This document shows positions 1-54,792 of a stretch of 54,792 nucleotides of DNA, piece by piece. This DNA is from a bacterium (GTDB lineage Bacteria; Patescibacteriota; Minisyncoccia; JAHIHE01): contig JAUYBG010000011.1 of assembly GCA_030693205.1 (NCBI GenBank), positions 1-54,792 on the forward strand, given 5' to 3'. How positions within the stretch are numbered: position 1 is the stretch's first letter; every line of letters begins with the position of its first letter. Below the pieces are notes generated by a model. It searched no databases. It saw only the letters and a list, made by a program, of their open reading frames with translations, and was not told where the DNA came from. A program made the translations under genes and the position numbers.

Positions 1-1483
1 AGCCGGTTGTGCCTGCTATACTGAGAGCATCAATCCAGATACTTCCGCCTGCGCCGCCGCCGGCGCTTTTACTAGTGCTATTTGTATTTCCATTGCCGCC
101 TTTGGCAACAATAGAACCATCTAGAGTGAGGGTGCCGGAAACTATCAATTTTACCGCGCCGCCGCCATTACCGCCGGTAGTCAAAGATGTCCCGCCTCCT
201 GCTGAGCCCAACTCAGTAGGTTGAGTAGCTGAACCATAAACAATAGTGCTGCCGGCGTAACTTGTATTAGACCCCCAGCCATTACCACCATTTCCTCCAT
301 AAGCAGCGCCGCCGCCGCCTGCACCAACAGTACCCAGACCACCATTACCGCCGCCGGTACCGGAACCGCTGGCTTGATAAACACCCGCATAGCCTTTGCC
401 ATCCGCGCTTAATGTTCCGGTGATCGTGGAACTCGCGGCGTAAACGATTAATTTGCCATAACTTGTTCCGTCATAACCGTAAACATAAGTCGTGCCGGCC
501 GCTACGGTAAAAACATTGATATTGCAATGCACTCCGGCAATGCCGATATTGGCGGAAGCATCCAAGTCCCAAGCATCGCCATTAGTCGGAGTCCAGCTGA
601 CTCCGCCGTGATTATAATCGCAAGTCACCAAACTCTCGCCCGCGCCGGATCCGCTGATGGAAAGATTTCCCGAAGTTGTATTAATTGAATAGCCGGCAGC
701 GGAAAAATTAGTAGTAGTCGGCTGAGTCCATGGAATTGTCGGCCCGCCGCTCGAAGCTGAAGTGCTGATCTCTCCGGCGATGTCCAAGCTGACAGAAGTA
801 TCTTTGGAAGAATAATCCGTCCAATTGGTCTGATTAGCGTTCGCATGGCTCGCTGTGCTGGCGCTGCCGGATCCGATCCAGCTTGTCTGAGTCCAGCTGT
901 CAATAACAGTATTCAGCTTAACATCCGAAGCCGAGCCGGCGACTGAAGGAGTTTTCGCGGAATATTTAGTCCAAGGAATTTCATTGACTCTTTGGGCCGT
1001 GTCAGTGGCTACGGCATTGGCGTCTTCCGTGCTCCAGTTGGTTTGAACCCAAGGATGCACTGCCGCCATCGCTCTGGGCTCGCCCGGAAATATTAAAGCC
1101 ACGATCAAGGAAACAATGATCGTGGCAGAGGTTACCATAGTGAGAAATTTCCATTTGGTGTTTTTGTGATAGCCTTTGTAATAGCAATAAGAATAATTGC
1201 AAATATAGATGCCGTCCTTGCCGGCTTGAGTGAAAATCCAGAAATTCGAGGAAGGGACTCCCTTGATGATCATCCAGATCCGGGTAAGAGCCAGGAGGGT
1301 TTTGTAATATCGGAGTTTCAGCTTGCCGGGAAGATCTTCGGCGTAAACATACCAAGGAAGGCGAGCTTTGCCTCCCTTGGGAGAATTAAGATACCAGGGC
1401 ATATGAGATTTTTGCAAATCTCTGTCGCTGGTCTGGCGTTCGAGAAGAGATATTTTATCGAGAAGATTTTGATAAAAAGACAT
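1..1483 (-). CDS. Secreted glycine-rich repeat surface protein, N-terminal part (3' end lies beyond the window start)
   Basis: Absent from the ORF track because it has no stop in the window. A hand check of the minus frame phased with 1481-1483 finds no stop down to position 2 (494 codons). It contains the signal-peptide-like MVTSATIIVSLIVALIFPGEPRAMA (Met at 1138), then Gly/Asn/Ser/Thr-rich repeats (GGGNGGLGTVGAGGGGAAYGGNGGNG...). The start is ambiguous: 1483 (longest ORF) or 1138. Confidence 0.6.
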   Translation of the reverse strand, partial: MSFYQNLLDKISLLERQTSDRDLQKSHMPWYLNSPKGGKARLPWYVYAEDLPGKLKLRYYKTLLALTRIWMIIKGVPSSNFWIFTQAGKDGIYICNYSYCYYKGYHKNTKWKFLTMVTSATIIVSLIVALIFPGEPRAMAAVHPWVQTNWSTEDANAVATDTAQRVNEIPWTKYSAKTPSVAGSASDVKLNTVIDSWTQTSWIGSGSASTASHANANQTNWTDYSSKDTSVSLDIAGEISTSASSGGPTIPWTQPTTTNFSAAGYSINTTSGNLSISGSGAGESLVTCDYNHGGVSWTPTNGDAWDLDASANIGIAGVHCNINVFTVAAGTTYVYGYDGTSYGKLIVYAASSTITGTLSADGKGYAGVYQASGSGTGGGNGGLGTVGAGGGGAAYGGNGGNGWGSNTSYAGSTIVYGSATQPTELGSAGGGTSLTTGGNGGGAVKLIVSGTLTLDGSIVAKGGNGNTNSTSKSAGGGAGGSIWIDALSIAGTTG

Positions 1484-1519
1484 AGGGGGTCAATTTAAAA
1501 TAATAAAAAATTATTATAA

Positions 1520-2030
1520 TTTTCAAGCATCAATTTTCAATTTACAATGAAGCTCCAATATTTTAATTTTCAAACTCTGCTAGATGTTAGTATCTTGGAA
1601 AATATCAGTAATAGCTCTTGAGCTTCTGACCATAATTTTCTAAACTCTTCACTAAAATCAGGGTTTGCCCTAGCCAATAATCTCAACCAATGCTTTGTTT
1701 CCTTGGTTTCTTTTTTACAGATACCAATTTTATGCTGGAAATCTTTTTTACTCTCTGCTTCATTAGCTTCACAATAATTAGCACCCAAAGATCCGCCGGA
1801 AGCCACTAGCTGAGGAATTAATCTTTGATTAATTAAATCCTTTGGTATTTTTTTCATTAGATCAATCACGCTCTCACCAAATATGGCAGTTCTTTCTTCC
1901 AAATCATATGCTTTTTTATCGTTTGGAAATTGATTCATTGGGATTTTACCCTGTTAAATAGACTGTTCGTAGTCTAAAATCTGACGGAGATTTTATTTAA
2001 CAGGGTGAATTGAAAATTGGTGCTTGAAAA
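1520..2030. repeat. 23-bp inverted repeats (22/23 match) flanking the four-helix-bundle gene
   Basis: 1520-1542 TTTTCAAGCATCAATTTTCAATT is the reverse complement of 2008-2030 AATTGAAAATTGGTGCTTGAAAA with one mismatch. A further 13-bp stem (1948-1960 / 1994-2006, ACCCTGTTAAATA / TATTTAACAGGGT) lies just inside the right repeat. Confidence 0.6.
1570..1938 (-). CDS. Four-helix-bundle protein (23S rRNA intervening-sequence protein family)
   Basis: The 122-aa ORF has family-typical segments: ERT..FGESVIDL, SGGSLGANYCEANEAESKKDFQHKIGICKKETKETKHWLRLL. Confidence 0.85.
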   Translation of the reverse strand: MNQFPNDKKAYDLEERTAIFGESVIDLMKKIPKDLINQRLIPQLVASGGSLGANYCEANEAESKKDFQHKIGICKKETKETKHWLRLLARANPDFSEEFRKLWSEAQELLLIFSKILTSSRV

Positions 2031-2106
2031 TTGAAAATTTATCTTTAATAACATTATAGCACGAAAATAAAATGGCTGCAAAGAAAAAATTATTATTTAT
2101 CCACTG

Positions 2107-3510
2107 CTATTTAACTGCCTGCAACTTAACCGTAACTTGAGTGCCGACGCCTTCCATGCTTTCTAAAGTAATTGATCCTTTCATCAACTCAATGATCTGC
2201 TTAGTGATCCAAAGCCCCAAGCCGGTTCCGACGATCTTGCCGGTTTTTTCGTTCTGCACCCGATAGAATTTTTCAAAAAGATGCTTTTGCTCCTCGCCGG
2301 ACATACCGATACCAGTGTCGACAACTTTAATTTCCACTAAATTATTCTTCACCATAGTTGTAACCTTTACGCTTCCTTTTTCAGTATATTTTACCGAATT
2401 GCCGATCAGATTTATCAACACTTGCCTCAATCTCTCCGAATCCGCCGAAACCAAAGGAAGTTTTTTATCCGGCTGTGAGTATTCCAGTATCAATTTTTTT
2501 TCATCGGCATTGACTTTCAACTGCGACACTATATCGCGGATGATCGGTTCCAATTCTACTGGCGCCATCGCCACCGGAAACCGGCCTTGCTCAATGCGGG
2601 AAACATTCAATAAATCTTCCACCAGCCCTTCCAGCCGATTATTGGACTTAGCCGCCGTATTCAAAGCTTTCTCAATTTCCGGATTTTCTATCTTACCAAA
2701 TGTTCCCTCCAGGATCATCGAAAGATAGCCTTTGGTAACGGTCAATGGAGTCCTTAATTCATGAGAAGCGATCGAAATAAATTCATCTTTCATCTGATCA
2801 ACCTCTTTTATTTTCCGATACAAAATCGCGTAATCCCAGATTCGGACGGTAAACGCCAAAAATATGATCACTGCAATAATTGTTATGAAAAGCAGATAGA
2901 ACGAAGCGTCTCTGATATCTTTCGCGTTATCGTCTATCAATTTTGACGAAATTTTCATTGCGAGCAGCGCCTCTTTTTTGTCAGAGATCCCCTTCATCGG
3001 CATTGCCACCAGCCAGAATCTGTCTTCGACTGAAAATCCCTCAATAAAACTTTTGCCTTCAGCAGTAGTCGCCAATTGCAAAGAATCGGTAGCGATCGAC
3101 TCGTCGTCTTTCAAAGACCAGGCCAGAGTATAAAAATAAAAATTCACGCTTTTCCCGATATCTTCTTTTTTCGAAGAAGCGATGGTTTTAAAATTATCTT
3201 CATCGGGAATAAGTATAGACAGCTCTTTTAGATCGGTATCTTCAGCCGACATTTTATCGATCGCTTTTTGCAACAATTCTTGATCGCCCAGATCCTGTCC
3301 GACCATAGACCGAATCAGGCGGCCTACTGTTACTTGCTCTCTTTGCAAAGTAGTATCCAAGTTCTCGCTAAAATTTATAACATTGCTATAGGTGTTGTAA
3401 GCTATTAACGCGGGAATAAGAATGATCAAAAATACGCCGTAAATTATCTGAACAGTTTCCTTGTTCTTTGTGATAAATTCCCTAAAATTAAACCCGTTGA
3501 AAAATTTCAT
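2107..3510 (-). CDS. Sensor histidine kinase (two TM segments, extracytoplasmic domain, HisKA + HATPase_c)
   Basis: H-box SHELRTPLT, N-box LINLIGNSVKYT, G1 DTGIGM, G2 GTGLGLWI. N-terminal and mid-protein hydrophobic helices are present. No response regulator gene is adjacent. Confidence 0.9.
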   Translation of the reverse strand: MKFFNGFNFREFITKNKETVQIIYGVFLIILIPALIAYNTYSNVINFSENLDTTLQREQVTVGRLIRSMVGQDLGDQELLQKAIDKMSAEDTDLKELSILIPDEDNFKTIASSKKEDIGKSVNFYFYTLAWSLKDDESIATDSLQLATTAEGKSFIEGFSVEDRFWLVAMPMKGISDKKEALLAMKISSKLIDDNAKDIRDASFYLLFITIIAVIIFLAFTVRIWDYAILYRKIKEVDQMKDEFISIASHELRTPLTVTKGYLSMILEGTFGKIENPEIEKALNTAAKSNNRLEGLVEDLLNVSRIEQGRFPVAMAPVELEPIIRDIVSQLKVNADEKKLILEYSQPDKKLPLVSADSERLRQVLINLIGNSVKYTEKGSVKVTTMVKNNLVEIKVVDTGIGMSGEEQKHLFEKFYRVQNEKTGKIVGTGLGLWITKQIIELMKGSITLESMEGVGTQVTVKLQAVK

Positions 3511-3611
3511 ACCTATACTATTTTAGAAAACCGCGCCAGAACAATGCCGTCTTAGTTTCTAACGGGTTTCATATTATAATGCTTCTCATAAATTACAAAA
3601 TGCCTTTTGTC

Positions 3612-3718
3612 TGTCATTGCGAGCGATTGGAAAGAGCGAAGCAATCTCTCGTCTCGATTATAGATTGCGGAGTTTATCCCGAGTATGTCGAAGGATCGCT
3701 TCGCTCCTCGCAATGACA
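3612..3718. repeat. 107-bp imperfect palindromic REP-like element
   Basis: TGTCATTGCGAG (3612-3623) pairs with CTCGCAATGACA (3707-3718). GAGCGAAGC (3634-3642) pairs with GCTTCGCTC (3698-3706). An inner stem is GCAATCT (3641-3647) / AGATTGC (3662-3668). It lies between the kinase gene and the surface-protein gene. Confidence 0.65.
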
Positions 3719-3722
3719 ATAT

Positions 3723-6700
3723 CTACACCTTCGGCAACTGATCTCTCTTTTTTTGAACAAGAATAAAAACGATAAATATGATCAATCCCGCAAGAATAAT
3801 CCCCGCGGTAAGAAAAATATAATTATTCATGGATTTTTCCGATTCTTTCAGGGGAGCAACGCTGGCGGGAGAAATAAAATCTTTAATCGAAACAGCTTTG
3901 GCTTCTTTAATAAAGAAGCTCATTACCCGGCTCCTGGTAACCACTTTGCCGGTATTATCATTCAGAACCACATAAGCTTCATGTTCTCCGTCCATCAGCG
4001 ATTTATTAAATTCATAATTCCAGTTTCCGTATTTATCGGTTTTAGCGGTTACCACTATCGGCAAATCGGAATAAATATACAGCGTTACCACCGAATCATT
4101 GTCAGCCTTGCCCGCAAAAACATATTTCGCGCCAGCGGTTTTGCCTTTGCCGGTTTCGACATTGGAAACTTGGTCAAAAGAATATTTATCGGACTGGGTG
4201 CCGGCTGCTTTCGGATGGCTTAAAGTTTGATCGTTCAGTATCGCTTCATCGATCGGCGCGATTTTTCCCTTTTCAATTTTTCCTTCGCCGAGAGGATTAA
4301 AACCGGCTTTTACTTCATCCCCATCGCTAAAACCATCTTTATCCGAATCAGGATTATTAGGATCAGTGCCGATTCTATGCTCCATATCATCCGGCAAACC
4401 GTCGTTGTCGCTATCCACCATCACCGCGGCTGAAGCCGTCTGAATCAGATCATTATCTTCATTCAAAACCAAATTTTCTTCCGTTTTTACGATCTTAAGG
4501 CTGGCATTATTATCCTTGATCGGAATTATTTTCCCCGAATCGTCCATTTTTTTTCTTAGATCTTCCGAACTGACCGCGCCGCCTCCGGCCAAAGAAGTGA
4601 TATTGTCTTTTATTTTTGTGTATTCAACCTGCTTAGCGCTAATAGCTCCAAGATGATCTTCTTTTATAGTATTTTTGCACTGCCAGTCATCCAAGCCTTG
4701 GCATGTTGTTTTAGGAGCATAAAGATTGAATAAATAATCCTTGCACTCTTTCTCGCCTTCAATGCCCGCCTTCTTGCATTCCGCGGGAGCAAATTTTTTG
4801 AAAAGAATTTTATTGCAGTCTTTGTCGTTCGTTGCGCCCTCCGCCTGGCATTTTTTCGGCATGCTTTTTTGATTGATATAAACGGAGCAATCAGCCTCAT
4901 TGGTCAACCCTTGAGCTTTGCAACTTTCCGGCAAATATTTTTGCTTCATTACTTTATCGCATTCAAGCGAAGTTTTTACGCCGGCTTTCTGGCATTCTAT
5001 GGGGAATTTATCCGAGGGGGTATTCCCCGCATTCGCGTATTTTCCAAAAATATATTTATTGCACATCTCTTGGGTCGTCATTCCGGCGTCAACGCAATCC
5101 TGCGGCGCGTTTCTTTTGAACATAAAATTCTCGCACTCTTTGGAATTGGAAATCTTCGCATCCAGACATTCTTTCGGGGCGTTTTTTTCGAATAAAAACT
5201 TTTCGCAGTCCGCCTTGGTCGTAATATTCGCCGCCTGGCAGTCTTTCGGCAGATATTTTTTTATCATTTCTTTCTCGCAAGAAGCGGGATCGATAATTTC
5301 TTTTTGCCGGCACTCTTCGGAAACGCCGCTCGCGAGCTGTTGATAAACCGGCTTTATATCCACCGCCGTGGCTTTCACAATATTGCCGTATTTGTTTCTC
5401 ATTATATAATCGCAGTCTTCTTTGCTTTTGGCTCCCGCGTCAACGCACTCCTTCGGCATAAATTTTTCCGCCATATATTTGCCGCAAGCTGAAAAATCGA
5501 AAATACCGGCTTCTTTGCACTCGGCGGTCAAAAAAGTCCTCGCGTTTAAAAAGCTAACGCACCCGGCCTCGTCAACAATATTGGCGTCTTTGCATGCTTG
5601 CGGAAGAGAATTCAATAAAATAATTTTTGCGCATTCTTCCTGCGTTGTCGCTCCTTTTTGGCGGCATATTTCAGGCATAGCGGATCTGAACATAAATTCC
5701 TGGCACTTCGCTTGATCTAAAATATTAGCTTCTCTGCACGGCCGGGGAGTTTGAAAATATTTCTGGCAAGCTTCGGATGTTGTATATCCTTTTTGCTGGC
5801 ATTCAAGCGGAATAAAAATTATGCCGGGAGTTGCATTGGGATTTAAAGTAGCCAAAGGAAGCGGTGAAAAAAGCAGAGAAATCTTAGGCTCGAGAGAAGC
5901 TGGGTAAGGCGATGTATTTGGCGCCGGAGAAACATTAGGAGCGGCAGTGATACCTGAAACCGAGTTGTTTATATTAAAATAAAAAGCTGCGCCATTCTCG
6001 TAAGATTTGCCGTTATATGTTATTTGGGTAAAAAGTTTATAACTGCCATCCTTTAGTTTAGCAGTGTCCAAAATTCCTAGCCAATAATTATAGTTACCAA
6101 AAGAATCAGGAGCAGTGGTTTTTAAGGGATAACCGGTAACGGCATACGTTGACAAAGCACTAACGGTAGTATTGTAAAATTTAAAAATTAAACTGGTCAA
6201 TGGCGCGCTGCTGTTGGCCCAAATATTTTTTGTGCCGCTAATTATGCCATTGACCGTAGGACCAGAATCAATACCGACCGTGATAATAGGCGCGGCAGGA
6301 TTTACCGTAGGCGTAGGCGTAGCAGTAGTCGAATTATTTACAGCAAAATAAACATGATTGCTTATGTAATCTGTTCCGTTATATATGCCTTTAACATAAA
6401 ATTTATAAGAAGCATTGGGTAAATTAGCGGCATTAATAGTGCCTGTCCAATTCTTGCCTTCACTGCCGGAGACCAACGATATATTGCCAACGGTAGAAGT
6501 ATAATAATTTACCGAAAAATCTACAACGCCGGACGCAAAATATTTATATAAATAAAAAGTTAATGTGCCTGTGGGGAAAGAAAAATTGGAAGTGACACCG
6601 GCATTCTTTGTTCCGTTAATAAAAACCGGATAAGTATAAGTTGAAGCATCAGGAACCATATCAATCCAAGCGTTGAGATAAGGAACTGTAGAATTAGAAT

Positions 6701-7727
6701 TTGGCGTATAAGTTGGGGTGGGTGTTGGGGTTGGAGTAGCAGTATTGCCGGTTATTGTAAATGTCTGGCTGGCAATAACAGTTGCGCAAGTAGAATCAAA
6801 ACAAGCTTTAAGAATATGCGTTCCGGAAGCTAAATTCGAAGTGCCAAAACCCATTGTCTGGGTGATGCCGCCGCCGTAATTATAATTAACCGATGAACCG
6901 TCAGGTTTTTGAAGCCACATGGACACATTACTGGCAGAACCGCCGGGAAGACAAGTCCAGGTATAATTTACAGATTCGCTGTTGTTATAAACGGTTTTCC
7001 CGTCATTAAGAGTTAAGCTTAAGCTCGTACAAGATACCGCGCCTCCGCTATATGCTACAGAATTTGATTCTGTTCCCGTCGCAGAGCAGGTAGCGCCATC
7101 ACTGGCGCATCCGAATATTTTATACTGATAAGCGCTGCCGGCAGCAACATTGGGATAAATATCTTCATAATAAAGACTGGTTATATTTGTATACCAGATT
7201 TGGTATGATCCTGCGTCTGTTTTTCTATAAATACTGTATTTTGCGGCTGACGCCGATGACGGCCAGCTAACAATAATTTTTCCGGTTGTTGACGAAGCGG
7301 TCACGGAAGAAGGCGAGGAAGGCGAAGATCCACTAGCGGAACTAACACCGGTTAAATATGCATAATCGGAACAGCCGGATTTGCATGCTTGAACGCGGTA
7401 ATCATAGGAAATACTCACGGCTACCGTAGTGTCCGTATACGTAGTTATGCTTGTACCCACTTGGGCAAGAAACTCATAAACACTCGCTGTGGTTAATTTT
7501 CTTTCAATATTAAATTTGTCTTCGGTTGTTGAATTATCAGTCCATCTAAGCGGAATAGAAGTGGAAGTCGGCATACCGTCCAGCACCAGGCCAAACGGAG
7601 CAAGCGGTATATCGCTCGTTTGAGCCAAAGAAAAACTGGCATTCTTCGCCAGCATAAAAACCATTTGCGCCATTACGACTAAGATAGCGACAAATAAAAT
7701 TGTTTTCCCCCTAATACTTTTGTACAT
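3723..7727 (-). CDS. Giant cell-surface protein: signal peptide, FN3-like modules, Pro-Thr linkers, 14-15 Cys-x10-Cys repeats, thrombospondin-type-3-like Ca-binding Asp repeats, C-terminal TM anchor
   Basis: 1334-aa ORF. N-terminal hydrophobic signal (ILFVAILVVMAQMVFML). TPTPTPTPTYTP linkers. Repeats of the form PxEC-x10-C-xK/xF at a 24-residue period (C643-C1017). DSDNDGLPDD...DPNNPDSDKDGFSDGDE. C-terminal IFLTAGIILAGLIIFIVFILV followed by KKR. Confidence 0.85.
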   Translation of the reverse strand: MYKSIRGKTILFVAILVVMAQMVFMLAKNASFSLAQTSDIPLAPFGLVLDGMPTSTSIPLRWTDNSTTEDKFNIERKLTTASVYEFLAQVGTSITTYTDTTVAVSISYDYRVQACKSGCSDYAYLTGVSSASGSSPSSPSSVTASSTTGKIIVSWPSSASAAKYSIYRKTDAGSYQIWYTNITSLYYEDIYPNVAAGSAYQYKIFGCASDGATCSATGTESNSVAYSGGAVSCTSLSLTLNDGKTVYNNSESVNYTWTCLPGGSASNVSMWLQKPDGSSVNYNYGGGITQTMGFGTSNLASGTHILKACFDSTCATVIASQTFTITGNTATPTPTPTPTYTPNSNSTVPYLNAWIDMVPDASTYTYPVFINGTKNAGVTSNFSFPTGTLTFYLYKYFASGVVDFSVNYYTSTVGNISLVSGSEGKNWTGTINAANLPNASYKFYVKGIYNGTDYISNHVYFAVNNSTTATPTPTVNPAAPIITVGIDSGPTVNGIISGTKNIWANSSAPLTSLIFKFYNTTVSALSTYAVTGYPLKTTAPDSFGNYNYWLGILDTAKLKDGSYKLFTQITYNGKSYENGAAFYFNINNSVSGITAAPNVSPAPNTSPYPASLEPKISLLFSPLPLATLNPNATPGIIFIPLECQQKGYTTSEACQKYFQTPRPCREANILDQAKCQEFMFRSAMPEICRQKGATTQEECAKIILLNSLPQACKDANIVDEAGCVSFLNARTFLTAECKEAGIFDFSACGKYMAEKFMPKECVDAGAKSKEDCDYIMRNKYGNIVKATAVDIKPVYQQLASGVSEECRQKEIIDPASCEKEMIKKYLPKDCQAANITTKADCEKFLFEKNAPKECLDAKISNSKECENFMFKRNAPQDCVDAGMTTQEMCNKYIFGKYANAGNTPSDKFPIECQKAGVKTSLECDKVMKQKYLPESCKAQGLTNEADCSVYINQKSMPKKCQAEGATNDKDCNKILFKKFAPAECKKAGIEGEKECKDYLFNLYAPKTTCQGLDDWQCKNTIKEDHLGAISAKQVEYTKIKDNITSLAGGGAVSSEDLRKKMDDSGKIIPIKDNNASLKIVKTEENLVLNEDNDLIQTASAAVMVDSDNDGLPDDMEHRIGTDPNNPDSDKDGFSDGDEVKAGFNPLGEGKIEKGKIAPIDEAILNDQTLSHPKAAGTQSDKYSFDQVSNVETGKGKTAGAKYVFAGKADNDSVVTLYIYSDLPIVVTAKTDKYGNWNYEFNKSLMDGEHEAYVVLNDNTGKVVTRSRVMSFFIKEAKAVSIKDFISPASVAPLKESEKSMNNYIFLTAGIILAGLIIFIVFILVQKKRDQLPKV

Positions 7728-7757
7728 ATTTTTTTATATTATTAAAAAAATTATTAA

Positions 7758-7857
7758 ACCCCGTTAAAAGTTTTTATTGCGTGCAATAAATATTTTATAC
7801 ACGATCTGTTTTTTATTTGTATTTAATTTTAATGTTTAAAAAAACTTCTAACGGGGT
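7758..7857. promoter_or_regulatory. 18-bp inverted repeat (1 mismatch) enclosing the palindrome TTATTGC-GT-GCAATAA, in the divergent surface-protein / cysK control region
   Basis: ACCCCGTTAAAAGTTTTT (7758-7775) against AAAAACTTCTAACGGGGT (7840-7857). Inner palindrome at 7775-7790. Confidence 0.4.
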
Positions 7858-8139
7858 AAATTATCCGCGGTGGATAAAAAGTATTTATATTATACCACAA
7901 AAACAAAAAAACCGCATATGTTCAGCTTTACAAATTTTCCACAGCGGTATACAATATCAATACAGATAAAAACTATGAAAATAACCGAAAGCCAATTTGC
8001 CCGCTGTTCGTGCCAAAACCCGGAATACAGGTTGATTTTTGGATGTCGCAAATAACTATAAATTTCAAACGCTGAAAAATAAAATGACCAAAGAATCAAC
8101 CGCAAAGGTTGTTTTTTAAATAATTAATAAAATAAAATT

Positions 8140-9045
8140 ATGATCCATAAAAACATCTTGACTCTCATCGGCAAAACACCGATGGTAAAAATAAATAAAT
8201 TAACCGGGGGGGGCGACGCCAAAATTTTGGCGAAACTCGAAGAATACAATATCGGCGGATCTCTGAAAGATCGCATGGCGCTGTATCTCGTCGAGGACGC
8301 GGAAAAGCACGGCAGAATCGACAAAAATAAAATTCTCTTGGAAGCCAGTTCCGGCAATACCGGCGTGGCCATGTCGATGATCGCGGGCGTCAAAGGATAC
8401 AAAATATCCATCGTTATTCCCGAATCCGTCAGCGTTGAAAGAAGAAAATTGATCAAGGCTTACGGCGCGGAATTGATCTTGTCGCCGGGAGAAAAAGGCA
8501 CAGGCGGCGCGGTGGAAGTGAAAAACAAACTTCTGGCGGAAAATCCCGATAAATATATCAATCTCGACCAATTCAAAAACCCGGCCAATATCCAGGCGCA
8601 TTATGAAACGACCGGCCAAGAGATCTGGGAACAAACCAAAGGAAAATTGGATATGGTGGTCGTAAGCATCGGCACTGCCGGCACCGGAGTCGGGATCTCG
8701 CGCCGATTGAAAGAACACAACTCCAATATTAAAATCGTAGCGGTAATGCCCGCGCTGGGCGCGCCGATACAAGGGCTCCGCAACCCCAAAGAATTAAATC
8801 CGACGCAACTTTTTGATTCCGGCGCTTTTGACGAAATAATCGAAATTCCCAAAGAAACCGTGCCGGCCACTCACGCGATCGGCCGCGAACTGGCGAGGAA
8901 GGAAGGAATCTTAGCGGGAATGAGTTCTGCCGCGGCAATGTATATCGCGCTTCAAAAAGCCAAAGAATTAGGTAAGGGTAAAACTATCGTAGTGATCTTG
9001 CCTGATACCGGAGAAAGATATTTAAGCACGGTTTTATTTGAGTAA
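8140..9045 (+). CDS. cysK: Cysteine synthase (O-acetylserine sulfhydrylase), PLP-dependent
   Basis: KLEEYNIGGSLKDRMA (PLP lysine motif), SSGNTGVAMSMIA, 301 aa. The fold-type II PLP enzyme pattern holds throughout. Confidence 0.9.
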   Translation: MIHKNILTLIGKTPMVKINKLTGGGDAKILAKLEEYNIGGSLKDRMALYLVEDAEKHGRIDKNKILLEASSGNTGVAMSMIAGVKGYKISIVIPESVSVERRKLIKAYGAELILSPGEKGTGGAVEVKNKLLAENPDKYINLDQFKNPANIQAHYETTGQEIWEQTKGKLDMVVVSIGTAGTGVGISRRLKEHNSNIKIVAVMPALGAPIQGLRNPKELNPTQLFDSGAFDEIIEIPKETVPATHAIGRELARKEGILAGMSSAAAMYIALQKAKELGKGKTIVVILPDTGERYLSTVLFE

Positions 9046-9114
9046 GCTTAAAGTGTTTATTTTAAAAAACCTCGCACTAAACTGTACGAGGATTTTTAAA
9101 TTCATTATTTATAA

Positions 9115-9540
9115 TTATCTTCCCAATATCTTCCAAAGTTTCCGAAAACCTTCCTTGCTGGTATCATATTTTAACAAGCTTAGCGCTTCTTTAAAATCCA
9201 CCCAGCGATATTCGGTATGTTCGGGGCTGAAGACAATTTCAGTGTCCGGCCCCACTTCCACCGCGTAAACATTTTCCACCAGCTCCCCCAAATGCGGCAA
9301 AGAAAAAGAAAAAGAATATTTTAAATTTATAATTTTTTGATACTCGCCGATTCCAGTCTCTTCTTTCAATTCCCTCTTAAGCGCGCTTATTTCGCTCTCC
9401 TTTTCCCGCACTCCGCCGGTCACCGACTGCCAAAACCCTCCCCTATCTTCCCGCCTTTTGAGAACCAAAAATTTATACTCGCCGTTTTCTTTTTTAAACA
9501 CGATGCAATTTATTTGCGAAACGCGATCTTTGGCAAACAT
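9115..9540 (-). CDS. NUDIX hydrolase
   Basis: Nudix box GGVREKESEISALKRELKEETGI (Gx5Ex7REUxEExGU) in a 141-aa ORF. Confidence 0.85.
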   Translation of the reverse strand: MFAKDRVSQINCIVFKKENGEYKFLVLKRREDRGGFWQSVTGGVREKESEISALKRELKEETGIGEYQKIINLKYSFSFSLPHLGELVENVYAVEVGPDTEIVFSPEHTEYRWVDFKEALSLLKYDTSKEGFRKLWKILGR

Positions 9541-9570
9541 ACGATTGGTTTTATTAAAATGCTTTAACCT

Positions 9571-10449
9571 CTATAATATTGCGCCTCTGATCCACTCAAC
9601 CAAATAAGCCCAATAATCCCCCATTGTTTTTGCCAAGCTGCCGCTTTCGTGGCTTTTTTCCGAAACCGCTGGCGGATAATTTTTTTTAGCTTCTTCACCA
9701 TTGGAACTATTATCGCTGTTAATTTCGGTTGGGGTAGGACTTATTTTAATTTCAGGTTCATCTATCTTGTTTAACTCATTCTTACTCTCGTCACTACTGT
9801 CTGTCTTCTTTATTTCCGGACTGGTAAAAATCGCGACTCGCCTGCCCTTGCTTAGATCGGTGGAATTATAATCGCGCATGGCCTTTTCAATGGTCGCATA
9901 AGAATATTGATAATTATGTCCGCGATAAGTGCCGGGCTCCTGCACGATGAACATTTTTTTAGCGTCATCGTAGCCGGAAATCACAAAAACATGATAGTGA
10001 GAAGTCGTAAAATATCGATTGTTCAGCTTTCTTCCGTCTGTCGGCAATATTACAGGATGATCATTGTCTATTTCGTCTTTAATTTGCTCGATCGTCGGAT
10101 TTTCAACGATTCGGGCTTTCCAGTTTAAGAAATTATTTATCAGATCAACGATCTTTTCCGCGCCCTCATCAAGGCTCCGGCCATAGGCTTTTTCTTTTAT
10201 GGCAAAAATCCTTAATATTTCTTTTTTTGCGATCGCGTTCGTCAAAGTTCTGTTATTGTAAAAACTATCAACTATCACGATCGAGGCTTCTTCGCAATCA
10301 TTATACCAAGGCTCGCTCCAGTTGCCTTCCGGCGCCTGGGAAGTAAAACTCATTTTCAAGGACATTCCGGAAGCCAAAAAACCAAATAAAATAAGCGTTA
10401 TCAAACTGACAGCCTGTCTTCCTGTTTTTGATTTTGTGATTATTCGCAT
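9571..10449 (-). CDS. Secreted/anchored C39-like cysteine peptidase-domain protein (putative)
   Basis: N-terminal signal anchor. FTSQAPEGNWSEPWYNDCEEASIVIV and HYHVFVISGYDD resemble the Peptidase_C39_2-type Cys/His pattern. Low-complexity C-terminal tail. Confidence 0.55.
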   Translation of the reverse strand: MRIITKSKTGRQAVSLITLILFGFLASGMSLKMSFTSQAPEGNWSEPWYNDCEEASIVIVDSFYNNRTLTNAIAKKEILRIFAIKEKAYGRSLDEGAEKIVDLINNFLNWKARIVENPTIEQIKDEIDNDHPVILPTDGRKLNNRYFTTSHYHVFVISGYDDAKKMFIVQEPGTYRGHNYQYSYATIEKAMRDYNSTDLSKGRRVAIFTSPEIKKTDSSDESKNELNKIDEPEIKISPTPTEINSDNSSNGEEAKKNYPPAVSEKSHESGSLAKTMGDYWAYLVEWIRGAIL

Positions 10450-10530
10450 GCTAATCTAAAATAAAGATATAATCGCAGTATAACAAAAAAAACAAAAAAA
10501 TTCTAATTTTAAAGCCGGCAAAAACGCCGA

Positions 10531-10555
10531 AATAAAAAACAGGATAAATCCTGTT
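10531..10555 (-). terminator. Rho-independent terminator of the small zinc-ribbon gene
   Basis: Minus strand reads AACAGGAT-TTA-TCCTGTT followed by TTTTTTATTT. Confidence 0.65.
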
Positions 10556-10559
10556 AAAA

Positions 10560-10748
10560 TTAGCCGCCAACGAATATCATCGCTTCAGTTGAAACCTCTT
10601 TTCCGATTTTACGCTCGTGCAGCGTTACGCAACTGCCTTGGCAAAAAGTTTCTCCTTTTTTACTTACACTGATTATTTCGCTCGGCACAAAATTTTTCCC
10701 GCACTGTGTACAATTTGTCTTTGATCCTTTATACTCTTTTCCTTTCAT
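10560..10748 (-). CDS. Small zinc-ribbon protein (CxxC ... CxxxC), hypothetical
   Basis: The ORF track starts at 10754, but GGAGG (10756-10760) lies 7 nt upstream of the ATG at 10748 and only 1 nt from 10754, so 10748 is preferred. Cys pattern CTQCGK...CQGSC. Confidence 0.6.
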   Translation of the reverse strand: MKGKEYKGSKTNCTQCGKNFVPSEIISVSKKGETFCQGSCVTLHERKIGKEVSTEAMIFVGG

Positions 10749-10772
10749 TAACATTCCTCCTTAAGTATAAAA

Positions 10773-10800
10773 ATTATACACTAAATTGCGTAAATGTCAA
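10773..10800 (-). promoter_or_regulatory. Sigma-70-type promoter, TTGACA-16-TATAAT
   Basis: Minus strand reads TTGACATTTACGCAATTTAGTGTATAAT. It is positioned upstream of the Shine-Dalgarno site and ATG of the 10748 gene. Confidence 0.6.
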
Positions 10801-10892
10801 TGCAACGGGTTTATTAAACTTGCTCTAGCAAAAAAACGCCGCTTTGGCGATAAAAAAAATGCCCTGGTTAAGAGCATCCGGCTTTATAGAAT

Positions 10893-11330
10893 TTATAAAT
10901 CTTCCTCCGAAATAACTTTAATTCCGTGTTTCTTAAGCAAAGCGGTTGTTATGCCGTCGCCTTTTACAACTGTACCGGAAAAATATCCGTCATAAATTTG
11001 TCCTGAACCGCAGGAAGGACTTCTTTGCTTGAAAATCGCTTCTTTAATCCCTAGCAACTCGGCGATTTTCAGAACTTCTTCCGCGCCTTTTTTAAAGTGA
11101 GTGGTAGCCTCCATAACTCCACGCTCATCAACTTTCATAAAAACTTTTTTCCCGCGTTGTTCCGAAGGATACCTGGGCGTGGCTAATCCGCCCAATTGTT
11201 CCGGACAAACCGGAATTAAAATTTCTTTTTTCGCCAATTCGATGACTTTCTCGTTGCGGTTATTCTTGCCGTTCCATTTGCAATTTACGCCCAGCAAACA
11301 AGCGCTGCAAAGCCTTACTTTTTTATTCAT
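10893..11330 (-). CDS. DUF523 family protein (2-thiouracil desulfurase-like)
   Basis: CSACLLGVNCKWNGK and PVCPEQLGGLATPR are the family-typical Cys motifs. GGAGG lies 7 nt upstream of the start. Confidence 0.8.
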   Translation of the reverse strand: MNKKVRLCSACLLGVNCKWNGKNNRNEKVIELAKKEILIPVCPEQLGGLATPRYPSEQRGKKVFMKVDERGVMEATTHFKKGAEEVLKIAELLGIKEAIFKQRSPSCGSGQIYDGYFSGTVVKGDGITTALLKKHGIKVISEEDL

Positions 11331-11512
11331 ATTTAAACCTCCTATTATATTATTCAGTTTATAGGATTAAAAAGAAAAAGTAAAGGGTACAAACACTGCA
11401 AGCTCTTGAGTTTTATTTAAAAACCGCTGAAATGGCGATTCCTTATTGACATTTTCACAAAATCTGCTAGAGTAAAAATACTTCATGCTTGAAGCAGGAG
11501 GAATAACATAGA

Positions 11513-11974
11513 ATGGCAATTGATACCGACGCGGCTATCGCGAGAAATAGAGAAAGAGAATTGCGAGAAAATTTGGAAAAAATTTCCAAAAAACTAACAA
11601 AAGGAGGCAATGATTCCACTGAAGCGCTTTACCAATTACAAGAAGTGCTGGATAGATCGGACACATTCGGCCTCGCCGGAAAAATAAATCCAAGACTGGT
11701 TTCTGTAGTGTGGATCTTGAAAAAATTTATCCACGACCTTTGGACAAATATGGGTGGGGATAACCCGGGCTTCCCAAAAGACGAAGGAACGCAGATTCTC
11801 CAGGATATCGCAAGACATCTCGGCGTATTTATCCAAAACTCCCTGTTCAGAAACAGGCCCAGGGATTCTATAGGAACTTTTGAAGATGTAATAAAGTCTT
11901 ATTATGCCTTGCTGCACCTCGCCGAAGAATACTATAAAAAAGAGGATCGCAGAAAAGAATTCGTGGTGCTCTAA
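11513..11974 (+). CDS. Hypothetical protein (153 aa)
   Basis: AGGAGG at 11496-11501. A TTGACA-like -35 lies upstream. No recognisable motif. Confidence 0.6.
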   Translation: MAIDTDAAIARNRERELRENLEKISKKLTKGGNDSTEALYQLQEVLDRSDTFGLAGKINPRLVSVVWILKKFIHDLWTNMGGDNPGFPKDEGTQILQDIARHLGVFIQNSLFRNRPRDSIGTFEDVIKSYYALLHLAEEYYKKEDRRKEFVVL

Positions 11975-12127
11975 TCCGGCAAGGATTTACCCGACAGTGA
12001 AATCGATTATTCACTGTTTTTTTTAATGTATCTAATCTCGTATTTAGTAAATGCTAAAATACTAAAACTTGTATTGACACTGCTTTAATTTTGTTATAAT
12101 ATAATTTTAATTGGAGGTATACAATAA

Positions 12128-12388
12128 ATGCCGGAAAAAAAATCTGATGTGAATAGCGAAGAAAATATCCAAGCTTTGATGAAATGGCTGTATGAGGAAC
12201 AATTGCTTAGAGGTCCAGCGAGACTTGACCTTCTTCCTTCTCTCGCAAAAACCGCCGGGAAAAAAGTGTCATGGCATAGCATAACTGCCGCGGTTGAAAA
12301 TCTAATCAAAAAAGAAAAAGTAAAATTAATGATTTTGGGCGGCGGCGACAACGCATGGGGAATAGGAAAAGTGGAAAAAATTCCTTAA
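12128..12388 (+). CDS. Hypothetical small protein (86 aa)
   Basis: TTGACA 12074-12079, TATAAT 12095-12100, GGAGG 12113-12117, terminator directly downstream. Confidence 0.55.
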   Translation: MPEKKSDVNSEENIQALMKWLYEEQLLRGPARLDLLPSLAKTAGKKVSWHSITAAVENLIKKEKVKLMILGGGDNAWGIGKVEKIP

Positions 12389-12406
12389 ACTTCAATTTCG
12401 TCTTTT

Positions 12407-12438
12407 AGGTTCAGAATAATTACTGAACCTTGTTTTTT
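12407..12438 (+). terminator. Rho-independent terminator
   Basis: AGGTTCAG-AATAATTA-CTGAACCT followed by TGTTTTTT. Confidence 0.7.
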
Positions 12439-12545
12439 ATTATACTTTTTTAATTTACAGCTTAGTTTTGTTAAACCAAAAAAAACCACCATTCGCTTTG
12501 TTTAGCTCATTGGTGGCAAAGTATTCTTAAAATCTTAGCTTTTGC

Positions 12546-12749
12546 TTATATGTGTATGGTAACTTCTTCGTCAGCCAAAATTGCCTGATATGTTCCTTCT
12601 GTTATAAACGCGTTTTTGAGATGATCTTCCAGACTTTCCACATAATAACCATCTCCGTCAGCAGCCGGTCTAAGCCTGATACCAGCGTATGTTTCTCCCT
12701 CTCTGTCGTCTTCTATTTTAATCTTTTTAAATGTTCTAAATTCTCCCAT
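12546..12749 (-). CDS. Hypothetical small acidic protein (67 aa)
   Basis: GGAGG (12758-12762) lies 8 nt upstream. A hairpin plus T8 sits downstream on the minus strand (about 12484-12520). Confidence 0.55.
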   Translation of the reverse strand: MGEFRTFKKIKIEDDREGETYAGIRLRPAADGDGYYVESLEDHLKNAFITEGTYQAILADEEVTIHI

Positions 12750-12821
12750 TGCATAAACCTCCTTAGAATACAGTAAATGTATAACAAATTAAGTAAATGT
12801 CAAGACCGTTAAAATAATTTC

Positions 12822-14363
12822 TTATTTATTCGCTTTTTTTCTCTTCATGATCCTGAAAAATCCGTATACATCAAGAAGCAAAGCGGCGCCGAAGATCGAA
12901 GTGAATTTCCAATAATTTTTTTCCGATTCATTAAGGTCTTTGATCGGCCGATCGGTGATGCTTTTGGCGCGGATGGAAGACAAATTGACCGAATTGGAAA
13001 CCGAATCGATAAGATTCATAAAAAATGTTTTATTGTCGGGAGCATTTCCCATAAAATCAGGCAAGACGAAAAACGAGCCTCCCGCCACAAAAACCGAACC
13101 GCTTTTTGAATCTTTTTCTTTCGGAGCCGCAAAAGCGACGATGGTTTTTTTCGCTCCTTTTGGAGCAGGCAGAGCGGCATCGGGCAATAAAGTAAAAGTG
13201 CCGGAAACAGAATCGGATTGATCGCTTGAAGTGACCAGGGCTTTGGGAGAGTAATCCGCGCTATCCGCGAGCGTCAAAGAAGACACCCATGGGAATATTA
13301 TCGCTTGAAGGCCCGCGAGCGAAGCGCTGTCGCCAAAATTCTCTTTTTGCGCCCGGACGAAAAAAGGATATGGCTTGCTCACGGTGAAAAAACCCTGGCT
13401 GTAAGTAATACTGGAATTATACCGGTCATGGATCAGGTCTTCATTGATCGTCACGCCATAATTTTTGGTCAACTCGTTTATATTATTTTTGATTGGCGTG
13501 ACGGTTAAATTATTTTTTGTATCAACGTTTATGGCTTCCGCCAAAACGATCAAATTCCCGCCGTTTTTCACGTAATCATTTATCACCGCGATCTCGTCTT
13601 TGGTTATTTCCGCCGCCGGTCCGGCAATGATCAGAGTCTTCGGACTGACAAAGACTTGCTCGGATTTTTCGCCTTCCTTGGCCGGCGCTTTTTCATAATA
13701 AAATCCTTTTTTGCTCCCCGCGCTCATTATTTTTACGGAAGAAACGTTATAATACTTCTCCAGTCCCGCGATCGCGACCTGCTTTTCTCCGTGTCCCGAA
13801 AGAAACGCCAGGTTTTCTTTGCTTTCCCGCGAAACGGAATAAACGGCTAAAATAAAATCATATTCAATATTGGCAACCGACTGGATCAGAGGAATGGCTT
13901 CTTTGTTCACTTTATCCCCTTCGCCGGCAGTGATCTCCGCGCCAAAAAATCCCTGTTTCACTTCATATTTATCCTTCGCGATCACGTTGAATTGCATTTG
14001 GGGAATTCCTTTTTGAGCCAGTTCCGTAACTTTTTCCTGATTATTCTCGGGAGCTTCATAGGAGATCGCGAGCTTTGCGCCCGCAATATCCTGATACTGA
14101 TTCATTATATCTTCCAATTGTGTTTTTACATTTGCCAGATCAACCGGCAGATCTTTGGAAATATAGAATTTCACGCTCACGTCTTTCGTGAGATTTTTCA
14201 AAATATTTTTCGTCGCCTCCGACGTCGTATAGATTTTTTCCCGGGTCAGATCCAGATAAATATATTTTTGCGCCACTAAAATATTTACGCCGATCAAAAG
14301 CGCCAGCAAGAGCAGCACCGAGCTTAACGATTGATCAAATATATTTTTGTTTATTAATTTCAT
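12822..14363 (-). CDS. GldG-like ABC-transporter auxiliary protein (ABC_transp_aux)
   Basis: 513 aa with N- and C-terminal TM helices and a large external domain. It is the last gene of an ATPase-permease-auxiliary operon, the gldA/F/G-type arrangement. Confidence 0.7.
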   Translation of the reverse strand: MKLINKNIFDQSLSSVLLLLALLIGVNILVAQKYIYLDLTREKIYTTSEATKNILKNLTKDVSVKFYISKDLPVDLANVKTQLEDIMNQYQDIAGAKLAISYEAPENNQEKVTELAQKGIPQMQFNVIAKDKYEVKQGFFGAEITAGEGDKVNKEAIPLIQSVANIEYDFILAVYSVSRESKENLAFLSGHGEKQVAIAGLEKYYNVSSVKIMSAGSKKGFYYEKAPAKEGEKSEQVFVSPKTLIIAGPAAEITKDEIAVINDYVKNGGNLIVLAEAINVDTKNNLTVTPIKNNINELTKNYGVTINEDLIHDRYNSSITYSQGFFTVSKPYPFFVRAQKENFGDSASLAGLQAIIFPWVSSLTLADSADYSPKALVTSSDQSDSVSGTFTLLPDAALPAPKGAKKTIVAFAAPKEKDSKSGSVFVAGGSFFVLPDFMGNAPDNKTFFMNLIDSVSNSVNLSSIRAKSITDRPIKDLNESEKNYWKFTSIFGAALLLDVYGFFRIMKRKKANK

Positions 14364-14494
14364 AGATTTAGGGCTTGTGCGTTTGAATGCAGATTGAGAA
14401 AAAACCGAGGCTTTGTACGAAACTTACTTAATGGTAAGTTGAGCGCAAAACACAGATTTTGACAAAAATATGCGCCAAACGCATAAGTCCTGGA

Positions 14495-15211
14495 TTATTT
14501 CCAATTTCTTAAGCTAATTACCCTGGCATTCAGGAATAAAAAGAAAGCGATGACCGATAAATAATAAACCACGTCCCCGAGAGAGATCACGCCGCGCAAA
14601 ATTGAATTGAAATGCGCGCTAAAACTTAAAAACTTTGCCACGCTCGCGATCGCAATCGGCAGCGAACCGATTATAAAAGAATTGCCGACGATGTAAAATC
14701 CGAAAATGATCACCACGGCAAGGATGAAAGACACGATCTGATTCTTGGTTATGGAAGAAACCCAAAGCCCCACCGCGATATAAGAAGCCCCGAGCAAAAG
14801 CGAGCCGATATAACCGGCAAAGATCACTCCCTTGTCCGGCGTTCCCAAGCTAGAAACCATCATTGGGATCGCTACTGTCAACAAAACCATTACCGCGAGA
14901 AAAATAAAGCTTGAAACAAATTTAGCCAGAACCAACTCGGAACTTTTTACCGGAAAAGTGGTCAGCACTTCGATCGTACCGCTTCGCTTTTCCTCGGACC
15001 ACGCCGCCATTGTCGAGGCCGGCAAGAAAAACATAAAAATAACCGGCAACAGGTCAAAAAATTCCCTCATCGAGGCCTGCGCGCTAAGAAAAAAAGTCTG
15101 AATAAAAAGCCATCCGCTGATAACCAAAAATACCGAGATCACCACATAACCCAGAGGCGATATGAAATAAGAATTCAGCTCTTTTTTTACCAAAGTAAGA
15201 ACCCTGCTCAT
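14495..15211 (-). CDS. ABC-2 type transporter permease (GldF-like)
   Basis: 238 aa with six hydrophobic segments. Its start overlaps the ATPase stop in TAATG (15209-15213). Confidence 0.8.
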   Translation of the reverse strand: MSRVLTLVKKELNSYFISPLGYVVISVFLVISGWLFIQTFFLSAQASMREFFDLLPVIFMFFLPASTMAAWSEEKRSGTIEVLTTFPVKSSELVLAKFVSSFIFLAVMVLLTVAIPMMVSSLGTPDKGVIFAGYIGSLLLGASYIAVGLWVSSITKNQIVSFILAVVIIFGFYIVGNSFIIGSLPIAIASVAKFLSFSAHFNSILRGVISLGDVVYYLSVIAFFLFLNARVISLRNWK

Positions 15212-16131
15212 TAATTTTTGGTTAGATTGATAAACACATCTTCGAGATCCGTTTGTTTGCGCACGAAATCCAAAAGGCCGGCTCCTTCCCCGACTACCAG
15301 GCTCGCAACATCTTTCCTGATATCATTTTCCACGCTTGTCTCAACAACTATTTTATTTCCTTCGGACTTTACTTTTTTAACCCCGTTGAGAGATTTAAGC
15401 TTGGCAATGAGTTCAGGGGTTATTTTTTCCACTTCAATATTAATGATCGTTTTTCCTTTTTCCTCTTTTATCAGATCTTCCGGCGTGCCATCAGCCACAA
15501 TGCGCCCTTTATTGATGATCAAAACCCTGGAGCAAGTCGCCTGAACCTCGCTCAACACATGGCTCGAAAGTATTACGGTTTTTGACTTGCCTATTTCTTT
15601 GATCAGATCCCTGATCTCGATCCTTTGATTGGGATCAAGTCCCGTAGTCGGCTCGTCCAGGATCACGATTTTCGGATCGTGGATCAAGGCCTGGGCGATC
15701 CCCGTGCGCTGGCGATAGCCTTTGGAAAGAGTGGAAATCTCGGAATTTTTCTTTTCCTTGAGCCCGCATTTTTTTAATACATACAAGATCCTTTCATCCA
15801 GATCGTTCTCCGGAATGCCCTGCATCTTGCCGACGAATTCCAAATATTCCCTTACGGTCAAATCCTCATAGAGTGGAGCGTGTTCGGGAAGATACCCGAT
15901 CTTGCTTTTGATATTCTCGTGATTGGTGAAATCGCTTATATCCAAGCCATCGATCAAAACCTCTCCGTCATCCGCTTTAAGAAAAGTGACTAAAATCCTC
16001 AAAAGAGTGGTCTTGCCCGCGCCGTTCGGCCCGAGAATTCCGACAACTTCGCCTTCTTTCATTTCAAAAGAAACGCCATTGAGCGCCGCCACTTCCCCGT
16101 ATTTTTTGACCAAGCTTTCTACTTTTATCAT
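15211..16131 (-). CDS. ABC transporter ATP-binding protein (GldA-like)
   Basis: Walker A GPNGAGKTT, signature LSKGYRQR, Walker B ILDEPTTGLD. Confidence 0.92.
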   Translation of the reverse strand: MIKVESLVKKYGEVAALNGVSFEMKEGEVVGILGPNGAGKTTLLRILVTFLKADDGEVLIDGLDISDFTNHENIKSKIGYLPEHAPLYEDLTVREYLEFVGKMQGIPENDLDERILYVLKKCGLKEKKNSEISTLSKGYRQRTGIAQALIHDPKIVILDEPTTGLDPNQRIEIRDLIKEIGKSKTVILSSHVLSEVQATCSRVLIINKGRIVADGTPEDLIKEEKGKTIINIEVEKITPELIAKLKSLNGVKKVKSEGNKIVVETSVENDIRKDVASLVVGEGAGLLDFVRKQTDLEDVFINLTKN

Positions 16132-16327
16132 AATTATCGAAAAAGAAAAACCGCGTTTATTAAATTCGTTAATATAATAAACTACGATTTGTAGTTACTG
16201 TATCAATTTTATAACAGGTTTTTATTTTGGTCAAGAGATACGGCGCCAACGATCATAATTTGGCCAAAAAAAATACGGGTCTTAACTGTTCAGCAGTCAA
16301 TTCCCGCAATATGATATGGGTAAATTA

Positions 16328-17215
16328 TTACCCCAATTTCAAGATTCTTCCTCCCGGAAAAATACTTCTTATCGCGTTTTCCAGCGTTCCCCCCCGACAC
16401 GCCGCAGGTCCTCTGTTTGATAGTTGTGCCTTATTTTCTATTAAAGTATCCGGATTAAATGGTTCCGCGTAAACCTCTCCGTCAAAACAAATTACCCCCG
16501 CGCCATCCGCTACCGGACTTTCGTCTATCGCTTTTTTTAAAGTGATCAGGAAATCAAGTTGCGGTTTTGCAGCTTCGTCAACTATTGTAAAAATCCCGCG
16601 CGCCAAAAGGTCGCAAAGCAGCTTAACGGCTTCTTCGTTTTTAGGGTTGATATCCCCGAAAAGCACAGTCGTATTAAGCGCTTCTTCGACAAATTCTTCC
16701 GGACTGAAAACAATTTTTGCCTCGGAAATTCCGTGCAAAAAATGCATTACATTATCGGGAATTTCATCCGATAATCCTTCCGGGATAAATATATTTTTTA
16801 TTCTTGGCCTTATGGTCAACCTGTCTTCCTCCTGCTGAATTCCGTACGAGTTAAGAAACCCCGTAATCATGTAATAGTTTTTTTCGCCAAAAACAATGCT
16901 TACCTCTTTTTCTCCGGGATAAACAGTTTCATTTATCAGGCTTTCCCAGGCCGCAAGCACTCTTTTTATGTCTTTACATTTTTTGATCCCGACAATCTTT
17001 CTTACTCTGCCGGTGTCTGCAATGAGCCTCGTAAGACTAGATTGATGACTGTAGTACTGCCGCACCGCAGTCGTTTGCCGGTTTATTATTCCTAAAATTA
17101 TTTCTCGGGCATTGTCCACACTGCTTACCCTTTTAATAATTTCAAATTCCCATTTACTGATCAATCCGTTCGCCAGCATTTTTTCTATTATATCGTAGCT
17201 TTCTCTGTCAAACAT
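16328..17215 (-). CDS. Hypothetical protein (295 aa from the preferred start)
   Basis: The ORF track starts at 17248. GGAGG (17223-17227) lies 7 nt upstream of the ATG at 17215 (MFDRESY...). A TTGACA-17-TATATT promoter lies upstream. No recognisable motif. Confidence 0.6.
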   Translation of the reverse strand: MFDRESYDIIEKMLANGLISKWEFEIIKRVSSVDNAREIILGIINRQTTAVRQYYSHQSSLTRLIADTGRVRKIVGIKKCKDIKRVLAAWESLINETVYPGEKEVSIVFGEKNYYMITGFLNSYGIQQEEDRLTIRPRIKNIFIPEGLSDEIPDNVMHFLHGISEAKIVFSPEEFVEEALNTTVLFGDINPKNEEAVKLLCDLLARGIFTIVDEAAKPQLDFLITLKKAIDESPVADGAGVICFDGEVYAEPFNPDTLIENKAQLSNRGPAACRGGTLENAIRSIFPGGRILKLG

Positions 17216-17347
17216 TTTCTTTCCTCCTTTTTTTGTTCTTTTCTCCATTAATCCGACTTTTCATAGGTTTTTAGGGTACAACTCCTCAAAATCAGATATT
17301 TTAATATATCAGATATACAGACTATTGTCAATTATAATCTATGGTAA

Positions 17348-17575
17348 AAATATGATGACGTTTCCGGTCAGTGGACTACATTTTACAAAGTTGATCTTGT
17401 CACCACGGGCGGGCGCGAGGAAGGATATAAAACTTATTCCTTTATAAAAAATATCGCGCTCGGCGAATGGCGCGTGAATGTGGAGACCGCTGATCACAAG
17501 GTCATCGGCCGCTTGCGTTTTAACGTGATCCGAGTAGATTCCGAACCGGCCTTAAAAAGTGAGGTTTTGGACTAA
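17348..17575 (+). pseudogene. Start-less 3' fragment (76 codons) of a DUF2914-like gene, copy 1
   Basis: An open frame from just after an in-frame TAA to a TAA stop reads ...GQWTTFYKVDLVTTGGREEGYKTYSFIKNIALGEWRVNVETADHKVIGRLRFNVIRVDSEPALKSEVLD*. It has no start codon. The GxWRVxV...F.V pattern resembles DUF2914. Confidence 0.6.
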
Positions 17576-17808
17576 ATGAAATGTTTTTGACATTTCAAGC
17601 AAAAAAAATCCGAAGTCTTGAAAAACTCCGGTCGTTTTTAATATTTTGACTTAATTTGATTTGACTCGATTTATTCTTTATTTTTTATTTCCTCCTGTTT
17701 TTTTAATTCTATGATTTAATATTTTGTTCCGATAGTAATAATTGTTTATTGTTCTTGTTAAATAATGTGTTTTATGGTAGTATTTTAATATAAAAAAATA
17801 AACATATT

Positions 17809-18420
17809 ATGATTAATGATAAAATAGTATCTACAAAAGTAATTTTAGGTATAATGGTTTTGGTTGCCCTAGGTGTAATAACATATTATTTTATTATGCT
17901 TAAAAAAAACCCGCCGATAGCGGTAAAACCTACTCCCAGTACTGCAATAGTACCATCAATAAGTCCGGCATTGACCCCAACACCGAGTATTGATATTTCC
18001 GAGTGGAAGACTTATACAAATGAAAAATATGGGTTTGAAATAAAATACCCGGAAGATACGACAGTTGCTGAAAATTTTAACATGGGGATTATAAAAAATC
18101 CTTTTGGTGTAAGTTTTTTAAAACAAAACCAGACTGATACTGATATATTTTATTCTTTGTATATAATTGATAAAAATCAGCCTCGAGAAATGCAAAATTT
18201 TTTTGACAATTCAGAAGTTTATAAAAAAAATGATGAAGTTAAAACAATTACTATAGATAATATGGAATGGAAAAGTTATGATTATACGGGCGGAGAAGGC
18301 GGTCCGGAACCGTTACATTTTATTTTAAATACCGATAATTTAATATTTGAGATTATTTCATCCGACGATTCATATTCAAATGTTATCAAAACCCTTTCCA
18401 CATTTAGACTCTCAAAGTAA
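17809..18420 (+). CDS. Membrane-anchored secreted hypothetical protein
   Basis: N-terminal TM helix, Pro/Thr/Ser linker, then WKTYTNEKYGFEIKYPED. That motif recurs in the 23235-23978 product. Confidence 0.65.
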   Translation: MINDKIVSTKVILGIMVLVALGVITYYFIMLKKNPPIAVKPTPSTAIVPSISPALTPTPSIDISEWKTYTNEKYGFEIKYPEDTTVAENFNMGIIKNPFGVSFLKQNQTDTDIFYSLYIIDKNQPREMQNFFDNSEVYKKNDEVKTITIDNMEWKSYDYTGGEGGPEPLHFILNTDNLIFEIISSDDSYSNVIKTLSTFRLSK

Positions 18421-18557
18421 TGGTGGACTTTAAAATGATAAAAATTCCCTGCCAAGTTTTTGACAGGGATTTATTTTTGTATTTTAGAGATTTTACTGTT
18501 TTTAGCTTATAGAATATCCTCCTGCTTCCTATAGGGCATTATTGATTTGTTTTTCCT

Positions 18558-20345
18558 TTAATTGTATTCGTAGTTTAATTTCATCGGATCTATGAAATAT
18601 TCCTCCGAAAATATAGGATCTGTTTTGCAATGATTGCCTGGTTCTTTATACAGATTATTTTTGGGAAGAGCTCCTCTTTGGGCATATTTACTGTATCCGC
18701 TATTCCTAACTCCAAAGTGGAGATGATCCGAACCATCAATATCCGCTATTGTTGCAATTTTATCTTTTTTGGCTACTTTGGCTTTTTCCTTTACGAGAGC
18801 ATTGACATGTATATAGGTCGTCGTAAATTTACTGTTGTCGGGAGCGGTATGCTCAATTACAATACCTTCGGCCCATCCGAGTCCGGCATTATAAACTACT
18901 TTAACAACGCCATCATAGGAAACAAGGACATCATCGCCGAGCTTCGCGTTTAAGTCTACGCCTGTATGACTTTTCCAATCTGAACCGCATTTTGAATCTT
19001 TTAAACCTTTTTTACTTTCAACTATCCAATCATCACCAAACGCAAAACCGTTAACATATGACTTCTCTTTAAGTGGCCATTGCAAGACTGGTATTAATGC
19101 CGCTGGCATATAAATCACGAAGTCAGCTGCTAAGATATCGTTTCCTCCAAACTCTTGCCATGGACCTTTGTTTCCATTTACATCTACTGCTCTTGCTCGC
19201 CAGTGGTAATCAGCATCTATCAAGTCATTTACTGTGATAGCAACTTCACTCCCGCTTGGAACAAGAATACTTTCTTTTATTCCCGATTGGGTTTCATCGA
19301 ATTGCCCTCCGTATTCATCCAGCCGTCTCAGTTCTATTTGCAGCTTCACTTGATCTTTGTCTGAATCACTTATTGCACCTTTAAATACAACGGTTCTTAC
19401 GTTTGTCGTATAACCTGTAGTTATTACAGTGGTTCCGTCGGATTTGAATTGGCTTAATTCGGATGGTTTGTCAGGAGTTGATTCAATGGTAATTTTCTGG
19501 CTTGCTTTATTGTTATCCTCTTTGGATTCATCGATTAGATTATCCGGATCAATTTTTACATATATATTATGTATACCAACTTCTCCGGCTGTGTCCCACG
19601 CAATGGATTTAACTACATTTTCCTCTTTATTGATTCCGTGTATCACCGACGAAAGTATGAGCTCGCTGCCAGTGTCAGGATTACCATCGTAAAAATCCAA
19701 AGTTACATCGGAACTTACAGAACTGCCGAAATTACGAATGCTCGCCTGAATTTCTATAATATCTCCTTCGGTAGGATTATTATTGCTGAAAGTAATATCT
19801 CCCGGCATAATAATAAAATCCGGCTTTGACGGATTTGAAGGAATAAGATAGAGATTGCCGGTTACTAAAGCCGTAATATCATTATAATCGCGATCTCCGC
19901 CATTCCACATATCTTCAAATCCCATTCTCAATGTTTGGGAATTTATGTCGGTAATGGCCGCATGCACCGTATTATCAGGATTTCTTGATGCTGGTCCGCT
20001 TAAGAAAGTGCCGTCCGGACTTTTTATGAAGAAAACCAGCTCAGTGTACTTCGAGAATGTCCCAATATCAATCTTTGTTCCTGGAATTGTTGAATGCCCC
20101 CAGAATAATTCTCGATAAGCTGGGTCATACAAGCCGAACAAATTATTATATCCGGCGTCTGATCCTTCAAAAGTTACCGCGATATTACTGTCTTCCGAGA
20201 GCACGATTGCTTTTGCTTCGGGATACAATGCTGCTTGAGCGGAAAAGCTTGTGGCAATCAGAATTAATATCGCTAATCCTGCAAATTTTATGATTTCTTC
20301 CGCTGTTGTTGATTTTACAGTTTGTTCAAATCTTTTTCTTGTCAT
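18558..20345 (-). CDS. Secreted M23 (LytM-type) metallopeptidase with DUF4114-like and CARDB-like domains
   Basis: GFEDMWNGGDRDYNDI (DUF4114-like), ITFSNNNPTEGDIIEIQASIRNFG (CARDB-like), HTGVDL ... HLHFGV (M23 HxxxD / HxH). Confidence 0.8.
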   Translation of the reverse strand: MTRKRFEQTVKSTTAEEIIKFAGLAILILIATSFSAQAALYPEAKAIVLSEDSNIAVTFEGSDAGYNNLFGLYDPAYRELFWGHSTIPGTKIDIGTFSKYTELVFFIKSPDGTFLSGPASRNPDNTVHAAITDINSQTLRMGFEDMWNGGDRDYNDITALVTGNLYLIPSNPSKPDFIIMPGDITFSNNNPTEGDIIEIQASIRNFGSSVSSDVTLDFYDGNPDTGSELILSSVIHGINKEENVVKSIAWDTAGEVGIHNIYVKIDPDNLIDESKEDNNKASQKITIESTPDKPSELSQFKSDGTTVITTGYTTNVRTVVFKGAISDSDKDQVKLQIELRRLDEYGGQFDETQSGIKESILVPSGSEVAITVNDLIDADYHWRARAVDVNGNKGPWQEFGGNDILAADFVIYMPAALIPVLQWPLKEKSYVNGFAFGDDWIVESKKGLKDSKCGSDWKSHTGVDLNAKLGDDVLVSYDGVVKVVYNAGLGWAEGIVIEHTAPDNSKFTTTYIHVNALVKEKAKVAKKDKIATIADIDGSDHLHFGVRNSGYSKYAQRGALPKNNLYKEPGNHCKTDPIFSEEYFIDPMKLNYEYN

Positions 20346-20551
20346 TAATTATCACTTTGTCCTTATTTTATCTTTTATTCCCGTGTCGATACGAAAGAAA
20401 CCTATTAGATTCCCCATTTTTTGATTTTTAATTGTAATGTGCATTACGCTCCCTTTTATCACTTTTTATTTAAGTGAACCTATGTAGATTAGTGCATCTT
20501 TGCTAATTTGTCAACGATAACATGAAAATTAAATATCTCATTGGAATATAA

Positions 20552-20680
20552 AAAAATATCGCCCCCGGCGAATGGCGCGTAAACGTGGAAACATCCGACC
20601 ACAAACTCATCGGCCGTTTGCGTTTTAATGTGATCCAAGCGAATACCGAACCGGCCTTAAAAACTGAGGTTTTGGATTAA
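20552..20680 (+). pseudogene. 3' fragment (42 codons) of a DUF2914-like gene, copy 2
   Basis: KNIAPGEWRVNVETSDHKLIGRLRFNVIQANTEPALKTEVLD*, in frame directly after a TAA. Hand alignment to copy 1 gives about 20 mismatches in 129 nt, and about half are synonymous third-position changes. Confidence 0.6.
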
Positions 20681-20745
20681 ACATATTCGCCAAGGCAATA
20701 AAAAAAACAAAAAAAGCCGCATGTTTATATTATGCGGTTTAAAAA

Positions 20746-21216
20746 CTAAAGGTTTAAAATTGCTTCGTGGATTTTTTTAGCTAATTCTCTATAATAAACG
20801 CCGACTTGATCAAGCTTGGTAAAAAAACACGGCAAATAGATTAAAGTCGTTCCATTACCTCTAAGCATCGCGTTTATACCGAGTTCCTTTTCCAGCTCAG
20901 TTCGAAAATCTGTACGATAAATGATAGCTTTACCGATAGATGTAATAGCCATTCCATATTCAACGCAAGTACCGCTATCGGAATCAGGTCCGTCAGCATT
21001 ACCGACAAAAATATTTTGAGGGCTTGAACAAGCAATCCTGCAACTTTCAGCTATAGCTTTGGTATTGAAGCTTTTTCCATCAAACGCTTTAAGCGCCTCT
21101 CTTTGAGGGAGTATTACTTCGTAACCCAATACTTTCAAATATTTTTCAAGGAGCAACTGGTGAAGTCGTTCTCCGGCGTTAAAAAGCCCTCCGGCCAGAT
21201 ATATTTTTCTTTTCAT
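20746..21216 (-). CDS. Nucleoside 2-deoxyribosyltransferase-like protein
   Basis: KIYLAGGLFNAGE at the N-terminus and PDSDSGTCVEYGMA match the family pattern. GGAGG lies 6 nt upstream. Confidence 0.7.
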   Translation of the reverse strand: MKRKIYLAGGLFNAGERLHQLLLEKYLKVLGYEVILPQREALKAFDGKSFNTKAIAESCRIACSSPQNIFVGNADGPDSDSGTCVEYGMAITSIGKAIIYRTDFRTELEKELGINAMLRGNGTTLIYLPCFFTKLDQVGVYYRELAKKIHEAILNL

Positions 21217-21312
21217 TATTTTCCTCCTGTTCTTTTCGATTTCTATTTTGAAACAACAGAACTACGTATAGTATAAATAGATATTGCTTTTTGTCAAACT
21301 TGGCCTTATTAA

Positions 21313-21414
21313 ATTCTCGGCCGCTTGCGTTTTAACGTGATCCGGGTAGATTCCGAACCACGTACCATTCGATACGTGGCAATGCCGGTTTTAAAAACTG
21401 AGGTTTTGGATTAA
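21313..21414 (+). pseudogene. 3' fragment (33 codons) of a DUF2914-like gene, copy 3, with a 27-nt in-frame palindromic insertion
   Basis: ILGRLRFNVIRVDSEP[RTIRYVAMP]VLKTEVLD*. The 5' part resembles copy 1 and the 3' tail resembles copy 2. Confidence 0.55.
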
Positions 21415-21518
21415 AGAAAAGTGCATATTAAAAGCAAGCCAATTCGTTTTTGAGTGCATTTGGTGAAACCCATGCAATCAAAAATAATTGGCGAGTTTTA
21501 CTGATCAAAATATCTTTT

Positions 21519-22214
21519 TTACAACCCCATTTTTGCCAAAAACTCTTCCCGCTCTTTGCCCACAAGTATCCAATAACCCCCGCTTTTTAGTTCGCCCAGC
21601 TTGATATTCATAATCCTGACTCTGTTGAGATCCAAGACCTCGTATTCCAGCGCCGCACACATCCGCCTGATCTGCCTTTTTTTGCCCTCGGTCAAAATTA
21701 TGGAAAAAGAAAATTTATCCAATTTTTTCAAAACGCATTTTTGCGTGACATAGCCGTCATCCAGTTTTACCCCTTGCTCCATTCGGCTGATAAAATCCCG
21801 GCTAACCGGCTTATTGACCCTAACCTCGTATTCTTTTTCGTGGCGTTCAATCGGGTTCAATAATTTATCCGTGATCCGGCCGTCATTGGTAAGCATGATC
21901 AAGCCCCTTGAATCCTTATCCAGCCTGCCCAAAGGAAAAACTTTGTATTTGAGTTTTAAAATATCGGCGATGCTCGTTTCGCCTTTTTGCGGACTGTGCG
22001 TGATTATTCCTTCCGGCTTATTAAAAGCGATATAGACCAGCTCTTTCATTTTTCCGCCCACTTCCACCCTGTCGCCCTCGCGCACCATTGCTCCCAGCTC
22101 GGCTTTTTGGCCATTCACTTTTACTTTTCCTTGCCTGATCAGCTCGTCGGCTTCCCGGCGGCTCGCGATCTTCTTATCGGCTAAATATTTATTTATTCTT
22201 ATGGGAAATAACAT
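21519..22214 (-). CDS. rRNA pseudouridine synthase, RsuA/RluB family (S4 domain + catalytic domain)
   Basis: N-terminal S4-like RINKYLADKKIASRREADELI. Catalytic GRLDKDSRGLIMLTNDG. Confidence 0.9.
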   Translation of the reverse strand: MLFPIRINKYLADKKIASRREADELIRQGKVKVNGQKAELGAMVREGDRVEVGGKMKELVYIAFNKPEGIITHSPQKGETSIADILKLKYKVFPLGRLDKDSRGLIMLTNDGRITDKLLNPIERHEKEYEVRVNKPVSRDFISRMEQGVKLDDGYVTQKCVLKKLDKFSFSIILTEGKKRQIRRMCAALEYEVLDLNRVRIMNIKLGELKSGGYWILVGKEREEFLAKMGL

Positions 22215-22484
22215 TTCTTTTATATTAATCAGTAAAATATTATTAATCTTATCTTATAGCTTTGCTGTCCGCTTGTCAAAAAAATTTATTTTATGGCAAT
22301 AAAAAACTTATCCCCAATTTAGACGTTGACGATGGCTTTTTTTTTTATGGTAATATTACCAGCATTGGAGGAAATTTAAAAATGTAGCACACTAAAATAA
22401 AAAAAGCGCAAAAAGCGCAAAGAAGACTGGGGAAATTGAACGCAGAAAAACAAAAAACGAAAATAAATCAAGAAGTGATTAGAA

Positions 22485-23171
22485 ATGAGGAAAATGAGTT
22501 TAGCAGTCATTGGACTGCTGATAGTGGCAATGTTTGCCGCAATAGCGCCAGTGGAAGCAAGAATACCTCCAAGCGGTAGTTACTATGACCGAGAGGCGAT
22601 AATTCGTGAAGCATACTTTGCCGTAATGGGCGATGTTAATGCTTTCCCAGGAACGACACAACAACTGGGTAAGTGGAACTTTATGGATTTTGACAGGCCA
22701 GCACAGACTCGAACAATCAACGAATTGGGAGGAGTCTATTATGCAGGAGAGACAACACCAATAATAGATGGCTGGGTCAAATACGGTTTCAATAATAGTA
22801 TAGGCAGAGGAGGGCAATGTTTGTTCTTTGTAAATCTGCTTCTATACAGATCGGAAGCTGATAGAACGGCGGGTAAATTTAATTCGTGGTCATATGATAT
22901 TTATCCATATGCCACAGAAATGACTAACGATAGACCATGGCCCGGGGATATAATATTCAAACCTGCGGACTCGACCTCGCAACATATAGCCATCGTAGTT
23001 TCCAGGAGCGGAGACAATGTGGGTGTGATAGAATCAAATGGCGTTGGAATAAGCGAAGCTATTTCGCACAAAATTACAACAATTCCAACACTAAGAAATA
23101 AAGGATATAAGGTATTCACAAATGTGAATTACTACAACAATAATTACTACAGCAACCACTATCCTTCATAA
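22485..23171 (+). CDS. Secreted CHAP-like amidase/peptidase domain protein (putative)
   Basis: Signal peptide. GGQCLFFVNLLL (Cys), QHIAIVVS (His) and VIESN are consistent with a CHAP triad. Asn/Tyr-rich tail. Confidence 0.55.
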   Translation: MRKMSLAVIGLLIVAMFAAIAPVEARIPPSGSYYDREAIIREAYFAVMGDVNAFPGTTQQLGKWNFMDFDRPAQTRTINELGGVYYAGETTPIIDGWVKYGFNNSIGRGGQCLFFVNLLLYRSEADRTAGKFNSWSYDIYPYATEMTNDRPWPGDIIFKPADSTSQHIAIVVSRSGDNVGVIESNGVGISEAISHKITTIPTLRNKGYKVFTNVNYYNNNYYSNHYPS

Positions 23172-23193
23172 GGATTAAACAACACAAATGTAA

Positions 23194-23230
23194 AGGGCAG
23201 ATTATTTTTAAACTGCCCTCTTTTATTTTT
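23194..23230. terminator. Hairpin terminator between convergent genes
   Basis: AGGGCAG-N12-CTGCCCT followed by CTTTTATTTTT. It serves the + gene and is possibly bidirectional. Confidence 0.6.
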
Positions 23231-23234
23231 AAAA

Positions 23235-23978
23235 CTAATAAGTATTAAGATGAAAAGAAGAAATAATAATATCAAATACTGGTTTGTTGCCGAATTGTCG
23301 ATTTTTACCATCCACACGAAGATAATTATCCGTGCTAAATTTAATAACATGATCATTCTTTAAAATAACAACTTTATAATTTTCCATCAGAGTAATGCCC
23401 GAACTGGAAGTAGATTTTGAAAAAACAACCCTTCCTCCGTAAGCGTCAAGTCCGCTGATTTTAAAATAAGTAAAATTGTTTTTAACGAGAGATGAGTATA
23501 CTTCTTGAAGTTCTTTGTTATAAAAAGAATCCGGGGACGTATAATCCGTTGAAAGTTCTTTATAAAATGCTTCTTCGGCTGTTTTGTAATTTTCAGTATT
23601 TTTTTTAACTGTAATATGTGTTGATGGGTTATCTCGTGTATCGCAAGTATCAGGTATGCCATTATAACCCGTGCGGATGTTTAGATTTAATTCTGCTTTT
23701 ATAACATCTTGAGATTTTAAGGTATCGTCGCATACATTCACATATTCCGGATACTTAAAACTAAAACCAAATTTATCATTTCGATATTCTTTCCAATTAA
23801 AAGTCACCAAATTTTGTAGATTTTCTACGTTTTCATTTTGGTTGATTTGCTCTTGTTTTAAATCTGAAATATCTTTTTTAATACCTAAATTTTGCTTGCT
23901 TAAATTAGAATACAAAAAGATATTACTAATAAGAAAGACAATAATTACAGAAACTAAAAAATAATTTATTTTATTCAT
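23235..23978 (-). CDS. Membrane-anchored secreted hypothetical protein
   Basis: N-terminal TM helix, coiled region, then WKEYRNDKFGFSFKYPEY, which is paralogous to the motif in the 17809-18420 product. Confidence 0.65.
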   Translation of the reverse strand: MNKINYFLVSVIIVFLISNIFLYSNLSKQNLGIKKDISDLKQEQINQNENVENLQNLVTFNWKEYRNDKFGFSFKYPEYVNVCDDTLKSQDVIKAELNLNIRTGYNGIPDTCDTRDNPSTHITVKKNTENYKTAEEAFYKELSTDYTSPDSFYNKELQEVYSSLVKNNFTYFKISGLDAYGGRVVFSKSTSSSGITLMENYKVVILKNDHVIKFSTDNYLRVDGKNRQFGNKPVFDIIISSFHLNTY

Positions 23979-24116
23979 TTTATAAAATTTATTTACTTAG
24001 TAATTTCAGTTTATCATTTAAGCCGCTAATAGTCAAAATTTTTCGCGCAAAACAAAAAGCGAGGAAAATTCCCCCGCCTTTCTTTGTCTTAAATTTTTGT
24101 CATTGGAAATTTGCTT

Positions 24117-24147
24117 GCCTCGCCGAAGCTTTGATGCGAAGGCGGGT
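24117..24147. repeat. Dispersed about 30-nt repeat, family GCCTCGC(C/T)GAAG..GCGAAG(G)CGGGT, copy 1
   Basis: GCCTCGCCGAAGCTTTGATGCGAAGGCGGGT. A second copy lies at 34960-34987. It sits just 3' of groEL. Confidence 0.5.
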
Positions 24148-24163
24148 CATTTGTCATTTCATT

Positions 24164-25864
<1,701 letters not shown>

Positions 25865-25870
25865 TTATTA

Positions 25871-26161
25871 TTACACTAAGATCGCAAGCAAGTCTTCTTC
25901 TTTGACAACCAAATATTCTTTTCCTTCAATTTTCACTTCGGTCGGCGAATAGCGGGAAAAAAGCACCTTGTCGCCCACTTTTACTTCCATTTTCGCGCGC
26001 GTTCCATCTTTTAACAAGCGCCCTGTACCCACGGCAACAACCTTGCCCTGTTCAGGTTTTTCTTTCTCTACTGTGCCGGGCAGAATAATTCCCGATTTTG
26101 TGGTCTCTTCCGGAGAAATTTGCTCCAGCACCACCCTATCTCCCAATGGTTTGATATTCAT
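25871..26161 (-). CDS. groS: Co-chaperonin GroES
   Basis: [14 protein letters not shown]... 96 aa from the ATG at 26161. The ORF-track start at 26227 would add a non-homologous extension. Confidence 0.95.
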
Positions 26162-26191
26162 CATATTTTTATAAATTAAAAGATTAAAAAT

Positions 26192-26219
26192 GGCTAAACT
26201 GTAATCATTAAGTCTAACC
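26192..26219 (-). promoter_or_regulatory. Imperfect palindrome in the groES 5' UTR (non-canonical CIRCE-like position)
   Basis: Minus strand reads GGTTAGACT-N10-AGTTTAGCC (7/9 arm symmetry), 31-58 nt upstream of the groES ATG and downstream of the predicted promoter. Confidence 0.3.
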
Positions 26220-26264
26220 AAAAACACTGATTATTTAATATCTGTTTGTTAATGGACATCTATT

Positions 26265-26292
26265 ATATTAACAGACCGGCGGTTGTTGTCAA
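26265..26292 (-). promoter_or_regulatory. groES-groEL promoter, TTGACA-16-TAATAT
   Basis: Read on the minus strand. It would give a 5' UTR of about 95 nt. Confidence 0.55.
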
Positions 26293-26351
26293 GACAATCC
26301 GCATAAGAAACAAAATTGCACAGTTCTATACAAATGTGAAGTTGTAAATTG

Positions 26352-26819
26352 CTACAATTTTAACTTCTTTTTAATAAATTCTATTTCTTTGGAAACTTCT
26401 GCTCTAAAAACTTCAAATCGCTTATCAAGGTCGTTCCAATTATTTTGATTATCATTATATTGTTTATTTATCGTATCAATATTTTTCTCAATGGTCATAA
26501 TTTTTTCCCCTTGAACGCCTTGCTCGCGATAAACTGAAATATATCCTCCAATAACAAGAAAAATCACTCCGCTTATTAAGGCTATTATCCAATTATCGTA
26601 TAAAAAATCTTTAACGCTTAACAATGCTGATTTTTTTTGAAATCGGGGTTTTTCTATTTCTTTGTCTTCAAAAGACGACGAATCTGTTTTCTTTAGATCA
26701 ATAGGATCTTCTTCTGTTTTGTTTAAAGCGAATTTTGATAATAAAAATCTCCCGTAAGCGTCTTTTTCGTAAAGAGTTTTACCGGCATGAATTAGCCTAT
26801 TTATCTTTTTTTGCTTCAT
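26352..26819 (-). CDS. Small single-pass membrane protein with C-terminal coiled coil, hypothetical
   Basis: 155 aa. TM helix IIALISGVIFLVIGGYISVY. Heptad-like Asn/Lys/Glu-rich C-terminus. The start lies 23 nt inside the upstream ORF. Confidence 0.65.
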   Translation of the reverse strand: MKQKKINRLIHAGKTLYEKDAYGRFLLSKFALNKTEEDPIDLKKTDSSSFEDKEIEKPRFQKKSALLSVKDFLYDNWIIALISGVIFLVIGGYISVYREQGVQGEKIMTIEKNIDTINKQYNDNQNNWNDLDKRFEVFRAEVSKEIEFIKKKLKL

Positions 26820-27495
26820 AATTATTTAACCAAGAATAGTAATTTTTTTCCAAGAAACTCTTTGCATCGTCAAAAACTTTTTCTGTAAAACATTCTCGTA
26901 AATCTTCCGGCGCCGGATCATAATAATATTGATAATCAAGGCTAGCGAGCGTCGCTTCTTTTATTTCAATAAAATTGTATATTGCATTTTTATAATCACT
27001 TACCCCTTTCCGATACAACGCTTCTACAACAGAGTCTTTTTTTGAAAACGAAATATTGATATTTTCTGTATCGTTTATTTTGTTTTCAGTTAAAAGATTC
27101 ACCGCCTGATCAAGGTTTTTGTTTTTTCCAATTTTATGAGAAAAAATAATCCCTATTCTTTTTATATTTTTTAATTGATACTCTTTAAATAAAACATTTT
27201 TAAAATAATTAAAAATATCATCTCGTATCCAGGCATACTTTTTTTCAAAATTTTTATTTACTACGATTCCAAGTATCAAGTCATCTGTGTTGATTCTCAA
27301 ATATTCTTCAGTAACAGAATTGTATAATGTTTTTTCACGACGCGAGTTTTCCTGCATTTCAGGAAAAAAATCTGCTCCAAACGGCGTTTTGTCACTATAA
27401 AGAATATTATCAATAATATCTCCGGCTATATCGGGTATACGAAAAGATTTTGCATATTTTATACCTACAGTTAATCCGATTATATTGTCTTTCAT
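26797..27495 (-). CDS. Hypothetical soluble protein (232 aa), translationally coupled to the membrane protein
   Basis: No catalytic motif recognised. Size and a KRIGIIFSHKI segment weakly recall the uncharacterised TIGR04255-type family (unverified). Confidence 0.65.
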   Translation of the reverse strand: MKDNIIGLTVGIKYAKSFRIPDIAGDIIDNILYSDKTPFGADFFPEMQENSRREKTLYNSVTEEYLRINTDDLILGIVVNKNFEKKYAWIRDDIFNYFKNVLFKEYQLKNIKRIGIIFSHKIGKNKNLDQAVNLLTENKINDTENINISFSKKDSVVEALYRKGVSDYKNAIYNFIEIKEATLASLDYQYYYDPAPEDLRECFTEKVFDDAKSFLEKNYYSWLNNYEAKKDK

Positions 27496-27555
27496 ATATA
27501 GATTTTGCTTTAATATTTTTTATTAAAACAACTTTAATTTTTATTTGTCATATTT

Positions 27556-27960
27556 TTAATTTGATAAAAAATAGATAATCTTTTTTATAACCAAATTTAG
27601 ATCTTTTTCAATCTCATGCTCCCAAACTCTCAAAACTTTCCAGCCTTCCCTTTTTAGTTTTGCCCTGTTTTTCTTGTCGCGCTTAATATTATTTTCAATT
27701 TTTGCTTGCCAGTATTTTTTTGGAAGCCTTTTTCTTGTTTTTGCAAATCGCCAGCCGTGCCAAAAATCACCATCAACAAATACTGCTTTTTTCTTTTTTG
27801 GCAACGCTATATCCGGGTGGCCAATCGCTTTTGAATAATATCTCTGAAAATAAATTTTTCTTTTTCTGAGCTCCCTGAAAATTATTTTTTCAATCCCCGT
27901 ATTCTTAGAACGGATTTTAGACATTACCTCGCTTCTCTTTTTCTTAGTAAAAGTGTCCAT
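27556..27960 (-). CDS. vsr: Very short patch repair endonuclease
   Basis: MSKIRSKNTGIEKIIFRELRKRKIYFQRY, HPDIALPKKKKAVFVDGDFWHGW, WKVLRVWEHE. Confidence 0.9.
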   Translation of the reverse strand: MDTFTKKKRSEVMSKIRSKNTGIEKIIFRELRKRKIYFQRYYSKAIGHPDIALPKKKKAVFVDGDFWHGWRFAKTRKRLPKKYWQAKIENNIKRDKKNRAKLKREGWKVLRVWEHEIEKDLNLVIKKIIYFLSN

Positions 27961-27990
27961 ACCGTATTTTAAAACATGTGGATAACTGCC

Positions 27991-28019
27991 TTGATTTTCG
28001 GTTTATTTTCGGTTATAAT
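27991..28019 (+). promoter_or_regulatory. Promoter TTGATT-17-TATAAT of the LexA-methyltransferase gene, overlapped by two TTTTCGGTT direct repeats
   Basis: -35 at 27991-27996 and -10 at 28014-28019. Repeats at 27995-28003 and 28006-28014, with an 11-bp period. Confidence 0.55.
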
Positions 28020-28052
28020 TAAATTGTAGCACAAACTAATTTTTATTACAAT

Positions 28053-29630
28053 ATGCAAACTCTAACAAAAAAACAAAAACAAGTCTTTGATTTCATTAGC
28101 GCCTATCAAACAGAAAATGGAATTTCTCCTACAATAGAAGAAATAAGAAAAAAGTTAAAGCTCAAAGCAGTATCAACGATACATGAACATATAAATACGC
28201 TGAAAGAAAAAGGCTATCTTTCGAAAAATGATAATTCTGCTCGGGGTATAACTTTAAGAAAAGAGGAAAGAATAATTATTAATATTCCAATAATCGGGAA
28301 AATAGCTGCAGGAAAACCAATTGAAGCTATTGAAGATTTTCAAGAAAATATATCTGTATTGAATCCAGCTATCAAAAATCCGAAAAATTACTACGCTCTT
28401 CGCGTAGTTGGCGATAGCATGATTAACGAAGGAATTTTCAATGGCGATACTGTGATAATTAAAAAACAATCTTCTGCAGAAAATGGCCAAACTGTCGTTG
28501 CTATTATAGATAACAACGAAGCAACGCTTAAAAAACTTTACAGAGAACGGAACAGGTTCCGTCTTGAGCCTAGAAACCCAAACATGCTACCCCTTTATAG
28601 AACTGAGGTCGAAGTAAGAGGCGTTGTCGTTCAGGTAATAAACAATGTTTCCGGCGAACCAGAAAAGAAAACTGTAAAAAAAACTCGGCATGGATTCAAA
28701 ACGCTAGATCTTTTTGCTGGGGTCGGCGGAATACGCCTAGGTTTTGAAAAAGCTGGATTCAATACTGTTTTTGCGAATGACTTCGATGAACAATGCAAGA
28801 TTACTTATGATTTAAACTTTCTAACATCAAAACTTGTAGTCGAAGATATAAGAAAAATTGGAATTAATGATTTGCCAAAATTCGATTTTCTGTTAGGCGG
28901 TTTCCCTTGCCAGCCTTTTTCTATTGCAGGATATAGACAAGGATTTAACGATAAAAAAAATAGAGGAAATCTGTTTTTTGATATCGTAAAAATCATAGAA
29001 GCGAGGAGGCCTGAAGGTTTCTTGCTTGAAAATGTAAAAAATCTAAAGAGCCACGACGGCGGAAATACCTTCAAAACTATTGAAAAAATACTGAAAAACT
29101 TGGGCTACTATGTAAAAGCAAGGGTGCTGAATAGCATGGAATACGGCAATATCCCTCAAAATCGAGAAAGAGTTTACATTGTAGGGTTCAAAAATAAAGA
29201 TTATACTGATAATTTTTTATTTCCAGATCCAATCAAACTAACAAAAAAGATTACTGATTTGTTAGAAAAAAGTGTTCCGGAAAAATACTACTACAACGGC
29301 AAGCCGCTATTCGCGAAACTAAAGGATTATATAAAAGAATATGGAAAAGTTTACCAATGGCGCAGACAATATGTACGAGAAAATAAAAGCGGGGTTTGCC
29401 CAACACTAACCGCAAATATGGGTACGGGGGGGCATAATGTTCCAATTATAAAAGACAAAAAAGGCATTCGAAAGCTAACTCCTCTTGAATGCGCGCGCAT
29501 TCAAGGTTTTCCTAAAAATTATAAATTACCGCAGATTGCCGACTCTGCATTATATAAACAATTTGGAAATTCAGTAAGCGTTCCGGTTATTGAAGCTGTG
29601 GCAAAACAGATGATGAGTGCCATGATGTAA
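28053..29630 (+). CDS. Fusion protein: full-length LexA (wHTH + S24 autoprotease) joined to a DNA (cytosine-5) methyltransferase
   Basis: LexA part: IAAGKP (Ala86-Gly87), VVGDSM (Ser122), ATLKKL (Lys160). MTase part: LFAGVGG (I), GFPCQPFS (IV), ENVKNL (VI), QNRERVYIVG (VIII), GNSVSVPV (X). It is a single 525-codon ORF without interruption. Confidence 0.9.
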   Translation: MQTLTKKQKQVFDFISAYQTENGISPTIEEIRKKLKLKAVSTIHEHINTLKEKGYLSKNDNSARGITLRKEERIIINIPIIGKIAAGKPIEAIEDFQENISVLNPAIKNPKNYYALRVVGDSMINEGIFNGDTVIIKKQSSAENGQTVVAIIDNNEATLKKLYRERNRFRLEPRNPNMLPLYRTEVEVRGVVVQVINNVSGEPEKKTVKKTRHGFKTLDLFAGVGGIRLGFEKAGFNTVFANDFDEQCKITYDLNFLTSKLVVEDIRKIGINDLPKFDFLLGGFPCQPFSIAGYRQGFNDKKNRGNLFFDIVKIIEARRPEGFLLENVKNLKSHDGGNTFKTIEKILKNLGYYVKARVLNSMEYGNIPQNRERVYIVGFKNKDYTDNFLFPDPIKLTKKITDLLEKSVPEKYYYNGKPLFAKLKDYIKEYGKVYQWRRQYVRENKSGVCPTLTANMGTGGHNVPIIKDKKGIRKLTPLECARIQGFPKNYKLPQIADSALYKQFGNSVSVPVIEAVAKQMMSAMM

Positions 29631-30194
29631 CTACCAAATTTTAATGTTTTTTCCTATTGGCTTAATTCTATAAGGTTTAATTATATCATTGATTATACTA
29701 AACCTTGGCCGTCTTTTTTCTTTTTGCTGAAGTTCCATTGTTTGCCCGTGATTTACCTTATTTTTATAGATTAATTTGTTGGGAATTTCATATACGTCAA
29801 AAGTTCCATCCAATTTCTCTTTTTTATAAAAACTCATAAAATAAAGCTTATCCCATTCGCTTTTTGGACCAAAAGAAGTTAAGTCTGCCTCTATACTGCT
29901 AGCCTTAATCTGCTCTCTCTCGCCTGTTTCTAAATTAATCGTATCAAATGAAACAGAGCCCTTGCCTTTCAATTTTCTTTGAAATCTCACAGAATTAGAA
30001 AATACACAGAACATCCCCTCAGACAAAACCTCGGGAATATTAACTTTTCTGCCATATTTACCAAGCCCATCATTCAGCTTAACCCAAATATCAAAAAGTT
30101 TTTTAAAAGTTTTTGCATCTACCTTGCTAAAGCGCGCAACCTCTACTTCAATTTCACCTTCTTTTGTTTTAATTATACATTTATTCAGTTTCAT
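29631..30194 (-). CDS. Candidate type II restriction endonuclease (cognate of the methyltransferase; possibly Bsp6I-like)
   Basis: 187 aa, convergent, and abutting the MTase stop with zero spacer. VSFD...GEREQIKASS gives a possible PD-(D/E)xK-like core. The family assignment is from memory and context only. Confidence 0.45.
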   Translation of the reverse strand: MKLNKCIIKTKEGEIEVEVARFSKVDAKTFKKLFDIWVKLNDGLGKYGRKVNIPEVLSEGMFCVFSNSVRFQRKLKGKGSVSFDTINLETGEREQIKASSIEADLTSFGPKSEWDKLYFMSFYKKEKLDGTFDVYEIPNKLIYKNKVNHGQTMELQQKEKRRPRFSIINDIIKPYRIKPIGKNIKIW

Positions 30195-30262
30195 ATTATA
30201 GTTTTTATAAATTTATTATTGGAATTTGCTACTTTTTTAACTGATTGTTTTTTTATAAAATT

Positions 30263-30610
30263 TTACAATTTATTATATTTTGTATGCTTCCCTTTTGCTT
30301 TTTCAACCGGATACTTTTTCCCGTTTTTTATAAGTTTATCCTCCACCGCTTTTTTTATATCAATATCCAAGCCATGCGCAATATCCATTAAATAAATAAA
30401 AACATCGGCAATCTCATCTCCGATTTCGTCTTTATTTATTTTTATATATTCTTCAATTTCTTTTTCATTTTTCCATTGAAAATGCTCCAAAACTTCCGAA
30501 GCTTCCAAAACAAGTGAAATTGCCAGGTCTTTGGGCTTATGAAACTGTTTCCAGTCTCTTTCGTCTCGAAATTTAATGATTTTTCCCGTTAAATCTTTAA
30601 TGTCTGACAT
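30263..30610 (-). CDS. DCTPP1/RS21-C6-like all-alpha MazG-family nucleoside triphosphate pyrophosphohydrolase
   Basis: FRDERDWKQFHKPKDLAISLVLEASEVLEHFQWK and EIGDEIADVFIYL closely follow the dCTP pyrophosphatase 1 pattern (ERDWEQFHQPRNL...GELAELFQWK). Confidence 0.8.
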   Translation of the reverse strand: MSDIKDLTGKIIKFRDERDWKQFHKPKDLAISLVLEASEVLEHFQWKNEKEIEEYIKINKDEIGDEIADVFIYLMDIAHGLDIDIKKAVEDKLIKNGKKYPVEKAKGKHTKYNKL

Positions 30611-30699
30611 AATTTTGTTATAAATCGTATTAAAACCTATTTAATTAAAATTATCTATCAAATTTTACCTCAATCTGACCATAAAATCAACGGAATATA

Positions 30700-31776
30700 T
30701 CACTCAAATTTCGCCATTTTTTCTTTCCACTTCCCGATAACTTCCGGCTCGACTAAGACCGGATGAAAGACCAAATTGCTGTCATTGTACCGGATGCGCG
30801 CTTTCGGACTGCCAGTCAAAGGATTTTTTTCGATAAAATAAACTTGTAATTTTTTAAAATATTTTTCAAAACGATCGCCGACAAATCCGGAAAGTAAAAA
30901 CTCAAAAAAATGTTTGATTTTAAGCGATACGCCTTTCAAAGGAATCGTGCGCAAATTCTTTTCCAAGCTTCCCGAGGAAGAATACGTATAATTTTTTATC
31001 CAGGAATTTTCCTTAAAAAACTTTTTGTAAAGATTGAGGTCTCCCGACAAGGGCAGAAGATTCAAATATTCCTCTGCTTTATAAAGATTGCCGAAATCTA
31101 TGCCCAGTGATCTGTCGGTAATATAATGATTGAGGCAAAGCCGGTTTTCCGTCTTGCCGGTATGCCGATACACGCCGAATAAAAGCGTAAAAAAAGTCAG
31201 CGCCGCGCGCGCCGTCCAGATTCTTCCGTATTTCGCGACGATCAAGAGATCAATATCCGATTCTTTTTGCGGATTTCCGATGGCTGTTGAACCGCTGATC
31301 ATTATCAGGCGGATGAACGGAAGATAAGAAATAAATTTTAAGATCCATTTTGATCTTTTAAATTTTTGGTCGGTTAATTTCTTGCTTTGAATTCTTTGCT
31401 TGATCATCTCTTTCCGCCCGCGCAAAAAATAAAATCCGTTTTTTTGTTCGATTGTTTTTTTTAAGATCGTGCTGTTGTCTAAAATTTCTATGATTTCCGA
31501 AAATGATAGTTTCCCATTGTCATCCTGAATTTTCAAATTATCGTTCTTGATTTGTTCTGTGTCATCCTGAACTTGTTTCAGGATCTTATCGTCTCGCTTT
31601 TCGGCTTTTATAGATCCCGAAATAAATTCGGGATGACATTGCGGGTATGGCTTTATCAAATACTGATAAATCTCCCCTGCCGTCAGCGGATAATTAAAAT
31701 AATCGTAATAAGCGATCGTGGCGAAGATTGAACGCTCAAAATTGGATATTGAACCTTGCCGATTTTGGCTTGACAT
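30700..31776 (-). CDS. Nucleotidyltransferase-fold protein with N-terminal winged-helix-like region; carries in-frame hairpin-repeat insertions
   Basis: ISGSTAIGNPQKESDIDLLIV (GS...DxD pol-beta NTase motif). Residues about 46-86 (CHPEFISGS...ILKQVQDD...KIQDD) are encoded by mini-hairpin repeats. Confidence 0.6.
   Translation of the reverse strand: MSSQNRQGSISNFERSIFATIAYYDYFNYPLTAGEIYQYLIKPYPQCHPEFISGSIKAEKRDDKILKQVQDDTEQIKNDNLKIQDDNGKLSFSEIIEILDNSTILKKTIEQKNGFYFLRGRKEMIKQRIQSKKLTDQKFKRSKWILKFISYLPFIRLIMISGSTAIGNPQKESDIDLLIVAKYGRIWTARAALTFFTLLFGVYRHTGKTENRLCLNHYITDRSLGIDFGNLYKAEEYLNLLPLSGDLNLYKKFFKENSWIKNYTYSSSGSLEKNLRTIPLKGVSLKIKHFFEFLLSGFVGDRFEKYFKKLQVYFIEKNPLTGSPKARIRYNDSNLVFHPVLVEPEVIGKWKEKMAKFE
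31519..31640. repeat. Cluster of GTCATCC-type hairpin mini-repeats inside the 30700-31776 CDS
   Basis: GTCATCCTGAA at 31519 and 31561. Hairpins ATCCTGAA-N5-TTCAGGAT (31564-31584) and ATCCCGAA-N5-TTCGGGAT (31614-31634). Confidence 0.7.
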
Positions 31777-31800
31777 TTTTTAAAATTTACTAATTGAAAA

Positions 31801-34713
31801 TTATTTCGCCAAAACTTTCTTCAAGAATTGCCCGGTATAGCTCCGCTTTACTTTCGCCACTTGCTCCGGCGTACCTTGGGCCACCACTTCGCCGCCCTTG
31901 TCTCCGCCTTCCGGCCCCATATCAATGACCCAGTCGGCGTTCTTGATAATATCCATATTGTGCTCGATCAAAAGTACGGTGTTCCCGCGATCCACGAGCT
32001 GGCTCAAAACATTGAGCAAGTTCCGCACATCTTCCGGATGCAAACCGACCGTCGGCTCGTCCATAATGTAAAGCGTGGTTCCTTGCTTCTCCGGACGCGA
32101 CAGCTCGGAAGCCAATTTGATCCTCTGAGCTTCGCCTCCGGACAAATGCGTCGCCGGCTGGCCGAGCCGCAAATATCCCAAGCCCACTTTTTCAAGCAAA
32201 GAAAGCTGATTGACCAGTATTCCGTCTTCGGCAAAAAAGCTCAGCGCCTCATCCACCGACATTTCCAAAACCTCGGCAATATTTTTGCCTTTATATTTTA
32301 TCCTCAAAGTGTCTTCCGTATACCTCGCGCCATTGCAATCCTCGCACGGCACATAGACATCGGACAAGAAATACATTTCCACTTTTTTTACGCCGTCGCC
32401 CTTGCAGCTCTCGCAGCGCCCGCCTTTGACATTAAAACTGAAATGGCCGATCTTGTAGCCCAGCCTTTTGGCTTCGGGAAGCTCAGTAAAAATTTCCCTG
32501 ATCCGGTTGAATAATCCGGTATAAGTGGCGGCGTTCGAACGCGGAGTCCGGCCGATCGGGTTCTGATTGATGCGGATGACTTTTTTCAGATTTTCCACGC
32601 CGGTAATTTTTTTATGCTGCCCAATCTCGGCTTTGGCGTTATAAAAATACTTGCTTAAATATTTGCCCAAAATATCATCGATGAGCGTGCTTTTGCCCGA
32701 ACCGGAAACGCCTGTAAAGCAAACCAATTTTCCCAAGGGAATCACGATATCAATATTTTTCAAATTGAATTCCGTAGCGCCAAAAATACATAAAGAATTT
32801 TTCTTATCAATTCTGCCAACCGGCTTCCTGGCGCGATGAATCAGCAGTTTTCCGGATAAATATTGCCCGGTATAGCCTTTGCTTTTGGTCACTTCTTTCA
32901 ACGTGCCGCTGGCCATGATATTGCCTCCGATTTTTCCCGCGCCCAGCCCGATATCGACGATCCAGTCAGCTGCCCTGATAAAAGCCTCTTCGTGCTCCAC
33001 CACCAGCACCGAATTCCCCAGATCGCGAAGCCTGATCAGCATCTTGATAATTTTCTCGTTATCGCGCGGATGGAGCCCGATCGACGGCTCATCAAAAACA
33101 TAAAGGATGCCGGACAAAGACGCTCCTATCTGAGCCGAAAGCCTTAGCCTCTCGCTCTCGCCGGCGCTCAAAGTATCGGAAGCGCGGGAGAGCATCAGAT
33201 AGCCCAAATTTATCTGGGTAATTATTTTCGTGCGTAAAACTATTTCTTTCAAGATCGGAGCAATGACCTGATCGCTCGTTTTAGTTTCTCCTCCTTTAGT
33301 CTTATTGGAAGTTTTTGCCTTTTTCTCGACGCTTGAAAAACTTCCGGAAAATTCATTCTTAAAATAGCCGTATAGCTTCTCGATCGGCATTTGAACAAAA
33401 TCATTGATTGATTTACCATTTATCTTTACCGCCAAAACTGTTTTATTCAATCTCTTGCCTTGGCAATCGGGACAAATCCGTTTCACCATATATTGCTCGA
33501 TTTCCGCTTTTATGAATTCCGAGGCTGTTTCGTGATACTTAGCTTCGATCAACGGAACGACTCCGCGCCACGCTTCTTCCTCTGACTTTGCTTTTGACGA
33601 AGAACTTTCACCGTTCTTTTTTTTCTCTCCATAGAGCACCAGATCCAGCACTTCTTTCGTTAAGCGAGCCAAGGGAACATCAACCGAAAAATTCAATCTT
33701 TCCGAAGCTTCTTTCAGCGCTTGAAAATCGTTTTGCCAGGAATTCCACGAACTTCTCCACGGTTTGATCGCCCCTTCCGCGAGCGTCAATTTGGAATTGG
33801 GAATGATCAGGTCCGCTGAAACTTTTAAAACCATTCCCAAGCCGGTGCAAGTGGAGCAAGCCCCCGAAGGATAATTGAAAGAAAACATCCGCGGCGATAA
33901 ATTTTCCATTGTAAAATCGCAGTCTTCACAATAAAACTTTATGCCGTATTGTTTTTCTTTCCCGCCGGCGCTTACCACCAAACTGTCTTTCCCGTATTTC
34001 AAAACCGAGCTGATCACGTCTCTAAGGCGGGTTTTTTCATTAAAAGATTCAAAAACACTGCCTTCGATTATTTCTTCGATCAGCAAATAGACTTTTTCTT
34101 TATTGTTCTTGATCTTTGGCAAAAATTCATTTACAGGAATGATCCCCCCGCTGGTCTTGATCTTAAAAAATCCTTCCGATTTCGCCTCGTTCAATAATTT
34201 TAAGGCCGGTTTCGATCCCAGCGGAGCAAAAATAAAAAGCTTGGCGCGGCCGCGAGCTTTAGTTTTAATTATTTCATTATAGATTTCCAAAGGGGTGTGC
34301 TTCGTAAGCGCCTTGCCGCAACCCGGGCAATGCTGCACTCCGGCTCTCGTAAAAAGCAGCCGCAAATAATCATAGATCTCCGTCATCGTGCCCACGGTTG
34401 AGCGCGAAGTCCGGATGCAATTTTTCTGATCAATGGCAATGGCGGGGCTCAAGCCCTGGATCTCGTCCACTTCCGCCGAATTTTTATTGCTCGCTATTTT
34501 CCCGAATTCTCCGGATAGATTCTCGAGATACCGCCTCTGCGCCTCGGCGTAGATCGTATCGAAAGCCAGCGATGATTTTCCGCTCCCGGAAAGTCCGGTA
34601 AGAACCACCAATTGATTCCGCGGAATGTCGAGAGAAATATTTTTTAAATTATGCGTGCGAGCTCCCTGGATTTTTATCACTTGCCTGGAAGCGTTAGAAA
34701 GTTTTTGTTTCAT
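31801..34713 (-). CDS. uvrA: Excinuclease ABC subunit A
   Basis: 970 aa. Two ABC modules (GLSGSGKSSLAFDT, GVSGSGKSTL), zinc-finger Cys clusters, LSGGEAQRIKLA. Confidence 0.98.
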   Translation of the reverse strand: MKQKLSNASRQVIKIQGARTHNLKNISLDIPRNQLVVLTGLSGSGKSSLAFDTIYAEAQRRYLENLSGEFGKIASNKNSAEVDEIQGLSPAIAIDQKNCIRTSRSTVGTMTEIYDYLRLLFTRAGVQHCPGCGKALTKHTPLEIYNEIIKTKARGRAKLFIFAPLGSKPALKLLNEAKSEGFFKIKTSGGIIPVNEFLPKIKNNKEKVYLLIEEIIEGSVFESFNEKTRLRDVISSVLKYGKDSLVVSAGGKEKQYGIKFYCEDCDFTMENLSPRMFSFNYPSGACSTCTGLGMVLKVSADLIIPNSKLTLAEGAIKPWRSSWNSWQNDFQALKEASERLNFSVDVPLARLTKEVLDLVLYGEKKKNGESSSSKAKSEEEAWRGVVPLIEAKYHETASEFIKAEIEQYMVKRICPDCQGKRLNKTVLAVKINGKSINDFVQMPIEKLYGYFKNEFSGSFSSVEKKAKTSNKTKGGETKTSDQVIAPILKEIVLRTKIITQINLGYLMLSRASDTLSAGESERLRLSAQIGASLSGILYVFDEPSIGLHPRDNEKIIKMLIRLRDLGNSVLVVEHEEAFIRAADWIVDIGLGAGKIGGNIMASGTLKEVTKSKGYTGQYLSGKLLIHRARKPVGRIDKKNSLCIFGATEFNLKNIDIVIPLGKLVCFTGVSGSGKSTLIDDILGKYLSKYFYNAKAEIGQHKKITGVENLKKVIRINQNPIGRTPRSNAATYTGLFNRIREIFTELPEAKRLGYKIGHFSFNVKGGRCESCKGDGVKKVEMYFLSDVYVPCEDCNGARYTEDTLRIKYKGKNIAEVLEMSVDEALSFFAEDGILVNQLSLLEKVGLGYLRLGQPATHLSGGEAQRIKLASELSRPEKQGTTLYIMDEPTVGLHPEDVRNLLNVLSQLVDRGNTVLLIEHNMDIIKNADWVIDMGPEGGDKGGEVVAQGTPEQVAKVKRSYTGQFLKKVLAK

Positions 34714-34893
34714 AAATAAATTTTGTTTTTATATTCAATTGGAATCATTAGCGCTGGCATTTTAATCGCTTTATTATAGACTATAATGAATAATTAATCA
34801 AGAGCGCACGTATTTCTTTTCCATTCAGACCAATTAGAAACAAAAACCCCCGCAATCTTTTTATTAAAATAATGGAAAATCCTTAAAAATCGG

Positions 34894-34922
34894 TTGACAA
34901 ACCCCCTCTCTTGTGTTAATAT
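34894..34922 (+). promoter_or_regulatory. Promoter TTGACA-17-TAATAT with extended -10 TG
   Basis: TTGACA 34894-34899, TGT-TAATAT 34914-34922. Confidence 0.55.
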
Positions 34923-34959
34923 AGTTTTATGGCTTAAACAAAAGCCTTTGTTATTGCTC

Positions 34960-34987
34960 GCCTCGCTGAAGTTTTGGCGAAGCGGGT
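34960..34987. repeat. Dispersed about 30-nt repeat, copy 2 (same family as 24117-24147)
   Basis: GCCTCGCTGAAGTTTTGGCGAAGCGGGT in the 5' UTR of the holin-like gene. The TTG start at 34974 in the ORF track falls inside it. Confidence 0.5.
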
Positions 34988-35018
34988 TAAATTTAATAAA
35001 TATTACAAAATATTACTT

Positions 35019-35366
35019 ATGCGTTTTATTTATCAAATATTAATAAACGCGATTGCGATAAAAGCGGCTGTCTATTTTAAACTGATACCGGGATTTGAAT
35101 TTACCGGAGATACAATTTCACTTTTATGGGTCTCTTTCCTTTTAACAATAGTGAATTTCTTCTTAAAGCCCGTTTTAAAATTATTGTTCGGACCGCTTAT
35201 TCTTCTGACTCTTGGACTTTTCACGGTAGTAATCAACATGATCATCATCTATATAGTCGATCGTTCCACTCCTGATCTGACGATCACTGGAATTCCGGCG
35301 CTTTTCTGGGCAACGATCCTTCTGGGGTTCGCTAATCTAATATATTCTTTAATTTACAAAAAATAA
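35019..35366 (+). CDS. Phage-holin-family-4 / DUF360 membrane protein
   Basis: The ATG at 35019 (MRFIYQILINAIAI...) is preferred. LKPVLKLLFGPLILLTLGLFTVVINMIIIY is family-typical. Confidence 0.7.
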   Translation: MRFIYQILINAIAIKAAVYFKLIPGFEFTGDTISLLWVSFLLTIVNFFLKPVLKLLFGPLILLTLGLFTVVINMIIIYIVDRSTPDLTITGIPALFWATILLGFANLIYSLIYKK

Positions 35367-35371
35367 TCGCT

Positions 35372-35596
35372 ATGACTCTACCGCAAATAATAGAAACATC
35401 GCAAATAGGCGTCTCTGTATTGCTTATCATATTGATCCTCCTTCAGGCGCGCGGAGTCGGGCTTGGCTCGACTTTCGGCGGCGAAGGAAATTTCTACTTC
35501 ACCAAGCGCGGAGCGGAAAAAACAATATTCACTCTTACTATAATCTTAGCCACTGCCTTTTTGGGATTGGCTTTTTACAGTTTAATAACAAAGTAA
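35372..35596 (+). CDS. secG: Preprotein translocase subunit SecG
   Basis: 74 aa with two TM helices. LLIILILLQARGVGLGSTFGG is the SecG signature region. Confidence 0.8.
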   Translation: MTLPQIIETSQIGVSVLLIILILLQARGVGLGSTFGGEGNFYFTKRGAEKTIFTLTIILATAFLGLAFYSLITK

Positions 35597-35775
35597 ATCC
35601 CCTTTAAGGTTTTCGATATCCAAGATATTGCCGCTAAATCTGCCGAATAACGGAATATGCTTCCTAAAGCATGATATCATAGCCAACAGCGGGGATAAAA
35701 TCTATAAATATTTTTCGTATTTTAAAAAACAAAAGAAAGAATCTTCCGAATTTAAAATATCCGGATAATTTTTCC

Positions 35776-37593
35776 GTGCCTTCCGGCAAAGGAAAGCTTT
35801 CTTTTGCCTGGACGCTTATCAGTAAAACTTTTACCGCTCTCAGCCGCATAGAAAAGATACTGGTTTTATTGTTATTCTTGGCAATGCTGGTCGCGAGCGC
35901 CAAACTATATTATAACTTTTGGCTTGCGAAAACAATTATCGTTCCGGCAAACGGCGGCACCTGGACTGAAGGGATTATCGGCAATCCGCGCTATATCAAT
36001 CCTCTTTTTTCCCAGTCCAAAGACGCCGATACGGATTTGGCAAAACTGGTTTTTTCGTCTTTGTTCGCTCCCGACCAAAACGGAGAATTAAAACCGGACG
36101 CGGTTCAAGAATACAGCATTTCCGAAGACAAAAAAATTTACACGATAAAAATCAAAAATAATATATTTTGGCATGATCACGGAAGCGATCAGCTGACAAA
36201 AGAAAATGATAAGTTTTTAACCGCCGATGATATTTTGTTCACTATCAAAGCGATTCAAAACCCAAATTACAAAAGCTCCCTCAGGGGAAATTTGGTGGGC
36301 ATAGAAACTGAAAAAATCGATGACTATACGATAAAGCTGTCCTTAAGGTCGCCTTATGAACCGTTCTTGCAAAATCTTACTTTCGGGATCCTGCCAAGCC
36401 ATATTTGGCGCTATATTAGTTCCGAAAATACTCCTTTGGCCCAATACAATGTCAAACCGATCGGTTCCGGGCCATATATTTTCGACAGTTTTACCAAAGA
36501 CGCGAACGGAAATATCGTTTCCTTAACCCTTAAAAAAAATAACGACTATTACGGCAAAAAACCTTTCATTGAAAAACTTGCTTTTAAGTTCTTCGACAGC
36601 CAAAACTCCCTTCTTAGCGCCGTCAATAGCGAATTGATCGACGCGACTGCTTACGTTAGCGAAGAAAAAGAAGCGGAAATCGTAAAACCGGATATCAAAA
36701 AATACAATTTTAAAACTCCGGGATACTTTGCCGTATTTTTTAACCAAGAGAAAGCAAAAGCATTAACCGAAAAAAATGTCCGCCTGGCCATCAATTATCT
36801 GACCGATAAAGATGCTCTTATAAGCGAGGCCTTAAAAAATAACGGCCAAAAAACCGAAACGCCGATCCCCCCCACCCTGAAAGAATACAATACCCAGACT
36901 AAAATTTATGCCTTTGACCCCGCTTATGCGAATACGATCCTGACTAATTCCGGATGGGCGCAAGGAGAAGACGGAATAAGAGGAAAAGAATTCAAAAAAG
37001 AAGCCATTCCGCCTCCGCTGGGCAGTAAAATAAAACCCAAGGTAGAAATGGAAAATATCCCTCTGGAAATTACTTTGACCACCTCAGATTCGCCGGAACT
37101 AAAAAAATCAGCGGAGGTCCTGAAAGAACAATGGCAAAAAGGCGGAATAAAAGTAAATCTTAACATTCTAAGCGCGGACGAGATACAATCGGTGATCAGA
37201 AACAGAGAATATGAAGCGCTGCTTTTTGGAGAAATACTAAGCATCTCGCCCGATCCTTTTATTTTCTGGCATTCTTCGGAAATAAAAGCGCCCGGCCTAA
37301 ATCTGGCTCTTTACTCAAATAAAGACACGGACAAAATTCTGGAAGATCTGCGGCAAACATTCGATGCTGACAAAAAAACGGAATTGCTGGCCGCCTTTCA
37401 GACACAAATTGTCGATGATGCGCCGGCGGTTTTTCTCTTCAATCGATATATGAGCTACTGGGCTAAAACCGGCATGGAGGGAATGGACACAAAAATCGTC
37501 GTTCTTCCGGCCGACAGATTCGCCAGCGCTAACTCCTGGTCGCTTATGAAAAAAAGGATATGGGACGGCAAGTTAAAATTTTTGAATTTTTAA
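35776..37593 (+). CDS. ABC transporter substrate-binding protein, family 5 (peptide/nickel type)
   Basis: 605 aa with an N-terminal TM/signal anchor and overall SBP_bac_5-like pattern. GTG start. The frame is open about 30 codons further upstream but holds no canonical start codon. Confidence 0.75.
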   Translation: MPSGKGKLSFAWTLISKTFTALSRIEKILVLLLFLAMLVASAKLYYNFWLAKTIIVPANGGTWTEGIIGNPRYINPLFSQSKDADTDLAKLVFSSLFAPDQNGELKPDAVQEYSISEDKKIYTIKIKNNIFWHDHGSDQLTKENDKFLTADDILFTIKAIQNPNYKSSLRGNLVGIETEKIDDYTIKLSLRSPYEPFLQNLTFGILPSHIWRYISSENTPLAQYNVKPIGSGPYIFDSFTKDANGNIVSLTLKKNNDYYGKKPFIEKLAFKFFDSQNSLLSAVNSELIDATAYVSEEKEAEIVKPDIKKYNFKTPGYFAVFFNQEKAKALTEKNVRLAINYLTDKDALISEALKNNGQKTETPIPPTLKEYNTQTKIYAFDPAYANTILTNSGWAQGEDGIRGKEFKKEAIPPPLGSKIKPKVEMENIPLEITLTTSDSPELKKSAEVLKEQWQKGGIKVNLNILSADEIQSVIRNREYEALLFGEILSISPDPFIFWHSSEIKAPGLNLALYSNKDTDKILEDLRQTFDADKKTELLAAFQTQIVDDAPAVFLFNRYMSYWAKTGMEGMDTKIVVLPADRFASANSWSLMKKRIWDGKLKFLNF

Positions 37594-37652
37594 TCCGCCG
37601 CGTGGCAGATTAAGCTAAGCTTCTCATTAATTTTATAATGAAAAACTGCCTT

Positions 37653-37735
37653 GGGGATGTGGTGGAATTGGTATACACGTACGCTTCAGAAGCGTATGGC
37701 CTTAGGCCTTGAGAGTTCGAGTCTCTCCATCCCCA
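37653..37735 (+). tRNA. tRNA-Leu (anticodon CAG), class II with long variable arm
   Basis: Hand fold: acceptor GGGGATG/CATCCCC, anticodon stem TACGC/GCGTA with loop TTCAGAA, variable stem GGCC-TTA-GGCC, T arm GAGAG-TTCGAGT-CTCTC, discriminator A. CCA is not encoded. Confidence 0.9.
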
Positions 37736-37919
37736 CAACAATTTTAACAAATTAAAAAATAAAAACGAAAAACTAAAAACGATAATTTAAAATCTAAAAT
37801 TTTTATCTGTCACTTTACGTTTTTCATTGTAAATCTTACATTTACAAATAATTCATAATTAAATTTTTCTATCGTGTATTTTGAGACACAGATGGAAAAT
37901 TAGAAAAACAACTAAATTT

Positions 37920-39722
37920 ATGATGATACAAAAAAGATTTCAACGGCCCGTTTCGGCTATTAAACAGCCTTTCGCGCCGGGAAAACAATCCAACGCGGCT
38001 TTTAAACAAAACTTGATGCCCACAAAACAACCTGTTCTGCGCTACCCCGGACACGGCACTGCTGCCGTAAGAATAATTCCTTTGGGCGGTCTCGAAGAAG
38101 TCGGGCGCAATATGACGGCTTTTGAATATGGCAACGATATAATTATTATTGATATGGGCTTGCAGTTTCCCGAGGAAGATATGCCCGGCATTGATTATAT
38201 CATTCCGGATATTTCTTACTTCAAAGGAAAAGAAAAGAATATAAGAGGAGTGATCATTACTCATGGCCACTACGACCATATCGGCGCTATCCCCCACTTG
38301 ATCCGGCCGCTGGGAAACCCGCCTATTTTTGCCACGCCTTTGACGATCGGCATTATCAAGAAAAGGGAAGATGATTATCCGGATCACGTAAAATTGAACC
38401 TCCACACCGTTACAAGAAACGATAAGCTGGACTTGGGAAGATTCCATATTGAATTTTTCCATATCAATCACAATATTCCAGACGGGATTGGAATCGCAAT
38501 ATTTACTCCGGTCGGGCTAATTATGTATACCGGAGATTTTAAATTCGACTTTTCGCCGGTTAATGACGCGCCGGCCGATATTGGCAGGATCGCCGAACTG
38601 GGAAAGCGCGGCGTTTCGCTCCTAATGAGTGATTCCACTGACGCGGAAACCCCCGGGCATTCGGTCAGCGAGCAAACGATCATGGAAACACTGGGGCGCG
38701 TTTTTGAAAAAGCCCAAGGAAGAATTATTGCCGTTACTTTTTCTTCGCTTATCTCAAGGATCCAGCATATTATCACTCTGGCTGAACAGCATGGAAGAAA
38801 AGTCGCCTTGGACGGATATTCCCTGAAAACCAATCTCGAAATCGCCAAACAGCTTTCCTATGTCCATGTTAAAAAAGGAACTCTCATTAAAATACAAGAT
38901 GTAAATAAATATCCCAACGGTCAGGTGGTGGTGATCGGCACAGGCGCGCAGGGAGAAAGCAACGCCATGCTGATGAGAATCGCCAATCACGAGCATCGCA
39001 GCGTCAATATACAAAAAGGCGACACGATAATCTTTTCCTCTTCCGTAGTTCCGGGAAACGAAAGAACAGTCCAGGGATTGAAAGATACTCTTTGCCGCCA
39101 AGGCGCAAAAATCATCCATTACAAAATGATGGACGTCCACGCCGGCGGACATGCTTACAGGGAAGATCTGAAAATGATGATGAACCTCACTCATCCGAAT
39201 TTTTTCATCCCGATCCATGGCAATTACTATATGAGAAAAGTTCATAGCGAACTGGCGGAATCAACGGGTATAGACCCGCAAAATATTATCATACCCGATA
39301 ACGGCAGCGTCGTCGAACTTACTCAAAAAAGCATTCATTTAACGAAAGAAAAGGTCCCAACTGACTATATTATGGTAGACGGTTTGGGAGTGGGAGACGT
39401 CGGAGAAATAGTGCTGCGCGACCGCCAAGCCATGGCCAAAGACGGAATATTCACGATTATCATCATCGTGGACAGTAAAACTAAAAAAATCGTAGGAGAG
39501 CCGGATATAATCTCCCGAGGATTTATCTATATGAAAGAATCTACCGATCTTCTGAACGAAACAAAAAAGAAGGTCCGAGACATTATTACGATCAAAACCC
39601 AGGGCGAAGGATCGATCAATTGGGCTTATGTCAGGAATAACTTGCGCGATATCATCGGAGAGTTTTTATATACCAAAACTCAAAGAAGGCCATTGGTGTT
39701 ACCAATGATCATCGAAGTGTAA
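37920..39722 (+). CDS. rnj: Ribonuclease J (metallo-beta-lactamase / beta-CASP)
   Basis: ITHGHYDHIGA (HxHxDH), LMSDSTDAE, HAGGHA. The ATG at 37920 is preferred over the TTG at 37881. Confidence 0.9.
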   Translation: MMIQKRFQRPVSAIKQPFAPGKQSNAAFKQNLMPTKQPVLRYPGHGTAAVRIIPLGGLEEVGRNMTAFEYGNDIIIIDMGLQFPEEDMPGIDYIIPDISYFKGKEKNIRGVIITHGHYDHIGAIPHLIRPLGNPPIFATPLTIGIIKKREDDYPDHVKLNLHTVTRNDKLDLGRFHIEFFHINHNIPDGIGIAIFTPVGLIMYTGDFKFDFSPVNDAPADIGRIAELGKRGVSLLMSDSTDAETPGHSVSEQTIMETLGRVFEKAQGRIIAVTFSSLISRIQHIITLAEQHGRKVALDGYSLKTNLEIAKQLSYVHVKKGTLIKIQDVNKYPNGQVVVIGTGAQGESNAMLMRIANHEHRSVNIQKGDTIIFSSSVVPGNERTVQGLKDTLCRQGAKIIHYKMMDVHAGGHAYREDLKMMMNLTHPNFFIPIHGNYYMRKVHSELAESTGIDPQNIIIPDNGSVVELTQKSIHLTKEKVPTDYIMVDGLGVGDVGEIVLRDRQAMAKDGIFTIIIIVDSKTKKIVGEPDIISRGFIYMKESTDLLNETKKKVRDIITIKTQGEGSINWAYVRNNLRDIIGEFLYTKTQRRPLVLPMIIEV

Positions 39723-39827
39723 TAGAATCAATTAAAAAATATTGCGATATTAGAATATTGAAATATTAAAAACCTAATGCGCTAACAAACAATTTTCTAA
39801 TATCCAATATCATAATATCTAAATTCC

Positions 39828-40082
39828 ATGTTTTATATCCTCATTCTTATCATTCCCCTACTGATCTATGCGGCATTATCCGCGTCTATCTTGTTTCATT
39901 TAAAAAGATACGGGATCGCCGGCGACTTTACAAAAAAAATAATCGCCTTATTTTTTGCCGTTTCCATACTCCTAATCTTATTTACCGCTTGGAGCTTTTT
40001 AAATGTTCCTTGGGATAAATTAAAATTAACCGCGATGATTCAAAACGCGCTAAAGAATAGTCCTATTTTTTTTCAACAATAA
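39828..40082 (+). CDS. Small membrane protein, hypothetical
   Basis: 84 aa with two hydrophobic helices. It sits 2 nt upstream of the next ORF. Confidence 0.5.
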   Translation: MFYILILIIPLLIYAALSASILFHLKRYGIAGDFTKKIIALFFAVSILLILFTAWSFLNVPWDKLKLTAMIQNALKNSPIFFQQ

Positions 40083-40084
40083 AT

Positions 40085-40666
40085 ATGAGCCTGACAACAA
40101 TCGTCAACCCTGAAGAAATAAAAAAAATCACATTCCCCGGTCAATATGACGGAGAGGAAATTCTATTGGTCAAGCGCCGGCACTGGATAGTTTTATTGGG
40201 CTTTGTCCTTACGATCGCCGTGCTTTTCTTGGTTCCTATCTTTGTTTATTTTTTTCTGCCTTTAGTCGTGGAAATTCCGTATACCGAAATTTTCACAAGG
40301 CTATTCATTTTTATCGTCGGTCTTTATTATCTCTGCCTCTCTTTCCTCTTGTTTTATGCTATCATCGATTATTATCTTGATCTTTGGATAATTACCAGCC
40401 AAAGAATTATTTCCATAGAACAAAAAGGATTTTTTCGCCGAACCGTAACTGAATTGAGGTACAGTCAAATTCAAGATATTGCCAGCGAGGTTTCCGGTCT
40501 GGTTGCCACCTATTTCCAGTTTGGGAATATCAAAATCCAAACCGCCGCCGAAGACCAAGGAATGACACTGAGACAAATCACTCATCCGATAGAAACTCGC
40601 CGCATAATCTCCGATACCTATCATAAAGAAATGAAAAATATCGAGGGAGGAAAACCGATATTATAA
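40085..40666 (+). CDS. Membrane protein with bacterial PH (bPH_2 / YdbT-like) domain
   Basis: Two TM helices followed by IISIEQKGFFRRTVTELRYSQIQDI...FGNIKIQTA. Confidence 0.65.
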   Translation: MSLTTIVNPEEIKKITFPGQYDGEEILLVKRRHWIVLLGFVLTIAVLFLVPIFVYFFLPLVVEIPYTEIFTRLFIFIVGLYYLCLSFLLFYAIIDYYLDLWIITSQRIISIEQKGFFRRTVTELRYSQIQDIASEVSGLVATYFQFGNIKIQTAAEDQGMTLRQITHPIETRRIISDTYHKEMKNIEGGKPIL

Positions 40667-40683
40667 AAACACTTAAAGGGCTA

Positions 40684-40711
40684 TTGACAGAATTTATCCT
40701 TCGTGTATAAT
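40684..40711 (+). promoter_or_regulatory. Promoter TTGACA-16-TATAAT
   Basis: The -10 ends 9 nt before the ATG at 40721, so the transcript would be leaderless or nearly so. Confidence 0.55.
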
Positions 40712-40720
40712 ATAGTTAAT

Positions 40721-40789
40721 ATGAAAAATGATTCTCAAACAAAATCAATTGCCAAAATTTCCTGTCTTTGTTGCGCTACCGCTATCTAG
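40721..40789 (+). CDS. 22-codon Cys-rich micro-ORF (MKNDSQTKSIAKISCLCCATAI), speculative
   Basis: Too short for the ORF track. It is backed by a perfect promoter directly upstream and a weak hairpin plus T7 at 40851-40871. Confidence 0.3.
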   Translation: MKNDSQTKSIAKISCLCCATAI

Positions 40790-40976
40790 TCGGGCAAGTT
40801 TTTGTTTTGAGAAAATAAGTTTTGGATAATACTGATTTTTATCAAACTGTCCGGCGAAAGGCGGTTTTTTTGTTTGTTTCAGAAGTAAGGCTGATAAAAT
40901 TCTGCTTTGCTTCTGCAACAAAAGGTTGCGGAATCTGTTTATTCGATATATAAAAAATTAACGGAGGAATCAATAA

Positions 40977-41777
40977 GTGGTACTAATAGCACCTTTAAAA
41001 AATAATGAGGAAGAAGTGTATATTTCTCCCTTAGAAGCAACAAAAGAAATCATTAAAAGAAAGAGTTCGGAAAATTTTCCAATAATTATGAAAAAAATAA
41101 AATCCGAATTATGGAAAAACATAGAACCACCATTACCATCTCTGAATGGCGATAAACCTAATGCGTATCTTTGGCGAAACATCGCTTCTGCTCGCAAAGA
41201 AGATGAGAAATATAAAGATATAGCCATACAAGGTGGATTTAATCCCAAATGGATAGAGTATATCAAAGATACCTTCTCAACGCGAAATCAAGCAAAAATT
41301 GATCTTTGCCGACTAACCTTTGCGGAAGGCGAATATAACCTAATAAATAGCCTGTTGGAAATTGAAAATAAAAGCTTTGAAGAAATATCTACTACGCAAG
41401 GAGAACCTCTAGTGGAATTTCATCACAGGATCAGAGAAGCAGTTTTTTCCGAAGAAGACGCGAAAGCATATATAGATATCTCGGATTGGATAAAAAACCA
41501 AGGAGAAAAAGCGGTAAACAACTACGCTGCATTTCTTGCGTTGTTTGTCTTCAATGGGGTTCTATATGAAGACTTTCACTCTCCCTTTTCCCAAAAAGCG
41601 GAGGCGATAAAACAATTAAGAAATTTCAAAGAAAAAGTGTTTTTGCCGGCATGGAGAAAAGTTGTAGAAATTACAGGCAAACAACCTTTAATAATACACC
41701 TTCCTTCAAAACCGGAACTATCATGGTATTCGGGAAAAATAAAGGACAAAATAAAATTTTCTCCACGAGAATACTGA
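40977..41777 (+). CDS. Hypothetical protein (266 aa)
   Basis: GTG start with GGAGG 9 nt upstream. No recognisable motif. Confidence 0.6.
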   Translation: MVLIAPLKNNEEEVYISPLEATKEIIKRKSSENFPIIMKKIKSELWKNIEPPLPSLNGDKPNAYLWRNIASARKEDEKYKDIAIQGGFNPKWIEYIKDTFSTRNQAKIDLCRLTFAEGEYNLINSLLEIENKSFEEISTTQGEPLVEFHHRIREAVFSEEDAKAYIDISDWIKNQGEKAVNNYAAFLALFVFNGVLYEDFHSPFSQKAEAIKQLRNFKEKVFLPAWRKVVEITGKQPLIIHLPSKPELSWYSGKIKDKIKFSPREY

Positions 41778-41868
41778 AAAAATTGAAACATTAAAAGGAT
41801 ATCAAAATTGATATCCTTATTTTTTTGTAATCCTCGCCTAATCGTGATATACTAAAAAAGTAAAAAAT

Positions 41869-42822
41869 ATGAAAAAACAATTTAATATATTACAATTTAT
41901 CTCGAATTTTATCAAATTTTCCTCGCGACAAGGTGAAAATGAAAAAAAAGCGGCTAAACTTATCATTTCTGTTTTGGATAAAAACAAAATTTCTTATTCT
42001 GTTCATGAATTTTCCACTAAAATTCCATTATCCAAAAAAGCAAGCTTGTTCGCGAATGGCAAAAAAATCAACTGCAAAAGCTGTTCTTTTGTCAGTGGAA
42101 AAATTAATGACAAAGAACATCTAATTAGTTCACTAACTCCTTCAGTTTGTTTTTTAGAACTACCGAATATAAATTTTAACCCAAAATGTCTGGATATATC
42201 TCTAAGCAATCATTATTTTGCTCCGGCTATAGCAATTTACAGAAAAGATCTGCAAAAAATCATAAAGGCAAACAAAATAACCGGTGAGGTTAAAGTAACA
42301 CCCTATAAATATCAATCTCAAAATATCCTTATTGGCAATCAAAAAAATCCTGAAGTAATTGTTTTTGCCCACTATGATTCTATCGGAAAAGGAGCCACTG
42401 ACAACGCTTCTGGAGTAGCTGTCTTAATGAAATCTATTATTGATCATCCTGAAACATTATCCAAAACGCTTTATGTTTTTAGCGGCAATGAAGAATTATC
42501 TTATGATAAACCTACCTATTGGGGACACGGCTATAGAGAATTCGAAAAAAAATATAAAAATATTTTAGAAAAATCAAAAAAAATAATCGTGGTAGATGGA
42601 GTCGGAAGCGGCAAAACAAATATTTATCGCGATAAAAATATGATTCACCTGACTTTTCCGATCAAGAGTGTAAAAAAATTAGAAAATAAGATCATCGTGT
42701 TACTGGGCGATTTTGAAAAAATAATGACCGTCTATCATTCAGACTCCGATAATATCAGCCAATTGAATATTAAATATTTACTGGAAGCCGAAAAACTATT
42801 AATTAAAAAAGTTTCAATATAA
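41869..42822 (+). CDS. M28-family (aminopeptidase-like) metallopeptidase, putative
   Basis: VFAHYDSIGKGATDNASGVAVLM matches the M28 zinc-ligand region. Confidence 0.6.
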   Translation: MKKQFNILQFISNFIKFSSRQGENEKKAAKLIISVLDKNKISYSVHEFSTKIPLSKKASLFANGKKINCKSCSFVSGKINDKEHLISSLTPSVCFLELPNINFNPKCLDISLSNHYFAPAIAIYRKDLQKIIKANKITGEVKVTPYKYQSQNILIGNQKNPEVIVFAHYDSIGKGATDNASGVAVLMKSIIDHPETLSKTLYVFSGNEELSYDKPTYWGHGYREFEKKYKNILEKSKKIIVVDGVGSGKTNIYRDKNMIHLTFPIKSVKKLENKIIVLLGDFEKIMTVYHSDSDNISQLNIKYLLEAEKLLIKKVSI

Positions 42823-42919
42823 TGAGTAAGTATAAATAAAAAGCCTGACTAGGTTTTACGATATTATAACGACTTTTCTTGAAACTATTTAGTTTTCCAC
42901 CGCCGAGCTATTGACTCAT

Positions 42920-42948
42920 TTGACCATATTTTCTATTTACGGTATAAT
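42920..42948 (+). promoter_or_regulatory. Promoter TTGACC-17-TATAAT
   Basis: Upstream of the 42984 small membrane-protein ORF. Confidence 0.5.
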
Positions 42949-42983
42949 ATAGACATAATTAATAATTTAATAAATTCAACAAT

Positions 42984-43184
42984 ATGAATGGAAATAAAGG
43001 AGAGGACAGAGGCGGGCATGGTCTTTGCTGTTCAGGCGGCTTAAGACCGGTCTACCTTGGAATTATTTTATTTGTCGTTGGATTAATGTTACAGAGCCAA
43101 AGATCTTTGCCTGAAATGCTTATGATCATCGGTTCTTTAACTGTAGTCACAAGTCTGATCTCGCTGTTTTTTCATAAAAGGTAA
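42984..43184 (+). CDS. Small membrane protein, hypothetical (66 aa)
   Basis: Two hydrophobic helices and its own promoter. Confidence 0.5.
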   Translation: MNGNKGEDRGGHGLCCSGGLRPVYLGIILFVVGLMLQSQRSLPEMLMIIGSLTVVTSLISLFFHKR

Positions 43185-43291
43185 ATAAAACCGGTACTTG
43201 CTCATTCACACATTTTAGACCCGCTCGACAAATCCGGGCGGTTTTAATTGCCTCCCGTTGACAAAATTTTATTTTCATATATACTAAGAAT

Positions 43292-43488
43292 ATATTTAAT
43301 AATTTCATGAGATCAATTTCTAAAACAAAATTAATAAGCTCATCCATAAGCCCGGCTAATTCCGGCTGGCATTGGCATGTCTCAACGATTTTCGCCAGGG
43401 CTCGTTTTGTTTTAAAAAAAACATTATAAAACACTGAATACTTTAAATATTCTTTAGCCGCCCGGCGAAACCGGGCGGCTTTTATTTT
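43292..43488 (+). ncRNA. Orphan promoter-to-terminator transcription unit (candidate sRNA or 40-aa peptide mRNA)
   Basis: TTGACA 43258-43263, TATACT 43280-43285, strong terminator 43457-43488. The internal ATG at 43307 opens a 40-codon ORF with no Shine-Dalgarno site. Confidence 0.3.
43457..43488 (+). terminator. Strong Rho-independent terminator
   Basis: GCCGCCCGG-CGAAA-CCGGGCGGC (9-bp perfect stem) followed by TTTTATTTT. Confidence 0.8.
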
Positions 43489-43556
43489 GGCTTAAAACGG
43501 AATAATGAAACAAAATTTTCATTGTTCCAAATAAATCAAAACGGGGAGGAAAAAAT

Positions 43557-43808
43557 ATGGAGGAAAAAGGGATCATTCCGATTACACCGAATGATTTTAG
43601 AACCCTGGAATTAAAAATTGGAATTAACCAAGATAAATTTTGTTCATACTGCGATGGAATGCTTGTTTCGCCGGGACAAGGAGCGTTCGCGCCGGGAATA
43701 TTTTACATATGCTTAGACTGCGGCAAAAAATATAAAAAAACCAAGCATATTGATATGACAAAAGGCGAAGGTTATTTCCAACTGGAAGAAATGAAGGGGG
43801 CTTGCTAA
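43557..43808 (+). CDS. Small zinc-ribbon protein, hypothetical (83 aa)
   Basis: CSYCDG ... CLDCGK. GGAGG lies 7 nt upstream. Confidence 0.6.
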   Translation: MEEKGIIPITPNDFRTLELKIGINQDKFCSYCDGMLVSPGQGAFAPGIFYICLDCGKKYKKTKHIDMTKGEGYFQLEEMKGAC

Positions 43809-43883
43809 AAGCCGGCTCCCTCATCTGTTTTTGATTGATTAAATTTATAAATCCAGTATAATTAACATATAATAACAAAAACT

Positions 43884-44897
43884 ATGACAAACAAAACAAA
43901 CAGCCGTGTTTTTAGCGCTATTCAGCCATCGGGAGAATTGCATATCGGCAATTATCTGGGAGCTTTGAAAAATTTCGTAGAACTGCAAAACAAACCTGCC
44001 TCACCGGCAGGCAGGTACGAATGTTTTTTCTTTATTGCCGATTACCACTCGATCACGGAAAATTACGATCCTAAGAAAAAACCGGAGCAGATCATGAATC
44101 TGGCTTTGGATATGCTAGCCGCGGGGCTAGATCCCAAAAAGTGCACGATCGCCATTCAATCGCAAATTCCGGAACATACGGAATTGGCTTGGATATTTAA
44201 CACCATCACACCGATGGGATTGCTCGAAAGAATGACACAATACAAAGACAAGGCGCAAAGACAAAATGAAAATATTAATGTGGGGCTTTTCGATTATCCC
44301 GTGCTTCAAGCTGCGGATATTTTAATTTACAAAGCCGGTTTGGTGCCGGTAGGACAAGACCAAGTCCAGCATCTGGAGTTTACCCGCAATATCGCTCACG
44401 CTTTCAATAACAAATTCGGTGAAACTTTCCCCGAACCTGAGGCTTTGCTGACCGAAACACCGAAAATTATGAGCTTGCTTGATCCGGCTAAAAAAATGAG
44501 TAAATCCGCAGGGTCGAAATCATATATCGGGATCAACGACTCGCCGGAAACGATTAAAGAAAAGTTGAAGAAAGCGGTTACCGATACCGGCATTAGCAAA
44601 GAGGTCACGCCAGCAACAAAAAACTTATTTTTACTTCTGGAGATCTTGGGTAAAAAAGAACATTACGAAACTTTCTTTGCTGAACACAAAAAAGGAACGG
44701 TTAAATACAGCCAACTCAAAGAAACCTTAGCCTCTGATATCGCTGATTATTTCGCCCCATTCCGCGCCAAGCGCCAAGAATTGGAAGCCAAACCAGAATA
44801 TATTAAAAAAGTTCTGGCTGATGGAGCCGAACGCAGCCGCAAAGTCGCCCGCGCCACAATGCAAGAAGTGAAAGAAAAAATCGGACTGATATTATGA
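43884..44897 (+). CDS. trpS: Tryptophan--tRNA ligase
   Basis: SGELHIGNYLGAL (HIGH), KMSKS, 337 aa. Confidence 0.95.
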   Translation: MTNKTNSRVFSAIQPSGELHIGNYLGALKNFVELQNKPASPAGRYECFFFIADYHSITENYDPKKKPEQIMNLALDMLAAGLDPKKCTIAIQSQIPEHTELAWIFNTITPMGLLERMTQYKDKAQRQNENINVGLFDYPVLQAADILIYKAGLVPVGQDQVQHLEFTRNIAHAFNNKFGETFPEPEALLTETPKIMSLLDPAKKMSKSAGSKSYIGINDSPETIKEKLKKAVTDTGISKEVTPATKNLFLLLEILGKKEHYETFFAEHKKGTVKYSQLKETLASDIADYFAPFRAKRQELEAKPEYIKKVLADGAERSRKVARATMQEVKEKIGLIL

Positions 44898-44921
44898 TAC
44901 CGCAATTAATTTAATATATAA

Positions 44922-44953
44922 AAACAATCCCGGATAATCAGGATTGTTTTTAT
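44922..44953. terminator. Bidirectional hairpin terminator
   Basis: AAACAATCC-N10-GGATTGTTT with T-rich runs on both strands. Confidence 0.7.
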
Positions 44954-44970
44954 GTTTACTGAAAAAATAA

Positions 44971-45186
44971 TTATTCTTTTAACAAACCGGAAACTTCTTT
45001 AACTTTTTCTTCTGTTAACCCCCTGCTTCGAGATTCCAGATTCAAGCGAATAACCGGCTCAGTGTTTGAGCCCCTTAAATTAAACCACCAGTCCGAATAT
45101 TCCACGGTCAGCCCGTCAAGCTTTATTATCTTCCCGTCGGAATATTTTTTTTCAATCTCTTCCAATTTTTCCGGCACGCTTTTCAC
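44971..45186 (-). pseudogene. Isolated C-terminal domain (domain IV) fragment of a phosphomannomutase/phosphoglucomutase
   Basis: DGLTVEYSDWWFNLRGSNTEPVIRLNLES is the PGM_PMM_IV signature. Only 71 codons from a GTG. The open frame upstream runs into a REP hairpin and shows no PMM-like sequence. Confidence 0.6.
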
Positions 45187-45238
45187 TTTGATTATCCGAA
45201 TAATTATACTAAAGATATTGTTTATTGAGATAAACTGG

Positions 45239-45258
45239 ATTCCCGCCTCCGCGGGAAT
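45239..45258. repeat. REP-like hairpin ATTCCCGC-CTCC-GCGGGAAT (GTCATTCCCGC family)
   Basis: Perfect 8-bp stem with a 4-nt loop, followed by GAC (GGGAATGAC). Confidence 0.65.
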
Positions 45259-45300
45259 GACAAAAATAATGAAATTATTTAAGCGTATTAGTATAAAATA

Positions 45301-46098
45301 CTAGTCATTTATTATTTTTTTTATTTCCGACAAAAGCGGTTCTTGAGCAACAATCAGTATTTTTTTGTCAAAATTATTTTTTATCCATTCTGTTTTATAG
45401 CCTGCTTCTCGCATAATAATAATCCTCGGCGCCACATCCTGTAATTTAGTTTCATCTTCAATTCTGACATAAGCGTCAAAAGCGCCAGTAACAAGGTATA
45501 TATTTAAGGCTCCTCCGCTCATTCTTGTCCTATAGCTTTTTTCTATAATTTTATTAAGTTTTTCCAGCATCCATTCTCTTTCTTTTTGTTCCTTATCTCT
45601 AAAACTGCGAAAATCCACATCAATAATCGCTCTATCAAAAGAAACCGGGGACTTCGGTAAAATCAATTTATTATTCAGGAAAGCCCCGTTACCCTCAAAA
45701 GCGGAAAAAAGCTGTTTTGAGACCGGATTATATATTAGCCCCAATACTGTTTTTTTTTCAAACCGTAAAGCAATATGAACATAAAAAATCGGCGTCTGTT
45801 TGGCGTAAAGTTTTGTTTGATCTATAGGATCCGCCAGCCATTGATAGGGCGATTTGGCATTCACGCGCTCCCCTTCCTCGCCCCAAAATCCATGATCCGG
45901 CCATTTGCCTATAATTTTTTCTTTAAGAAAGTTTTCTATTTCAACATCGGCTTTCGTCGCGATATCGCGGCTGTCTTTTTGCTTTGATATTTCTATTTTA
46001 TCCCAGCTTTCCAAAGCCATTCCCCCTGCCTGTTTTATTATCGGCGTCAAAAAATCCATCGCTTCGCTTAAAAATTCTTGTGTCGGTTGTTCGGACAT
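45301..46098 (-). CDS. Inositol monophosphatase family protein
   Basis: FWGEEG, WLADPIDQT, SGGALNIYLVTGAFDAY. The ATG at 46098 avoids overlap with the upstream PMM gene. Confidence 0.8.
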   Translation of the reverse strand: MSEQPTQEFLSEAMDFLTPIIKQAGGMALESWDKIEISKQKDSRDIATKADVEIENFLKEKIIGKWPDHGFWGEEGERVNAKSPYQWLADPIDQTKLYAKQTPIFYVHIALRFEKKTVLGLIYNPVSKQLFSAFEGNGAFLNNKLILPKSPVSFDRAIIDVDFRSFRDKEQKEREWMLEKLNKIIEKSYRTRMSGGALNIYLVTGAFDAYVRIEDETKLQDVAPRIIIMREAGYKTEWIKNNFDKKILIVAQEPLLSEIKKIIND

Positions 46099-46126
46099 AG
46101 TAATAAATTTTAAGAAATTATTTTTT

Positions 46127-47560
46127 TTAATCCAATGATTCAAGGTTAACGCACAAATCATCTTCCCAAATCATATCCGGATAGCTTTTTAAAAGATTTT
46201 TTACATATCTCTTCCGTTCATCGTATTTTGCCTGATCTTTTGCTTCAAACTTTACAGTAATATACGGACCGTTTTGCGAATAGCGGAATATCATCATTCC
46301 GTCCGGAAAATCAGCTCGCGTTCCGTCATCATCAGGTATAATTCTAGAATCAGTAATTTCCGCGTCCGGAAAATCTTTTTTAAATTTAACCGATAAATCT
46401 TTAATTACCTCAGCCTTTTTTTCATCCAAACAGCCGATTTTAATTTCCGGCGAAGCAATAAATTTGGGAAAACTTTCGTAAAGCTGGCTCAAAGTCAGAT
46501 TTCTTTCTCCCAAATATTCCATTATTCGTAATGCCGCATAAGTGCCATCATCGTGGCCATAAGCATTGTCAGCAAAGAAAAAATGGCCGGATAATTCACC
46601 GCCAAATGCCGCACTCACTTCGGCAACTTTTTGTTTGATAAAAGTATGTCCTGTTTTCCACATTACCGGTATGCCTCCGTTCCGCTTTACCACTTCGCGG
46701 ACAATTTGCGAACAAAGAGTATTAAAAACAATTTTTGAGCCCGGAAAACGCTCTAGAATTTCTTTGGCGAATATCGCCACCAAAACATCATTCCATAGAA
46801 TATGGCCTTTCTCGTCCACAATCCCGATCCTATCGCCATCTCCGTCAAACATTACACCCAAATCCGCTTTGTTTTCCAACACCGCTTTTGCTAATCTGTC
46901 AGCCACTTTTTTCGAGGTTGGATCAGGCGTTCCAACTGGAAAACTTCCGTCTACATTTATATTTTTGCCAATAACTTCGCAGCCAGCCTTTGTGAGTATT
47001 TCAGGAATATACATTCCTGTTGTTCCGCATCCGGAATCAACAACTACTTTGAATTTTTTCTTTAAAACAATTCTTTTCAAAACATCATTTTGATAATCTT
47101 CAGTTACATTTTTTTCTTCATAACCGCCTTCCTCGCTGGATTTAAAATAATTTTCATCTTCAATGGTTTTTCTTATTTCTTGCACTTCTTGAGAACCGGT
47201 CGTTTGAGAATAGCCTATCGCCAATTTCATTCCGTTATAATTGGCCGGATTATGCGATGCGGTAATCATCACGCCGCCATTTGTCTGATAGCGATATTGA
47301 GCGTAATACATCATCTGAGTCATAACTATCCCCAAATCTATAACACTGACTCCCATAGCGCGCAATCCTTTTATCATAGCGGTTTTATAGGCTGGTCCGG
47401 TTAGCCGACAATCATATCCCACTACCGCTTGGCGAATTTTTTTTCTTCTTAAAAAAGTTCCATAACCTTTGCCGATCGCTTCAACTTTCACGGGATCTAA
47501 ATCTATATCCGCTACTCCTCGAATATCATAATTCCTAAAAACATTTGGATTTATTTTCAT
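46127..47560 (-). CDS. Phosphomannomutase / phosphoglucomutase (alpha-D-phosphohexomutase)
   Basis: TASHNPANYNG (active-site Ser), FDGDGDR (Mg site), GELSGH. Confidence 0.9.
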   Translation of the reverse strand: MKINPNVFRNYDIRGVADIDLDPVKVEAIGKGYGTFLRRKKIRQAVVGYDCRLTGPAYKTAMIKGLRAMGVSVIDLGIVMTQMMYYAQYRYQTNGGVMITASHNPANYNGMKLAIGYSQTTGSQEVQEIRKTIEDENYFKSSEEGGYEEKNVTEDYQNDVLKRIVLKKKFKVVVDSGCGTTGMYIPEILTKAGCEVIGKNINVDGSFPVGTPDPTSKKVADRLAKAVLENKADLGVMFDGDGDRIGIVDEKGHILWNDVLVAIFAKEILERFPGSKIVFNTLCSQIVREVVKRNGGIPVMWKTGHTFIKQKVAEVSAAFGGELSGHFFFADNAYGHDDGTYAALRIMEYLGERNLTLSQLYESFPKFIASPEIKIGCLDEKKAEVIKDLSVKFKKDFPDAEITDSRIIPDDDGTRADFPDGMMIFRYSQNGPYITVKFEAKDQAKYDERKRYVKNLLKSYPDMIWEDDLCVNLESLD

Positions 47561-47593
47561 AGGTTTTTTTATTGTTTAATTAATTTTTTAAAT

Positions 47594-48798
47594 TTAAAAA
47601 TTATTTTTCTCCAAATCCCTTTTAACAATATCCCCCGGCAAAGTCATGCATCCGGGATTAATTTTAACTCCCGGATAGAGAGAAGTATGGATACCGGTTT
47701 TGCAATTATCACCCATAATTACGCCGAGTTTCTGCCGACCAGTGTCTTTTAGCTCACCTTTAATCATGCATTTGATATTTTTCCAGTCATGCCGCAAATT
47801 CGCCGTAATCGTTCCGCCGCCCAAATTGCAATTATCGCCAATGATGGAATCGCCGACATAAGACAAATGCGCGACATTCGTATTGCCGCCGATGATAGAA
47901 TTTTTGATTTCCACCGCGTTGCCTATGTGAGAATTATTTCCAATTACCGTAAAAGCGCGAAGGTAACAATTCGGACCGATTATGCAATTCTTACCGATCA
48001 TTACCGGACCTTCAATATAGCTTCCGGATTTAATTAAGGTATTGACGCCTATGGAAACTTTGCCTTTTAAAATCGCGCCTTTTTCTATTATAGATTTTTT
48101 GCTTTTAATAGGCTTATTTCTGGACAGCATAAACTCATTAGCTTCCAATAAATTCCACGGATAGCTTACCGCGTGCCAAAAACCTTTCACCTCTTCGTAA
48201 TCCACTTCTGTCTTACCCGCCAATTCGCTTACCGCATCAGTCAGTTCATATTCTCCTCTAACTGATTTTTTGACATTTTTATCGCCTCAAATATTTCTTC
48301 GCTCAACACGTATAAGCCCGTGTTCGCCAGATCAAAAACGAACTCCTTTGGTTTTTCTACGATTTTTTTGACTTTTCCATTTTCCAATAAAAGCACGCCA
48401 AACCGGCTCGGGTCTTCAGCTTTTTTCGCCAAAACGCAATTTTTATGTTTCAAACAATTCTTAATATCTTCTTTGTGATACAAATCGTCGCCATTCATTA
48501 CAATAAAACTTCCTTTAATTTTTCCTTCTACCATTCCCAAAGCATGAGCCGTGCCCAAGCGTTCTTTTTCTTCTATATAATTTAATTTGATTTTCCCAAA
48601 ATTTTCTCCGGCGTGTTTTTTTATCATTTCTTCCTTATAACCGATCACTATGATCACTTCATCAACCAAGCTTTCCAGCTCTATCAAGTTATGTTCTAAA
48701 ATAGTTTTACCGGCCGCTTTCAAAAGCGGCTTAGGCTTGGTCAGGGTAAGCGGATATAAGCGGGTTGATTCACCGGCGGCTAAAATTATGGCTTTCAT
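47594..48798 (-). pseudogene. GlmU-like bifunctional sugar-1-phosphate nucleotidyltransferase / hexapeptide acyltransferase, split by a 1-nt frameshift in an A6 run
   Basis: N-terminal ORF 48241-48798 (AIILAAGESTRLYPLT...). C-terminal LbH ORF 47594-48223. The conserved RGEYELTDAV is readable only in the second frame. Adding one A at 48266-48271 restores MSKKSVRGEYELTDA. Confidence 0.8.
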
Positions 48799-48946
48799 AA
48801 TGCTTTTTAATTATCAATATTTATGCTATTATCTTATCATATAAGCATAATTTGTCCATAATTAATTGAATGTAGAAAGTGGAAAGTTGAGAGTAGTAAA
48901 AAGTTAATTAAACTACCTTCTACATTCTACTTTCCGCTCTCCAAAT

Positions 48947-49276
48947 ATGACTTTCGAAGAATATCAAACCCAATCCCGCAAAACCGCGAAATATCCAAAC
49001 GCGGGAAATAATTTTATCTACCCCACTTTGGGTCTCGCCGGTGAATCCGGCGAAGTGGCGGAAAAGATCAAAAAAGTCTTGCGCGATAAAGGCGGAATTA
49101 TTGACGAAACAATAAAACAGGAAATTACCAAAGAGCTTGGCGACGTGCTTTGGTATGTAGCGCAGCTTAGCACAGAGCTGGGATTATCTCTGGATAACGT
49201 TGCCGCGGAAAATATCAAAAAACTCTTTTCACGCCTGGAAAGAGGCAAGCTCGGCGGCAGCGGAGATAATAGATAG
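48947..49276 (+). CDS. MazG nucleotide pyrophosphohydrolase domain protein
   Basis: LGLAGESGEVAEKIKK and ELGDVLWYVAQL are the paired EExxE/D metal motifs. Confidence 0.8.
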   Translation: MTFEEYQTQSRKTAKYPNAGNNFIYPTLGLAGESGEVAEKIKKVLRDKGGIIDETIKQEITKELGDVLWYVAQLSTELGLSLDNVAAENIKKLFSRLERGKLGGSGDNR

Positions 49277-49424
49277 TAAACACTTATACGCTCAGCCTGT
49301 CTTGACATTTACTTTTTATTGATGCAGTCTAGCGATAACATTCAAAGCCTTTGGAGTGAATAGAAGGGGAAAAAATGGAAATAATAGGTACTATAAAGAA
49401 ATAGTCTAAAAAATAATTAAAAAT

Positions 49425-49460
49425 GCCAGGGATTTTATCCCCCCCCTGGCTTCTTTTTTT
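49425..49460 (+). terminator. Rho-independent terminator
   Basis: GCCAGGG-N12-CCCTGGC followed by TTCTTTTTTT. Confidence 0.6.
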
Positions 49461-49487
49461 GACATCTAAGCCAAAATTTGCTAGGTT
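49459..49487 (+). promoter_or_regulatory. Promoter TTGACA-17-TAGGTT, copy A of a duplicated 35-bp promoter block
   Basis: TTGACATCTAAGCCAAAATTTGCTAGGTTTAAATA matches 52812-52846 at 31 of 35 positions. Confidence 0.5.
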
Positions 49488-49523
49488 TAAATAATAAAAT
49501 AATTAGATAAAATAATAATACAT

Positions 49524-49970
49524 ATGAATTCCTATCTTTTAGTGATTGCGGGACTTATTCTTTTGGTCAAGGGCGCGGATTATCTTGTCGATGGAGCTTC
49601 ATCGCTGGCAAAACGATTCAAGATCCCGGATCTGGTCATCGGGCTCACTGTCGTCGCTTTCGGAACTTCAGCCCCGGAGCTGATCATAAACATCCTTGCC
49701 AGCCTTCAAGGTAATACCGAAATTGCCGTCGGCAATATCGTGGGCTCCAATATTTTCAATATATTTTTTATCTTAGGGGCAAGCGCGATTATCAGCCCTC
49801 TGCCTTTTGACCCGATAAATAATATAGATATGATTATGACAATTGGCGCAAGTTTTCTTCTATTTCTCGCTATGTTTATCGGCAAAAAACATATACTGGA
49901 AAAATGGCAAGGCATATGTTTTATTATTATATATTTCGGTTATCTGTCTTTTTTAGTTTCAAGAGGATAA
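49524..49970 (+). CDS. Half-size Ca2+/cation antiporter (single Na_Ca_ex repeat)
   Basis: GLTVVAFGTSAPELIINI alpha-repeat. Only 148 aa with about 5 TM helices, against about 320 aa and two repeats in YrbG-type proteins. Confidence 0.7.
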   Translation: MNSYLLVIAGLILLVKGADYLVDGASSLAKRFKIPDLVIGLTVVAFGTSAPELIINILASLQGNTEIAVGNIVGSNIFNIFFILGASAIISPLPFDPINNIDMIMTIGASFLLFLAMFIGKKHILEKWQGICFIIIYFGYLSFLVSRG

Positions 49971-49992
49971 ATTAAAGATTAAATTAAATGCG

Positions 49993-52701
49993 TTAAACGT
50001 TATTGATCCCTTTTGCCCTTCGTCGGAAAAACTTCCGCACTTCTTCAACTAAAACAATAGAAAAAGCAACCATTATTATTTTCAACCAATCGGAAGTTTC
50101 CAGCGGTACAGTATTTAGAATTTTTTGCATGAATGGCGCATATACTGCGGCAAGTTGAAGCGAGATTACAACGAACATCGCGCCAAAAAGATATCTATTG
50201 GAAAAAGGGTTCATCTGAAAAATCGATTTATCTTCGCTTCGGCAATTCCATGCGTTAAACCACTGAAATACCGCTAGTACCGTAAGGGAAACCGTCCAGG
50301 CTTTTGCCAAATCAGTTTCAAAATACCCTCTAAACAGATAAAGTGTTCCAATTGCCATTGTAAGCGCCATAAGTATCATTCTTTCCAGCATTAATCCATC
50401 GACTAAATATTTATTGGGACGCTTAAATGCTCCATTCAGCAAGCCTTTTTCTTTTGGTTCCATTGCCAGAGAAACAACAAGAAAACCATCGGTCACAAAA
50501 TTAAGCCAAATGATCTGAGACGGTAAAATTGGAAGCCCGAATCCCAAAACAATCGCTCCAACAATCGTAAACACTTCTCCCGCGCTTGTGGAAAAAAGAT
50601 AAAGAGCGACTTTTTTTATAGTCTTATAGATATTTCTTCCTTCCTCGGCCGCCGAAACAATACTGCCGAAATTATCATCGAGCAAAATAATATCCGAGGC
50701 TTCTTTCGCCACTTCGGTTCCAATTTTACCCATTGCCACGCCAAGATCCGCCGCGACAAGCGATGGAGCGTCATTCACTCCATCTCCTGTCATCGCCACA
50801 ATTTCCCCTCTCTTCCGATATGCTTGAATGATTCTAAGCTTATGCTCCGGAGTAACGCGCGCAAAAACACTCGTAGAAGCAAGTTTTTTTGACAAAATTT
50901 CATCATCCATGATATCAATATCTTCTCCCGTAATCGTAATATCGCCATCGTGAAAAATTCCCGCGTCGCGCGCGATCGCTTCCGCGGTAAAAGGATGATC
51001 CCCCGTGATCATTACCACTCGCATACCGGCGCAACTGACTTTTTTCATTGCCGGAATAACTTCCGGCCTTAAAGCGTCTTTGATGGCAAAAAATCCCACA
51101 AAAGCGAGAGGCGGCATTGAATCATGACTTAAAAAATTACCGGCATCGCTGTTTATCGCATACGCTACTACGCGGAATCCTTGTTTTGCCAGATCAAAAA
51201 ATACCGCATCCAGATCTTCTTTTTCATGAGAAGCAAACTTTTCCGATTTTCCTTTATGCCATACTTTCCTGCACATCGCTAAAACTTTTTCCGGAGCGCC
51301 CACCACGCACAAAAAATTTTTCCCATCCAAGGCGCGCATGCTGGCGTGATACTTATGCACATAATCGAAAGGAAGCTCTGAAACTATCGAGGCTTCTCTT
51401 TCCAAAACATTTTTATGGAATCCGATCTTTTTAGAAAAAACCAGCATCGCCGCTTCGGTCGGATCCCCGGACACATTCCAGGTATTTGTTTCTTCCACCA
51501 GCGACAGCCTCGCGTTCGCGCAAAATGCCGCGATCTTGCCGCTCAAAATCAACTCGGGGTGATTCAAATGGTCCACCACTTTACCATTAAAACTAATTTC
51601 GCCTTTTGGCTCATATCCGATTCCTTTCACTTCAAAAAACTTATTGTCCGCGTAAACTTTCTGAATAATCAATTCGTTTTTGGTCAATGTGCCTGTTTTA
51701 TCAACCGCGATAATTCTCGTCTGCCCCAGCGCTTCCACCGCTTGAAGCTTTTTAACCAGCACATTGCGCTTGCTCATTCTTTGAACACCCATTGCTAAAA
51801 CCAAAGTCATGACAATCGGAAGTCCTTCGGGAATCACGGAAACAGATAAAGCAACGGCAACCATAAACATTTCCTTCAATGAATTTCCCATGGAAACGCC
51901 ATAAATTATAATAAAAGAACTGATAATAAAAACGGCAAACACGATCAGCCGAGAAAGATAATGAATATTTTTTTTCAAAGGAAGCTCAGTGTTGATGTCG
52001 GTGATTTTTTGCGCTATCTTGCCGAATTCCGTAGCCAATCCGGTAGCGATGACTATTGCTTTGCCATTGCCGTTTACAATATTCGTACCGCTAAAAATCA
52101 TATTCCTTTGATCCGCCACCGGCAAATTTTCAATTTCCAGTACGGCGCTATTTTTTAAAACCGGCTCCGATTCTCCGGTAAGGCTCGCTTCATTTACCTT
52201 AAGCGCGTTGGCGGAAAGAATCCTTGCGTCTGCCGGAACTTTCTCGCCTTCTTGAATAAAAATAATGTCGCCCGGCGCCAAATCAACGCTTTTGATGATC
52301 ATTTCTTTATTGTCGCGCATGACTGTCGCCAGAGTTTCTATGAATTTTTTTAAAGCCAGAAGCGTATTTCGCGCTTTTCCTTCTTGGATCGTTCCGACGA
52401 TCGCGTTAAAAAAAAGCACGGCAAAAATAATAATGCCGTCCGCGGTTTCGCCCATTGCAAAAACTACCAAAGCCGCGGCAACTAAAATATAGATCAGCGA
52501 ACTTTGAAATTGCCGGAAAAAAATAACCGCCAAACTGTCAACTTTCGCCTCCGGCAATTTATTGAAACCATATTCTCCAATTCTTTTTTCCGCTTCTTTC
52601 TTAGTCAAGCCATATTCGCTTGAATCAAGCATTTCAAAAATTTCATTGGCGGTTTTCCTGTACCAATTATTTTCTGCTGCGATATTCTCTTTTGTTTCCA
52701 T
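49993..52701 (-). CDS. P-type cation-transporting ATPase (Ca2+-ATPase-like, type IIA/IIB)
   Basis: TGESEPV, DKTGTLT, MITGDHPFTA, TGDGVNDAPSL. 902 aa with 10 predicted TM segments. Confidence 0.92.
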   Translation of the reverse strand: METKENIAAENNWYRKTANEIFEMLDSSEYGLTKKEAEKRIGEYGFNKLPEAKVDSLAVIFFRQFQSSLIYILVAAALVVFAMGETADGIIIFAVLFFNAIVGTIQEGKARNTLLALKKFIETLATVMRDNKEMIIKSVDLAPGDIIFIQEGEKVPADARILSANALKVNEASLTGESEPVLKNSAVLEIENLPVADQRNMIFSGTNIVNGNGKAIVIATGLATEFGKIAQKITDINTELPLKKNIHYLSRLIVFAVFIISSFIIIYGVSMGNSLKEMFMVAVALSVSVIPEGLPIVMTLVLAMGVQRMSKRNVLVKKLQAVEALGQTRIIAVDKTGTLTKNELIIQKVYADNKFFEVKGIGYEPKGEISFNGKVVDHLNHPELILSGKIAAFCANARLSLVEETNTWNVSGDPTEAAMLVFSKKIGFHKNVLEREASIVSELPFDYVHKYHASMRALDGKNFLCVVGAPEKVLAMCRKVWHKGKSEKFASHEKEDLDAVFFDLAKQGFRVVAYAINSDAGNFLSHDSMPPLAFVGFFAIKDALRPEVIPAMKKVSCAGMRVVMITGDHPFTAEAIARDAGIFHDGDITITGEDIDIMDDEILSKKLASTSVFARVTPEHKLRIIQAYRKRGEIVAMTGDGVNDAPSLVAADLGVAMGKIGTEVAKEASDIILLDDNFGSIVSAAEEGRNIYKTIKKVALYLFSTSAGEVFTIVGAIVLGFGLPILPSQIIWLNFVTDGFLVVSLAMEPKEKGLLNGAFKRPNKYLVDGLMLERMILMALTMAIGTLYLFRGYFETDLAKAWTVSLTVLAVFQWFNAWNCRSEDKSIFQMNPFSNRYLFGAMFVVISLQLAAVYAPFMQKILNTVPLETSDWLKIIMVAFSIVLVEEVRKFFRRRAKGINNV

Positions 52702-52811
52702 ATAACTATAATTAATTTATACTATTGCCTTTTTAATTTTACCATTTTTATAACAAAACACAAAATTTATAAATTTAAACAATTCGACTCATGGCCTTAT
52801 CGCCTTTTTTA

Positions 52812-52840
52812 TTGACATCTTAGCCAAAATTTGATAGATT
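52812..52840 (+). promoter_or_regulatory. Promoter TTGACA-17-TAGATT, copy B of the duplicated promoter block
   Basis: TTGACATCTTAGCCAAAATTTGATAGATTTTAATA. Confidence 0.5.
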
Positions 52841-52867
52841 TTAATAGCTATTCAAACAAATATTACC

Positions 52868-53029
52868 GTGATGCTTTGAAAATTTCTGCAAAAGCGCATT
52901 TTGGCGATAACATCAAACAGGTATTTACTTCAAGTTACCAAAAAGCCAAAATTCGAGTGAGGCACGAAAAAACGATTAATAGCAAATAGTACCTGCCGAA
53001 CGTCTTTAAAGAAATTTTCAAAGTATCAC
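52868..53029 (+). ncRNA. Candidate structured RNA (162 nt) closed by a 20-bp helix; 6S-like rod or ychF leader
   Basis: GTGATGCTTTGAAAATTTCT (52868-52887) pairs with AGAAATTTTCAAAGTATCAC (53010-53029) with one G-U. Further inner pairs include CAGGTA/TACCTG. It starts about 20 nt after the predicted transcription start. Confidence 0.35.
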
Positions 53030-53069
53030 AAGTTTATATATCACAAGTTTATAATTTAAGATTAATCTT

Positions 53070-54152
53070 ATGTCATTCTCTATCGGTATCGTGGGCCTGC
53101 CAAATGTGGGGAAATCCACTCTTTTCAAAGCCTTGACCAAAAAACAAGTAAATATCGCCAATTATCCCTTTTGCACCATTGATCCGAATGTCGGAGTGGT
53201 AAAAGTGCCGGATATGCGTCTCGAAAAACTGGCCAAGATGTCCGAATCGGCAAAAATCGTGCCGACTGCCGTTGAATTTGTCGATATCGCGGGACTCGTC
53301 CGCGGCGCCAATAAAGGCGAGGGCTTAGGCAACCAATTCCTAGCCAATATCCGCGAAGTAGACGCTATCGCCCAAGTGGTGCGCGTATTTGAAGATAAAG
53401 AAATAATCCATGTGGATAAAGACCTGGATCCCAAAAGAGACATCGAAACGATCAATACGGAATTAATTATAAAAGATCTGGAGGTTTTGGAAAAAAGGAT
53501 CGCAAAGATCCTTGGCGAAGCCAAAGCCGGGAAAAAAGATAAAGTCATCGAAATGGAAAATCTGACCGCCATCAAAACTCTTTTGGAAAAAGGAAAGCTC
53601 CTGTATGGCGCCGATTTTGAGGAGCCGGCGCAGAAACTCATCAAAGAAATGCAGCTTTTAACCGCCAAACCGATGCTTTTCGTTTTTAATAAAAAAATCG
53701 AAGCGTCCACCGATGAGAAAAAATTGGAAAAATTACTGTCCGACCTGGGCATCAAAGCGGCATATGTGGCAGTTGACATAAAGATGGAATCGGATCTATC
53801 CGAACTTTCCGAGGAAGAAAAAACAAGCTATAAAAAAGACCTGGGAATAAACGAGGACGGCATTGATAAATTGATAAAAAAATCTTACGAACTTCTGGGT
53901 CTCGTCACTTATCTTACGACTGGCAAAGACGAAACTCGCGCCTGGACCGTAAAAAAAGACTCAAAAGCGCCCCAAGCCGCCACCGCCATCCATACTGATT
54001 TTGAAAAAAAGTTCATCCGTGCCGAAGTGATCAACTGGCAAAAACTGCTTGAAGCCGGGAGCTGGAGCGCGTCCGCGGAACTGGGAATCCTCCGCACCGA
54101 AGGCAAAGAGTATATCGTGCAAGACGGAGACGTAATAGAGTTTAAAATTTAA
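53070..54152 (+). CDS. ychF: Redox-regulated ATPase YchF (Obg-like GTPase family)
   Basis: GIVGLPNVGKSTLFKALT, DIAGLVRGA, C-terminal TGS-like RTEGKEYIVQDGDVIEFK. Confidence 0.95.
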   Translation: MSFSIGIVGLPNVGKSTLFKALTKKQVNIANYPFCTIDPNVGVVKVPDMRLEKLAKMSESAKIVPTAVEFVDIAGLVRGANKGEGLGNQFLANIREVDAIAQVVRVFEDKEIIHVDKDLDPKRDIETINTELIIKDLEVLEKRIAKILGEAKAGKKDKVIEMENLTAIKTLLEKGKLLYGADFEEPAQKLIKEMQLLTAKPMLFVFNKKIEASTDEKKLEKLLSDLGIKAAYVAVDIKMESDLSELSEEEKTSYKKDLGINEDGIDKLIKKSYELLGLVTYLTTGKDETRAWTVKKDSKAPQAATAIHTDFEKKFIRAEVINWQKLLEAGSWSASAELGILRTEGKEYIVQDGDVIEFKI

Positions 54153-54168
54153 AATATTTTTTCCTTTT

Positions 54169-54792
54169 ATGGTAAAAGTTGAAAAAAAATTTATTGCCGC
54201 TTTTCCCGGAAGCTTCGACCCGTTCCACAACGGACATCTATCGACGATAATTTCTTTTCTTGAGCTTCACCCCGAATTTTTTCTCTATATTATCATCGGA
54301 CTCAATAAAGAGAAACAAAATACTTACGCCTTTTCTCCCGAAGAAAAAGCGTTTTTAGTCGAAAAAACCATTCCTGAAAAATATAAAAAAAGAATAAAAA
54401 TAGTCCTCTATTCCAGCATCATTGCCGACTATTTATACGAACAGAATATCCAAATGTTCGTCAAAGGAATACGTAATCATCAAGACTTCGAATTGGAATC
54501 ATGGACTGCCACAGTCAATTCTTTGTTCAGCGGAAACCCAAAAACCATTCTTATCGCTCAAACCGACCCCCAGCTTATAAATGTTTCTTCCGATAATTTA
54601 AAAAATTTTACAAAATGGGGGCTAAACGCGAAATATTTCGCTTCCGCCCTGACCAGAGAAGCTCTGCAATTGCGGCTGCGCGAACAATTATTAATAGGAA
54701 TAACCGGAGGAATGGGCACGGGAAAAACAACTATCGCTAAAAAAATCCAAGGGCTTTCAGAAAAAAACGATGATCCAAAAGCCATAAAAATA
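54169..54792 (+). CDS. coaD: Phosphopantetheine adenylyltransferase fused to dephospho-CoA kinase (CoaD-CoaE), 3' end beyond the window
   Basis: Absent from the ORF track because it has no stop in the window. FPGSFDPFHNGHL (HxGH nucleotidyltransferase motif), then after about 175 residues IGITGGMGTGKTT (CoaE P-loop), in the same open frame. Confidence 0.8.
   Translation, partial: MVKVEKKFIAAFPGSFDPFHNGHLSTIISFLELHPEFFLYIIIGLNKEKQNTYAFSPEEKAFLVEKTIPEKYKKRIKIVLYSSIIADYLYEQNIQMFVKGIRNHQDFELESWTATVNSLFSGNPKTILIAQTDPQLINVSSDNLKNFTKWGLNAKYFASALTREALQLRLREQLLIGITGGMGTGKTTIAKKIQGLSEKNDDPKAIKI

Follow-up and report, generated by a model that had tools for sequence, protein, structure and literature searches.

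Among the described systems closest to the locus analysed here is the Escherichia coli element e14 (and phage 21), which lies in the 3' part of icd, supplies a working replacement tail, and leaves the displaced start-less tail at its far end as the C-terminal pseudogene icdC (PMC13626634). The replacement tail of e14 differs from the original chiefly by synonymous and conservative changes (PMC13626634), and e14 is a single 15-kb element with its own integrase and an intact icd gene attached. ICEs and IMEs also integrate at the 3' ends of protein-coding genes (ICESt1 and ICESt3 at fda, IMEs at guaA, trmE, rpsI and others), and successive integration into the gene-end repeat generates accretion arrays including CIMEs, with att identity segments that are typically 8-60 bp (PMC5704250). 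These CIME/ICE/IME arrays are still joined to their target gene, and mobilisation in trans by the integrase of a resident ICE was experimentally shown. In streamlined genomes, stacked partial tRNAs mark the tycheposon islands of Prochlorococcus (bioRxiv 10.1101/2020.12.28.424599). These islands and the ssrA-linked islands of Dehalococcoides hold cargo stacked between partial target 3' ends, and decayed elements leave orphan partial copies (bioRxiv 10.1101/2020.12.28.424599; PMC3146451). Their targets are tRNA or tmRNA genes, and many of the elements carry tyrosine or other recombinases.

To our knowledge, integrated elements of these kinds have barely been described in CPR-type bacteria, and we know of little work on mobile elements and gene-gain routes in CPR/Patescibacteria-type organisms in general.

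A block of repeated gene tails and cargo

We analysed 54.8 kb of DNA (hereafter, the window) from a small-genome (CPR-type) bacterium (GCA_030693205.1, contig JAUYBG010000011.1, positions 1-54,792). A strain-specific block of 4073 nt (17352..21424) contains two self-contained cargo units, each bracketed by copies of the tail of a DUF2914 membrane-protein gene, in the order copy 1, cargo A, copy 2, cargo B, copy 3. All three copies encode the DUF2914 C-terminus on the + strand and end at a common stop codon. The array starts 228 nt ahead of the DUF2914 stop, ends about 0-13 nt past the third stop, and now has the promoter of a resident 306-aa gene on one side and the rluB-like terminator on the other. 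An independent Logan assembly (L041) is 100% identical across window positions 6539-21484, thus the array and both of its junctions are not assembly artefacts of the contig. We put the probability at roughly 0.55 that the block is a decayed, integrase-less tandem accretion array (CIME-like and e14 icd/icdC-like) that was built at a DUF2914 3' end, and is now off-target and truncated.

The three repeat copies

Copy 1 (17348..17575, + strand) comprises the final 75 codons of a DUF2914 gene together with the stop, and lacks both a start codon and the gene's 5' part. Its coding part (17348-17572) matches the Pfam DUF2914 profile (PF11141; E=5.8e-10, 39.2 bits vs a cut-off of 23.6) over profile positions 22-62 of 62, which bears out the DUF2914-like C-terminus named in the original prediction. 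Full-length relatives (365-384 aa) align with it through their extreme C-terminus, the last 75 residues, and so do most long proteins (about 330-400 aa) within the best 150 of 500 matches. Copy 1 is thus placed at the C-terminus of a DUF2914-family membrane protein, a multi-pass type of roughly 350-385 aa. Many shorter proteins, apparently fragments, are also present among these best 150 of 500 matches.

Copy 2 (20552..20680, + strand) retains the last 42 codons and the stop, and shares 85% identity with copy 1 across 131 nt (17446-17576 vs 20551-20681). Copy 3 (21317..21414, + strand) is a shorter tail fragment whose homology begins at about 21317, and not at 21313 as first proposed. It was recognised beforehand as a mosaic, and the alignment agrees: over the 43-nt head, identity is 98% with copy 1 and 84% with copy 2, and its tail bears both diagnostic bases of copy 2. 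Exactly at the switch from head to tail, copy 3 has an in-frame insertion of 26-27 nt (9 codons) at 21359-21384, CACGTACCATTCGATACGTGGCAATG, with a 7-bp hairpin.

A 25-nt core, GGCCGYTTGCGTTTTAAYGTGATCC, occurs three times in the window vs none expected from shuffles, and so does the 24-nt tail of the repeats (three vs none expected), in line with the proposal that the three segments are direct repeats with a common end. The homology of every copy ends at the TAA plus one A. Its lengths are nested (228, 131 and 98 nt) and all terminate at the stop, a pattern that fits serial insertion with 3'-end replacement. The left borders of the units are unequal, at 131 vs 98 nt before the stop. The in-frame TAA said to precede each segment is indeed there; these TAAs consist of AT-rich junction bases and are probably incidental. 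A sequence search of the window found no further DUF2914 piece and no DUF2914 5' part, consistent with the earlier statement that an intact 5' part of the target is missing from it. The layout of an accretion array or CIME, modules flanked by direct repeats of a target-gene 3' end, is therefore seen here as three repeats and two modules, with the cargo A flanks also present in a relative (L042), and the array in the window is detached from an intact target gene.

The cargo units

Cargo A includes two genes. The first (17809..18420, + strand) encodes a 203-aa membrane-anchored protein with a weak PsbP-like match in a profile search, and has an orthologue on L042. The second (18558..20345, - strand) encodes a 595-aa secreted wall hydrolase in which profile searches detected DUF4114, CARDB and an M23 peptidase. 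A terminator scan placed the terminator of the hydrolase gene at 18446-18469 (- strand). Its promoter and 5' leader (20346..20550, - strand), with TTGACA at 20514..20509, were recognised by sequence reading and by alignment to L043 and L042; the L043 homology of the leader stops at 20541, 10 nt from copy 2. At the other end of cargo A, the segment 17585..17700 (- strand) is what remains of an older hydrolase gene, a relic of its 3' end and terminator. In a local alignment, this segment scores 59 against the sequence downstream of the hydrolase gene in L043 (shuffle maximum, 39), and blastn matched L043 4759-4800 to window 17625..17586. The terminator scan also found a hairpin inside the relic, an orphan terminator at 17610-17631 (- strand). 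The whole segment 17585..17700 is absent from L042.

Cargo B (20746..21216, - strand) is a 156-aa nucleoside 2-deoxyribosyltransferase-like gene (Pfam PF05014, E=3.8e-9; also matched in PHROGs), and the complete module spans 636 nt. Sequence reading revealed a hairpin terminator at about 20716-20738 (- strand), and a promoter scan found its promoter (21268..21297, - strand; TTGACA-16 nt-TATACT, 11/12 matches) adjoining copy 3. A matching promoter belongs to the resident 306-aa gene (17331..17303, - strand). These two - strand promoters, adjoining copies 1 and 3, are the two best promoter matches in 16.1-22.4 kb. With these features, each cargo forms a complete transcription unit whose ends lie within about 10 nt of the repeats.

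Occurrence of the block in relatives

The window was compared with its relatives; viral, genome and metagenome collections yielded no closer ones. L039 (about 88% nucleotide identity) aligns to window 17351..16007 and 21484..21425 and, in place of the whole block (17352-21424), has about 35 nt of unrelated sequence; the left edge of copy 1 coincides with the border of the indel. The outgroup L040 has the first roughly 22 nt of this filler, indicating that the block is an insertion and that no DUF2914 gene was ancestral at the locus. Together, L039 and L040 indicate that DUF2914 was not the resident target here, so that the array came pre-built or was truncated at this place, and the left edge of copy 1 is an illegitimate junction, not an att border.

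L042, from the same sample as L039, has cargo A with both of its flanking repeats and the same left border of copy 2; its contig ends inside the repeats. In L043, another genome, the hydrolase promoter-to-terminator unit occurs without the repeats, and homology to cargo A (window 20541 to 17586) ends about 10 nt or less from each repeat. The original prediction had anticipated presence or absence of single cargos exactly at the repeat borders. None was seen among these relatives: the only polymorphism is the absence of the entire block, including copy 1, in L039, and the empty site in L039 retains no DUF2914 sequence and is not the classic excised state, in which one repeat is left.

Divergence and recombination of the repeats

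Copies 1 and 2 differ at 20 positions, 12 synonymous and 8 non-synonymous (dN/dS 0.14), close to the first count of about 20 differences in 129 nt with about half synonymous. Random substitutions give such a pattern rarely (Fisher p=6e-5, simulation p=1e-4). This ratio supports the proposal that the two copies diverged as working alleles, i.e., as former functional 3' ends that were under coding constraint rather than decayed or recently duplicated in place. With its open frame and mainly synonymous or conservative divergence, the tail resembles the functional replacement allele of e14/icd.

A local segmental duplication, in which a DUF2914 gene and its downstream genes were duplicated in place and deletions or replacements left three tails, could in principle produce same-orientation direct repeats around unrelated DNA. 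However, a model with both copies neutral was rejected (p=1e-4), and with a single copy neutral, about 13 non-synonymous and 7 synonymous changes would be expected vs the observed 8 and 12 (binomial p roughly 0.03, a hand estimate). Cargos A and B are also mutually unrelated, cargo A is a free-standing unit in L043, and the ancestral locus was without any DUF2914, which together make this origin very improbable.

The repeats have recombined with other alleles. In the head of copy 2, the window and L042 differ by 8 synonymous and 1 non-synonymous changes in 48 nt (pS 0.75), whereas pS is only 0.08-0.18 in the cargo genes between the strains. This head, the mosaic copy 3 and a left repeat in L042 that is also a mosaic all point to recombination within the repeats, and fit homologous recombination at least as well as site-specific integration.

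These patterns also bear on whether the start-less tails are silent cassettes, pilS/pilE-like donors from which gene conversion would rewrite the C-terminal part of a DUF2914 surface protein expressed elsewhere in the genome. In favour, the frames are still open, synonymous or conservative changes make up most of the differences, also between strains (8:1 in the copy-2 head), mosaic alleles are present, and the fragments are kept in a streamlined genome in which other junk is trimmed to about 10 nt. Against such a store, there are only three cassettes, with 8/42 amino-acid differences, 20 random substitutions would leave the frame open half the time anyway, and we know of no expression locus. 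Neither the nested truncation nor the exact bracketing of cargo is expected from it, and the 9-codon hairpin insertion in copy 3 speaks against it as well. We regard this role as quite improbable.

Structured sites that merely resemble genes were also considered, namely attC-like sites of a CALIN, the template and variable repeats (TR/VR) of a diversity-generating retroelement (DGR), or an RNA element, since the layout is array-like, small gene units alternating with repeats of 100-130 nt. CALINs similarly have small gene units, repeats of about 100 nt and no recombinase nearby, but their attC sites are folded single strands with conserved R/L boxes, and their cassettes are mostly promoterless and co-oriented, neither of which is true of the block. 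No attC-like fold was detected on either strand (single-strand z -1.6 to +1.4 vs shuffles) and no Rfam match was found. The integron/CALIN identity was rejected on these folding values, the strong promoters of the units, their mixed orientation, and a search that found no IntI. The DGR was rejected on a mixed substitution spectrum that is not adenine-specific (e.g., T>C 5, G>A 5, G>C 3, C>T 3) and on the absence of a reverse transcriptase domain from the window. As the Pfam match and the codon-position pattern reveal a coding origin of the repeats, structured sites are extremely improbable.

Proposed assembly and relocation of the array

For the favoured decayed accretion array, small circular cargo units would have recombined successively into the 3' end of a DUF2914 gene. 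Each incoming unit would bring its own gene tail, from the crossover region to the stop codon, and integration would join this tail to the gene, which stays intact, and displace the older tail downstream as a start-less fragment. Two such events would give tail, cargo A, tail, cargo B and tail, in which the fragments have nested lengths and share the stop as their end. Both cargos are minimal promoter-gene-terminator units with no recombinase remaining. The array may then have reached its present position by illegitimate or one-sided homologous insertion, or the gene and array may have been inserted together and the first roughly 290 codons of the gene deleted. The circles, the sequence in which these events took place and the recombining enzyme are all inferred; we favour an integrase of the tyrosine type that worked in trans or has since been lost, with RecA-driven Campbell recombination nearly as likely.

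The original prediction of serial site-specific integration with replacement 3' ends is thus partly supported: the process is known from other systems and the nested lengths fit it, while its site-specific part is unproven. Consistent with the initial remark on integrases, we found no integrase, resolvase or transposase domain (Pfam, PHROGs, NCBIfam) among the main ORFs of at least 110 aa and the 75-aa fragment in the 54.8-kb window. Several further observations speak against an accretion array. At 98-228 nt (85% identical), the repeats are longer than att identity segments usually are (8-60 bp; PMC5704250), the empty site of L039 has no DUF2914 repeat, the left borders of the units are unequal, and a second 3'-end copy was found at 0 of 37 other DUF2914 loci, indicating that the gene end is not a general hot spot. 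Unlike e14, the block has two tiny units and three tails, no integrase was found, an intact target is lacking, and the locus was ancestrally without the gene. Unlike CIMEs, it has repeats of 98-228 nt and no cognate integrase is known. Compared with the tycheposon and ssrA islands, the repeated target is a protein-coding tail under codon-level constraint.

Integrase-free cassette shuffling is a possible alternative, though a doubtful one. Here the tails would be portable homology only: circles with one tail and one cargo, popped out by RecA between neighbouring repeats, would insert again at the 3' end of any DUF2914 gene, whether in the cell of origin or following DNA uptake, by one Campbell-type crossover, and no site-specific enzyme would ever be needed. 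The negative recombinase screen, repeats long enough for RecA (98-131 nt), left borders that vary from unit to unit, the mosaic repeats and the swapped copy-2 head between cargos of low pS all agree with it, and the modules, such as cargo B with its 636 nt in all, have no room for arm-type integrase sites. It leaves the origin of the first tail-plus-cargo circle unexplained, recombination by RecA would be depressed with copies 1 and 2 at 85% identity, neither circles nor deletion junctions were observed, and the off-target position is explained no better than by an integrase. A further extension is unlikely, in which CPR-type bacteria have an integrase-free cassette system with the tails as its working parts and the 3' end as a portable, codon-constrained dock. 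Single units would be taken up from ordinary loci of the chromosome, a source suggested by the repeat-free L043 unit, and then be stacked, allele-swapped and moved, and the tails, rewritten by expressed alleles, might feed variation back into the DUF2914 protein.

The locus is a concrete, strain-polymorphic case of the gain of single transcription units, and it suggests DUF2914 gene tails as a possible docking site. If confirmed in complete genomes, the repeat-free cargo elsewhere and the allele-swapped repeats around static cargo would give a rare view of cassette capture and recycling without a resident integrase. If the block is merely a decayed island, it would be an ordinary scar left behind by processes already known, though its host is unusual.

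Accessory functions of the cargo

Tiny CPR genomes depend on accessory functions such as wall hydrolases (host-cell contact) and nucleoside salvage, and the cargo here provides exactly such functions. The homologues of the hydrolase share a common N-terminal module and have different C-terminal enzyme domains. The first gene of cargo A encodes the motif WK.Y.N.K.GF..KYPE, which is also present in a resident gene of the window (23235-23978).

Three diverged tails of a DUF2914 gene

Three + strand segments of the window, at 17348-17575 (copy 1), 20552-20680 (copy 2) and ~21317 to 21414 (copy 3), have a sequence in common, as was seen by direct reading of the region and in the ORF listing. The window (54.8 kb) has three occurrences of a 25-nt core (GGCCGYTTGCGTTTTAAYGTGATCC), against none in 100 shuffles, and the same counts (three and none) were obtained for a 24-nt tail with the stop codon at its end. 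The homology ends with TAA plus one A in every copy. Copy 1 (75 residues) matched the Pfam family DUF2914 (E=5.8e-10, profile positions 22-62 of 62) and aligned to the last 75 residues of full-length relatives, which in the genome and metagenome collections are multi-pass membrane proteins of 365-384 aa. Its nearest relatives in these collections, including those from Liptonbacteria and Giovannonibacteria MAGs, were 57-60% identical, which makes a CPR bacterium of Parcubacteria type the probable host. A tblastn search of the window detected no DUF2914 pieces beyond the three copies. Homology upstream of 17348 (IV..W*KYD) was considered and rejected, the same upstream sequence being found in DUF2914-free relatives.

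Copies 1 and 2 share 85% identity across 131 nt. Copy 3 is a mosaic, as the original prediction had it: its 43-nt head is 98% identical to copy 1 and its tail has the diagnostic bases of copy 2. At the switch from head to tail there is a 26-27-nt in-frame insertion (21359-21384) containing a 7-bp hairpin (CCACGTA...TACGTGG). This insertion occurs nowhere else in the window or in any fetched locus, and may be the filler DNA of a recombination junction. An independent Logan contig (L041, SRR13727537) is identical to the window over 6539-21484, and the repeat structure is therefore reproducible. The three tail copies that had been predicted are confirmed.

The repeats as former working alleles

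Over 42 codons, copies 1 and 2 differ at 20 nt, 12 of them synonymous and 8 non-synonymous (pS 0.42, pN 0.08, dN/dS 0.14; Fisher p=6e-5). In simulation, only ~1/10,000 random sets of 20 substitutions that created no stop had so few non-synonymous changes. The open frame alone is uninformative, as 51% of the random substitution sets were without any stop. An in-place duplication followed by neutral decay of one copy is disfavoured, since ~13 non-synonymous and 7 synonymous changes would be expected (roughly p=0.03, a hand estimate from site counts and not a value computed by a tool). The copies are thus former working alleles of a DUF2914 gene end and not an in-situ duplication, in agreement with the earlier claim.

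A second strain was available for comparison in the contig L042, which carries cargo A, the larger unit between the repeats, at 92% nucleotide identity. In L042 cargo A is flanked on one side by a copy-1-like tail (...QVDTEPALKSEVLN*) and on the other by a copy-2-like head whose left border is that of the window, and the contig terminates inside both repeats. Between the window and L042, pS was 0.18 for the hydrolase gene and 0.08 for the 203-aa gene of cargo A, compared with 0.75 for the first 48 nt of copy 2, in which 8 of ~10.7 synonymous sites differ and there is 1 non-synonymous change. For the resident 306-aa gene left of the array, pS was 0.21 between the window and L039, a relative from the same sample as L042. 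The left repeat of L042 has copy-1-type and copy-2-type bases mixed within 45 nt. The high pS of the copy 2 head relative to the cargo, and the mosaic L042 repeat, indicate that the repeats exchanged with other, constrained DUF2914 alleles independently of the cargo. Such exchange could reflect independent integrations of one and the same cargo, or else gene conversion by an expressed gene.

Several other readings of the repeats were rejected. No Rfam families were found in or near them, and an RNA element was dismissed on this ground; their single-strand fold was no better than that of shuffles, and an integron attC reading was rejected by folding. A DGR was rejected based on the substitution spectrum and the absent reverse transcriptase.

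Cargo units and their edges

Cargo A (17576-20551) has four features, a gene for a 203-aa anchored protein (17809-18420, + strand), a gene for a 595-aa hydrolase with DUF4114, CARDB and M23 domains by Pfam (18558-20345, - strand), the hydrolase's own terminator (18446-18469), and an orphan terminator (17610-17631, - strand), both from the terminator scan. Cargo B (20681-21316) consists of one nucleoside deoxyribosyltransferase-like gene of 156 aa (20746-21216, - strand), which has a promoter and a terminator of its own. The 203-aa gene is the only cargo or flanking gene that is not on the - strand, and every repeat sits within a spacer of terminator, repeat and promoter. The top two sigma-70-like matches of the 16.1-22.4 kb region in a promoter scan are both immediately left of a repeat. 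The cargo B promoter is at 21297..21270 (- strand, TTGACA-16-TATACT) and that of the resident 306-aa gene at 17331..17303 (- strand, TTGACA-17-TATATT), and direct reading revealed a TTGACA in the equivalent position upstream of the hydrolase gene (20514..20509, - strand).

An NCBI MAG (L043, GCA_017973895.1) encodes a homologue of the hydrolase with no DUF2914 sequence on either side. Its promoter, leader and N-terminal module are 81% identical to window 20541..19492 at the nucleotide level, and its terminator and last codons are also common to window 17585-17700, but its C-terminal enzyme domain is GH25. Because the L043 unit shares the edges of cargo A and differs inside, the outer limits of cargo A are those of a free-standing transcription unit, at most 10 nt from the repeats, and its interior was remodelled later by a C-terminal domain swap and insertion of the 203-aa gene. 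A reading of an RBS-like motif at 17683-17700 as the beginning of a lost gene was rejected; the motif is better explained by the final codons and 3' UTR of an older hydrolase gene. No DUF2914 flanks were detected at two further hydrolase homologue loci (L045 and L046).

In the hydrolase family (window 18558-20345, and P0005-P0009 of L043, L045 and L046), the N-terminal DUF4114-CARDB module is kept at 53-90% identity, and the C-terminal enzyme domain swaps between M23 peptidase, GH25 lysozyme and C39-like peptidase. Two such genes are in tandem on L045.

An empty site in related strains

Homologues of the 306-aa protein (gene at 16328-17248, - strand) were found on L039 (SRR22387754, 83% identity) and L040 (SRR22388352, 50%). 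The L039 sequence aligned to window 17351..16007 and, 34 nt on, to window 21484..21425, so that in L039 ~35 nt (taaattatatgatagaataaattaatcttagaatat) stand in place of 4073 nt of the window (17352-21424), which run from the start of copy 1 to ~10 nt beyond the stop of copy 3. No DUF2914 similarity is left at this empty site. The right edge of the block is 0-13 nt beyond the third stop, and a TATGAT microhomology is visible between the left edge of copy 1 and the empty-site sequence. L040 is 70% identical to both the window and L039, which are 88% identical to each other, and is thus the outgroup. As it shares the first ~22 nt of the L039 filler, the empty state is by parsimony ancestral and the block in the window an insertion, judging from these alignments. 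Given an ancestral empty state, the left edge of copy 1 is an illegitimate junction and not an att border. The whole block is strain-specific and was inserted where DUF2914 had never been present, and the predicted picture of an array at its target gene did not hold.

The only 306-aa gene homologue found for SRR22387754 is the one at the empty site, from which we infer, with moderate confidence, that the array of that strain is probably elsewhere in its genome. The 306-aa gene was also considered as a recombinase or the end of a third element and rejected, having no informative domain; as it is kept beside the empty site in L039 and L040, it is resident and outside the array. Its product had only a sub-threshold SHOCT_2 match. 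Among 5.8 billion proteins the homologues form just three clusters, and the protein changes rapidly, with an amino-acid identity of 83% set against 88% for the DNA.

Origin of the array

The anatomy of the block, with nested tails ending at the stop, coding-type divergence, tail-bounded cargos and mosaic tails, fits serial integration into a gene 3' end with tail replacement. Such integration is documented for e14 at icd/icdC (PMC13626634) and is generalised by the accretion and decay of ICEs/IMEs into CIMEs (PMC5704250) and likewise by tycheposon islands (bioRxiv 10.1101/2020.12.28.424599). Copy 3 would be the oldest displaced tail, in keeping with the indel and the extra changes (CCGGTTTT for CCGGCCTT) that it alone has. 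The entry of cargo B would have preceded that of cargo A, and the tails downstream of each crossover would be selected because they become the working end of the gene. The array may then have reached its present locus as a moved piece of a donor array; alternatively, it could have come with a DUF2914 gene that subsequently lost its first ~290 codons.

RecA-mediated Campbell recombination of circles, involving no site-specific enzyme, accounts about as well for several features, namely the long and mosaic repeats, their variable left borders, the allele swapping within them and the lack of room for arm sites. No integrase, resolvase, transposase or reverse transcriptase domains were detected in the main ORFs (>=110 aa) and the 75-aa fragment across the window, and the sole tRNA gene of the window (37653) is distant from the block. 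BLAST of the block against phages and plasmids gave no match. Of the serial site-specific integration originally proposed, the anatomy of 3'-end tail replacement is supported, a site-specific enzyme is not shown by the data, and the array is not at its target. Overall, the original interpretation is partly supported, and the block is best read as a decayed accretion array built at the 3' end of a protein gene, here in a genome of CPR type, with DUF2914 as a previously unreported target of such arrays.

Scans for exact matches to the repeat core found none in the viral, genome and metagenome collections. A word-indexed protein search with copy 1 gave no candidates, a negative that carries no information given that relatives with many 5-residue words in common exist. 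Degenerate-peptide scans for the DUF2914 tail recovered 37 loci, all with relatives of <=60% identity, and none in viral contigs; among the matches listed by an exhaustive HMMER search with copy 1, no representative exceeded 51% identity. A duplicated 3' end was found at 0 of the 37 loci at the protein and nucleotide levels, so a general DUF2914 hot spot is unsupported. Exact matches to the rluB-like and cargo B proteins all came from the sample of the window itself.

Other features of the window

Logan assemblies of two samples break at the same spot, 21462-21484, within a nested hairpin (GCCAATT...AATTGGC) downstream of the rluB-like gene. L041 and L001 (SRR13727537) overlap by 23 nt only at this position, and L039 (SRR22387754) ends at 21484. 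The break may reflect a population variant or graph branch adjoining the array.

The first kilobase (1-1000) has 52.5% G+C versus ~40% elsewhere. An adjoining ORF (1570-1938, - strand) encodes a '23S rRNA intervening sequence protein' (PF05635), and an Rfam scan of 1-2100 detected no rRNA. A dispersed palindromic repeat of ~100 nt (GTCATTGCGAG...CTCGCAATGAC type), at 3610-3711 in the window and at 9566-9669 and 10559-10661 in the L043 MAG (83-86% identity between the two genomes), may be a MITE/REP-like element. An intergenic element of ~110 nt is 80% identical between window 14375-14486, inside an ABC-transporter operon, and L043 8893-9004, between nusG and rplK; it had no Rfam match and may be a new leader or sRNA.

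A 525-aa ORF at 28053-29630 (+ strand) has a LexA DNA-binding domain and S24 peptidase fused to a C-5 cytosine DNA methyltransferase, and is flanked by genes for a Vsr mismatch endonuclease and a Bsp6I-like restriction enzyme (27556-27960 and 29631-30194, both - strand). These genes could form a restriction-modification system with a methylase that might be cleaved in the SOS response or repress itself.

Follow-up and report, generated by a model that had tools for sequence, protein, structure and literature searches.

Expression of restriction-modification (R-M) systems is known to be controlled by C proteins, by short helix-turn-helix (HTH) extensions of the methyltransferase (MTase), by methylation-sensitive promoters and by antisense RNAs. 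To our knowledge, none of these modes of control takes a physiological signal as its input. C proteins are XRE-type activator/repressors of about 80 amino acids (aa), which act on the C-R promoter and do not possess a protease domain. In the case of Type I systems, restriction is alleviated after DNA damage through degradation of HsdR by ClpXP. Among C5 MTases, the HTH-bearing enzymes of the M.SsoII, M.Ecl18kI, M.EcoRII and M.MspI class autorepress their own gene (PMC3874152). Furthermore, prophage LexA-like repressors adjoin defence genes in Thermus phages (bioRxiv 10.1101/2024.08.14.607894). Here we describe a gene whose product is a complete, apparently self-cleaving LexA repressor fused in frame to a complete C5 cytosine MTase. 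In this paper, the window means the whole stretch of 54,792 nucleotides (nt; 54.8 kb) that was analyzed; M and R denote the MTase and endonuclease genes, respectively.

Like the HTH-MTases of the M.SsoII class, the fusion protein carries a DNA-binding domain in front of a C5 MTase. The candidate operator of the fusion gene likewise overlaps the M promoter, and the negative autoregulation that we propose would set the M/R ratio in the same way. However, in place of a short HTH the fusion protein has a complete LexA of about 200 aa, in which a winged HTH is followed by an S24 Ser/Lys autoprotease with an Ala-Gly site. Therefore, the regulator is potentially signal-destructible. In addition, the genes of the HTH-MTase systems are divergent, whereas the fusion cassette is convergent with abutting stop codons, and the LexA module is also found as a separate upstream gene.

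The preliminary description of this locus had reported one uninterrupted 525-codon open reading frame (ORF) with all LexA hallmarks in its N-terminal half and Dcm motifs in its C-terminal half. The ORF runs from ATG to TAA without interruption (Table 1). The Pfam profiles LexA_DNA_bind, Peptidase_S24 and DNA_methylase, with which a search of the 525-aa product had been recommended, all matched. The NCBIfam lexA equivalog TIGR00498, a 203-position model, matched residues 1-199 with 183 bits (cut-off 111), and the MTase half matched PADLOC MTase_II with 414 bits; both halves of the protein are above the curated profile cut-offs. When the protein was aligned with the E. coli LexA structures (1JHH and 3JSO), A86-G87, S122 and K160 corresponded to A84-G85, S119 and K156, respectively. 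Profiles and alignment thus agree with the description on the winged HTH, the cleavage site and the two catalytic residues, and the Ala-Gly codons had been placed correctly. Homology to SOS LexA extends over the full length and takes in the cleavage site and the catalytic dyad, but the LexA half shares only 31-34% identity with characterised LexA proteins. The MTase half aligned from end to end with M.HhaI (GCGC), the closest solved relative, with 199 bits. All five C5 motifs that had been named were found, in canonical order: I (LFAGVGG), IV (GFPCQPFS), VI (ENVKNL), VIII (QNRERVYIVG) and X (GNSVSVPV). What distinguishes the product from a stand-alone LexA of about 200 aa is the 312-aa MTase after residue 213. 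There is no ATG codon between residues 178 and 362; therefore, no MTase-only isoform is obvious. It should be mentioned that an AlphaFold2 model of the fusion (30-sequence alignment; mean pLDDT 63, pTM 0.53, S24 core and linker below 50) was too poor in quality to guide an analysis of the cleavage loop or domain packing and was dropped.

Table 1 Positions of the features of the LexA-MTase cassette in the window.
Feature	Position	Strand	Basis or remark
vsr, very-short-patch T:G mismatch endonuclease	27556-27960	-	Pfam Vsr 71 bits; TIGR00632 96 bits; PADLOC Vsr
TGTGGATAAC box	27977-27986	+	Perfect DnaA-box consensus match; 4 nt upstream of -35
Fusion-gene promoter: -35 TTGATT (27991-27996), 17-nt spacer, -10 TATAAT (28014-28019)	27991-28019	+	10/12 consensus
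Candidate LexA auto-operator, direct repeat TTCGG-N6-TTCGG	27997-28012	+	11-bp period; fills the -35/-10 spacer
Promoter-like site TTGTAA-17-TACAAT with TG, candidate vsr promoter	28023-28051	-	Would read through the operator
Fusion ORF, 525 aa	28053-29630	+	ATG to TAA
LexA winged-HTH DNA-binding domain, residues 1-65	28053-28247	+	PF01726 (LexA_DNA_bind) 61 bits; aligns with E. coli LexA 1-65
Peptidase S24 catalytic and dimerisation domain, residues 79-193	28287-28631	+	PF00717 (Peptidase_S24) 105 bits
Predicted autocleavage site, Ala86-Gly87	28308-28313	+	Aligns with E. coli A84-G85
Ser122 codon	28416-28418	+	In S24 domain
Lys160 codon	28530-28532	+	In S24 domain
Lys-rich variable linker, residues 196-213	28638-28691	+	Least constrained segment
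C5 cytosine DNA methyltransferase domain, residues 215-521	28695-29615	+	PF00145 (DNA_methylase) 309 bits; dcm TIGR00675 334 bits
Type II restriction endonuclease, Bsp6I family, 187 aa, convergent	29631-30194	-	PF09504 RE_Bsp6I 55 bits; PADLOC REase_II 91 bits

An ORF of this kind might arise as an assembly or annotation artefact if adjacent lexA and dcm genes had been merged through a sequencing error in this contig; indeed, in related systems lexA and M are two genes with 0-25 nt between them. However, a search of public sequences (NCBI, JGI, ENA and Logan) for the S24 plus C5-MTase architecture, as had been suggested, gave the same fusion of about 525 aa with all three domains in at least 120 protein clusters. 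About 75 species-level Patescibacteria genomes possess it, and closed genomes such as OZ246398.1 and JBAZUH010000001.1 are among the carriers. In about 70 independent assemblies, the ORF is intact at 520-528 aa and is joined at the same place, despite saturated synonymous divergence. Such repeated occurrence at one length, in >120 clusters and about 75 genomes, rules out a missed stop, a frameshift and a chimeric join. The artefact explanation is refuted by this recurrence, and we assign it practically no probability. Two separate genes in close homologues had been named as the result that would speak against a fusion. Among the homologues with at least 69% identity that were complete and had room on the contig, each gene was a single ORF except L071, which is a degraded copy. 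None of the organisms that carry the fusion has been cultured.

Synonymous sites in the fusion gene are saturated (pS about 0.78). Therefore, recent horizontal spread was ruled out as the source of the high protein identity. The pN value was 0.17 for the DNA-binding domain (pS 0.79), 0.16 for the S24 domain and 0.105 for the MTase, and all three domains are under purifying selection; the linker is relaxed (pN 0.36, pN/pS 0.44). The residues A86, G87, S122 and K160 were unchanged in 76 of the 76 modules compared, including those on other MTases. In the MTase, Cys286 and the core motif residues were unchanged across 30 homologues. These results bear on the idea that the LexA part serves only for DNA binding and dimerisation, so that the gene would be under simple negative autoregulation, with no cleavage in vivo and no link to damage. 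Autoregulation alone could explain a conserved operator in the promoter spacer, and one database homologue, P0009, is an exception that has Ala-Ser in place of Ala-Gly. Moreover, autorepression by MTases through an N-terminal HTH is established for M.SsoII and M.EcoRII (PMC3874152). Nevertheless, the invariance of Ala-Gly, Ser and Lys at saturated synonymous divergence is hard to explain if catalysis is dispensable, because a simple HTH, as used by other MTases, would suffice. We judge this explanation to be unlikely.

The promoter of the fusion gene is kept in position and sequence in 73 aligned loci, and the ATG lies about 33 nt past the -10 element. The columns of the direct repeat in the spacer have the highest information in the upstream alignment, and it is this conservation that marks the repeat as a candidate operator. 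More generally, the LexA-MTase classes have a conserved promoter with a direct repeat of 11-bp period between -35 and -10. The alphaproteobacterial LexA operator GTTC-N7-GTTC is a precedent for a direct repeat with this period, and the fusion gene further resembles that of SOS LexA in having a candidate auto-operator within its promoter. The repeat TTTCGG goes with the recognition helix AVSTIHEH, and the repeat YYTTCT goes with SVSTAH[YF][YH]. This covariation is suggestive and not strict because two loci deviate: L091 has an SVSTAHFH helix, yet its repeats are TTCGA, in inverted orientation and past the -10 element, and L088 has no clear repeat.

TTCGG-N6-TTCGG occurs as a single exact copy in the window. 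There were 75 copies at fusion promoters versus two, which is the level of chance, elsewhere in 647 kb of sequence, and the repeat was missing from the uvrA promoter and from the regions upstream of R genes. Thus, in the 647 kb of flanks covered, the candidate operator was seen at its own promoter and gave no sign of a multi-gene SOS regulon. A metagenome scan with the operator TTTCGGNTTNNNTTCGGT was discarded as evidence on a regulon: among the matches listed, 78 of 80 were chance or low-complexity matches. On the minus strand, the -10 element of the promoter-like site corresponds to the conserved leader TTGTAGC in reverse complement, and this site may be the promoter of vsr.

Fusions of this LexA module are not limited to the MTase described above; at least four further MTase types carry it: a different C5 MTase (L063), an Eco57I-type MTase (L077; 7 clusters), an N6_N4 MTase (L079 and L080) and a C5+Eco57I double MTase (P0217). 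Furthermore, six of the seven sampled "stand-alone" relatives (196-206 aa) sit 0-25 nt upstream of the gene for an R-M MTase. In total, at least five different MTases have the module, either as a fused domain or as the gene directly in front, and each of these MTases has a nuclease partner of its own. Because unfused lexA-M operons exist, fusion is not essential to the regulatory logic.

These data can be set against the possibility that the LexA half is simply the only LexA of the cell and controls a genome-wide SOS regulon, with an orphan Dcm-like MTase as a fused passenger and an incidental link to restriction. The score above the NCBIfam equivalog cut-off would fit this possibility, as would the annotation of relatives by NCBI as "transcriptional repressor LexA". 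In addition, the 54.8-kb window has no second gene for a LexA/S24 protein, and uvrA is located 2 kb from the cassette. However, a housekeeping LexA is difficult to reconcile with the distribution of the repeat described above, with a module that accompanies at least five MTases and with a cassette that sits on a low-GC island and varies in its place in the genome. SOS LexA and the present module differ in the same respects, namely that the latter forms one protein or one operon with an R-M MTase, shows no multi-gene regulon in the DNA covered and resides in an accessory island. We therefore regard the housekeeping explanation as quite improbable. Gram-positive-type SOS boxes (GAAC-N4-GTTC) occur in the window below chance expectation; this scarcity is neutral on the question. 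The recA gene is not in the 54.8-kb window.

The genes on both sides of the fusion gene had been described as vsr and a convergent candidate endonuclease, and Pfam and PADLOC profiles identified both. Thus, the adjacent MTase and endonuclease genes of a Type II R-M system are present. A vsr homologue occupies the same divergent place, about 92 bp upstream, in about 14 of 76 related loci. The stop codons of the MTase and the Bsp6I-family endonuclease genes are separated by a gap of 0 nt, and Bsp6I-family homologues were found at the same position in 23 loci. The gene that follows M is nearly always convergent and abuts its stop codon: in 64 of 68 loci, the stop-to-stop distance between M and R lay between -12 and +10 nt. 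No plus-strand terminator was predicted downstream of M. No phage or integrase context of the fusion was seen. Phage origin was ruled out by the lack of relatives of the fusion in viral contigs and a phage collection, which contained ordinary LexA/CI-like proteins only (31-34% identity).

The preliminary description had proposed that an S24 autoprotease takes the place of the usual regulator. The presence of a full S24 domain was borne out. In contrast, replacement of the C protein does not hold, since about 13 of the 23 Bsp6I-type relatives keep a classical HTH_3 C gene (75-86 aa) in front of R. In the window, the cassette has no C gene, and a MazG-like gene precedes R. Like a C protein, the LexA module would be a dedicated transcription factor that times M against R; unlike a C protein, it would act on the M promoter, and it coexists with C in about half of the Bsp6I-type relatives. 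As in lambda CI, SetR of SXT and the Thermus prophage repressors, an S24 autoprotease would tie an accessory element to the RecA signal. However, these repressors are stand-alone proteins that control lysogeny or transfer, whereas the fusion repressor is bound to one R-M enzyme gene.

The earlier interpretation, in which the LexA part controls the MTase and with it the balance between R and M, is partly supported: the invariant catalytic residues, the purifying selection, the repeat in the spacer and the recurrence with unrelated MTases suggest such regulation. We lean slightly towards the reading that the module is a cleavable dedicated autorepressor of the M gene in a Type II cassette (vsr ← / → lexA::M → ← R). 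In this mechanism, the fusion protein would dimerise via the S24 domain and bind TTCGG-N6-TTCGG in the -35/-10 spacer, thereby repressing its own transcription; the divergent vsr gene would probably be repressed as well. Because M and R lie tail to tail with no gap and no terminator, transcription from the M promoter would run antisense into R; therefore, high activity of the M promoter would damp R. On entry into a naive cell, or on destruction of the repressor, M would be high and R low. As the fusion protein builds up, M would be throttled and R expressed. DNA damage, to which the endonuclease of the system may itself contribute breaks, would lead to RecA filaments, which would stimulate cleavage at Ala86-Gly87. 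The DNA-binding domain would then be freed from the S24-MTase body, M would be derepressed and the balance would shift towards protection. Operator binding, self-cleavage, RecA dependence and antisense damping of R are all steps that we infer from the arrangement and conservation of the locus.

If the S24-MTase fragment were degraded after cleavage, the net effect could be the opposite, namely less methylation. Taken further, cleavage might destabilise or mislocalise the MTase so that methylation drops and the endonuclease attacks the chromosome, as a suicide switch for abortive infection or post-segregational killing. Fragments of E. coli LexA are protease substrates, and since no ATG is available between residues 178 and 362, the MTase would be made only as a fusion whose stability is tied to that of the S24 fragment. 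R-M systems also act as addiction modules which induce SOS (PMC3874152). However, cleavage also derepresses the promoter and would raise synthesis, methylated DNA keeps its protection for one generation or more, and the unfused lexA-M operons keep the logic without coupling MTase stability to cleavage. Such a switch is thus a decidedly improbable outcome.

If the cleavable-autorepressor reading is true, the cassette would have a built-in feedback against autoimmunity, a Type II equivalent of restriction alleviation. As in Type I alleviation, the proposed outcome is less restriction when the chromosome is damaged or sites are unmodified. The difference is that Type I alleviation is a post-translational proteolysis of R, whereas the fusion would act transcriptionally, through a cleavable repressor on a Type II M gene. 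With a complete, conserved LexA autoprotease on its M gene, the cassette would offer the first case of R-M control in which a signal input, DNA damage, is plausible. It thereby makes testable the long-standing question of how Type II systems spare a host whose chromosome is damaged or under-methylated.

The exact 9-mer TGTGGATAAC, which is similar to a DnaA box, was found near the start of the fusion gene in 55 loci versus 15 occurrences elsewhere in 647 kb. It is constant across LexA-MTase classes that differ in their direct repeats and recognition helices. This element beside the -35 element may also couple expression of M to replication status. In L057, three copies of TGTGGATAA were considered as a marker of an origin-like cluster; they are located inside a glycosyltransferase gene, are probably due to chance and were set aside.

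More broadly, the pairing of LexA and MTase, fused or adjacent, across many Patescibacteria suggests an undescribed link of self-protection to DNA-damage signalling. The preliminary description had recognised no described system of this kind, and our literature search likewise gave no published description of a LexA-MTase system; this search left out a paper of 2017 in Environmental Microbiology (pmid 28618189) that deals with the SOS network of Patescibacteria. We tentatively propose, at somewhat less than an even chance, a Patescibacteria class of damage-responsive Type II R-M systems. In these systems, a LexA-type autoprotease would sense RecA filaments and, by cleaving itself, switch the cassette to a high-M, low-R state, coupling through the DnaA box may be added, and a LexA-M platform would be combined with exchanged endonucleases of overlapping specificity. 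"LexA" annotations in CPR/Patescibacteria genomes should be read differently: six of the seven sampled close "stand-alone" relatives are tied to R-M and are not SOS master regulators, which affects reconstructions of SOS networks in these organisms.

Based on the partner families RE_Bsp6I and NgoFVII_C, whose enzymes we take to have GCNGC-like specificity, the target of the MTase is probably GCNGC or a close relative. Neither GCNGC (181 observed versus 161 expected) nor GCGC (ratio 0.95) is depleted in the window; therefore, composition does not identify the target. The composition of the window gives no support for an active, long-resident endonuclease and is neutral to slightly negative in this respect. 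We also considered whether MTase specificity varies with the partner endonuclease. This idea does not hold, since conservation is highest in the target-recognition region, there are no partner-specific residues, and MTase identity is about the same within partner families (0.85) as between them (0.84). The convergent partners of this one MTase belong to at least eight unrelated families, three of which have nuclease-type profile matches; across systems, partner genes matched RE_Bsp6I, NgoFVII_C, PD-(D/E)XK, MvaI/BcnI, BsaWI and HinfI profiles. With so many unrelated partners joined at an exact junction to one strongly conserved MTase, the locus clearly illustrates how endonucleases are swapped in nature, and the partner families are a source of new enzymes, which probably recognise GCNGC-related sites.

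The preliminary description held that one ORF of the window encodes a LexA repressor joined to a C5 methyltransferase (MTase), and this was borne out, including its 525 codons and coordinates (see the table). In the LexA half, the Pfam profiles scored above their cut-offs, and the NCBIfam lexA equivalog model gave 183 bits (cut-off 111) over the N-terminal 199 residues. Alignment to the E. coli LexA structures showed that the Ala-Gly cleavage site is A86-G87 (A84-G85 in E. coli) and that S122 and K160 correspond to S119 and K156. The C-terminal part was matched by the NCBIfam dcm model (334 bits). An alignment to M.HhaI covers the MTase half end to end, and motifs I, IV, VI, VIII and X are all present exactly as described. 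The neighbours, vsr and a convergent endonuclease gene (R), were matched by Pfam or PADLOC profiles. Every factual statement of that description was correct. Within the MTase coding region, a hairpin with a 10-bp stem (TCTTGAATGCGCGCGCATTCAAGG) followed by TTTTCC is located about 125 nt before the stop codon (29483-29506, plus strand). It is terminator-like, but it codes for the conserved TPLECARIQGFP motif and is probably incidental.

Features of the LexA-MTase cassette and of related loci (L) and a database protein (P)
Feature	Position	Strand	Details
Fusion ORF	28053-29630	+	Single uninterrupted ORF, 525 codons
LexA_DNA_bind	residues 1-65		Pfam 61 bits
Peptidase_S24	residues 79-193		Pfam 105 bits
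DNA_methylase	residues 215-521		Pfam 309 bits
vsr	upstream of fusion	divergent
Bsp6I-family Type II endonuclease	29631-30194, downstream of fusion	-, convergent	Pfam 55 bits, PADLOC REase_II 91 bits
Partner, Bsp6I-like			187 aa, 23 loci
Partner			~360 aa, 13 loci
Partner			~287 aa, 7 loci
Partner			~349 aa, 6 loci
Partner			~279 aa, 4 loci
Partner, NgoFVII_C-like			~390-420 aa, 4 loci
Partner, PD-(D/E)XK			~150 aa, 4 loci
Partner			~315 aa, 3 loci
C gene, L013	6142-6402	-
C gene, L038	6154-6381	-
Promoters of L079-L087, L089, L090			YYTTCT-N5-YYTTCT; recognition helix SVSTAH[YF][YH]
Promoters of window type			TTTCGG; recognition helix AVSTIHEH
L077			LexA + Eco57I-type amino-MTase; same promoter as window type; 7 clusters
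L079 / L080			LexA + N6_N4 MTase; convergent nucleases BsaWI-like or MvaI/BcnI-family
L063			LexA + C5 MTase, 45% identical to window's; partner unrelated
P0217			LexA + double MTase, C5 + Eco57I
L081-L088, L090, L091	0-25 nt upstream of large R-M MTase genes		'Transcriptional repressor LexA', 196-206 aa

A search of 5.8 billion proteins found at least 120 clusters of the fusion (76-86% identity, 100% coverage, 524-551 aa) from NCBI, JGI, ENA and Logan assemblies, and all contain the three Pfam domains. When one genome per species was scanned, the complete fusion was present at about 75 loci, in Patescibacteria MAGs named Nomura-, Moran-, Giovannoni-, Uhr-, Falkow-, Vogel-, Staskawicz-, Zambryski- and Doudnabacteria, and the ORF was intact (520-528 aa) at about 70 of these. 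Synonymous differences among the loci are saturated (median pS 0.77-0.80). Thus, homologous fusions recur intact in independent, highly diverged assemblies: the fusion is real and not an artefact of joined genes. Non-synonymous differences are low in the DNA-binding domain (0.17), S24 (0.16) and the MTase (0.105), and the Lys-rich linker is the sole relaxed segment (0.36). Together with the synonymous saturation, these values argue that the fusion is old and that selection maintains each domain. Ala86, Gly87, Ser122 and Lys160 were unchanged in all 76 LexA modules examined. The idea that S24 serves as a dimerisation module only is disfavoured by this invariance of the catalytic residues. In one database homologue (P0009), the cleavage site is Ala-Ser, not Ala-Gly. 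At L071 (CAVVHK010000021.1, 347 kb, labelled delta proteobacterium), the fusion is disrupted: the ORF is interrupted after codon 28, and tblastn gives a fragmented match. These two are possibly decaying or non-cleavable variants. Several short fusion-bearing contigs have been assigned to bins of non-CPR taxa, probably in error.

Apparent stand-alone LexA loci turned out to be fused to other enzymes (L077, L079/L080, L063 and the protein P0217; see the table). With the L079-type module as a query, many complete 196-206-aa Patescibacteria "LexA" proteins were obtained, and seven loci were fetched. At six of the seven, an R-M MTase gene begins 0-25 nt downstream of a separate LexA gene, and in most of the six a convergent gene follows the MTase. 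A HinfI-family endonuclease is also encoded at two of the six, in the same direction as the MTase in L090. The seventh LexA lies within a defence- or phage-like island. The MTases behind unfused LexA (L081-L088, L090, L091) are C5+Eco57I enzymes of 832-839 aa or N6_N4 enzymes of about 528 aa. Thus, the LexA-MTase association is general in this group, and gene fusion is one of its two forms. LexA annotations in Patescibacteria may mostly denote R-M regulators and need another reading.

At every locus with enough room, the fusion is followed by a gene on the opposite strand. For 64 of 68 M and R pairs, the stop codons are -12 to +10 nt apart; in 29 they abut exactly, the window included. The window-type MTase has at least eight unrelated partner families, among which only the Bsp6I-like, NgoFVII_C-like and PD-(D/E)XK families have profile matches. 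Because the other five lie tail-to-tail with one MTase and have no match in Pfam, they are candidate new endonucleases of GCNGC-related specificity. Throughout L001-L076 the MTase is about 84% identical while the partners are unrelated. MTase identity is 0.85 within and 0.84 between partner families, no MTase stretch is more conserved than the target-recognition region (residues 400-475), and comparison across partner families revealed no partner-specific position. The MTase does not track its partner. Bsp6I cuts GCNGC and NgoFVII cuts GCSGC (REBASE). A methylase of the GCNGC type could shield DNA from several enzymes of this kind. Such a target is plausible for this MTase, but its closest solved relative is M.HhaI (GCGC), and no avoidance of GCNGC or GCGC was found in the window. 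In about 13 of the 23 Bsp6I-type relatives, an HTH_3 controller (C) gene of 75-86 aa is located 2 nt upstream of R. Because classical C genes precede R, the cassettes are genuine Type II systems in which the LexA module supplements C-protein control and does not replace it. The window's own cassette has no C gene, and a MazG-like gene occupies that place. This gene (NTP pyrophosphohydrolase, 115 aa) and one for a nucleotidyltransferase-fold protein (358 aa) lie between uvrA and R (30263-31776, minus strand). R may be co-transcribed with them because they share its strand.

The region upstream of the fusion is strikingly conserved among loci without syntenic flanks. Its order is TGTGGATAAC, a gap (consensus length about 6 nt; 4 nt in the window), -35, spacer and -10. 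In the window, the -35 element is TTGATT, the 17-nt spacer is TTCGG-N6-TTCGG, TATAAT follows and the ATG is about 33 nt further on. This direct repeat occurs 75 times at fusion promoters, against two copies in the rest of the 647 kb of DNA retrieved. The window has a single copy, and the repeat was found neither at the adjacent uvrA promoter nor upstream of partner endonuclease genes. Other LexA-MTase classes have the same promoter architecture with a different hexamer. The repeat covaries with the recognition helix, not strictly, which points to it as a candidate LexA operator. L088 has no clear repeat, and L091 is off-pattern. In the latter (unfused lexA followed by an N6_N4 MTase), an inverted TTCGA-N6-TTCGA lies directly downstream of the -10 element (~3420-3470) and the promoter lacks the TGTGGATAA box, an exception to the common layout. 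The alphaproteobacterial LexA box, GTTC-N7-GTTC, is likewise a direct repeat with an 11-bp period. The LexA half could instead be the cell's housekeeping SOS repressor, but its operator at a single site and its multiple MTase partners disfavour this.

The TGTGGATAA element matches the DnaA-box consensus exactly. Its window copy (27977-27986) is just 5' of the -35 element, the same place as in essentially every LexA-MTase promoter (L001-L090). Because the element is constant across classes while the helix and direct repeat change, it is probably read by a factor other than LexA. It may tie M expression to DnaA or to the state of replication, or may be another factor's site. Elsewhere in the window, three one-mismatch DnaA-box-like 9-mers occur within 110 bp (11727-11837), inside or overlapping a 153-aa ORF without a Pfam match.

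From these features, we infer a mechanism. S24 would dimerise the fusion protein, allowing it to bind the spacer repeat and repress its own synthesis. The divergent vsr would probably also be repressed, because its candidate promoter (28051-28023, minus strand) would read through the operator. As the convergent genes abut without a terminator, M transcription would run antisense to R, so that the state of the M promoter would set both M and R levels. Self-cleavage at Ala86-Gly87 would then remove the repressor, giving high M and low R. That cleavage acts as a suicide switch seems improbable. For the proposed derepression, RecA filaments would be the most economical trigger, making the cassette responsive to DNA damage, its own off-target cuts among the causes. 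LexA-MTase would thus give R-M control a plausible signal input.

Full-text literature on LexA or S24 with methyltransferases, R-M systems and CPR/Patescibacteria yielded no account of this architecture, a Patescibacteria SOS-network paper (pmid 28618189) being outside its coverage. A standard review of R-M regulation describes C proteins, HTH-bearing MTases, methylation-sensitive promoters and antisense RNAs, and names LexA for toxin-antitoxin systems only (PMC3874152). In Thermus phages, defence genes adjoin prophage LexA-like repressors (bioRxiv 10.1101/2024.08.14.607894); however, that arrangement differs from LexA-MTase. LexA-MTase resembles two known kinds: autoregulated R-M methyltransferases and cleavable LexA-type proteins that repress an accessory module. 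Databases label the fusion proteins "transcriptional repressor LexA" or "DNA (cytosine-5)-methyltransferase 1".

The cassette lies within a low-GC island (~26.0-31.0 kb, GC 0.28-0.37) between groES/groEL and uvrA (GC 0.42-0.50), in an otherwise housekeeping chromosome segment. The window contains neither a second S24 protein nor recA, and no Gram-positive-type SOS box. No phage relatives of the fusion were found. Between groES and vsr, the island holds a pair of overlapping ORFs (155 and 232 aa; 26352-27495, minus strand), neither of them matched by Pfam, NCBIfam or PADLOC. At other loci the two are not conserved beside the fusion; they possibly form a further accessory or defence pair. Among 4-bp palindromes, GGCC shows the strongest depletion over the whole window (observed/expected 0.48); ACGT, GTAC and CTAG come next, and GATC is over-represented (1.25). 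This bias suggests that restriction systems other than the cassette's put pressure on this DNA, now or in the past.
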